Source: Heptranchias perlo
Taxonomy: Eukaryota
Length of the DNA: 64,000 nt
Assembly (NCBI RefSeq): GCF_035084215.1
Contig: NW_027139729.1
Location: 1,116,001-1,180,000 of the forward strand
Reading direction: 5' to 3'
Part shown: positions 1-64,000 of the stretch, piece after piece
How the letters are laid out: each line of letters opens with the position of its first letter
How positions within the stretch are numbered: the stretch's first letter is position 1
Notes under the pieces: generated by a model
What the model saw: the letters and a program-made list of their open reading frames with translations, nothing else
Told to the model about the DNA's origin: nothing
The model's database searches: none
Translations under genes and position numbers: made by a program

Positions 1-360
1 GAACTCCCATTGTTTGAAAGTAATGTGATGTGTGAAAATGCACATTTCTGAGATGACTGGTACTCCAGCTAATTCCCCCGCCTGCCTGTCAGGGAGTGAA
101 GCTTTTCTGACGAAAGGGAAATATGACATTGTCTCCACACTACAATAAAGAAGGAAAACCATCGATGTTAGATTGTCATTTTCAAAATATTTAGTTGCTT
201 ATCACTTTTCAGTGTCGATTTTATGTGATTCGGCCCGCAACACAAAAGTTCTGCCCAAGCCCAAAAGGGATTGAGAACAGTGATCATCTTTTGTGTTAGC
301 ATTACTGACCGACAGATGGCGGTACTGCACGTTTTTTCGGGCATCTGAAGTTGAAACGGA

Positions 361-544
361 ATAAGAATATAAGACCATAAGAAATAGGAGCAGAAGTAGG
401 CCATATGGCCCCTCGAGCCTGCTCCGACATTCAATAAGATCATGGCTGATCTTCAACCTCAACTCCACTTTTCCGCCAGCTCCCCATGTTCCTCGATTCC
501 CCTAGAATATACAAATCTATCGATCTCGGCCTTGAATATACTCG
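361..544 (-). mobile_element. CR1-type LINE 3' end
   Basis: Reverse complement of the 3' UTR/tail of the CR1 at 51510-51595 (ATAAGAATATAAGACCATAAGAAATAGGAGCAG...CCCCTCGAGCCTGCTCCG). Confidence 0.8.
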
Positions 545-632
545 TGATGTGGAGATGCCGGTGATGGACTGGGCTGGACAAATGTAAGGGGTCTTACAAC
601 ACCAGGTTATAGTCCAAAAGCTTTATTTGAAA

Positions 633-669
633 TCACAAGCTTTCGGAGCTTTCCTCCTTCGTCAGGTGA
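633..669 (-). ncRNA. Minimal type I hammerhead ribozyme motif (PLE-associated)
   Basis: Minus strand reads TCAC-CTGACGA-A-GGAG-GAAAG-CTCC-GAAA-GCTT-GTGA: stem I, CUGANGA core, stem II, GAAA, palindromic AAGCTT. Confidence 0.75.
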
Positions 670-685
670 GTGTAAACTCATTCAC

Positions 686-722
686 TCACCTGACGAAGGA
701 GGAAAGCTCCGAAAGCTTGTGA
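686..722 (+). ncRNA. Minimal type I hammerhead ribozyme motif (PLE-associated)
   Basis: TCAC-CTGACGA-A-GGAG-GAAAG-CTCC-GAAA-GCTT-GTGA on the plus strand. Confidence 0.75.
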
Positions 723-775
723 TTTTCAAATAAAACTGTTGGACTATAACCTGGTGTTGTAAGATTGCTTACATT

Positions 776-3060
776 CTTCCTTAGGGAAGGAGACCAAAAC
801 TGTGCACAGTACTCCAGGTGTGGTCTACCAGAGCCCTATAAAATTGCAACAAGGCCTCCTTACTCTTATACTCCAACCCTTTGCAATAAAGGCTATCATA
901 CCATTTGCCTTCCTAATTGCTTGCTGTACCTGCATGTTAACTTTCTGTGATTCATGTACAAGGACACCCAAATCCTTCTGACTACCAACGTTTCTTAGGC
1001 TCTCACCGTTTAAAAATATTCTGTTTTTCTATTCTACCTACCAAAGTGAATAACCTTACATTTTCCCACATTATACTCGATCTGCCACCTTCTTGCCCAT
1101 TCCTTCAACCTGTTTATATCACTTTGCAGCATCTTCGCGACCTCCTCACAGCTTACTTTCCCACCTAGCTTTTTGTCGTCAGCAAACTTGGATAAATTAC
1201 ATTGGGTCCCTTCATCAAAGTCTTTAATATAGATTGTAAATAGCTAATGCCCAAGCACCGATCCTTGTGGCAGCACACTAGTTACAGCCCGCCAAACTAA
1301 TAATGAAATGTTTATCCCTACTCTCTGTTTGCTCTCTGTCAACCAATGCTCAATCCACGCTAAAAAATTACACCAATCCCATGAGCCCTAACCTTGTGTA
1401 ACAGCCTCTTGTGTGGCACCTTATCGGATGCCTTTTGAAAATCCAAATATACAACATCCACTGGTTCTCCTTTATCTACCCTGCAAGTTACATCCTCAAT
1501 AAACTCTAATAGACTGGTTATATACGATTTCCCTTTCATAAAAACATGTTGACTCTGCCTAATCATATTATGATTTTTTTAAGTGCCCTGTTACTATGTC
1601 CTTAATAAGAGATTCCAGCATTTTCCCTACTACTGATGTCAGGCTAACTGATCTATAGTTCTCTGTTTTTTCTCTCTCCCTCCTTTCTTGAATAGTGGGT
1701 TTACATTTGCTACCTTCCAATCCACAGGGACCGTTCTCGAAACTAGGGAATTCTGGAAGATAAAAACCAATGCATCCACTATCTCGACAGCCACCTCTTT
1801 TAAAACCCGAGGATGTAGGCCATCAGGTACAGGGGATTTGTTGGCATTTAGCCTCATTAATTTGTCCAGTACTTTTTCTTTACTAAACATAATTGCTTTA
1901 AGTTCCACACTCTCATTAGACCCTTGGTTCCACACTATTTCCAGTATGCTTTTCGTGTCTTTTACTATGAAGACAGATAAAAAGTATTAATTTAACGTCT
2001 CTGCTATTTCCTTATTCCCCATTTTAATTTCTCCTGACTCTGCCGCTAAGGGACCCACGTTTACATTCGCTAATCCCTTTCTCTTTTACATACTTGCAGA
2101 AGCTCTTAAAATCTGTTTTTATATTTCTTGCTAGTTTACATTCATACTCAACTTTCTCCCTCTTTATCAATTGTTTTGGTCGTCCTCTGCTGATTTCTTA
2201 AACCCTCCTAATCCTCAGGCTTACTATTTTTGGCAACATTGTAAGCCTCTTCGTTTACCACTAACCTTAACGTGTCTAGTTAGCTACGGTTCGATCACTT
2301 CTCCCATGCAGCTTTATTCCTCAAGGCAATGTATATTCGTTTAGAATTATCAATTGTTTCTGTAAATGTTCGTCATTGCTTATCCACCATCACATCTTTT
2401 AATCTAATTTCCCAATCTACCTTAAGCAACTTGTCCCTCATACTTACGTAATTGGCTTTGCTTAAATTTAAGTCCCGAGTTTCAGATTTAACTACATCAC
2501 TCTCAAACTCAATATGAAATTCTATCACATCTTGATCACTCTTCCCCAGAGGATCCTTACACATAATATTATTAATTAACCCTGCCTCATTAAACAATAC
2601 TAGATCTAAAATAATCTTTTTCCTATTTGGTTTCTCGGCATATTGTTCCAGAAAATTGCCTCGAATGCATTCCATGAACTGTTCTTCCAAACGTCTTTTG
2701 CCAATTTGGTGTGCCCAGTCTGTATGAGGATTAAAGTCGCACACGATTATTACATTACCCTTGTTACATGCTCCTCTTAATTTCCTGATTTATACTTTGT
2801 CCAACACTATAACTACTGTCAGGAGGCCTATAAACTACTCCCACCAGTATTTTCTGTCTCTTGTTCTTTCTTAGCTCCCATACTGATTCTACATCCTGAT
2901 TTTCTGAGCTAAGTTCCTCTCTCACTATTGTCTTCATTGCATCCTTTATTATCAGGGCTACCACACTCCACAACCCCCGCCACAAACTTTTCCATTTTGA
3001 CAATCATTTCTAAAAATCAAGTACCCTGGAATATTTAGTTCCACGCAATGGTCACCCTGC
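776..3060 (-). mobile_element. Degenerate CR1 LINE ORF2 (APE endonuclease and RT)
   Basis: Broken ORFs with CR1 motifs: VGVVYRPP, DFNP..DW, ILDLVL, SPVPDGLHPRVLKE, VDVVYLDFQKASDKVPH. Confidence 0.9.
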
Positions 3061-3099
3061 AAACTAATGTTGGATAAACACGCAAAACGGTTGGAGGGA

Positions 3100-4180
3100 C
3101 CACTCGGTAGTCTCACTATTTTGTGAATGAAAATAAAAGTCTTTGCGTTCTCTTGGGTTAGGGCGAAGGAACCGGATCTCGTGGACAAGCCGAGTTCAGA
3201 GAGGACATGGCGGGAAATAGGAGAGAAATAAAGATGAAATTCAAGACTAGGGCTAGGGGAATTAGAAGTAAGGTTTCGTTTGTTGGGCGCTGGGAAGGAG
3301 TGGAAGCAGCATAGGCAGCTGAGCAGATGGCCATAGGAGTAGAGAGGTCACCAGAGATCGGCGGGTGATGGTTGGGTGGGGGCGGAGTTGGGGTGGTGGT
3401 GGTGGGGATGTGGTCGTGAATTTGGGTAACAGTGTTTATATGGAGAGAGAAGTTTCGAAGGTACACGTGGGCAGTTAAAAAAGGCTAGAGAGGGACATAG
3501 AGGCTGACATGGAGATTGAAACCACCGAGGACGAGGAGTCGCTCAATGAACAGTCTGAGGAAGGAAATCTTGGTAAGATAATCGGGTGGGACTGGGTGGT
3601 GGGGGTGGGAGGGTAGGGGTCGGTAGACAAATACAAATTATGGAGCGGTCAGAAGGGTGGATCACGATGAGGTGATTGAAGCAAGAGAAGGTTCCAGAGG
3701 AGCAGGAGAAAAGCCTAAGGTGCCATTAACGATTAGGATCACAGTGCTATCACAGCGGCGTTGGTGAGACGTGTGGTGGTGGGATACGTGGTGGTGGGAT
3801 ATATGGTGGGACATGTGTTGTTGGGACATGTGTTGTTGGGGCATGTGGTGGTGCTGTCATATGTGATGGGACACATGTTGTTAGGAAAAACGTCGGTGGG
3901 ATACGTGGTGGGACATGTGTTGGTGGGACATGTGTTGGAGGGACATGTTGGAGGGACATGTGTTGGTGGGACATGTGTTGGAGGGACATGTTGGAGGGAC
4001 ATGTGTTGGAGGGACATGTGTTGGAATGTACAAGCCGCTAGGGAGGCTTTAGTAAGTGATAAGATGTTGCCATTGTGAGCCAAGACTCAGTCAAAGACAG
4101 TTGGTCAACGCAATCTTACAAACATCCACATGCATGGCCAGGGCCTTGCTCGTGAGTGAAGCATCATTCTCGATGGAAAT
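3100..4180 (-). mobile_element. Old L2-like LINE, endonuclease region
   Basis: Minus-strand remnants ENDASLTSKA, LTESWLT and ERLLVLGGFNLH resemble APE motifs (N.RSL..K, TETWL, GDFN). Confidence 0.55.
3771..4027. repeat. 15-bp minisatellite (GGGACATGTGTTGGT/A)n
   Basis: About 17 visible tandem copies; produces low-complexity ORFs in several frames. Confidence 0.9.
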
Positions 4181-4679
4181 TGATAGGGGTGCTGGTTGAT
4201 CAATTGAAGAGACCAAGTTGTTAGTAGAGGGTCGGGTGAGTGTGATAGTAAGAAAGATTGGGAGATTAGACCTCAGGGGAGCGATGGGTGGGAAGATCAG
4301 CAACAGAGGAGGGGGGTGTTGCTGGCCGTATGAAACGATTGACAGAGCTCTCGATGGGCTTTTGGAGAATGCCAAGAGTGACACAGAGAGCAGCTGTGGA
4401 CTAATTCACGAGGAATTCAAGCCTGGGACAGTAGGAGTTTTGGAACGCCGAGAAGCAGTGATGTGTTGGGATAATGACGATTGGGGAGGGTTGAAGTACC
4501 CAAGAGGGAAATACAGATCATAGAGAATCAGGAAAGGGATCTGGGGTTGATGACAGATTTATCCTTCAACTCATCTAGCCAATGCCTGGCTCATGCAAAG
4601 TGTTGAGATTTGAATTACTAACAAAACGAAACGCAGGATAGATCAAAAGAAGTGATGTTAACATTAAGTAGAACATTTG

Positions 4680-6302
4680 TCCGGGAAAGTGCATGGAATT
4701 AGAGACAACCTATTGACATGGGTAGGGAATTGGTTAGAACGTAGGAGACAGAGAGCAGGGATAATGGGTATGCATTCCAATTGGCAGGATATTGCTAGTG
4801 ATGTCCCCCAGGGATCTGTACTGGGGCCTTAGAATTCACTATATGTATAAATGGCACAGATGAAGAAATCAAGAGCCCTATATCCAAGTTTGCTGACGAC
4901 ATTAAGTTAGGTGGCACAGTAAGTTGTGTAGATGGGAGAAGACAATTGCTAAAGACCTGAGAAAGAAAGATCAGGTTATTTTCTAAATGGTGAGCAGCTA
5001 GGAACTGTGGCGCAATGGTGAGATTTAGGGATCCAAGTATAGAAATCACTAAAAGCTAATGGACAGGTACAAAAATTAACTTAAATGGCTAATGGAATGT
5101 TAGCACTTATCTCAAGGGGGCTGGAATACAAAGTATTGGAAGTTATGCTATAGTTATATAAAGCTCTGGTCAGATTGCATCTGGAGACACTGCATTCAAT
5201 TCTGGGCTCTGCATCTCAGGAAGGATATACTGGCCTTGGAGGGGTTGCAGCGAAGAATAAGCAGAATGATAACAGGGCAAAAATGGTTCATTTATGAGGA
5301 CAGGTTGCATGGACTAGGGTGAGTATGGAAGATTAAAGGATGATCTAACCGAGATGTTTAAGATGATTAAAGTATTTGATAGGGTAGATAGAGAGAAACC
5401 ATTTCTTCTGGTGGGAAGAGTCCAGAACAAGGAGGTATAACCTTAAAATTAGAGCTAGGCTTTTCAAGGGTAATGTCATGAATCACTCCTTCACACAAAG
5501 AGTAGTGGAAATCTGAAATACCTCCACAAAATGTTGTTGAGGCTGGGGCTCAATTGAATTCGTCAAAACTGGGATTGATAGATTTTTATTAGGCAAGGAT
5601 ATTGAGGGATATGGAACTAAGGTGGGTAAATGGAGTTAAGATTCAGATCATAGAATTACATAGAATTACACAGAATGTACAGCACAGAAACATGCCATTC
5701 GGCCCTACAGGTCCATGCCGGTCTTTGTGGTCCACACGAGCCTTGTCCCTCCCCACTTCATCAAACCGTATCTGCATATCCTTCCATTCCTTTCTTCCTC
5801 ATGTGTTCAACTAGCTTCCTCTGAAATGCATCTATGTCAGTTGCCTCAACTACTCCCGGTGGTAACGAGTTCCACCTTCTAACCACACCCTGGGTTCTCC
5901 TGAATTCCCTATTGGATTTATTAGTGACTACCTTATATTTCTGAGCAATAGTTCTGATCTCCCCCGCAAATGGAAACACCATCTCTACGTCCACCCTATC
6001 AAACCATTTCATAATCTTAAAGACCTCTATCAGGTCACCCCTCAGTCTTCTCTTTTCCAGAGAAAAGCGCCCCAGCCTGCTCAATCTTTACTAATAGCTA
6101 TAACCTCTCAGTTCTAGAATCAGCCTAGTAATTCTTTTTACGCTTTCTCCAGTCCCTCCATGTGCTGTTTATAATATGGAGATCAGATCTGTTCACAGTA
6201 CTCCAAGTGTGGTCTAAGCAAGATCAGTCATGGTCTAAAGGAATGGAGGAATAAGCTCGAGGGGCCGAATGGTCAACACCTGTTCCGATGTCCCTATGTT
6301 CC
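4680..6302 (+). mobile_element. Degenerate CR1 LINE RT and 3' end, interrupted at 5651-6220
   Basis: RT remnants (TTTGCTGACGACATTAAG = FADDIK); the 3' UTR resumes at 6221 and ends CCTATGTTCC. Confidence 0.85.
5651..6220 (-). mobile_element. Nested 5'-truncated CR1 3' fragment
   Basis: ORF SLEKRRLRGDLIEVFKI...WNSLP; repeat tail TAGAATTACATAGAATTAC; flanking AGATCA direct repeat. Confidence 0.85.
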
Positions 6303-6949
6303 ACCTGGAGTGCTGTTTGCAGTTTTGTAACCCACGACAGAGTAAGTGTATAGATGTACTGTCCATAACACGGACATATCCCATACTGCCTTCGCAATGA
6401 CAGCTGCTGAGATGCAGACCTGTATTACTGCTACGAATGACAAAACACGATTGGTTACAGTAATCAAATTCATTTACATAAAAAACAACTGAATGCTTCA
6501 GCAGTCAAGAAAATTAGTTATTGAATTTCATTATTTTAGAGAAAAACGTCGACACTAACCTTGAGAAACACTCTGCCGAGCCCCAAAGATAACTAAAAGG
6601 AGAAAATATAAATTAGTTAAATGAACACCAACACCTTTAGACGATCAATACAACAAGCTGATTTTCGTGAATTGTTTTATGGATATTTATCAGTGTGATT
6701 GCATTGGTGGCATTTTGGTCCGTTTCGGTTAAACTCCCACTCCAGAACTTGAGAGAGTTCCAGATTTCCACTACCCTTTGTTTGAAAAAGTACTTCCTGC
6801 TTTCACTCCAATTGGTCCAGCTCTAATTCTAATACCATGCCCACTTGTTCTCGATTCCCCTCTATAACTGAATAAAATCAATCGAGACGTCCCTTTGTAA
6901 AACATTCCAATTACCCACGACAAGTATCAAAAGGTGCCCTTGGGCCTAA

Positions 6950-7490
6950 TGACACAAAACCGGATGAAAACTTGTTCAAAAAACATGAAGGGCCCATTTT
7001 GTGGCTGAGTGAAACCGTCACTGATTGACAAGGGAAAGCAGCTAGTGTGGAGTGTGTGTGCAGACACTGTGTATCTTTACAGATCTTCACATGCGTCCAC
7101 ATCACGAAACAGAATTGCAATGCAGGCGTCGGAGCTCCAATATGGAATAGATGGATGCATTAACGGTGGGAATTGAGATTTTAAAAATTGGAGATGATGG
7201 GGTTAATGCTGAGCATAACGGACACAAAACAACGTGAAAAGTTCTTCAAAATGCACAAAAGCCCCGTTTTGGGACTGAGTGAAACCATCACTGAAAGATA
7301 AAGGAAAGCAGCTGGGTTGGGTGTGTGTCCAAACATTGTGCATTTTTAAAGATTCCCACATCTCCACACCATGAAACAGAATTGCAATAGAAGTGTCGGA
7401 GCTCTATTATGGGATGGATGGATGGAAGCATTAACGGTGGGAATTGATATGGAAACATCGGGGATTAAAAGCTTCATGCTGAGCCCAACG
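6950..7490. repeat. Diverged ~270-bp tandem duplication
   Basis: GAGTGAAACC at 7007 and 7277 and GCATTAACGGTGGGAATTGA in both copies; related pieces near 9650-9770 and 10670-10840. Confidence 0.75.
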
Positions 7491-7819
7491 GGCAACTGCA
7501 GCACTGAGTTTATTGAGGACATTAGTCTCCACCCACTGTACAGTTTAGCAAGAGGAGGACAGTACCTAAGGAAACTGACCATTCACAATTTCAGCTGGTT
7601 TGGGGCCCGGAATGGAAGTTGGGTAGTCAGCTGTTTACCCCGAATAAGGTCAAGGGAGCAGGAGGTGGGTCGAATGGGCAAGCTCAGCTCGGAAAGTACA
7701 TGCGTGGAGATCGGAGGGAAACTCGAAAAAGGCTCAGGATCAGGGCTGGGTAATGGAGGAGCCTGAGGAGAGGTTGGGCCTGGTGATATTGGGACTTGTG
7801 GGATGCAGCAGATGCATCT

Positions 7820-8270
7820 GAATGGATGGTCTTAATCTTAGTGACTTCAGTTATGTGGAGAGACAAGAGAAACTGGGATTGTTCTCCTTTGAGCAGAGAA
7901 GGTTAAGTGGAGATTTAATAGGGGTGTTCAAAATTATGAGGGGTTTTGTTCGAGTGTGTAGTGAGAAAATGTTTCCACTGGCAGGAGGGTCGGGAATCAG
8001 AGGATACAGAATTATGTTAATTGGCAAAAGAATACGAAGGAGATGAGGATAAATTTTGATATGCCACAAGTTTTTATGATCTGGAATGGTGGTGGAAGCA
8101 GATTCAATAGAAACTTTCAAAAGTGGATTGGATAGAAACTTGAAAAGGGAAAGAATGCAGAGCGATGGGGAAAGATCAGGGGAGTGGGATTAATTTGACA
8201 GCTCATTTCAAAGCTGGCACATGCATGCCGAGCCAAATGGCCTTCCTCTGTGCTGTAAGAATTCATGAAG
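7820..8270 (+). mobile_element. CR1 LINE 3' fragment
   Basis: ORF FSYVER.EKLGLFSFEQRRLSGDLI.VFKIM. Confidence 0.8.
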
Positions 8271-8764
8271 TTCACTCGGTCATCGTATTTGTTGTTGGAG
8301 GAGAGTGTGGAGGGGGCTGGGAAAGAGATTTATGGAGATTGTGTGTTGTGGGCAAAAGAAGCTGGAGGTTATCTTTGGTCCCCAGGGTCATCCTGGAGCA
8401 GCAGGCGGTTTTCAGAGAGGACATCGTGCTTGTTCTAATTCTGGGTCAGCCATATCTGGTGATGGATGGCTAAACCAGTGGTGATCCAGATATGCTCAAG
8501 TCTGCACCCCTTGGAATTAAACCAGCAGGAACGACCAGGATAGAAGAGAGTAAACGTTTTACTCGGGGCAAAGGCATCAACGGTTGAAGAACGGGAGTGG
8601 TTGAGAAGTTACACAGCCGCAGAAGTATGATGACAAATGGCGGGTCAAAGTCCAGGCAACAGGGAGTGTGAAAGTGTTTATTCCAAAGTTGGAATGCAGA
8701 AGTAATTCGATTTGAAGTAAGTAAGGAGATGTGGGTTATGATGGTTGCAAGCAAGTGACCGAGG

Positions 8765-9318
8765 CCTTGGCAGTGCACAACTCTGGGCACCACACTTTAG
8801 GAAGGATGTCAAGGTCTTGGAGAGGGTAAGGAGGAGATTTACCCGGATGATACCAGTGATGAGGGACTTCAGTTATGTGGAGAGATTGGAGAAGCTTGGG
8901 TTGTTCTCCTTAGAGCAGGTAAGTGTAAAGGCAGACCTAATAGAGGAATTCAAAATAATGAGGGGCTTTGATAGAGCAAGTAGAGTGAAATTGATTCCGC
9001 TGGCACGTGGTCTGTAATCAGAGGTCACAGATTTCAAAGAGTTGGCAAAAGAACTAGAGGGAAATGAGGAGAAATGTTTACATAAAGAGGTTTGCGAAGA
9101 TCTGGAACACAATACCTGAAAGGGTGATGGAAGCAGATTCCATAGGAACTTTCAAAGGGCAATTGGACATGTACTTGAAGGGGATAATTTGCAGGGTTAT
9201 GGAGAAAATAATTGGGGTGTGTTACTAATTTGGATAGCTCGTTCAAGGAGCCAGCATAGACTCGATGGGCCGAAAGGCCTCGTTCCACGTTGTAAGATTC
9301 TATGATTCTATGATTCTT
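8765..9318 (+). mobile_element. CR1 LINE 3' fragment with (ATTCTATG)n tail
   Basis: ORF WAPHFRKDV..LERV.RRFTRMIP; tail GATTCTATGATTCTATGATTCT. Confidence 0.85.
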
Positions 9319-10009
9319 GTCAACTTGAAATTTTAGTAAGCAATGAGAAGGATATTGGCAGAGTTCAGGAGGACATTGGTAGATTGGTGAAATGGGGAAA
9401 CACAGGGCAGATGACATTTAATGTAGAGAAGTGTGAAGTGATGTATTTTGGAAAGAAGAGTGAGAAGAGGCAATATTACCTAAATGATCAAATTGCACAG
9501 CGGGAGCATTAACAGAGAGACCTGGGATACACATACACAAATCTTTGAAGGTGGTCGTTGGAGATTAAACGTTAAATGCCAACCCTCCTGCCAGTGGAAA
9601 CAGTCTCTCCCCAACTACTCGATTAAAACCTTTCATTATTTTTTTCTGAGCAACGGTCAGCAGTAGCACTGTGTTTGTTGAAGGACATTAGTCTCCACTC
9701 ACTGTGCAGATCTATATCTCAGTGATGTGGTCAATTGCAGCACACTGAAGGAGGAGGTGGAGTCTAAATAATGAGTACAGAATGGTGTTTGAACTCACTG
9801 GGAACCGATACTTTTACAAACAGTTTACTCATTGTTACAAATGTCACAATTCGGGTGAACGGTATGGAAGGAGGAAGTAAATTGAACATGAATAAGTAAA
9901 GAATCTGAAAATATTGCAGGCAGAATTTAACAGTGATATCAAATACTTAGAACGGAAGCCAATGGTTTCAGCTCAGAAGCGCTTCACCTCGGACAAAGAG
10001 GAAGTTTAA

Positions 10010-10560
10010 CCGCTGACAGTAAGGACAGTCAGCAGAACAAGAATGTGTTTAAACACACTGAATGAAAATTCATTGTGCCAATCTTTCTGATTTTCTTCCA
10101 ACCGATGGTTATATTCATTAATTCTTTGAAAGCTACCACTATTCGAGGTGCAGTAACGGATATATTCTCAGGCATTCATATATTAATAAAATACAATTCA
10201 AGGGACTTAAAATGAATAAAAATATTTAATATTGCAACTAACATCTTCGAAGCTTTCATTAAGGGGATCTATTTAGGGACAACACTCAAACAGAATGGGA
10301 ACCACTGACAGTAAGAACATTGTAGCAGAACCAAGAATGTGTTGAAATATATTGAATGAAAATACATTGTGGCAATCTTTCTGATAGGCTTTTAACCGAG
10401 TAATTAATTAATTCTTTGAAATCCACCCCTAATAGTGGTGCAGGAGCACACTGATTATCAGGCATTCATTTATTAATAAAATTGAATTGAATTCACTTGA
10501 AATCGATAGAGATGTTTAATATTCCACCTAATATCTCCTAAGCTAGCAATAAGGGGATAT
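10010..10560. repeat. Diverged ~290-bp tandem duplication
   Basis: CTGACAGTAAG, AAGAATGTGTT, CAATCTTTCTGAT and CAGGCATTCAT..ATTAATAAAA each occur twice in the same order. Confidence 0.7.
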
Positions 10561-13500
10561 ATTAGATTGTGCCCCCTTGTTCTCCATTTCACCACCATAA
10601 CTGAATAAGGTCTATCGAGAGGTGTAAATTTGTAACTAATTCCATTAATCCATGGTAATTATCAATCGGTGCCCTTGGGTCTAATTACAAAAAACAGCAT
10701 GAAAAGTTGGAGATAAGGGGTTAATGCTGAGCACAACTTGCAGCTGCAGCACTGTGTTTATTGAGGAACATTAGTCTCCACCCACTGTGTAGATCTGTAT
10801 CTTCGTGACATCCAGCACACTGAAGGAGGAAGTTGAGTTAGGAGAAATTCCGAGAGCTGAATGCCGCCTGAGTTATTCACCAGAAACATTTATTCGTACA
10901 GACAGTACACACATGCACATAAATATCACAAAACACCTAAAATCGAGATGCAAGATGGAATAGAGAATGAAAAATAAGCAAGCAAACTGAAAATGGCCAG
11001 TACTGAAGAGAACAGTAAGAGCAGTTGGCTTCATAGCGGAAGAAAGCGGTTTCAACTCAGAGGAGGGTTAGTTCAAAGAAAGAGGAACTTAACCTCTGAC
11101 AGAAGGAACAATGTCTCAGCACCAACTGAATAACTATAAATATATTTACTAGATTATCCACTGAATGTGTTCAAATTTTTCTTCTCCCTTTTTTCTCTCT
11201 ATCTCCCCCAAAGAGGTGTATTCACGAAGGGAGTTGCTCAGGGCCGCCCTCCAATACCCCACCGCATTATCTGCTCATGTCTGAGTGCAGGGGGTTGATT
11301 GACCTGAGGTCAGCCGTGGTGACCCCTGGATAACTGTACCCTCCTAACGCGCATGCTCACTTCCAAGCATGGAACATATGGTATCGTAGAATCATGGAAT
11401 CAGAGAAGGTTACAGCACGGCAGCAGGTCATTCGGCCCATCGAGTCCGCGCCGGCTCCATACATGAGCAATGAAGCTAGTCCCACTGCCCCGCCAGAAAT
11501 AGCAGGGCTCGTCCGAGATGCAATAAGATGCGATAAGGCGACACTTGGCCGATATTTCATTCAATGGCTTTGGGGCACTGAGCCCACTGGTATCGCTGCT
11601 ATCACTCATCCCCACCCCGCACCCCCCCTCCCCGCCCCTTGATGGAGATCAGCAAACTCAGTGGATGTTGATTGTTGAATTTTCCTTTTATATACATCTT
11701 ACTCCTACACTGTAGACAGTAACTGGGCAATCGAGAGACCAATATCTCCCCTTTTCACCCCGTCTCAAGGCGCCTCATGGGAGCGTTATCAAACAAAATG
11801 TGACACCGAGCCGCTAAATGAGATGTTAGGTCAGGTGACCAACAGTTGGTCAAAGCTGTAGGTTTTAACAGACAGATTCTCAAAGATTCAATTGTCAAAG
11901 AAAAACTAGCTCCGAGATACTTTAATACCGATATGAAGAGAGATTGTCCCCTCTCCGTTACACTCCCCTCACCGTTACCCGCAGAGAATTCAGCACAAGC
12001 AAGCAACCGCTCTGAATGCTTTCCAATGTCGAGGGCTCCACGCCAAATTATGAGTTGCTTTCATCCACTGAGATACCGGAGTTCGGACACCGCCGGGTTC
12101 AGTCGCACTCTCCCGCTGACAGTTGCCAACTCAGACCGGGAATTGGTATAAAATTGTTTCACGACTCACCAAACAGCAGTAAAAAGCCGGTTGTATCCAT
12201 TTTCGAAGAAGTGCTACTTTGAGGCATGAGAGCTGCAAGGAACGGCGACAGAATCACTTGCTCCAACTCACAGAAGGACAAACCCGGAAGGGTTGAGAGA
12301 CTTGAGAGCGGATATGGAGGATGGATGGGAATGAGTTGGTCCCCACAATTAAAGTAACAGCACCGAGTTTTGTACAACCTGAAATAAGATGTGGTTTGGA
12401 ACATTGCAATGATCCAATATGGCGGCCTTTGACTATTAGACGGTGATCATAGGATGAAGGGGTTAGAATGGACCATTTACCCAGAACAACACCGTAAATC
12501 ATTTGTGTTCAGTTAGAACGATTGCTCCCATCATGGTCAGGATCTCCATTGCTGGGAAGGGACTGTGTCCCACTTCAGGCACTCGGTGTCAGCATCAAGC
12601 ACCCAAAATTCAGGCGCAGCAAAATGTAACAACAAAGTGCCTCAACCCAAACCTCGATCATTGCTTTTCTATTTCCCAAAACAGCCCTCCCGTGGGCTTG
12701 TTTAGTGAAGTGTTTTCCTTATTACATTACAGACGATTAAAAATAAAACTGGAACATCCAAACCCGGTAGCAATTTAGTTCCACGGGTGTCTGGTACAAT
12801 GAATATAGATGGATATGTTCAATGTGACTCTGATATTGAGTTGGTTTACTCTCTCATATCGCCCTGGTAACGACTGTGAGAATGAAAATACCACCTCCAG
12901 CTTTCTCCAACCGCCAATTTCAAACCGTTTCTCGACAATAGAACCAAAACACAGCGCTCCGCAAAAACCCTTACAGACTCGGTCTTCATATTCACGGATT
13001 CCCAGAAGCCTGGAGCTTTTAAATAAACCCCTTACAATTAACAGTCAGTAATATTCCTGCCTAAATACAGTCCCTTCGATAACAAGTCAACCCGCCTCCT
13101 TCCATTGCAGTCCCAGACCCGATTCTATCTCCCCACACATCCCCTCGCAGACGGGTTCAGCAGTTTACAAACACCTTATTCCAGCTGATTTGGAGAATCT
13201 CGTGTGTTGGTGTTTGAGTTGTGGCGCAGAATTTCTCCGCCAGTGTTACCGTCTCACAGAGACTCTCGCCCTGAATCTGTTAAAAAAAAATGAGCATGAA
13301 CTGGGACTGGAGCCGAACACATCCCCAGTTACTGTGAGGCCCGGCCCGGACATCTCATTTTCTCTGTTTTATATCAGACGGTCTCCCACCTTCATGTTCA
13401 GCACTAGAGAGAGACAAACACACACTGTCAGTCTTACACTTCCAATCAGTGTGTCTATATCACACTTGCCAATAGTATCCAACATACGTATACAGCTCCA

Positions 13501-14207
13501 GAGAGAGAGAGAACGACAGACATAAACAGTATTTGTTCCAGACTGATCTGTAAAGTTGCGTTTTATCCAGAAAGATCCCGTTGGAGAGACAAAAGATGCG
13601 GTCTCATCTCTCACTGTTATTGTACCAGAGACAGGCACGCATTTAATCCCAAACTCAGGGACAGTGCAGAGAGTGACAAAAACAATGGGCGACATTTAAC
13701 CCTCTTTTGCCTGTTCTACCATCTGCAGTTATGCAGCTCAGGGCCTTTTGGTATAACTCTCATTGACCGAGAGTTTCACTCCGGTTAAGTTAATCTGTGA
13801 CTTTTGCTGTCAGATATGAATGCTATACGGTCCCAACAAACACACCGACTCACTCTTACCTCGTCTGTTTCTCCAGGATTGGTTTGAGAAATCCTCGCAT
13901 CAGTTTTATCAGTAAAGGGGCCAAGAATGAACAGAATCCATAGGTTCATTTCAGAACCGCTGAGAGAAACAGCAGGGATGGAAACATCTAGTTTAATAGT
14001 TAGAGATTGTAAAGTCAGTCTGGATTCCAGCGTTAGGCACTGGTGGAATCCCATCTGTTTTCCATTCTGGTGCCTGTTCCTGCACTGCCTGTGGACCCCA
14101 TTCCCTCTGACCTTTCCCCCAGACCCACTTCCTTTGCTCAGACTCGGAAAAATTCCAATTGGGGAAAGTTTCCATCGATTTTTGTATTGGGAATTAAACC
14201 AGTTATC

Positions 14208-14330
14208 TGCGCATGCGTGACTCAGCCCCGCCCCCAGCGCTGGCCGTTGGTGAGCAGAAGAGCGCATGCGCGCTGCCCTCCCCCAGCTCGGCCTGTGGGC
14301 GCCATTCCCTCAGTGAGCGGAAGAAGATGG
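14208..14330 (+). promoter_or_regulatory. CpG-rich promoter: 2x NRF1, GC box, ETS and YY1-like motifs (copy A)
   Basis: TGCGCATGCG, GCCCCGCCCC, GCGCATGCGC, CGGAAG and AAGATGG within 125 bp. Confidence 0.7.
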
Positions 14331-15155
14331 TTTAAAACAGCCGGGAATGGAGAGATCACGGCCCCCGGGGGAAGGGAGCAAAGAGCAGCCTCGTTACAGC
14401 AGCTCATCGCTTCGGGACCGTGTCCGCAGATGGGCTCAGAGATCGGCATTGAGTCCGGGGGAAGGTCAGGGGGAGTCCGGGGGCTGTTTGTAAGAGGCGG
14501 AGTGGATCAGGAACTGGTCCCGGAACATGGAGTGAGCGGGGGAAGGGAGAGGTCATTCTCGGGCTGTGTGTGTCCAGGGTGTGTCCAGGGTAAAGGAGAC
14601 AGAATGGGAAGAACCTGCTATTTAAAATCATTGCTGCTTTCTCTCCCCAAAGCAGTGGTGAATGTTCCTCGTTTAGTTCCAGTCTCACGCTGTTTATTGT
14701 TATTGGACAGTGAAGAGTGGAAACAGAGCTGGACAGTCAGGATGTGGGGAGTTATACAAAGAGCATCAATTGCAGGCATCAGGTGAGAAGTGTGAAGGAC
14801 ACATTTTAAACAGCGGCTGTTTGGTTTCCTTTGAACGGTTAGTCCCATGGGAGAGGGGATTAGAATCCTGACCTGTACAAACGTCCCAGCCCCATCGGGT
14901 CGTCCCATTCATTTGTTAGTGGAGGGGTTGGGTTGTGTCTGGATGTCAATATATTGTTGTAAAACAGCCCAACAACCTGGTGTGCAGAAGCTGGGTGCTG
15001 CAGTACTGCAGTGGAGTCAGACACTGACACTGTTTGAATCGCTGATTTACATTTATGGATATTCAAAATAATTATTAACAGATATTAAACTGATCACTTC
15101 TGTATTTTCTTCATCACCTGTTCTTGAGTTACCAGACATACGTTTCTTTCTACAG

Positions 15156-15242
15156 GCAAACCCTTGAAGGATCCATAATAAATGTGATGTTTCCTCCACC
15201 CGAGGCACAAGGAACAGTGCAGTCAGCTCCTTCTCACACACA
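15156..15242 (+). other. Putative 87-nt non-coding exon (copy A)
   Basis: TTTCTTTCTACAG acceptor and GTAAGT donor; same length in four units. Confidence 0.55.
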
Positions 15243-15659
15243 GTAAGTACATTATCACACACAGAGCACGGAGTCACAGACAGGTCAACAGTTCCACAGT
15301 CTCAGACAGCAGAAGTACTCAGTCCCACAATGATCCCAAGTTCCAGAGACACATTTTCAATCCACAGTCAAACAGAACAGGTGAGGCAGACACTGTTCCA
15401 TTTCCCCCGAACTCAGTCCCGCTGACAGGGAGATACAAAAATCCAAGTCCAAAATCACACTCTCAGATTGTCTATCTCACAAAGGGGCAACATTAGCCAT
15501 GAATTAAATACCAGATAGAAATCACACATGGTACCCGATTGAAAGGTAAAGAATGAATCCCAATAACGTTCCTCGAGATTCCTATTGAATTCGAGCCCAG
15601 AACTCTCACACACATGTGAGTTTAATACATGCAGTATCCATTCAAATAGTGTACCATTC

Positions 15660-18600
15660 GAATACAAATTGCTAGTGCAAAACTCACGTACAGTATCAGA
15701 TTGAGAAATGCTGTGACAGTGTAACCTGAGAAACAAATTAGATACCAGTTTATAATACACTCATAGTATGAGATTAAAAGATACTGTATCAATTCTGTTC
15801 ATCCAGACCGAGATACACATTACACACGAGTCCAAAAATCTTATGAAACAAAGTTTAAAGTTACAGTATCAATTCCTTTAGTGCAGACTGATCTACACAT
15901 TAAATACCAATTCACAATATCATTTTGAAAGATTCATTATCATTCACAATAGTAATCACAGAAATACACATTTAATACGAGTCCAAAAAGCACACAAATT
16001 ATCTGATTAAAACCTCCAGCATCAAATCCTAAAGTGTATCCATTTTGACCAATTAAATAATGTGAAAAACTATTTAAACATTAAGACATTAAAGCTACAG
16101 TATTGAATACCATAATGTAATCTGAGAGAATAATTCCATACAGATACAGAATGAATCTCACACGCAGATACAGTACAGAGACACACAGACACAGAATGAA
16201 TCCCACACTCACATACAGTACGAGAGGTTGCCAGACATAAATTCAATCCCACACTGAAGTACGGTACAAGAGATGACAGATACAGAATGAATCCCACACT
16301 GGCCATACAGTACCAAGGACTGACAGATATCAAGTTCATCCCACACTCTCATAAAGCACTAGAGACTTACAAGTAAAGTATGAATCCCACACTCACACAT
16401 AGTACCAGAAACTGACAGATACAGATTGAATCTCACACTCACACACAGCACCAGAGACTGACAGATACAGAATGAATCCCACACTCACACACAGTACCTG
16501 AGAACTGCAGATATAGAATGAATCCCACACTCACACACAGTACCAGAGACTGACAGATACAGAATGAATCCCACACTCACACACAGTACCAGAGACTGAC
16601 AGATACAGAATGAATCCCACACTCACACACAGTACCTGAGAACTGCAGATACAGAATGAATCCCACACTCACACACAGCACCAGAGACTGACAGATACAG
16701 AATGAATCTCACACTCACACACAGTACCAGAGACTGACAGATACAGAATGAATCTCACACTCACACACAGTACCAGAGACTGACAGATACAGAATGAATC
16801 CCACACTCACCCACAGTACATGAGAATTGCAGATATAGAATCAATCCCACACTCACACACAGCACCAGAGAATTGCAGATATAGAATGAATCCCACACTC
16901 ACACACAGCACCAGAGAATGACAGATACAGAATGAATCCCACACTCACACACAGTACCAGAGATTCACAGATACAGAATCAATCCCACACTCACATACAT
17001 TATGAGAAACTGCTTATACGGAAATAATTCAACACCCACACACAGTACTGGAGAATGTATATACAGAATGAATCCCACACTCAAATTGAGTACCAGAGAG
17101 TGACAGATACAGCATGAATCCCAAACTCACATGCAGTACCAGAGACTGAGAGATGCAAAGTGAATCTCACAGTCACCTATATTCGTGCAGGCTGAGTTAC
17201 AAATTACTTACCAGAGCAAAAATCTCACAGTCACAGATTGAAAGATAACGTATCAATTCCATCAATGCAGGCTTGGTTACACATTACGTACCAGTCCAAA
17301 AATCTCACAGTGTCAGATTGAAAGATACAGTGTCAATTCCATTAGTGCAGACTGAGCTACACATTAGAAACCACGACAACAAAACTGTTACAGATTCAGA
17401 CTGAAATATACAGTATTCTATTCATGCAGACTGAGCTCCACATTATATACAAGTTCAAAAATGTCACCATATCAGTTTGGAAGATGCACAAATTCACAAT
17501 TGTTTTCCCATCGATACAGATTTAATAGAAGTCCAAAAATAGATGCCCACATTATCTGATTATATCCGACAGCATTACATTTTAAAACATATCATTATCT
17601 ACCAATTAAAGACTGGGAAATAATATTCATACATTAAGGTATTAAAGATACAGATTTGAACACCATACTGTAAACGGAAATACAAATTAGATACAGATAA
17701 AGAATGAATCTCACACTCCGATAGAGTGCCAGAGACTGATACATAGAATGAATCCCAAACTCATACAATCTACCAGAGACTGACAGATTCAAAATGAATC
17801 CCACACTCACACATTATCGCACAGACTGACAGATACAGAATTTATCTCACTGATCCACAGCATCAGAAATTGTTAGATACAGAATGAATGTCTCACCCAC
17901 ACACAATACTAGAGACTGACAGATACAGAATGAATCCCACACCCACACACAATACCAGAGACTGACAGATACAGAAGGAATCCCTCATCCACACACAATA
18001 CCAGAGACTGACAGATACAGAATGATTCCCACACTCACATAGAGTACCAGGAACAGAATGAATTTCACTCACATACAGTAGCAGAAACTGACAGATACAG
18101 AATGAATATCACAGTCACATTACTGCAGACTGAGTTACACTTTACAGACCAGTCCAAAGATCTCCTGGTGCCAGATTGAAAGATACAGTATAAATTCCAT
18201 TAGTGCAGACTGAGCGACATATTTGATATATTGGTAAATACTCAGTATTATACTGAAATAAATAGTATCAATACCATTGGTACAGACTGAGCTACACATT
18301 ATATACCAGTCCAAAAACCTCATAAATGAGCAGACAGGAAGATACAGTTTCTATTCTATTAGTACCACCTGAGCTGTACAATACATACAAGACTGAAAAT
18401 CCCATACAAAATTAGACTGAAAGATACAGTATCGATTTCATTAGTGCAGACTGAGCCACACATTATATAGCAGTCCAACAATCTCATATCCTATCAGACT
18501 CAAAGATACAACATCAATTCCATCAGCACAGACTGAGCTACATGTTACTCACCAGTCCTAAAATCTCAGAGAATGAGATTGAAAGATTCAGTATCACTTC

Positions 18601-20540
18601 CATTATTGAAGACTGAGCTACACATCACATTCCAGTCCAAAAATCTCATACAGTATCAGACTGATAGATAGAGTATCAATTCCTTTAGTTCAGGATGAGC
18701 TACATATTGCTTACCAGTCCAAAAATCTCACACAGTGTTCGACTCCGATACAGAATTAGTCCCATTATTGCAGACTGAAGTACACATTACATACCAGTCC
18801 AGTAATTTCAACATGAACAGATTGAAAGGTACATTGTCATTCACAATAGAGTTTAGAGATTAATATGTAATACCACTCCAAAACTCACACACATTCTTTG
18901 ATTAAGGAAAATCAAAAGAAATCCATATTTACAAATTAAATAATCAACGGAGAACTATATATAATTTAAAGTATTAAAGATACAGTTTCAAATAAGATAC
19001 TGTAAACTGAAATAAGAATACAGAATGAATTCAGACTTGCACATTGTCTCAGAGGCTGAATTACAGAATGAATCCCACACTGAGATAAAGTTGCAGAGAA
19101 TGGCAGATACAGAATGAATCCCACATTCACATACAGCACCAGAGACTAACAGATACAGAATGAATCCCACACTCACATACAGTACCAGAGACTGACAGAT
19201 ATAGAATGAATCCTACACTCACATACAGTACCACGAACAGAATGAATCTCACTCATGCACAGTACCAGGGGCTGACAGATAAAAAATGAATCTCACACTC
19301 ACAAACAGTACCAGAGACTGACAGATACAGAATGAATCTCACACTCACAAACAGTACCAGAGACTGACAGATACAGAATGAAGCTCACACTCACATACAG
19401 TACCAGAGACTGACAGATACAGAATGAATCTCACACTCACAAACAGTACCAGAGACTGACAGATACAGAATGAATCTCACAATCACATTACTGCAGACTG
19501 AGTTGCGCATTACATACCAGTCCAAAAATCTCATCGTGTCAGATTGAAAGATACAGTGTCAATTCCATTGGTGCAGACTGAGCTACATATTCGATATATT
19601 GGTAATACTCATGTTATACTGAAATAAACATTATCAATACCATTGGTACAGACTGAGCTGCACATTGCATTCGAGTCCACAAACCCCATAAATGATCAGA
19701 CTGGAAGGTATAGTTTAAATTCTATTCACACCACCTGAGCTAAAATTATATAACAGCCCAACAATCTCATACAATATTAGACTGAAAGATACAGTATCGA
19801 TTCCGTGAGTGCAGACAGGGCCACAGATTATATAGCAGTCCAACAATGTCACAACATATCAGACTCAAAGATACAATTTCAATTCCATTAGCCTGGACTG
19901 AGCTATCTGTTACTCACCAGTCCAAAAGTCTCTCACAGTGTTAGACTCCGACACAGAATTCATCCCATTATTGCAGTCTTAGCTACACATTACATACTAG
20001 TCCAATAATTTCAAAGTGAACAGATTGAAAGGTACATTATCATTCACAATAGAGTTCAGAGATTAAGATGTAATACCACTCCAAAACTCACACACATTGT
20101 TTGATTAAAGAAAATCGAAAAGTGTATCCATATTATCAAATCAAATACTCGACAAAGACCTGTATATAATTTGGAGTGTTAAAGATACAGTTTCAAGTAC
20201 GATACTCTGAACTGAAATAAGAATATGGAATGAATTCAGACTTGCACATTGTCTCAGAGACTGAATTACATAATGAATCCCACACTGAGATAAAGCAGCA
20301 GAGAATGGCAGATACAGAATGAATCCCACTCACACAGACAGTACCAGAGACTGACAGGTACATAGTTAATTCCACACTCACACACAGCACCAGAGACTGG
20401 CAGTGATGGAATTAACCTCACACTGACATAAAGCACCAGAAACTGTCAGATACAGAATAAACCCCACTCTCATGTACAGTATCAGAGATAGACAGATACA
20501 GAATAAACCCCACTCTCATGTACAGTATCAGAGACTGACC
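15660..20540. repeat. Alternating 46-bp and ~82-bp satellite blocks
   Basis: 46-mer ACAGTACCAGAGACTGACAGATACAGAATGAATCCCACACTCACAC (e.g. 16140-17170, 19020-19480); ~82-mer CAGACTGAAAGATACAGTATCAATTCCATTAGTGCAGACTGAGCTACACATT...CCAGTCCAAAAATCTCA (e.g. 18120-18830). Confidence 0.9.
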
Positions 20541-21742
20541 TCTACTGGACGTAAGCGAGAACTGTAAAAGAGCGGAACAAATTCACATTATCTGTGGTGG
20601 TTACAGAAACAGGACAATGTGCAATGTGAGGAAAGTTTCTGTCTGTAACTTTTACTCTTCTATTTTAGCACATTTTGACAGTGAAACATGAAGACAATTG
20701 ATTAATAATAATTTTTTTGTTTCAATCATTCGATAGTTGTGAATTTGCCCCATTATATTTCACTGTACATTGCGCAGTGTTTCTCTCTGATTTCTTAGGA
20801 CACGATTTACATTGCTCCTCTACCCCATTTAGACTCTTATTTTCCATGCAGTATGTGGCCTCCTTATTCCCCGTAGCGAAATGTAGCATCTCACACCTTT
20901 CCATATTGAAATTCAATGGCCATTTACACGGCCGTTCTGCAAGTTTATTTTGTCCCAGTCTTCCTCAGTATTGACAATACCCCCGAAATCTATTTGAAGA
21001 ATTTAACAGAGTATTAGAAGTAGTGTTTGGTCAAACCAAATGTACTTGCAGCTCGTCTCCATTCCCAGTTTTTCTAAATCCCACCCGTGCAATATAATGT
21101 GAAGAATGAGTTTATCTTCTGTCCCTCTCTCATCTGTAAACTTCAATGACCCGGGGTTTGGGGACATCTACTGGCCGGAAGCAGAACTGCAACAGTTCGG
21201 AACAAATTGCTGAAACCGGACAATGTGCAGTGTGAGCGTGTTTGTGATTGGTGGCAGGTATTAAATCTGATTTTTTTAAACCCACCCATTAAACTTTAGT
21301 GTTTGTTATTGAACAGTAAACAGAGCCGGACAGTAAGGATGTGGGGAGTTATACAAAGAGCATCTATTGCAGGCATCAGGTGAGAAGTTTGAAGGACACA
21401 TTTTAAGCAGCGGCAGTTTTGCTTCGGTTGAACGCTTAATCCCAAGGTAGAGGGAAATAGAAATCTGATATGTGCAAAGGTCCCGTCCCCATCGGGTAGT
21501 CCCAATCATGGTTGGGTTGTGTCTGGATGTCACTAAATTGTTGTAAAACGGCCCAAGACAACTGGTGTGCAGAAGCTGAGTGCTGCAGTACTGCAGTGGA
21601 GTCAGACACTGACACTGTTTGTATCGGTGGTTTTCATTTGTGGATATTAAAATGATTATTAACAGAGAGATTCAATTGATCACTTTTGTATTTTCTACTT
21701 CACCTGTTCTTGAATTACAAGAGATACTTTTTCTTCCTACAG

Positions 21743-21829
21743 TCAAATCCATGAAGGACCCAGAATCAGTGTGATGTTTCCTCCACCCGAGGCACAAGGA
21801 ACAGTGCAGCCAGCTCCTTCTCACACACA
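21743..21829 (+). other. Putative 87-nt non-coding exon (copy B)
   Basis: TTCTTCCTACAG acceptor, GTATGT donor. Confidence 0.45.
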
Positions 21830-22279
21830 GTATGTATATTATCACTCACAGTGCACAGAGACACAGACAGGTCATCAGTCCCACAGTCTCAGACAGCAGA
21901 AATAGTGAGTCCCACACTGATCCCAATCCAACAGTCAAACAGAGCAGGAGAGACAGACGGAATTTCCATTTCACAACAACTCAGTACCACTGATCGGCAG
22001 ATAAATAATTCCCAGTCCAAAATCACACCCAGTATCAGATTGAAAGGCACTGTGTCAATCTCACATTAGTTCAGCCTTAGCTACAAATTAACTACCAGAT
22101 AGAACTGACACATGGTACCGATTGATAGGTACAGAATGAATCACAATAGTGTACTCCAAGATTCAAATTAAATACCAGCCCACAACTCACACACATTATG
22201 AGTTTAAAGATGCAGTATTCATGTCAATATTTTACCCTGAGATACAAATTAGATAACAGTTCAGATGTTACCCATATTT

Positions 22280-23470
22280 GACTCACATATATGTACAAAA
22301 ACCTCATAGTGTCAGAATGAAATGTCCAGTTTCAATTCCTTTACTGCAGATTGAGGTACACATTAGATACCAGTCCAAAATTCTCATACAATATAAGATT
22401 GAAAGACACAGTTTCAATCCCATTAGTGCAGATTGAGCTATACATTATATACCAGTCCAAAATTCGCATGCAGTATTAGACAGGAAGATAAAATATCAAT
22501 TCCTTTACTGCAGACAGAGGATCACATTAGATACCTGTCCAAAAATCACGTACAGTATCATACTGAAAGATATAGTATCGATTTGATTCGTACAGACTGG
22601 TCGACACGATACATGCAAGTACACAAATCTCACACAGTATCAGACTGGAAGATGCAGTATCAATTCCATTAGTGCAGACTGAGCTACACCTTACAAACCA
22701 GTCTAAATATATTGCACAGTGTCAGACTGAAAGGTACAGTATGAATTCCATTAGTGCAGACTGAGCTACACATTATATACCGTCCAAAATTCACATACAT
22801 CATCATACTGAAACAGACAGTGTGAATCCTATTAGTGTAGACTCAGCTACACATTAGAAACCAGTCCAAAAATCTCTCGCAGTGTCTGACTGAAAGTTAA
22901 GAGTGTCATTTCCATTAGTACACACTGAACCACACATTACACACCGGTCCAAAAATCTCATAGAATGTCAGACTGGAAGATACAATATCAATTCCATTAG
23001 CCCAGACTGAGCGACACAATAAATACCAGTCCAATAATTTCACAGTAAAAGATTGAAATGTACATTATCTTCACAGAGATTAAGATGTAATCCTAAAACA
23101 AAACTCACACACGTTGTTTGATTTAAACAAAATCCAAAAGTGTATCCATATTTACAAATTAATGAAAAATTTGCATACATTAATGAATTAAAGATACAGT
23201 TTCAAGCAACATACTGTAACCTGAAACAATATTACAGAAGGAATCCAGACTTGCACTTTGCCCAGAGACTGAGTTACAGAATGACTCCCACACTGTGATA
23301 AAATACCAGAGACTGCCAGTCACAGAATGAATGCACCACTCATACACATTCCCAGAGATTGACTGATACAGAATGAATCCCACACTCACAGAATGAATTG
23401 GAGACTGATGGATATAGATTGAATATCACACTCATATACAGTACCAGAGAATTAATCCCACACTCACGTA
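22280..23470. repeat. ~82-bp satellite array followed by degenerate 46-mers
   Basis: Unit starts at 22641, 22723, 22804 and 22886 (81-82 bp period). Confidence 0.85.
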
Positions 23471-23846
23471 TAGTCTGACATCTACTGGCCATAAGTGAGA
23501 ACTGTAACAGAGTGGAACAAATTCACATTATCTGTCGTTGTTGCAGATTCAGGACAATGTGCAATGTGAGGAAATAGTTTCTCTCTAACTTCTACTCTCG
23601 TATTTTTTCATATTTTGTTCGTGAAAAATTAGACAATTGATTCATAATAAAGTATTTGTTTTGCTCATTCGAAAGTTGCCCCATTATGTTTCACTCTACA
23701 TTGCGCAATATTTCTGTCTGATTTCTCAGGACACGATTTATATTAATTCAAATAAACCGAACTGAAACACAAATAAAAACAGAGCGCTAATCTGGAAGTT
23801 TCAATGACGACCGTCAGCAGTGAAAGGGATAAAACATAGAAAAATT

Positions 23847-23946
23847 AAAACTGAAAATGCTGGAAAGACTCAGCAGGTCCGGCAGCATCTGTGGAGAAGG
23901 GAAGCTCGGGTTAACGGTTCAGGACTATGACCCTTCTATAGATCAG
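23847..23946 (-). mobile_element. Short repeat fragment, probably a different PLE 3' end with a decayed hammerhead
   Basis: Minus strand AGGGTCATAGTCCTGAACCGTTAAC...CTCCACAGATGCTGCCGGACCTGCTGAGT resembles a shark repeat recalled from memory; the ribozyme core is not intact. Confidence 0.4.
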
Positions 23947-24693
23947 AAAGGTTAATCCGACATAATTTAAATAAAGAACGGGAATCAGCAGAGGAAAAGA
24001 CTGCAGAAAATCAATTAATTTCACTGAATCTGGGCAATTGTGTCCCGCATCCACTGTACAGATCAGCATGAATAATAATACAAAGGATCAGAGTTAAATT
24101 CAACGTTATGGGGGAAATACATTAATTTAAAACATTTTTAAATATAAATTAGACCCGTTTGTGTTTTGGAAACACTATCCCTCTGAACATCATCAAATTC
24201 GGTTCCAGTCTTGGTGTTTCTGAATTCAGCGTGCTGGGATTCAAACCTGTTGGAATTAACTGCTTGGAAGGCAGCTATACTCACCATTATAGCGCCTTAT
24301 TTCACCAGGAGGGAGAAATGGAATGTTTTTGTGGAGTTTGGGACCGAATTGCTCCCTTTGGGTTTCTGGCACTAAAAACATAGACAATAAATATTTCCCA
24401 AACATCAGCCCCTGAACAGACACAACAAGCTGATGGAATTTCTCTTTTATAGATAATAAATAAGAGGATGACACAAGCGAATAGGAAGAGGTTGGGAAGA
24501 AGTCACAAAAACAATTAGGGAAGGAAACAGGAACCACGAAATCAAATTATCAAGGAATATCAAAAGAAATAATAAATTGTTCCACAGACACAAAAATAAC
24601 AAAAGGAAAATCAGAATATCTTGAGGGTCACCCGGGGATTCACGAGATAAACTGACAGGTAACGTCAGCGAAATGGCAGAAATATTGAGGTTT

Positions 24694-24728
24694 GGGGACA
24701 TCTACTGGCCGGAAGCAGAACTGCAACA
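24694..24728 (-). promoter_or_regulatory. CTCF-like site with upstream module
   Basis: Minus strand TGCAGTTC-TGCTTCCGG-CCAGTAGATGTCCCC. Confidence 0.6.
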
Positions 24729-24779
24729 GTTCGGAACAAATTGCTGAAACCGGACAATGTGCAGTGTGAGCGTGTTTGT

Positions 24780-24935
24780 GATTGGTGGCAGATACTAAAT
24801 CTGATTGGATATCTGATGAAACCAATCAGAGAATGAAAGTAAATGTTATGTGTCATCACGCCCAATCGTCCAATCACAATCATTGCCTTCCCCCATCCCT
24901 CATTACCATAGGGCTGTGGGGCTGCCTATTTAATC
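24780..24935 (+). promoter_or_regulatory. H2B promoter (five CCAAT boxes, TATA-like CCTATTTAA)
   Basis: ATTGG/CCAAT at ~24781, 24804, 24822, 24862 and 24870; TATTTAA ~60 bp before the ATG. Confidence 0.7.
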
Positions 24936-24986
24936 CGAGCTCGGAGCGGATTTGGGTCATTTCTGGGTCTGAAATTGAGTTTGAAA

Positions 24987-25361
24987 ATGCCTGAGGACAA
25001 GAAAGCAGCTCCCAAGAAGGGCGCCAAGAAAACCTTGAGTAAAGCACCAGCCAAGGGCGGCAAGAAGCGGAGAAAGTCGAGGAAGGAGAGTTACTCCATC
25101 TACGTCTACAAAGTGATGAAGCAGGTTCACCCCGACACCGGCATCTCCTCCAAGGCCATGAGCATCATGAACTCCTTTGTGAACGATATTTTCGAGCGCA
25201 TCGCGAGTGAGGCTTCCCGCCTGGCCCATTATAATAAACGGCACACCATCAGCTCCCGGGAGATCCAGACCGCCGTGCGCCTGCTGCTGCCCGGGGAACT
25301 GGCCAAGCACGCCGTGTCGGAAGGGACAAAGGCGGTGACCAAGTACACCAGCTCCAAGTAA
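24987..25361 (+). CDS. H2B: Histone H2B, replication-dependent
   Basis: MPEDKK...[26 protein letters not shown]...AVTKYTSSK; the true ATG is at 24987. Confidence 0.98.
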
Positions 25362-25390
25362 AACTCCACAATGTACTGAAAAAAAACAAC

Positions 25391-25406
25391 GGCTCTTTTA
25401 AGAGCC
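25391..25406 (+). terminator. Histone 3' stem-loop (H2B)
   Basis: GGCTCTTTTAAGAGCC-ACCCA, followed by HDE GAAGGAGCTG. Confidence 0.95.
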
Positions 25407-26178
25407 ACCCACAACCTCTCTGAAGGAGCTGCATTTCCGATATATTTACATAGTATGTTTTTAATAGCGCGATATTATTCCAATCGAAAACTGATACTCT
25501 ACGCCGTTGAAATTTCTGACCCATAAACTGAACACGAGTTTCTGATCCGCTCCTTCCCATTCGCTTTGTTCTTAAAGCGTTACTATTCCGGCGACGAACA
25601 CACCCTGAATGACCCCTGAGCATTTCCATTTTCTCCATGAATTCAGTCTCCCCACATTAACAGCAACCCCACCCCTTGCAGTAACAAAGCGGAGTAGGGG
25701 CAGAATGAGAACTCCGTCCGGGTCCGTCTTTTCACAGAAGCACTCCCGGCCCTGTGAGAAGGGACCAATCGTGTCACTTTTATAAAGACTAAATTGAAAC
25801 GTGTCCCTTCACGGAATGCTGTGAATGGGGATTTCGTCCCGAACGGTACAGTTTGAAAGCGATGATAAAATTAGCGAAAGTTTAAAGCAGATTTTAAAAC
25901 AGCTCCAGCGATTGGTGACGGGTAGCGCTGAATAAGACAAGATAAAAAGAACGGGTTTAAAATCTTGTGCTCAGGGCGACATTGATCGAAATCCGGTCCT
26001 TTACTACACTGAAATTGGCGGGCTTTTTGAAATTCATCAAATTCCTGGTCTGACCGTTGAGGCCGGAAAATCCCGCCCTCTTCTGATTCCCAGCTATCTG
26101 ATTGGTTAATGAAATAGGCAAATGAGGTGTGTTAAAGAACAACCAATCAGATGACCTTTCAGTCTATAAGAAGGGTAA

Positions 26179-26619
<441 letters not shown>

Positions 26620-26649
26620 AGCGACAAAGACTTAATCTGATAACCCAAA

Positions 26650-26665
26650 GGCTCTTTTCAGAGCC
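26650..26665 (+). terminator. Histone 3' stem-loop (H2A)
   Basis: GGCTCTTTTCAGAGCC-ACCCA. Confidence 0.95.
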
Positions 26666-26788
26666 ACCCACTGTATTTATGAAAGTGCTGGTTACTGTCT
26701 GTAGGATCAGGAATTAATTTGATAAGGACTTGATTCCGATTCTAGAAACTAACAATAACTTGTTAAACACAAATGATCCATATCGGTC

Positions 26789-26825
26789 TGTTGCAGTACT
26801 CGCTTCCGGACCGCAGATGTCGCCA
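26789..26825 (+). promoter_or_regulatory. CTCF-like site with upstream module, between H2A and H3
   Basis: TGCAGTAC-TCGCTTCCGG-ACCGCAGATGTCGCCA; identical copy at 55290-55326. Confidence 0.55.
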
Positions 26826-27211
26826 ACCTCCAATAGATTGAAATTTGCAGTTTGTCTGGTGAATGAGACAAAATACCAGAACCGTCAGAATTGTTAACTG
26901 GGTGGGTGGGATGCAGAAATACCAGGGACGCTTGTTATTATTTACCGTCCCATCCTCGGACAAGTCTGCCTCGGTTTGTTATTTTACCCAGATGTATACA
27001 ACACATGCTGAATGTGCTGTTTATTGTATCAGCGATTGCTGAATTAAGAATGTGAGTGAAATTTGTGTTTGGATGTGAGTGAGGTATTTATTCTGTCCAT
27101 GTCCGTCTGAAATCAGCTGCCCCCCTTTATACATTTCCCATTTAAGCAAATTTCTCACGGCCCTGCCATTTCAACCCAGGAGATCACAGCTCTTTCCATC
27201 GCCGATTTGGT

Positions 27212-27227
27212 GGCTCTGAAAAGAGCC
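27212..27227 (-). terminator. Histone 3' stem-loop (H3)
   Basis: Minus strand GGCTCTTTTCAGAGCC, followed by HDE AAAGAGCTG. Confidence 0.95.
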
Positions 27228-27260
27228 TTTGTTGCACTTGGTGCTGAAGCCGGGTCGGGT

Positions 27261-27740
<480 letters not shown>

Positions 27741-28528
27741 TTATAAAGGGTCTAAGGGGATCCGCCCCTGGCCTGTGATTTGCTGACGACCAACACCCTA
27801 TCAGGGAGTGACCGTCCCGGGACTGTGATTGGCAGGTTTGAACCGAGCTCTGACAGTCAGACTGAAACGGCGGGAGGTATTGGGCCCCAATTGGCTGAGC
27901 TGAAATTAACCATCAATTTCAAAAAGCCCGCCAATTTCAGAGCGTAAAATAAGTTTCAAGAAAATCTCATTTCCCTCCAGCAATTTAAGAATCTCTCTCT
28001 TTATAATCTCCATTATTTCCTTCTCCTCAGCTCATATCTCAGGCTGTTTCACATTCAGGTTCATTCTCTGATCTGTCTGTAAACGGGCGGGAATAAAGCC
28101 CCGGTCATTGCTTTCCGGAACGGGACAAAGTCCAGCTTCAATTTCAAAAATCCCGCCAGTTCCGGCCCGGTGAACCGCTCCTCAAACAGAAACTTCACAT
28201 CGAACTGATAATTGAATGAGGGTAGGAAATAAAGAGCGAGCAGAGAGGACACAGCGGGAGAGGGAGTGAGGAGGGATTTTACTCTGAGCGGAGAATGTAA
28301 TGTCTGGGGAAAGACTCTGTATCACCGCCTGTTCATTTATACCGTGAAACCGGGAATTCCGCTCCTTCTCTCGGGATGGCCGAGAACCCCGGCCGTTGTT
28401 TCTGATCTCCCTGTATCGAGTGTTGGGGAATCTCCCCATACTAATTAAATATCAGAAACTGATTCCCCATCCCGAGATCTCTCCTCTCCCCGTTCCCAGG
28501 TCAGTGCTCTCTCTGTGAGGCGGTGGGT

Positions 28529-28544
28529 GGCTCTTAGAAGAGCC
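28529..28544 (-). terminator. Histone 3' stem-loop (H4)
   Basis: Minus strand GGCTCTTCTAAGAGCC-ACCCA. Confidence 0.95.
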
Positions 28545-28579
28545 TTTGTTTTGTGTCCGGTTTGAAAGTGTCGAGTTGT

Positions 28580-28900
<321 letters not shown>

Positions 28901-29716
28901 TCACTAAAATCACTGCTGAATGAATAACGAACTTATGCTCGTTCCGTTTTTATGCAGCCTGCACCGACCGGACTGAGAAAGAAAGAGGGTGAGACAGGGA
29001 GGGGAGGAGACAGAGTGAGATATTAAACAGGGAGGGGAGGAGACAGTCAGAGTGACGGATAGAGCGGAGAGCGGCCTCTGATCTTCCAGCTCCACCTCCA
29101 GCTTTCTCCGCCCGCCAATTTCAAACCGTTTATCGATAATTGAACCGAAACACAGCGCTCCGCACAAACCCTGACAGACTCGGGCTTCATATTCAAGGAT
29201 TTCCAGAAACCGGGAGCTTTTAAATAAGCCCCGTTACAATTAAGTCAGTAATATTCCTGCCTAAATACAATCCCTTCTATAACAAGTCAACCCGCCTCCT
29301 TCCATTTCAGTCCCAGACCCGATTCGATCTCCCCACACATCCCCTCCCAGACGGGTTCAGCAGTTTACAAACACTTTATTCCAGCTGATTTGGAGAATCT
29401 CATGTGTTGGGGTTTGAATTGTGATAGCGGCGGATCTCCGCCAGTTTTACCCTGTCACGGACTCTCGCCCTGAATCTGTGAGAAAAAATGAACTGGGACT
29501 GGAGCCGAACACACGCCAGTTCCAGTGAGGCCCGGCCCGGACATCCCTTTCTCTCTATTTTATTTCAGACAGTGGGGGTGGGGCGGGAACAGCGAATGTC
29601 AGCGAGTCACCAGGACCCTGGGTTTATTTGAAATGATTTCTGTCTGAAATCTGAGCCCGGCCCCGGGACAGGAATCATCCGATTCCGGGATCAGCTCTTT
29701 TCTGAGAGACGTGGGT

Positions 29717-29732
29717 GGCTCTGAGAAGAGCC
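29717..29732 (-). terminator. Histone 3' stem-loop (H1)
   Basis: Minus strand GGCTCTTCTCAGAGCC, followed by HDE AAAAGAGCTG. Confidence 0.95.
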
Positions 29733-29768
29733 GTTGGGTTCAGATGGTCACAAGTTGCACTTGATTTT

Positions 29769-30383
29769 TTATTTCTTTTTGCCCGCTGCTTTCTTAGGCT
29801 TTGCTGACTTCGGCTTGGGCTTGGCCCTCGGTTTTTCCACCTTCTTTGCCTTCGCCTTCACTGTCTTGGGGGTCTTGGGCTTCTTAGCCGCCGCTTTCTT
29901 CTTAATTGGTGATTTCGCCGCCTTTTTCGTGGTCGATTTCTTCGCCGCTGGTTTCTTGGCGGCTGATTTCTTGACCGCTGTTTTTTTGGCCGCTGGTTTC
30001 TTTCCGGGAGATTTCTTGGTCACTTGTTTCTTCACCTTCTTGACCACTTTTGCCTGGGTTTCCTTCTTAGCGACTCTGAAGGAGCCCGAGGCGCCCGTGC
30101 CCTTGATCTGCACCAGGGAGCCTTTTTCCACATTTCTCTTGATACTTAATTTGATCTGGGACCGGTGCTTCTCCACATCCAGGCCTTTGGTAGCCAGAAC
30201 CTTCTTTATCGCGGCCAGGGATATCCCCTTGCGATCCTTGCAATCCCCCACAATCTTGAGGATCTGTTCTCCCAACGGGGGACCGGTGGACTTGGGTCTG
30301 GGAACCGCCTTCTTCTTCTTGGGAGCCTTGGGTGGAGCGGCGGCGGCAGGAGGTGCCGTTTCGGCGGCTGCAGTGTCTGTCAT
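29769..30383 (-). CDS. H1: Linker histone H1 (204 aa)
   Basis: [12 protein letters not shown]..., globular domain [15 protein letters not shown]-rich tail; H1 AC-box AAACACA at 30528-30534 (minus strand). Confidence 0.96.
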
Positions 30384-32575
30384 GTCCGGGACTCTGTCGA
30401 AAATCTCTCTGACAGTCAGAGCTGGGTCAGAAATGAAACGAGAGGCGGCGGCACAGAGCAACTTAAAGGCACAGAGCGGACGGGGCGGAGACATCCTGCT
30501 GTCAGCTCCCGGCCCCTCCAGCCTCTCTGTGTTTCTCTCTCCTCTTAAACTCCCCGATTCCAATTCAAATCGGGCACTCCAGAGTCCCAGACTAGCCCCT
30601 TCCTATCTCTAACACCGGGATGTTTGCTGTCGAAAAACTTTCACCGGAATTAAAAGCACCAGTTTCGATTTAAACCCGTTTCATTGCTGCACTGATCGCG
30701 CTCTCTCACCCGATCGCTGACATGATCTCCGTTTTTCGGCTGAAATCTTGAATTGATCTGAAACTTTACCTTAAATTTCCACTTCGGAACTCGGCAGGGG
30801 AGGAGGGCGATCCTTTGACAGGGATTTTTTAAAATTTTACTCAAAAGGGACTCGGAAATCTGGCGATGAGACCGGCCACACAAACACAGTGACATTAATC
30901 TAACCCACCCGCCCCTTTAACACACTCTCTCTGACACACTGTTCACATCTTCACATTCACAGGACAAACTGTTCGCCAGATTGACAATTCCCGGGACAGG
31001 CTTTCCTCCCCGCTCGGCCTGTGCTGCAGATTCTCGGGGGTTAGTTGTAGTTTCCCAGCTCAGTAAATGTTAAACACTCTGAGGCCGGCGCTCCTCACAA
31101 TGTCTGGTCCCCAGTTTCAGGGACAGGAGTCAATCACAGCTGTGGTTGTGATTATCCATATCTGGTTTTACATTATTACATTGTCTGCACACAGAAATAT
31201 GTTTGGTTGAGGCGATAATACAAATAATCCGCTCTGGGCTCCTCCAGTCTCTCTGTCTTTCTCTCCCTCCTCCAAAACTGACTGACAGACAATAGTAACT
31301 GGTGTCCCATCCGTCCCATTCTAAACACCCAGAGACGGCCAGTTACTGAATAAATTCAACATTCATAGGCAGTCCAGTGTCAGACAGTTACAGGCTGTTT
31401 CTCTCCACCTTTCCTTACTCGACTGGAGACTGATAAATGCACCGTCAGACCGGCTCATATATAATAGAAGGGACAGTGACTGTCTCACCAACAGCACCGG
31501 AGGTCTGTTCACAGACACAGAATCAGTCTTTACCTTCCTACAGGGTGTTCATATTATGCTCAATGACACTATCCCGCTCTCATGTACAGCACTAGAGATA
31601 GAGAAATACAGACGGACAGATAAAGAGACAGACAGAGACAGGCAGACAGACAAAGTATCATTCTCACACTTCCTCTCAGTGTGTCCGTTTCACACTCAGC
31701 AAACAGTATCCCACCTTCGTGTACAGCGCCAGAGAGATACAGACAGGCAGAGTATCAGCCATACGCTTCCCATCAGTGTCTCTGTATCACGCTCAGCAGG
31801 ACTATTCCACCTTCATATGTTGTACAAAAGAGAGAGAGAAACTGACCTGCAATGTCCCGTTTTCACCCAGTAACAAATTGGAAAATTCTCCATTCCAATT
31901 GCCATTCCAAGCTGGAGTGACAGAAGATGCAGTCTCATCTCTCACTGATATTATTTCAGAGACAGACACATTATTAATCCCACTCTCAGGGACAGTGTCA
32001 CACATTTAACCCTCTGTTGCATGTTGTACCCTCTGCAATTTTGCAGCTCAGGGCCCTTCTGCATTTCTCTCAGTGACCGAGATTTTCACTCCGATTGAAA
32101 TAATCTGGGACTGTTGCCGTCAAATATTAATCCAACACGGTCCCAGCAAATACACCGACTCCCACTTTCCTCCCATGTTTCTCCAGGATTGGTTCGAGGA
32201 ATCCGGCCTCCCGTTACGGAGTCACAAGTTTCTTTATCAGTAAAGGGACCAAGAATGAACAGAACAAATTGGCTCATTTCACAGCCGCTCACTTTATCTC
32301 TGAAAGACTCTTTACCATCAAAAGATACCGAGAGAAACAGCAGGGATGGAAACATCTCGTTTAATAGTTAGAGATTGTAAAGTCAGTCTGGATTCCAGCG
32401 TTAGGCACTGGTGGAATCCCATCTGTTTTCCATTCTGGTGCCTGTTCCTGCACTGCCTGTGGACCCCATTCCCTCTGACCTTTCCCCCAGACCCACTTCC
32501 TTTGCTCAGACTCGGAAAAATTCCAATTGGGGAAAGTTTCCATCGATTTTTGTATTGGGAATTAAACCAGATATC

Positions 32576-32698
32576 TGCGCATGCGCGACGCAGCCCCGCC
32601 CCCAGTGCTGGATGTTGGTGAGCAGAAGAGCGCATGCGCGCTCCCCTCCCCCAGCTCGGCCTGTGGGCGCCATTCCCTCAGTGAGCGGAAGAAGATGG
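32576..32698 (+). promoter_or_regulatory. CpG-rich NRF1/Sp1/ETS/YY1-like promoter (copy C)
   Basis: Same motif set as 14208-14330. Confidence 0.7.
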
Positions 32699-33500
32699 TT
32701 TAAAACAGCCGGGAATGGAGAGATCACGGCCCCCGGGGGAAGGGAGCAAAGAGCAGCCTCGTTACAGCAGCTCATCGCTTCGGGACCGTGTCCGCAGATG
32801 GGCTCAGAGATCGGCATTGAGTCCGGGGGAAGGTCAGGGGGAGTCCGGGGGCTGTTTGTAAGAGGCGGAGTGGATCAGGAACTGGTCCCGGAACATGGAG
32901 TGAGCGGGGGAAAGGAGAGGTCATTCTCGGGCTGTGTGTGTCCAGGGTGTGTCCAGGGTAAGGGAGAGAGAATGGGAAGAACCTGATATTTAAAATCATT
33001 GCTGCTTTCTCTCCCCAAATCAGTCGTGAATGTTCCATGTTTAGTTCCAGTCTCACCCTGTTACTGGACAGTGAACAGTCAGGATGTGGGGAGTTATACA
33101 AACAGTATCTATTGCAGGCATCAAGTGAGAAGTGTGAAGGACACATTTTCAACAGCGGTTGTTTGGTTTGGGGTGAACGGTTAGTCCCATGGGAGAGGAG
33201 TTGAGAAACCTGACCTGTAGAAAGGTCCCTGCCCCATCGGGTAGTCCCATTCACTGATCAGTGCAGGGGTTGGGTTGTGTCTGGATGTCACTAAATTGTT
33301 TTAAAATCGTCCAACACACCTGGTGTGCAGAAGCTGAGTGCTGCAGTGCTGCAGTGGAGTCAGACATTGACACTGTTTCTATCACTGGTTTTCATTTGTG
33401 GATATTCAAAATGATCATTAACAGAGATATCAAACTGATCACTTTTGTATTTTCTACCTCACCTGTTCCTGAGTCACAAGAGATAATTTTCTTTCTACAG

Positions 33501-33587
33501 GCAAATCCTTGAAGGATCCAGAATAAATGTGATCTTTCCTCCACCCGAGGCACTGGAAACAGTGCAGCCAGCTCCTTCTCACACACA
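33501..33587 (+). other. Putative 87-nt non-coding exon (copy C)
   Basis: TTTTCTTTCTACAG acceptor, GTAAGT donor. Confidence 0.55.
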
Positions 33588-34029
33588 GTAAGTACATTAT
33601 CACTCACAGAGCACAGAGACACAGACAGGTCATCAGTTCCACAGTCTCAGACAGCAGAAGTAGTCAGTCCCACACTGATCTTAAATTCCAGAGACACATT
33701 TTCAATCCAACAGAGCAGGTGAAGTCGATACTGTTCCATTTCTCCCAAACTCAGTCCCGCTGACAGGGAAATACAAAAATCCCATTCAAAATCACACTCT
33801 CAGATTGAAAGGCACTGTGTCAATCTCACAATAGGGCAACATTAAATACCAGATAGAAATCACACATGGCACCCGATTGAAAGGCACAGAATGAATCCCA
33901 ATAATGTACCCTGAGATTCCAATTGAATACCACCCCACAACTCAAAAATGTGAGTTTAATACATGCAGTACCCATTCGATTAATGTATCATGAGGTACAA
34001 ACTGCAGACATGTCCAGAACTCATGTAGA

Positions 34030-37000
34030 GTATCAGACTGAGAAATGCTGTGACAGTGTAACCTGAGAAACAAATTAGAAACCAGTTTATAATACACTCA
34101 TAGTATGAGATGTAAAGATACAGTATCAATTCTATTAGTGCACACTGAGATACACATTACATACCAGTCCAAAAATCTCTCTCAATATTAGACTGAAAGA
34201 CACAGTATCGATTACAATAGAACAGACTGAGCTACACATTATACACCAATTCAAAAATCACTATATCAGTTTGTAATATATGTTATCATTCACAATAGTA
34301 CACAAAAAAAATTGATTTAATAGTAGTCCAAAAAGCACACAAATTATCTGATTAAAAACCTCCAGCACGAAATCCTAAAGTTTATCCATATTTATCAATA
34401 AAATGAGAAAAACTATTTAAACATGAAGATATTAAAGCTACAGTATTGAACACCGTAATGTAATGTGAGAAAATAATTACAGACAGATACAGAATAAATC
34501 TCGCACTCATGTATGGTACCACAGTTGACAGAGAATGAATCCCCCACTCTCATAATGTACCAGAAACTGGCAGATAAAGTATGAATCCCACACTCACACA
34601 GCATCAGAGACTGCATATATCGAATGAATCGCAAACTCAAACACACTACTGACAAGATACACAATGAATCCCACACAGTATCACGGACTGAGAGATACAA
34701 AATGAATCTCTCAGTCACCTACATTAGTGCAGGCTGAGTTACAAATTAGGGACCAGTCCACAAATCTCAGTGTCAGATTGAACGATACAGTACCAATTCC
34801 ATTAGTGCAGACTGAGCTGCATATTAAACACCAATACAAAAGACCAATACAGATTCAGACTGAAATATACAGTATTCCATTGATGCAGACTGAGCTGCAC
34901 ATTGTATATAAGTTCAAAAATGTCACCATATCAGTTTGGAAGATACACTAAATCACAATTGTGTTCACATTGATGCAGATTTAATCGTAGCCAAAAAGTG
35001 CAGTGATTCTCTGATTATAACCTACAGCATCACATTTTAAAGTATATAATTATCTACCACTTAAACACTGGGAAAAATTAGTTATACATTTATGTATTAA
35101 AGATACAGGTTTGAACGCCATGCTGTAAACTGAGATACAAATTAGATACAGATAAAGAATGAATCTCATACTCAGATCCAGTGCCAGAGACTGACATACA
35201 GAATGAATCCCTCACTCACACAATGTACCACTGACTGACAGATACAGAACGAATCCCACACTCACACACTGTAGCACAGACTGACAGATACAGTATATAT
35301 ATATATCACTCATATACAGTATCAGAGATTGATGGAAATGGAATGAATGTCTCACTCACATACAGCACCAGACACTGACAGTAATGGAATTAATCCCAAA
35401 TTCACACACGGTGCCAGAGACTGACAGGAACAGAATGAACCTCATTCAGATACAGTACAAGGGACTGACATATATAGAATGAATCCCACACTCACACAAA
35501 GTACCACAGACTGACAGAATCAGAATGAATCACTAAGTCAAATCACTGCAGACTGAGTTACACATAACATGCCAGTCCAAAAATCTTAGTGTCAGATTGA
35601 AAGATAATGTATCAATTTCATTAGTGCAGACTGAGCCAAACATTATATAGCAGTCCAACACTGTCAGACCTTATCAGACTCAAAGATACAACATCAATTC
35701 CATTAGCATGTACTGAGCCACATGTTACACACCAGTCCAAAAATCTCATACAGTAACAGACTGATAGATACATTATCAATTCTATTAGTGCAGGCTGAGC
35801 TATATATTACATTCCAGTCCAAAAATCTCACAGTGTCAGACTGAGATACAGAATTAATTCCATTATTATAGACTGAGCTACACATTATATACCAGTTAAA
35901 TAATTTCACCATGGACAGATTGAAAGGTACATTATCATTCACAACAGAGTTCAGAGATGAAGATGTAATACTACTCCAAAACTCACACACATTGTTTGAT
36001 TAAAGAAAATCCAAAAGTGTATCAATATTTACAAATTAAACACTTGATAAAAAACTGCATAGCCTTTAAAGTATTAAAGATATAGTTTCATATACAATAA
36101 TATAAACTGAAATAAGAATACAGAATGAATCCAGACTTGCACATTGTCTCATAGACTGAATTATAGAATGAAACCCAGACTGAGATAAATTAGCTGAGAC
36201 TGACAGATACAGAATGTATCCTAAACTCATATACAGTATCAGAGACTGACAGATACAGAATGAACCCCACATTTGCATGCAGCACCAGAGACAGACAGAA
36301 ACAGAATGAATCCCACACTCACATACAGTACCAGAGACAGACAGATACAGAATAAACCCCATACTCATGTACAGTACCAGATACAGACAGGTAAAGAATA
36401 AACCCCACACTTATATACAGCACCAGAGACAGACAGAAGCAGAATAAACCTGACATTCGCATACAGTACCCGTTACAGACCGATACAGAATAAACCCCAC
36501 ACACGTACAGTACCACAGACTGACAGGCACAGAATGAATCCCACAATCACACACAGTACCAGAGACTGACAGATACAGAATAACCCTCATTCATATACAG
36601 TACCAGAAACAGACAAATAAAGAATAAACCCCACACTCATTTGCAGTACCAGAGACAGACAGATACAGAATGAATCCCAAATTCACATACAGTACCAGAG
36701 ACTGACAGATACAGAATGAATCCCAAATTCACACAAGGTACCAGAGACTGACATATACTGAATAAACCCCACATTCACATACAGCACCAGAGACTGACAG
36801 AGACAGACAGATACAGAATGAATCCCAAATTCATACACAGTACCAGAGACAGACATATACTGAATAGACCCCACATTCAAACAGTACCAGAGACAGAGAG
36901 ACACAGAACAAAAAACACACTCATTTCCAGTATCAGAGACAGACAGATACTGAAAAACTCCAAACTCATGTACAGTGAGACTGACAGACACAGAATAAAC

Positions 37001-39270
37001 CCCACACAGGTACAGTACCACAGACTGACAGGCACAGAATGAATCCCACACTCACACAGTACCAGAGACTGACAGATGCAGAATAAACCCCACACTCATG
37101 TACAGTATCTGAGACTGACAGAAACAGAATAAACCCCACACTCACACACAGCACCAGAGACTGATAGGCACAGAATGAATCCCACACTCACACACAGTAC
37201 CAGAGACTGACAGATACAGAATAAACCCCACACTCATATGCAGCACCAGAGACTGACAGATGGAGAATAAACCCCACACTCACACACAGCACCAGAGACT
37301 GACAGATACAGTATATACCCCCCACTCATATGCAGCACCAGAGACTGACAGATAGAGAATAAACCCCACACTCATATGCAGCACCAGAGACAAACAGATA
37401 CAGTATATACCCCCCACTCATATGCAGCACCAGAGACTGACAGATACAGAATAAACCCCACACTCATATACAGTACCAGAGACTGACAGATACGGAATGT
37501 GTGAATTTGGGATTCACAGTATTGGAGACAGACAGATACAGAATAAAGCCCAACCTGTACCAGAGACAGATAAATGCAAAATAAACAACAAACACATCGA
37601 CAGTATCGGAGATAGATGGATGCAATGCAGAATAAATCCCACACTGACACACAGTACCAGAGACAGACATAGACAGAATAAACCCCACACTCATATACAG
37701 TACCAGAGACTGATAAATACAGAATAAACCCCACACTCACACACAGTACCAGAGACAGACAGATACAGAATGAAAGCTGCACTCACACACAGTACCAGAG
37801 ACAGACAGATACAGAATAAAACCTACACTCACACACAGTACCAGAGACTGACAGATACAGAATAAACCCCACACTCATATACAGTACCAGAGACTGACAG
37901 ATACGGAATGTGTGAATTTGGGATTCACAGTATCGGAGACAGACAGATGCAGAATAAACCCCAAACACATCTACAGTATCAGAGACACACAATTACAGAA
38001 TAAACCCCACACTGACACACAGTTCCAGAGACTGACAGATACAGAATAAACCTCACACTCATGTACAGTATCAGAGACTGACTTATACAGAATGAATCTT
38101 ATACTCACACACAGTACCAGAGACTGACAGATACAGAATAAAGCCCAACCTCATATACTGTACCAGAGACAGATAAATACAAAATAAACAACAAACACAT
38201 CGACAGTATCGGAGATAGATGGATGCAGAATAAATCCCACACTGACACACAGTACCAGAGACAGACATAGACAGAATAAACCCCACACTCACACACAGTA
38301 CCAGAGACAGACAGATACAGAATGAAAGCTGCACTCACACACAGTACCAGAGACAGACAGATACAGAATAAAACCTACACTCACACACAGTACCAGAGAC
38401 TGACAGATACAGAATATACCCCACACTCATATACAGTACCAGAGACTGACAGATACGGAATGTGTGAATTTGGGATTTACAGTATCGGAGACAGACAGAT
38501 ACAGAATAAACCCCAAACACATCTACAGTATCAGAGACACACAATTACAGAATAAACCCCACACTGACACACAGTTCCAGAGACTGACAGATACAGAATA
38601 AACCTCACACTCATGTACAGTATCAGAGACTGACTTATACAGAATGAATCTTATACTCACACACAGTACCAGAGACTGACAGATACAGAATAAAGCCCAA
38701 CCTCATATACTGTACCAGAGACAGATAAATACAAAATAAACAACAAACACATCGACAGTATCGGAGATAGATGGATGCAGAATAAATCCCACACTGACAC
38801 ACAGTACCAGAGACAGACATAGACAGAATAAACCCCACACTCATATACAGTACCAGAGACTGATAAATACAGAATAAACCCCACACTCACACACAGTACC
38901 AGAGACAGACAGATACAGAATGAAAGCTGCACTCACACACAGTACCAGAGACAGACAGATACAGAATAAAACCTACACTCACACACAGTACCAGAGACTG
39001 ACAGATACAGAATAAACCCCACACTCACACACAGTACCAGAGACAGACAGATACAGAATGAATCCAACACTCACACACAGTACCAGAGACAGACAGGCAC
39101 AGAATAAACCCCACACTCACACACAGTACCAGAGACAGACAGGCACAGAATAAACCCCACACTCATACACAGTACCAGAGACTGAAAAATACAGAATAAA
39201 CACCAAACGTTTGTACAGTATCAGAGACTGACAGATACAGAAGAAACCCCACAATCATGTAAAGTGCCAG
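34030..39270. repeat. Satellite region: ~82-bp/46-bp blocks, then a long 46-bp array (36110-39270)
   Basis: Visible periodicity; 552-bp higher-order repeat within about 37.7-39.0 kb. Confidence 0.92.
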
Positions 39271-39284
39271 GTAAAATTGTTTGG

Positions 39285-40855
39285 TTCGTGAGTGTCTGTA
39301 AATGAAGGAAACATGGTGTCTGGTAAGGGAGTGTCTATACATGAAGGAAAAACGGTGAAGGGTCAGGGAATATCTATAAATGAAAGAGAAATGGTGACAG
39401 GTCAGGGATTGTCCATGAATGAAGGTGAAATGGTTTCTGGTAAGGGAATATTATAAATGGGAGAAGACATGGTGACAGGTCAGGGAGTGTCTAAAAATGA
39501 AGGCGAAATGGTGACGGGTTACGGAGTGTCCATAAAGGAGGGAGAAATGGTGACAGGAGGCAGAGTCTGTAAATGATGGAGAAATCGTGACTGGTCAGGG
39601 GGTGTCTGTAAATGGAGGAGGAATGTTGACTGGTCCGGGAGTGTCTGTAAATGAAGGAGAATTGTTGACAGGTCAGGTCGTGTCCATATCTGAAGGAGAA
39701 ACAGTAATGGGTCAGGGAGCGTCTATTAATGAAGGGAAATGCTGACGGGTCAGGGAGAGTTTGTAAATGAAGGAGAAATGCTGAAGGGTCAGAGAGCGTC
39801 TATAAATGTAGGAGAAATTGTGTTTGATCAGAGAATGTCTGAAAATGAAGGCGAAATGGTGACTGGTCAGGGAGAGTCTGTAAATGAAGGAGGAATGGTG
39901 ATTGGTCCGGGAGTGTCTGTAAATGAAGGCGAAATGGTGACTGGTCAGGGGGTGTCTGTAAATGAAGGAGAAATGGTGACTGGTCAGGGGGTGTCTGTAA
40001 ATGAAGGAGGAATGGCGATTGGTCAGGGAGAGTCTGTAAATGAAGGAGGAATGGTGATTGGTCCGGGAGCGTCTGTAAATGAAGGCGAAATGGTGACTGG
40101 TCAGGGGGTGTCTGTAAATGAAGGAGAAATGGTGAGTGGTCAGGGGGTGTCTGTAAATGAAGGAGAAATGGTGACTGGTCAGGGGGTGTCTGTAAATGAA
40201 GGAGGAATGGTGATTGGTCAGGGGGTGTCTGTAAATGAAGAAGGAATGGTGATTGGTCCGGGAGTGCCTGTAAATGAAGGCGAAATGGTGACTGGTCAGG
40301 GGGTGTCTGTAAATGAAGGAGGAATGGTGATTGGTCCTGGAGTGTCTGTAAATGAAGCAGGAATGGTGATTGGTCCGGGAGTGTCTGTAAATGAAGCAGG
40401 AATGGTGATTGGTCAGGGGGTGTCTGTAAATGAAGGAGGAATGGTGATTGGTCAGGGGGTGTCTGTAACTGAAGGAGAAATGGTGATTGGTCAGGGGGTG
40501 TCTGTAAATGAAGGAGGAATGGTGATTGGTCAGGGGGTGTCTGTAAATGAAGGAGGAACGGTGATTGGTCCGGGAGTGTCTGTAAATGCAGGAGAATTGT
40601 TGACAGGTCAGGTCGTGTCGATATCTGAAGGACAAAAAGTGATGGCTCAGAGAGTGTCTATTAATGAAGGGACATGCTGACGGGTCAGGGAGAGTTTGCA
40701 AATGAAGGAGAAATGCTGAAGTGTCAGGGAGCGTCTATAAATGTAGGAGAAATTGTGTTTGATCAGGGAGTGTCTGAAAATGAAGGAGAAATTGTGATAG
40801 GTCAAGGAAAATCTTTAAATGAAGGAGAAATGGTGACTGGTCAGGGAGAGTCTGT
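39285..40855. repeat. 39-bp minisatellite (GGTCAGGGGGTGTCTGTAAATGAAGGAGAAATGGTGACT)n
   Basis: About 40 copies; 13-aa periodic ORFs on both strands. Confidence 0.95.
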
Positions 40856-40946
40856 CGCCAAAATTGGGAGATATCACAGATGGACGGCATACAGGCAGCT
40901 ATAGGGAGGGACATTGTGTGGAAATGAGGGGCAGAGCATATGCACA

Positions 40947-41160
40947 CAGTCAGAGTCAGCATATTCAGGAGAGGAGAGGGGAATCAGTGAGTGTAGAACT
41001 GAATCCAACCAGAGTCAGCAACTTCAGGGGAGGAGAGGGAGGGGAACCAGTGAGTGCAGAACTGAACCCAGTCAGAGTCAGCACCTTCAGGGGAGGAGAG
41101 GGAGGGGAACCACTGAGTGTAGAACTGAACCCAGTCACAGTCGGGATCTTCAGGAGAGAG
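40947..41160. repeat. ~60-bp tandem repeat (about 3.5 copies)
   Basis: CAGAGTCAGCA..TTCAGG.GAGGAGAGGG..GGAA.CAGTGAGTG.AGAACTGAA repeated. Confidence 0.8.
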
Positions 41161-41361
41161 AGAAAACTTAAATAGAAGGAAAAATGTTGGAGGTGGTGCG
41201 ATGGGTTTGGGTTTCAGCAGAGGGAGGAGGGTGAGTGTGTGGGACGGGGATTTACAGTTTGGGGGAATGAGCGGGAAGAATGTTCTATTGAAACTAGAAT
41301 TGCCTGTTCTGAATTTCTATCCTGTATTCACAGTGAGGACTTTTGTTATCTCCTTTTACAG

Positions 41362-42223
41362 GGTATTAGAAGGGGCGGATTTGCAGACGAGAAACTCAAA
41401 CCAAACATCACGTCAAGATCTGACTCCATTCACCAGCACCTGAAGATTATCGGCCTTAAAATGTCGGACAAATGTTGATCTGTTCTATCTGTGGGAAAAG
41501 ATTTCAAACATCACTGTAATTTGGAATAGCAGCGAGACACACACACCCGATTGAGAGTGTTCCAGTGCACTGACTGTGGGAAGAGCTTTCACCAGTTACA
41601 CAGCCTGAAAAAAAACATCACACCATTCACAGTGGGGAGAAACGAGACACGTGTTCTCTGTGCAGACGAGACTTCCACTGATCTCCAACGTGGAGAGACA
41701 TGAGGACACCCGCAACATGGAGAAACTGGGGAAATGTGGGGACTGTGGGAGGGGATTCAGTTACTCATCCCGGCTGGAAACTCATCGACGCAGACACACT
41801 GGGGAGAGGCCGTTCACCTGCTCCGTTTGTGGGAAGGGATTCACTCAGTCATCCCACCTCATTGAACATCAACTTGTTCACACTGATAAGAGACTTTTTA
41901 AATGTTCTGTCTGTGAGAAGAGCTTTAAAAGAAAAAGTGATCTGCTGACACACCAACGTACTCACACTGGGGAGACGCCGATCACCTGCTCCGTGTGTGG
42001 GAGTGGATTCACTCAATCTTCCCACCTCATTGAACATTAAATTGTTCACACTGATAAGTGTCTTTTTAAATGTTCTGTCTGTGAGAAAAGCTTTAAAAGT
42101 AAAAGTGATCTGCTGATACACCAACGGGTCCACACTGGGGAGAGGCCGTTCACCTGCTCTGTGTGTGGGAAGAGATTCACTCGATCATCCCACCTGCTGA
42201 GTCACCAGCGGGATCACATCTGA
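41362..42223 (+). pseudogene. C2H2 zinc-finger exon with a premature stop (six fingers from ATG 41717; TAA at 42038-42040)
   Basis: Acceptor TCCTTTTACAG ending at 41361; decayed fingers at 41480-41690; C-x2-C-x12-H-x3-H fingers with HTGERPF linkers; the frame continues past the TAA to TGA 42221-42223. Confidence 0.8.
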
Positions 42224-42420
42224 TTCCAGGAGTTGGATTCTGCTGTTATTGCTGCTGTTAATCACATCCAGGACTGAACCATGTTCATTCTGACAGTTGG
42301 GGGTTGTTTTTGATGTTAATAATCCCTTTAACTGGGCTGGAGTTTAGTATTCTGTCCAAGTGTCAAATGAATCAGCTTTCTTTCAAACAAAGTGTTTCTA
42401 GTCCTTCATATCTTGATGAT

Positions 42421-42915
42421 AAGAATCATAGAAGTTTACAACATGGAAACAGGCCCTTCGGCCCAAAATGTCCATGTCGCCCAGTTTATACCACTAAGCT
42501 AGTCCCAGATGCCTGCACTTGGTCCATATCCCTCTATACCCATCTTACCCATGTAACTGTCCAAATGCTTTTTAAAAGACAAATTTGTACCCGCCTCTAC
42601 TACTGCCTCTGGCAGCTCGTTCCAGACACTCACCACCCTTTGAGTGAAAAAATTGCCCCTCTGGACCCTTTTGTATCTCTCCCCTCTCACCTTAAAGCTA
42701 TGCGCCCTCGTTATAGACTCCCCTACCTTTGGGAATAGATTTTGACTATCTACCTTATCTATGCCCCTCATTATTTTATAGACTTCTGTAAGATCACCCC
42801 TAAACCTCCTACTCTCCAGGGAAAACAGTCTCAGTCTATCCAACCTCTCCCTATAAGTCAAACCATCAAGTCCCGGTAGCATCCTCGTAAATCTTTTCTG
42901 CACTCTTTCTAGTTT
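42421..42915 (-). mobile_element. CR1 LINE 3' fragment
   Basis: ORF QKRFTRMLPGL...WNELP...GYG. Confidence 0.85.
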
Positions 42916-43039
42916 GAGGACTTATGATGAAGTGTGTGGAATCCTGAGTTCCTTCACCTTTTCAAAAGATGGATCTACAAGATGTCCAAGTCTGACAGGA
43001 CAGAAAATTGTATTATATCACAGGGTCCACTTCAATCAG

Positions 43040-44305
43040 CCTGAGCAGATTTCCACTACACTTGTGTGAAAAAGAGCTTCCTAATTTCAATCCGAGACGC
43101 CCTAGCTCTAAATTTAAGTTTATGTCCTCTTGTTCTGGATTCCCCCACTGGAGAAAATAGTTTCTATTTCGACCCTATCGAGCCCCTTTATAATTTTAAA
43201 TCCCTGGATCAGATCACCCCTCAACCTTCTAAACTCAAGTGAATGGAAACCAAGTTTATCCAGCCCGAGTATCATTCTGGTGAATCTGCACTGTCCCCCC
43301 TCCAAGGCCAATATATCCTTGGTGAGGATCAGTACTCCAGAGGGGCTCTGACCAAGACTCTGTAGAACTGAAGCATCACTTCCTTCCCTTTGTATTCCAG
43401 CCCTGGAGATAAAGGCCATTAATCTGTGATTGCTTTTTGTATCTGTGCACTCGCCTTTAGTGATTTGTGTACATGGACACCCAAATCCCTTTGCTCCTCC
43501 ACCGTTCCCAATCTCTCACTTTAAGAAAATACTCCAATGTTTCCTTTTTGCATCCAAATTGAATGATCTCACTCTTCCTCACATTGAACTCCATCTGCCG
43601 CAGTTTGTCCATTCACTTAAACAGTCCCTTTGTAACTTCCTGCTCCCATCTACACCACTTACTGTGCCTCATAACTTTGTGTCATCTGGAAACTTGGATC
43701 TACAACTCTCTATTCCTTCATCCAATTTATTGATAAATATGGTGAAAAGCTGAGGCCCCAGTGCAGATCCCTGGGAACACCACTTGTCATATCCCACCAA
43801 TCAAAGAACTTTCCCTTTATCCCTACTCTCTTCTCCGACCTCCCAATCAATTACAACCCATGTCACAAGGTCACTTTCAATTGTGTGCATTTTATTTATT
43901 CTATTAATCTCTTGTGCTGAACCTTATCAAATGCCTTCTGGAAGTCCACATAGACAACATCCATAGACACTCCCCTGTCCACCTTGTTGGTTTCCTCAAC
44001 AAATCCAGCTAAATTAGTCAGACATGACCTACCCTTCACAAATCCAAGTTGACTCTCTTTGACCAGCTCAATTTGTGTCTCATGATAGATTTCAGTAAGT
44101 TCCCCACAACCGACGTTAAAATGACAGGTCTGTATTGTCCTGGTTTCTCCCTCCCTCCTTTTTTAAATAACGGAGTGACATTTTCAACATTTATATCCAA
44201 AGGCACAATTCCTGAGTCCAGAGAGCTTTGGGAAATTATAACTAATGCATCTCTAATTTCCCCAACTGTTTCCTTTAATACGATGGGGTGGATACCGTCA
44301 GGTCC
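43040..44305 (-). mobile_element. Degenerate CR1 LINE ORF2
   Basis: RT remnants (TTCCAGAAGGCATTTGATAAGGT on the minus strand; LEFRRLRGDLI). Confidence 0.85.
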
Positions 44306-45691
44306 GAGAGCAGTCTCCGTGGAGGGGGGTTATCACCTTTTACCTGAATACACCGATATTTTCGCCCACATTCATGTTAGTGTTTGGCGAACACTGTCTG
44401 ATGTCTTTCACACACCTGTCGAACCTTGGGGTCAGAGGCGTAGGAGGTAATTTCACCTTCACTGCTTGGGCGGTAAACTGACGGAGCAGAAATTAAAATC
44501 GGGCCGGTTCTATAAGGGGCGGGTGATCCGCTCGACCAGTTCAGCCCCCAGCGATGGTGAAAATTTCCCTCCACGTGTTGTGAACCGGTGCAGTTTGAGA
44601 CAATGGACCAACTTGTGGGCTTCGAAGATTGATATTAGGGCGGAGGTCAGGAAAAGTGTGGCCGATTTTAACTATCCCCGCCTGGCGGAAATGGGGTGGT
44701 AGAGGCGAGTAAATGGTGTCAGGTCACTTACCGCCCCTTTAACGTTGGAGTTCCTGCCTCCGTCATCGTGGGTCGGGTCCTGAGAAGAGCGGCCGGAGCA
44801 ACACCCACCTGTTTCCGGGTCAGACCACGTGTAATATGTAAATCAGAGTATTATGACGTATCTGGGACAGTATTTAAATTTGGTGACGAATGGGAGGAGG
44901 AGCCGCCCTATCGATGGGCATTGAGTGATCCAGAACACTGAGAAGTTTATTTTTAACTTATATTTTTTGGAGTAAGGATGAGCCGGAGAGCTTTCCCTTG
45001 GCCTGCTGAGGCCGTGAGAAATCTCCCGGCCCCTGATCGTCTCAGAAATGTATCAGGAGGTTTCCTTATTGATCTGTGTAACCAGGCCCAGCCTCATGTC
45101 CCATTAAACTCCCTGCAGTGAGTAAACATTGCTGCCCAGCAGCTCAGAGAGGAAACGATCTCCGGAACTCCCCACTGGAGTTTGAAATTACATTAATATT
45201 TTACCAGTTAGTAACGGTCCGGGTGTTGGTCCATTATTATTCTGTTCTGGTCAAAACAAATGTCCCAATGAACAGGACGCTGTCTGACCCTGACAGCTCA
45301 CCCTCAGTCCATCCCACCGGGCAGGCTGTATGATGGGAAATAATCATCAATCGAAAAGGAGGATTTGATTTTATTCATTTCAGGATTAAACATTTAATAT
45401 TGAAATCATATTATTTCCAGACTAATAACAGCAAATAATTTCATGTTAGAATCACATCTTGTCGGGTAAAATATAATTCCTGTCTGCTTTTTTCCAAATT
45501 TATTTCAAGTATTCGATTGATATCAGTTACTTTAGTGAACTCATTGATGTCAATAGATAGTAAAATCAAGCGCGGTGAATAACGGGCGCCCGATCCGCTA
45601 CCGCCCGTCTTAGGCCACCGCCAAACGTGAAACTCTAATTGACTCTAATTAACTTTTTATTTAATTTCGGATGGAAAGACTTCAGACGTTT

Positions 45692-46581
45692 CTATGATTT
45701 AACTAATGTAACAATTAGATTCAGTGGGTATTTCACCCCGTTCTTCAGCTCCTCTCTGAATTTAGTCTGGGTCACAGCATAAATACACGTGTTGGTGCAG
45801 GAACTGAGAAGTTGAAGCATGAATCCGGCTGACTCAATGTCACTGACCGTATAGAACTGGGCGTCTGTTATACGCAGAGAGATAAAATAAAAAACTTCTG
45901 CGCTCCATAACAATATAAAACTGCCTGATATACAGAAGAGTAAAATAATGGATTTCCTTCGGTTCTCCATCTCTGGATCATTGTGATTCTCTCCATTGCT
46001 GCGGCCCCGGAGTCCCCTGCGGACTCTATTGGCCGCTAAAACGTGCCTGGCGGTGAGAACATTGAACAGTAAAATCAGAATGAATGGGAGACAAGGCATT
46101 AATGCAAGATGAAACAAGTCAAACGCAGCAAATGTGGGTGAAGTGAAAAATGTAGGTTTGAAGACACAACCCCGGGGTACATTGTCCATTATATATTCCG
46201 GGTCTACTGCAAAGTACCAGGGAATGCTTAGTAAACAGCTCAGCGCACTCACCACCCCGATAACAACAGCCGCTGTTTTCTCGGTGCAATATTTTGTTTT
46301 CAGCTTCTGACAACAAATGGCCACAAATCGATCAAAGGTGAAAACCACTGTGAACCAGACAGAGGCCGCCGTGGCTGTTAGAATCAGGAAGAAAATGAAA
46401 CGACACACGGGGGTAATGGTCAAGAATGAAACTGGGAAATAAATATCAGCAATGCGCCACATTATGACATCAGTGATAACGACCAGGAGATCGGCCGCCG
46501 CCATTCCCACCAGGTAGCGAGTGATACATTTGGAGAGTCCGCACTTCCCTCGGGACAGGATCACAATCGCCACCAAGTTAA
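45692..46581 (-). CDS. GPR139/GPR142-like class A GPCR, exon 2
   Basis: Hydrophobic TM segments, AAADLL, TFDRFVAIC, SSCTNTCIY; acceptor TTTCTCTCTCTTACAG; phase matches exon 1. Confidence 0.85.
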
Positions 46582-48649
46582 CTGTAAGAGAGAGAAACAG
46601 AAGCAGAGAAATTACTGTTCAGACCTGGAGACAAAGCAGCAGTTTGAGAGGATCAGGGTGAAATTTCCAGCTTTGTTGCTGCATCAAACGGTGGGAACTG
46701 ATTTACTGACCTGGGCAGCGCTTTCGGACAGAGAAATGTTTTTAAATACAATGATCAATAAGGAATTGGGAAATTGATACAGAAAGTTAACAAAGTGAGC
46801 ATCGGATCCACTGGAGGAGCCGAGTGAGGGGGCAGTGCCGGTGGGAAAGTGGGAGGTGTTTTACTGAGTGGGAATCCAACGGGTGAAATCCAGATTTGGG
46901 CTCCTGATGGACGGGAAAGTGAGCGAGGGTCGGGAAGGTAAGGGGACAGGGGGAGGTGCTGCTGATTTGTTGCTCTGGGTTGAGAGAGCTGACAGGGGCC
47001 AGCTCAAAACGGGAAAGACCGAGATCCGAGTCGGTGAGTTTGAAACTTCGAATACGCATGGAAAAGGCAGCTGGAGGCGGAGCCAGTGATTGAAATTGGG
47101 AGGGAGACAAAGAAAATTGACACGTCGGAGGGGAGGGGAGTCAGGAGCAGTTGGTTTGGGAAAGAGGATAAACAGAAGCAACAGATTAGATGAGAGTGGG
47201 AGGAGAGGCGGGGATTCACAGGGAGAGACTGCAACAGAATGTTAGGGGAAATCAAGTCTACAGGTCTCAGTAACACAAAGCAATTTACAAATTCAACTTT
47301 TAACGTCCGTGGTTATTGGTGTCAGGGAACAGCTCGTTGGTTACATAATGTTTCAATAAATTTACTTTTCACATTCAATTGCAATTAAACTCGAATGTAT
47401 TCTTTAAGTTAGCCTCGTTCTTTATTGAACTAAGTTGACATATAGCTTCCAGAGTATAGTATCCTAATAAATCAATGCGATCAAGAAATCACTGATTTTA
47501 TTATTTAAATACATTTCAATTATGTTTATATATTCAATCAGTAAACAAGTAAAAGGAACATTCACATAAACAGACTGAGGACCTGATAGCGATAAACACA
47601 CCCGGAGAGAGTACAATAAAACTCTCACAATCTGACAACATCCTGATAACACTTTCAATTCACATTTCATCTTCATAATTATACTGGAAGTTTCAGCAGT
47701 TCATTCCGATGAATTATTCTCAACGCTGCCGTTCCCCCTCTCTCCACATCTCATTCTCTTTGTTTGTGTGACTTTCTCTGTCTCTTTCTCTCCCGTCCCT
47801 TCTCCACCTCCCTTCTCGTTTTCCTTCTCAGTCGCGTTCTCGATCGTTCCTCTCTGTCTCTCCGCACTCTCTCTACTCTCTTTCTCAATGTCGCTTTTCA
47901 CACCCGAGTAAATCCTAACATCCTGCGCCTGCTTTCTCTTCACCAGCCCCGTGTTCCAACGATCCTATTCTTAATGTCAGTTTGTTCAATGGTGAAGCCT
48001 CTGTGAACAGTTTAATGTTTCTACAGATCATTCAAGTCTCCACCTGTTCACCTACACTGTTCACTTCATCTACAATGTAAGGAATAAAGAGAATCGAATG
48101 CCTCTTCCAGACACACCTCACAATAATTGAAATTCCTTCTCCTGAATTACAAAGTACAGCGTTAGATGGCGGCATTGTTCAATTAACAAAACGCCAACAT
48201 CACCGCTGCTGCAAAAAATCTACAGATAAATAGAAGGGCTCATGATTCCAACAGATAAAGTGCAAACTGATACAAAATAAGCTCAAAACATTGCATTTTA
48301 CAGTGAATTCATCGACAGTGAAGCAGAGAATGAGATGTGAAAGAATCAGCAGCAAACTCAGTTCAGTAACCAGAACTCTGGAGCTTCTTCAGATACACAC
48401 ACAATGAAATAATATTTCATAAGAGTGATAACTAATAAATACATTGAAATCCCAGTTAAACTGAACCATGTTATTGTGGGGGGAGGACATTGCGCTGCCT
48501 CCTTGTAACACTGAGACCGTGAGCTGTCTCATTATCAATCACTGAAAACACATTGATGAAAAAAATTCCAGGTCAGATTAGTTCCACAACATGAAACTGT
48601 TAACAGCTCCTGATGGTCTGATACCAGCTCTTAGCCCTGACATCTGATT

Positions 48650-49565
48650 CCAATAATTCAAGTGCAGAGAATAATCGAGTAACAAAGCCAGGGTTGGATA
48701 AACAAAGTTCACTATAGATACAATGCAATTGCTACAGGTCCGACCGTTTGAAGCGTCGACCATTACTCCACAATAAATTCAGTGCACAGAATAATTCAGT
48801 AACAATGCCAGGGTTGGATATGCAAAGATCATAAAATCATGCAGAACCCTGGTTAGAGCGCACCTGGAGTACTGTGAGCAATTCTGGGCACCGCACCTTC
48901 GGAAGGACATATTGGCCTTGGAGGGAGTGCAGCGTAGGTTTACTGGAATGATACCCGGACTCCAAGGGTTAAATTACGAGGAGAGATTACACAAATTGGG
49001 GTTGTATTCTCTAGAGTTTAGAAGGTTAAGGGGTGATCTGATCGAAGTTTATAAGATAATATGGGGAACGGATAGGGTGGATAGAGAGAAACTATTTCCG
49101 CTGGTTGGGGTTTCTCGGAGTAGGGGGCACAGTCTAAAAATTAGAGCCAGACCTTTCAGGAGCGAGATTAGAAAACATTGCGACACACAAAGGGTGGTAG
49201 AGATTTAGAACTCTCTTCCGCAAACGGCAATTGATACTAGCTCAATTGCTAAATTTAAATGTGAAATAGATAGCTTTTTGGCAACCAAAGGTATTAAGGG
49301 ATATGGGCCAAAGGCAGGTATATGGAGCTAGATCATAGATCAGCCATGATCTGAGCGAATGGCGGAGCAGGCACGAGGGACTGAATGGCCTACTCCTGTT
49401 CCTATGTTCCTATAATAGATATAATGCAGCTCCTACAAGACCAAGCGTTTTGAATTTAATGACATACCATTATTCAACAATATATTCAGTACAGAGAACA
49501 ATCCAGTAAAAGTGCAAGGGTTGGATATACAATGTTCATTACAGATATAATGCAGCTCCTGCAAG
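48650..49565. repeat. ~120-bp intronic tandem repeat interrupted by a CR1
   Basis: CAG.GAA.AAT..AGTAA...CCAGGGTTGGATA repeated at ~48665, 48785 and 49490. Confidence 0.6.
48840..49413 (+). mobile_element. CR1 LINE 3' fragment in the GPCR intron
   Basis: ORF ALEGVQRRFTGMIPGL...LRGDLIEVYKI; tail CCTATGTTCCTAT. Confidence 0.88.
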
Positions 49566-49719
49566 ACTGAAAGAGCAGAGACTTTAAACCTTCCATCATT
49601 CAACTGATATAAGAGAAGAGGTGACTGCGCAAAACATAATGGGAGAAAGAATAATTAGCCAAATACAGCAGCACAGTTAACACCGATTTGCAATATTCAC
49701 AGATGAGATGACGGCTTAC

Positions 49720-49789
49720 CTGGAACTCCAATGGCTGCAAGAACAGGATAGTAAATGCGTTCGATCTGCAACAATACTGGATATTCCAT
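49720..49789 (-). CDS. GPR139/GPR142-like GPCR, exon 1
   Basis: MEYPVLLQIERIYYPVLAAIGVP then G|GTAAGC donor; 70+890 nt gives 319 aa plus stop, restoring TM1 GVPVNL. Confidence 0.82.
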
Positions 49790-50131
49790 TTCTGTGAGAA
49801 GCGGTGACTTCTGTTGATCTGAAAACCGCAGCTCCAGAAGGCACTCTGGGCTGATACATTGCAACGAGCTTAATTTATACAGGGGATTAATCTCCACTGA
49901 CACGGTTATACCCCTGATCATTGCTATTAGTTACAGTCACCTGAACAAACATATTACATCAGCAGCTTTGTCTCCCATGTAAATAATGACGAGAATATAT
50001 CACAAACATCTCAAAGTCCAGCACATTATCTTAATGAGACCTCTCTCAGGAATAAAGTTAAAAGCTGTGCTCATAAAGGACTGGTCCAACAATCATGAGC
50101 GGCTCCATTTGCAGTTTTCATATAATTGTAT

Positions 50132-51595
50132 TGACTAAGGAGACAGTAACGGAACATTTAGATAAGCATAATTTAATAGGACAAAGTCAGTATGGCTTTA
50201 TGAAGGGGAAGTCATGTCTGACAAATTTGCTTGAGTTCTTCGAGGATATAACGTATAGGGTGGATAAAGGGGAACCAGTGGACATAGTGTATTTAGACTT
50301 CCAGAAGGCATTCGACAAGGTGTCACATAAAAGATTATTACTTAAGATAAAAAATCACGGGATTGGGGGTAATATTCTGGCATGGGTGGAGGATTGGTTA
50401 TCGAACAGGAAGCAGAGAGTTGGGATAAATGGTTCATTTTCGGACTGGCAACCAGTAACCAGTGGTGTTCCACAGGGGTCGGTGCTGGGACCCCAACTCT
50501 TTACAATCTATATTAACGATTTGGAGGAGGGGACCGAGTGCAACATATCAAAATTTGCAGATGATACAAAGATGGGAGGGAAAGTAGAGAGTGAGGAGGA
50601 CATAAAAAACCTGCAAGGGGATATAGATAGGCTGGGTGAGTGGGCGGAGATTTGGCAGATGCAATATAATATTGGAAAATGTGAGGTTATGCACTTTGGC
50701 AGGAAAAATCAGAGAGCAAGTTATTTTCTTAATGGCGAGAGACTGGAAAGTACTGCAGTACAAAGGGATCTGGGGGTCCTAGTGCAAGAAAATCAAAAAG
50801 TTGGTATGCAGGTGCAGCAGGTGATCAAGAAAGCCAACGGAATGTTGGCTTTTATTGCTAGGGGGATAGAATATAAAAACAAGGACATATTGCTGCAGTT
50901 ATATAAGATATTGGTGAGACCGCACCTGGAATATTGCATACAGTTTTGGTCTCCATACTTAAGAAAAGACATACTTGCTCTCGAGGCAGTACAAAGAAGG
51001 TTCACTCGGTTAATCCCGGGGATGAGGGGGCGGACATATGAGGAGAGGTTGAGTAGATTGGGACTCTACTCATTGGAGTTCAGAAGAATGAGAGGCGATC
51101 TTATTGAAACATATAAGATTGTGAAGGGTCTTGATCGGGTGGATGCAGTAAGGATGTTCCCAAAGATGGGTGAAACTAGAACTAGGGGGCATAATCTTAG
51201 AATAAGGGGCTGCTCTTTCAAAACTGAGATGAGGAGAAACTTCTTCACTCAGAGGGTAGTAGGTCTGTGGAATTTGCTGCCCCAGGAAGCTGTGGAAGCT
51301 ACATCATTAGATAAATTTAAAACAGAAATAGACAGTTTCCAAGAAGTAAAGGGAATTAGGGGTTATGGGGAGCGGGCAGGAAATTGGACATGAAGCTGAG
51401 TTCGGATCGGTCAATGCCCTGTGGGTGGCGGAGAGGGCCCAGGGGCTATGTGGCCGGGTCCTGCTCCGACTTCTTGTGTTCTTTAGATTTGTGGTTGGGA
51501 TCAGATCAGCCGTGATCTTATTGAATGGCGGAGCAGGCTCGAGGGGCCGATTGGCCTACTCCTGCTCCAATTTCTTATGTTCTTATGTTCTTATG
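50132..51595 (+). mobile_element. Young 5'-truncated CR1 LINE with an open RT frame (to 51393)
   Basis: YLDFQKAFDKV, GVPQGSVLGP and FADDTK motifs, uninterrupted for ~420 aa; (TTCTTATG)3 tail. Confidence 0.95.

Positions 51596-64000: not shown

Follow-up and report, generated by a model that had tools for sequence, protein, structure and literature searches.

The customary picture of a replication-dependent histone repeat is one of five genes without introns, separated by spacer. The window analysed here, a stretch of 64,000 nucleotides from Heptranchias perlo, contains such a quintet on both strands at positions 24987..30383 (H2B+, H2A+, H3-, H4-, H1-), and histone stem-loops are found at four of the five genes. 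The quintet lies between two promoters, which belong to spliced plus-strand units of the histone spacer.

The CpG promoter at 32576..32700 (plus strand) carries what we take to be two NRF1-like sites, a GC box, an ETS-like and a YY1-like motif, conserved over 41 copies. The NRF1-like sequence GCGCATGCGC occurs in the window at 32577 and 32630; the second site is conserved in 41/41 copies, and the last base of the first is changed from C to T in 33/41. The GC box spans 32594-32604, and the spacer 32604-32624 between the NRF1-like sites is variable across copies. The ETS-like GCGGAAG at 32685 is present in all 41 copies; the YY1-like AAGATGG lies at 32692, its complete 9-mer being kept in 35 of 41. 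This motif set, proposed in an initial annotation of the DNA, is present and mostly conserved. Since the H1 ATG is 2.2 kb away, the element is not a compact bidirectional promoter.

The promoter is followed by a non-coding first exon, E1 (32640..32832, plus strand), identified by contig depth and GT-AG joints to 33501. Its 5' end is approximate, depth climbing at 32635-32682. The donor at 32833 postulated earlier is used (joint 32832->33501) but has GT in only 24/43 copies; alternative donors after 32680, 32899 and 32957 add to those originally described. The cassette exon E1b (33072..33124, plus strand) has a donor defined by a joint and an acceptor deduced via paralogue contigs (joints 33120/33121->33498, with two letters fitting either side, and 32827->33075); its donor GT is kept in 56/62 copies. 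A predicted junction 32832->~33024 was absent among the 15 of 18 joints listed, and the acceptor maps to ~33072. E2 (33501..33587, plus strand) is an 87-nt non-coding exon marked by a depth peak and joints on either side. Both its AG and its GT are fixed in 63/63 genomic copies, compared to 7% of dinucleotide positions in the block that are equally fixed; for E2, the expectation that the splice dinucleotides are better conserved than their surroundings was borne out.

Four 87-nt exons with AG/GT ends lie in the window (15156-15242, 21743-21829, 33501-33587 and 61830-61916). They had been assigned to four units; however, there are only three promoters, and the exon at 21743, which has none, is a further exon of the unit that starts at 14267. 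This upstream unit (14267..21829, plus strand), defined by contig joints and sequence, consists of E1 (14267-14472), E2 (15156-15242), E1b' (21317-21379) and E2' (21743-21829). It points into H2B and has no zinc-finger (ZNF) exon of its own, and joints of the E2->E2' and E2->E1b' type occur in contigs. The third promoter with its E1 and E2 (60964..61916, plus strand) was recognised by sequence; the ZNF exon of this unit lies 3.8 kb past the window end and is intact, with 364 aa and 13 fingers.

All joints come from public assembled contigs of one sample, whose RNA status is a tool guess. GT-AG joints connect 32680, 32832, 32899 and 33124 with 33501, and five contigs run across the joint 33587->41362 between E2 and a C2H2 exon; two of the junctions predicted earlier, 33124->33501 and 33587->41362, were thus observed. 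Contig depth (X1) reached 151,000-245,000 in the bins of E1 and 339,000 in E2, compared to 94 in the intron preceding E2. The joined E2-ZNF form was not found in the genome assembly. The histone repeat thus does hold a spliced transcription unit, presumably a Pol II one. The ZNF joint was seen in one run of one sample; at 98% likeness it was unlisted in four runs, in which most other known joints were lost too. As 18 copies have an identical ZNF exon start, the joint contigs are not assignable to the window copy. Furthermore, all classes share the terminal 30 nt of E2 and the contigs were built from 31-mers, so that joints cannot be phased across the histone quintet; mapping at 98% likeness listed no E2'->E2 joints across the quintet, and most known joints were absent there as well.

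The intron between E2 and the ZNF exon contains satellites. Those of the histone spacer, with 46-bp and 82-bp units (35148..39270, plus strand), contain 42 sense AATAAA signals in 36196-39270. The 39-bp and 63-bp satellites at 39290..41163 (plus strand) are those of the native ZNF intron and also precede native ZNF exons on contigs C23 and C1275; alignment with the native ZNF gene on C1275 begins at 39282. Between the two types lies the fusion joint (39254..39290, plus strand), where the 46-bp histone-spacer satellite meets the 39-bp satellite of the ZNF gene. It recurs in 27 distinct copies, occurs in no native ZNF stretch, and has 67 exact matches, all of them on either C1456 or C1562. At 17.69 Mb of contig C23 a separate fusion event was considered and rejected, because the ZNF gene there still has the native island immediately ahead of its 39-bp satellite.

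The captured C2H2 terminal exon (41362..42223, plus strand) is defined by the contig joint, the loose contig end matching 41363-41389, and has a decayed 5' part; the strong acceptor previously noted ahead of it is confirmed in sequence. Its reading frame opens at the ATG at 41717, so that, contrary to the initial annotation, the unit could encode a protein. A premature TAA at 42038-42040 leaves 107 aa and 3 of 6 fingers, the normal stop of the family being at 42223. Pfam assigned finger families only (PF00096 zf-C2H2, E 3.7e-25), and no KRAB or other effector domain was found in the Pfam search of this frame or of the E1 and E2 frames. Neither AATAAA nor ATTAAA occurs in 42224-43500, downstream of the exon.

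The fused copies form one clade (27/27, support 97/96), which is sister to the native C1275 genes (support 98/97) in a midpoint-rooted tree of 440 columns, on which the order of events rests and from which 3/19 native rows were left out for too little sequence. Their finger arrays contain 4 to 15 fingers; 12/27 copies keep the full array and 15/27 are truncated or have no start, and in an unselected sample 6/8 are intact. The dN/dS of fused copies versus the native sister is 0.36-0.39. These data suggest that the fused family is young, partly decaying and evolving by birth and death. All 18 native ZNF exons have no same-strand E1 or E2 in the upstream stretch examined (up to 28 kb at the C23 loci), and 17/18 have their own CpG island, a candidate promoter, within 8 kb. 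Alignment scores of E1 against the 18 native islands were 21-33, compared to shuffle maxima of 25-33; two islands beat their own shuffles, via one 19-nt match. The native genes are also flanked by tRNA genes.

An E1 37-mer has 580 exact matches in the genome, compared to 187 for an H3 34-mer. On other contigs, 21/21 E1 copies adjoin histone genes and none is fused to a ZNF exon; contig C284, for example, is a canonical array without ZNF, and on contig C49 E2 is also spliced to an acceptor within a LINE fragment, 0.9 kb ahead of H2B. The E1-E2 leader consequently belongs to the histone repeat rather than to the ZNF gene, and is a general element of this repeat with no fixed last exon. Judged by sequence, leader and ZNF end have separate origins: E1 occurs without ZNF, ZNF occurs without E1, and the native islands are unalignable to E1. 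The proposal of a sixth, spliced unit running through the satellites into the C2H2 exon is upheld by the contig joints and by E2 lying upstream of 23/23 close ZNF copies, although some of its details were wrong. Not every unit ends in a ZNF exon, as only 8/20 promoters in 664 kb do so. The suggested co-amplified module of histones, ZNF and satellites exists on C1456 and C1562 but not elsewhere. Finally, the choice between a ZNF 5' UTR and a lncRNA comes down to both in succession: the leader is the general element, and the ZNF end a derived, local fusion.

The leader RNA is likely non-coding. Its ATG-GTT-TAA micro-uORF is present, as had been reported, at 32695. A micropeptide of 47 aa from 32715 was rejected as the main product, since its frame runs into a stop at 32739 in organism B, where the leader is also found, and had no match in Pfam or in a database search that covered proteins of 71 aa or more. 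A 67-aa frame from 32798, running through E1, E2 and the ZNF exon, was likewise rejected as the main product because 86-nt variants of E2 shift the frame and no matches were obtained; Pfam recognised no family in the E1 and E2 frames. Nor is the leader identified as a structured non-coding or spliced-leader RNA: Rfam gave no match apart from two sub-threshold minus-strand hits, and its fold was no more stable than that of shuffled sequences (z -0.05). The E1 pattern had no matches in metagenome contigs, which is uninformative. E1 is nearly invariant (pi 0.0013, 20 copies), compared to 0.023-0.038 at histone third positions of the same arrays, and E2 is variable (pi 0.087).

Leader exons, splicing, ZNF joint, location among histone genes, the single DNA joint and the single clade are established. 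We consider it probable that they represent a chimeric gene, in which a histone-repeat leader is spliced to a ZNF exon whose own promoter was likely lost once, the product then being copied. A housekeeping-type Pol II promoter, pointing away from H1, would drive transcription into the 46-bp satellite, and the strong donor of E2 would pair with any downstream acceptor, be it a duplicate E2, a LINE fragment or a ZNF exon. A break joining the two satellite arrays may have swapped out the native ZNF promoter. Given one clade and one satellite joint on two contigs, the ZNF-ended form likely arose by a single promoter swap followed by amplification; unequal crossing-over would have multiplied it until 67 copies or more existed, reshuffling the finger array as well. 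The window copy would then be a truncated member of a birth-and-death family. With seven ATGs upstream of its start, the putative ZNF protein is predicted to be made at a low level. The leader itself would most likely act in cis, with a putative role in maintaining open chromatin over the spacer and in separating the histone genes from the chromatin of the satellites. A bolder version has a dedicated, selected Pol II leader of several hundred copies organising the histone locus in cis, with upstream copies transcribing across whole quintets as introns, and the leader acting as a gene nursery by which a ZNF family was captured and diversified, its expression now being tied to the histone locus; this we regard as unlikely.

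The alternatives differ mainly in where they place the leader's origin or function. That E1 and E2 are an ancestral ZNF 5' UTR, with several hundred copies that lack a ZNF exon being mere remnants carried along by the histone genes, is highly improbable. The promoter motifs are, we presume, of a type found at vertebrate ZNF genes, native ZNF islands also bear NRF1-like sites, and E2 is constant upstream of the close ZNF copies; however, the fused copies nest within ZNF genes with other 5' ends, E1 aligns to the native islands no better than by chance, and the fusion is confined to two contigs whereas E1 is on many. It is also rather doubtful, if less so, that selection acts on the leader RNA, or on a small peptide encoded by it, as a trans-acting histone-locus lncRNA with the ZNF end as noise. 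The near-invariance of E1, the high contig depth and the leader's occurrence in organism B would fit, but several donors, the missing fixed last exon and the variable E2 do not, and the negative fold, Rfam and peptide results also speak against it.

A functionless passenger has the best prospects among these alternatives, while still being improbable. Here gene conversion at an open CpG island would have kept the copies of an orphan promoter alike, RNA and fusion being by-products, and the difference from the chimeric-gene explanation concerns function only, the anatomy being agreed. More than half of the sampled fused copies are truncated and acceptor use is promiscuous, and PMC5519329 describes recombination near promoters in some vertebrates. 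In contrast, a passive passenger does not account for the near-invariance of E1. Within this otherwise invariant block the spacer between the NRF1-like sites is variable, a footprint that resembles selection more than a conversion tract; the fixed splice sites of E2 and the mostly intact unselected fused copies also speak against this alternative.

The histone spacer here holds a spliced unit whose copy number is about equal to that of the histone genes or exceeds it, and which is less variable than their silent sites. By what is probably promoter capture it seeded a new multi-copy transcription-factor family, a dated example, open to counting, of how genes arise and decay within a tandem array. 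The locus offers a direct test bed for whether spacer transcription shields histone genes from satellite chromatin, and histone arrays in shark annotations may hide spliced genes.

Neither the leader nor the fusion was described in the literature searched, subscription papers and bioRxiv supplements lying outside the search. Multi-copy families are co-located elsewhere: the portions seen of bioRxiv 2025.06.08.657570 and PMC11075544 place histone and tRNA genes together on red stingray chr28, and ZNF and tRNA genes together on zebrafish Chr4R, resembling the tRNA-flanked native ZNF genes here; these portions describe co-location only and no shared transcription unit. Newt and Xenopus histone loci, according to PMC11602149, are interspersed with satellite DNA into which they read through. 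There transcription starts at histone promoters, in contrast to the separate promoter, spliced exons and protein-coding end found here; in our mapping, outside which the histone genes lay, depth begins at E1 on the strand opposite H1. The ZNF exon resembles finger-only C2H2 genes of Chondrichthyes ('gastrula zinc finger XlCGF-like', 'ZNF239-like'), which are single coding exons of tandem fingers, and the top listed database match of its frame is from Heterodontus francisci (61% identity). Unlike native members with their own CpG island, the fused clade uses the histone-repeat leader. A further parallel is human HYDIN2, a chimeric gene from promoter capture in a segmental duplication, for which PMC5345166 reports that a gene piece without its ancestral promoter is transcribed from a new one across the joint, its splicing being varied and its ORFs altered. 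In the present case, however, the donor promoter is a histone-repeat element of several hundred copies, and amplification within histone arrays has brought the fusion to 67 copies or more.

The promoter motifs and the four 87-nt exons of the initial annotation were all recovered at their positions in a sequence check. The leader comprises exon E1 (~32640-32832, promoter at 32576-32700) and the 87-nt exon E2 (33501-33587). Contigs from public sequencing runs, presumed to be RNA, were mapped on 32400-33800; X1 and X4 both come from a single sample of organism A, X5 represents organism B, and X6 a small fish metagenome. The variants of organism A are the majority alleles among the copies in the Heptranchias perlo assembly. 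The run contigs pile up on 32635-32832 and 33501-33587, with an approximately thousand-fold drop in the intron preceding E2. GT-AG joints to 33501 were found from 32680, 32832 and 32899 among the joints listed, and loose contig ends indicate a further donor after 32957. The donor proposed at 32833 is used in joints to 33501, but its GT is present in only 24 of 43 copies; that of the donor at 32900 is kept in 41 of 43. For the middle exon E1b, joints from ~33124 fit the predicted donor GTGAGA at 33125, whereas the listed joints include none to the acceptor postulated at ~33024; paralogue contigs place the exon start at ~33072. The AG and GT flanking E2, reported as conserved in four units, are fixed in 63/63 copies, and 7% of block positions are equally fixed.

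The postulated junction 33587-41362, which connects E2 to the C2H2 zinc-finger (ZNF) exon (41362-42223), is represented by at least five X1 contigs that run from the end of E2 into 27 letters identical to 41363-41389. This evidence consists of contigs from one sample, whose sequencing type is presumed to be RNA. The continuation includes a base diagnostic of the fused ZNF clade; the clade sequence at this position has 45 exact genomic matches, all on assembly contigs C1456 and C1562, and the joined form has no match in the assembly. The joint is absent from those listed at a stricter likeness of 98%, where most other known joints dropped out, too.

The leader is an element of the histone repeat. 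Exact genomic matches, which are lower bounds, number 580 for an E1 37-mer (on many contigs) and 187 for an H3 34-mer. A whole or partial histone gene adjoins 21 of 21 E1 copies in 400 kb around listed E1 matches (C2, C23, C49, C284, C360, C402), and C284 carries a plain array E1>E2>satellite>H2B>H2A>H3<H4<H1< lacking ZNF. Across 664 kb of C1562 and C1456, we counted 20 E1, 35 E2 and 9 ZNF acceptors, and each histone gene is present 10-14 times; the master unit that recurs there reads E1>E2>E2'>[histone quintet] E1>E2>ZNF, where E2' is a promoterless duplicate. Of the 20 E1, 8 lead to a ZNF exon, 10 to a duplicate E2 that H2B usually follows, and 2 to other histone pieces. E2 has no fixed splice partner: run contigs join it to the E2' and E1b' types and, on C49, to an acceptor 0.9 kb before H2B in a LINE-like fragment, which we take to be a LINE from its sequence. 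Five further E2' lie in a 5.1-5.2 kb tandem array behind one promoter (C1456:2018014-2044136), each with the acceptor gAG in place of cAG.

The window (C1562:1116001-1180000 of the 3.25-Gb assembly) contains two histone quintets, one without H4, as well as satellites and LINE pieces. Sequence from upstream of H2B is repeated just ahead of the promoterless exon pair 21317-21829 (21200-21260 vs 24733-24800) and marks where the internal duplication behind E2' was joined. In the quintet without an H4 match, the second H2B (51930-53981 region) is interrupted near its 3' end by a minus-strand ORF (52608-53981), presumably of the reverse-transcriptase/GIY-YIG type. Between the two histone blocks, 45692-46618 (minus strand) is an intronless open frame of 308 codons of the seven-helix receptor type, which we assume to be GPR139-like.

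The ZNF end was apparently captured late. A looser ZNF acceptor pattern gave 177 matches genome-wide, from which 18 native exons (C2, C23, C413, C1275) were picked. No E1 or E2 was found upstream on their own strand in 9-32 kb of DNA; a CpG island lies within 8 kb of 17 of the 18, and these islands do not align with E1 beyond chance. The fused intron retains no CpG island (0-12 CpG per 500 nt vs 28 at E1). Its 39-bp and 63-bp satellites are those of the native ZNF intron, the 46-bp satellite is histone spacer, and likeness to the closest native gene begins at 39282. The joint 39254-39290 is common to all 27 distinct fused copies examined, occurs in no native stretch, and has 67 exact matches (47 on C1456, 20 on C1562). 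In a midpoint-rooted tree built on the exon's first 430 nt, which included 16 of 19 native rows, the 27 fused copies group as a single clade (97/96) whose sisters are two native C1275 genes (98/97). A single rearrangement between satellite arrays would have swapped promoters, and unequal exchange would then have amplified the product. A block of native ZNF, tRNA-Gly, divergent H2A piece and E1 recurs (six stretches on C1275; C23 at 14.55 and 17.69 Mb); there the parent ZNF stands back to back with the leader, an arrangement that would be plausible as substrate for the fusion.

The ZNF reading frame starts at 41717 within the last exon, and the window copy has a stop at 42038 after three of six fingers. 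The 27 fused copies consist of 19 chosen for their similarity to the window and 8 unselected ones. Twelve of the 27 are full-length and carry 4-15 fingers, whereas the other 15 are truncated or have no start; 6 of the 8 unselected copies are intact. The dN/dS relative to the native sister is 0.36-0.39, a value blurred by finger shuffling, and two 13-finger fused copies differ by one silent and four replacement changes, an uninformative contrast. The spliced model has seven ATGs upstream of the ZNF start, and the 47-codon frame of one of them terminates 61 nt short of the last junction; by general rules, low translation and partial RNA decay are predicted. Among the matches listed, the best named relative of the protein is from Heterodontus francisci. 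All native exons carry ~350 nt of decayed finger-like sequence ahead of the putative start MEKPWKC, and many (e.g. L101, L102 and L105 on C23) have ACG in place of its ATG.

E1 (32681-32832) is nearly invariant: in 20 unselected copies pi is 0.0013, compared to 0.023-0.038 at third and 0.003-0.011 at first and second histone positions; E2 has a pi of 0.087, and introns range over 0.035-0.108. For E1 copies on other contigs the value is 0.028 vs 0.084-0.138 for E2 and introns. E1 showed no fold beyond shuffles and no Rfam family match. The spacer between the fixed promoter motifs varies, a pattern that speaks for selection acting on DNA elements rather than for a simple conversion tract. Within the fused intron, the 46-bp satellite (36196-39270) has 42 AATAAA, every one in the sense orientation with no antisense copy, against 6.4 expected from base shuffles, the repeat copies not being independent. 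Introns between E2 and ZNF contain 20-44 and some unfused spacers up to 41, so this satellite is possibly where the leader usually terminates, a zone that spliced ZNF transcripts would have to pass. Taken together, these features make a role of the leader in cis our preferred, if tentative, prediction, to which we give slightly less than an even chance. We regard the young birth-and-death ZNF family as a by-product of the leader with some working members. Just upstream of the NRF1-like sites, a low-diversity stretch (32515-32541) holds two GGAAA...TTCC near-palindromes, presumably Rel/NFAT-like.

The native ZNF genes of C23 (15 stretches, L101-L105 and L151-L160) are interspersed with tRNA genes, 2-7 per 30 kb. 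Co-location with tRNA genes is described for histones in stingray (bioRxiv 2025.06.08.657570) and for ZNF in zebrafish (PMC11075544), and histone/tRNA genes are described for the extended MHC; PMC10547256 has no passage on sharks. Our search of openly accessible literature turned up neither the leader nor its fusion with ZNF. The spliced leader unit and the ZNF fusion are real. The fusion works like the promoter capture of HYDIN2 in segmental duplications (PMC5345166). The histone locus of H. perlo resembles the satellite-interspersed, read-through loci of newt as portrayed in PMC11602149; in contrast to these, its leader comes with a separate promoter and with spliced exons of its own.
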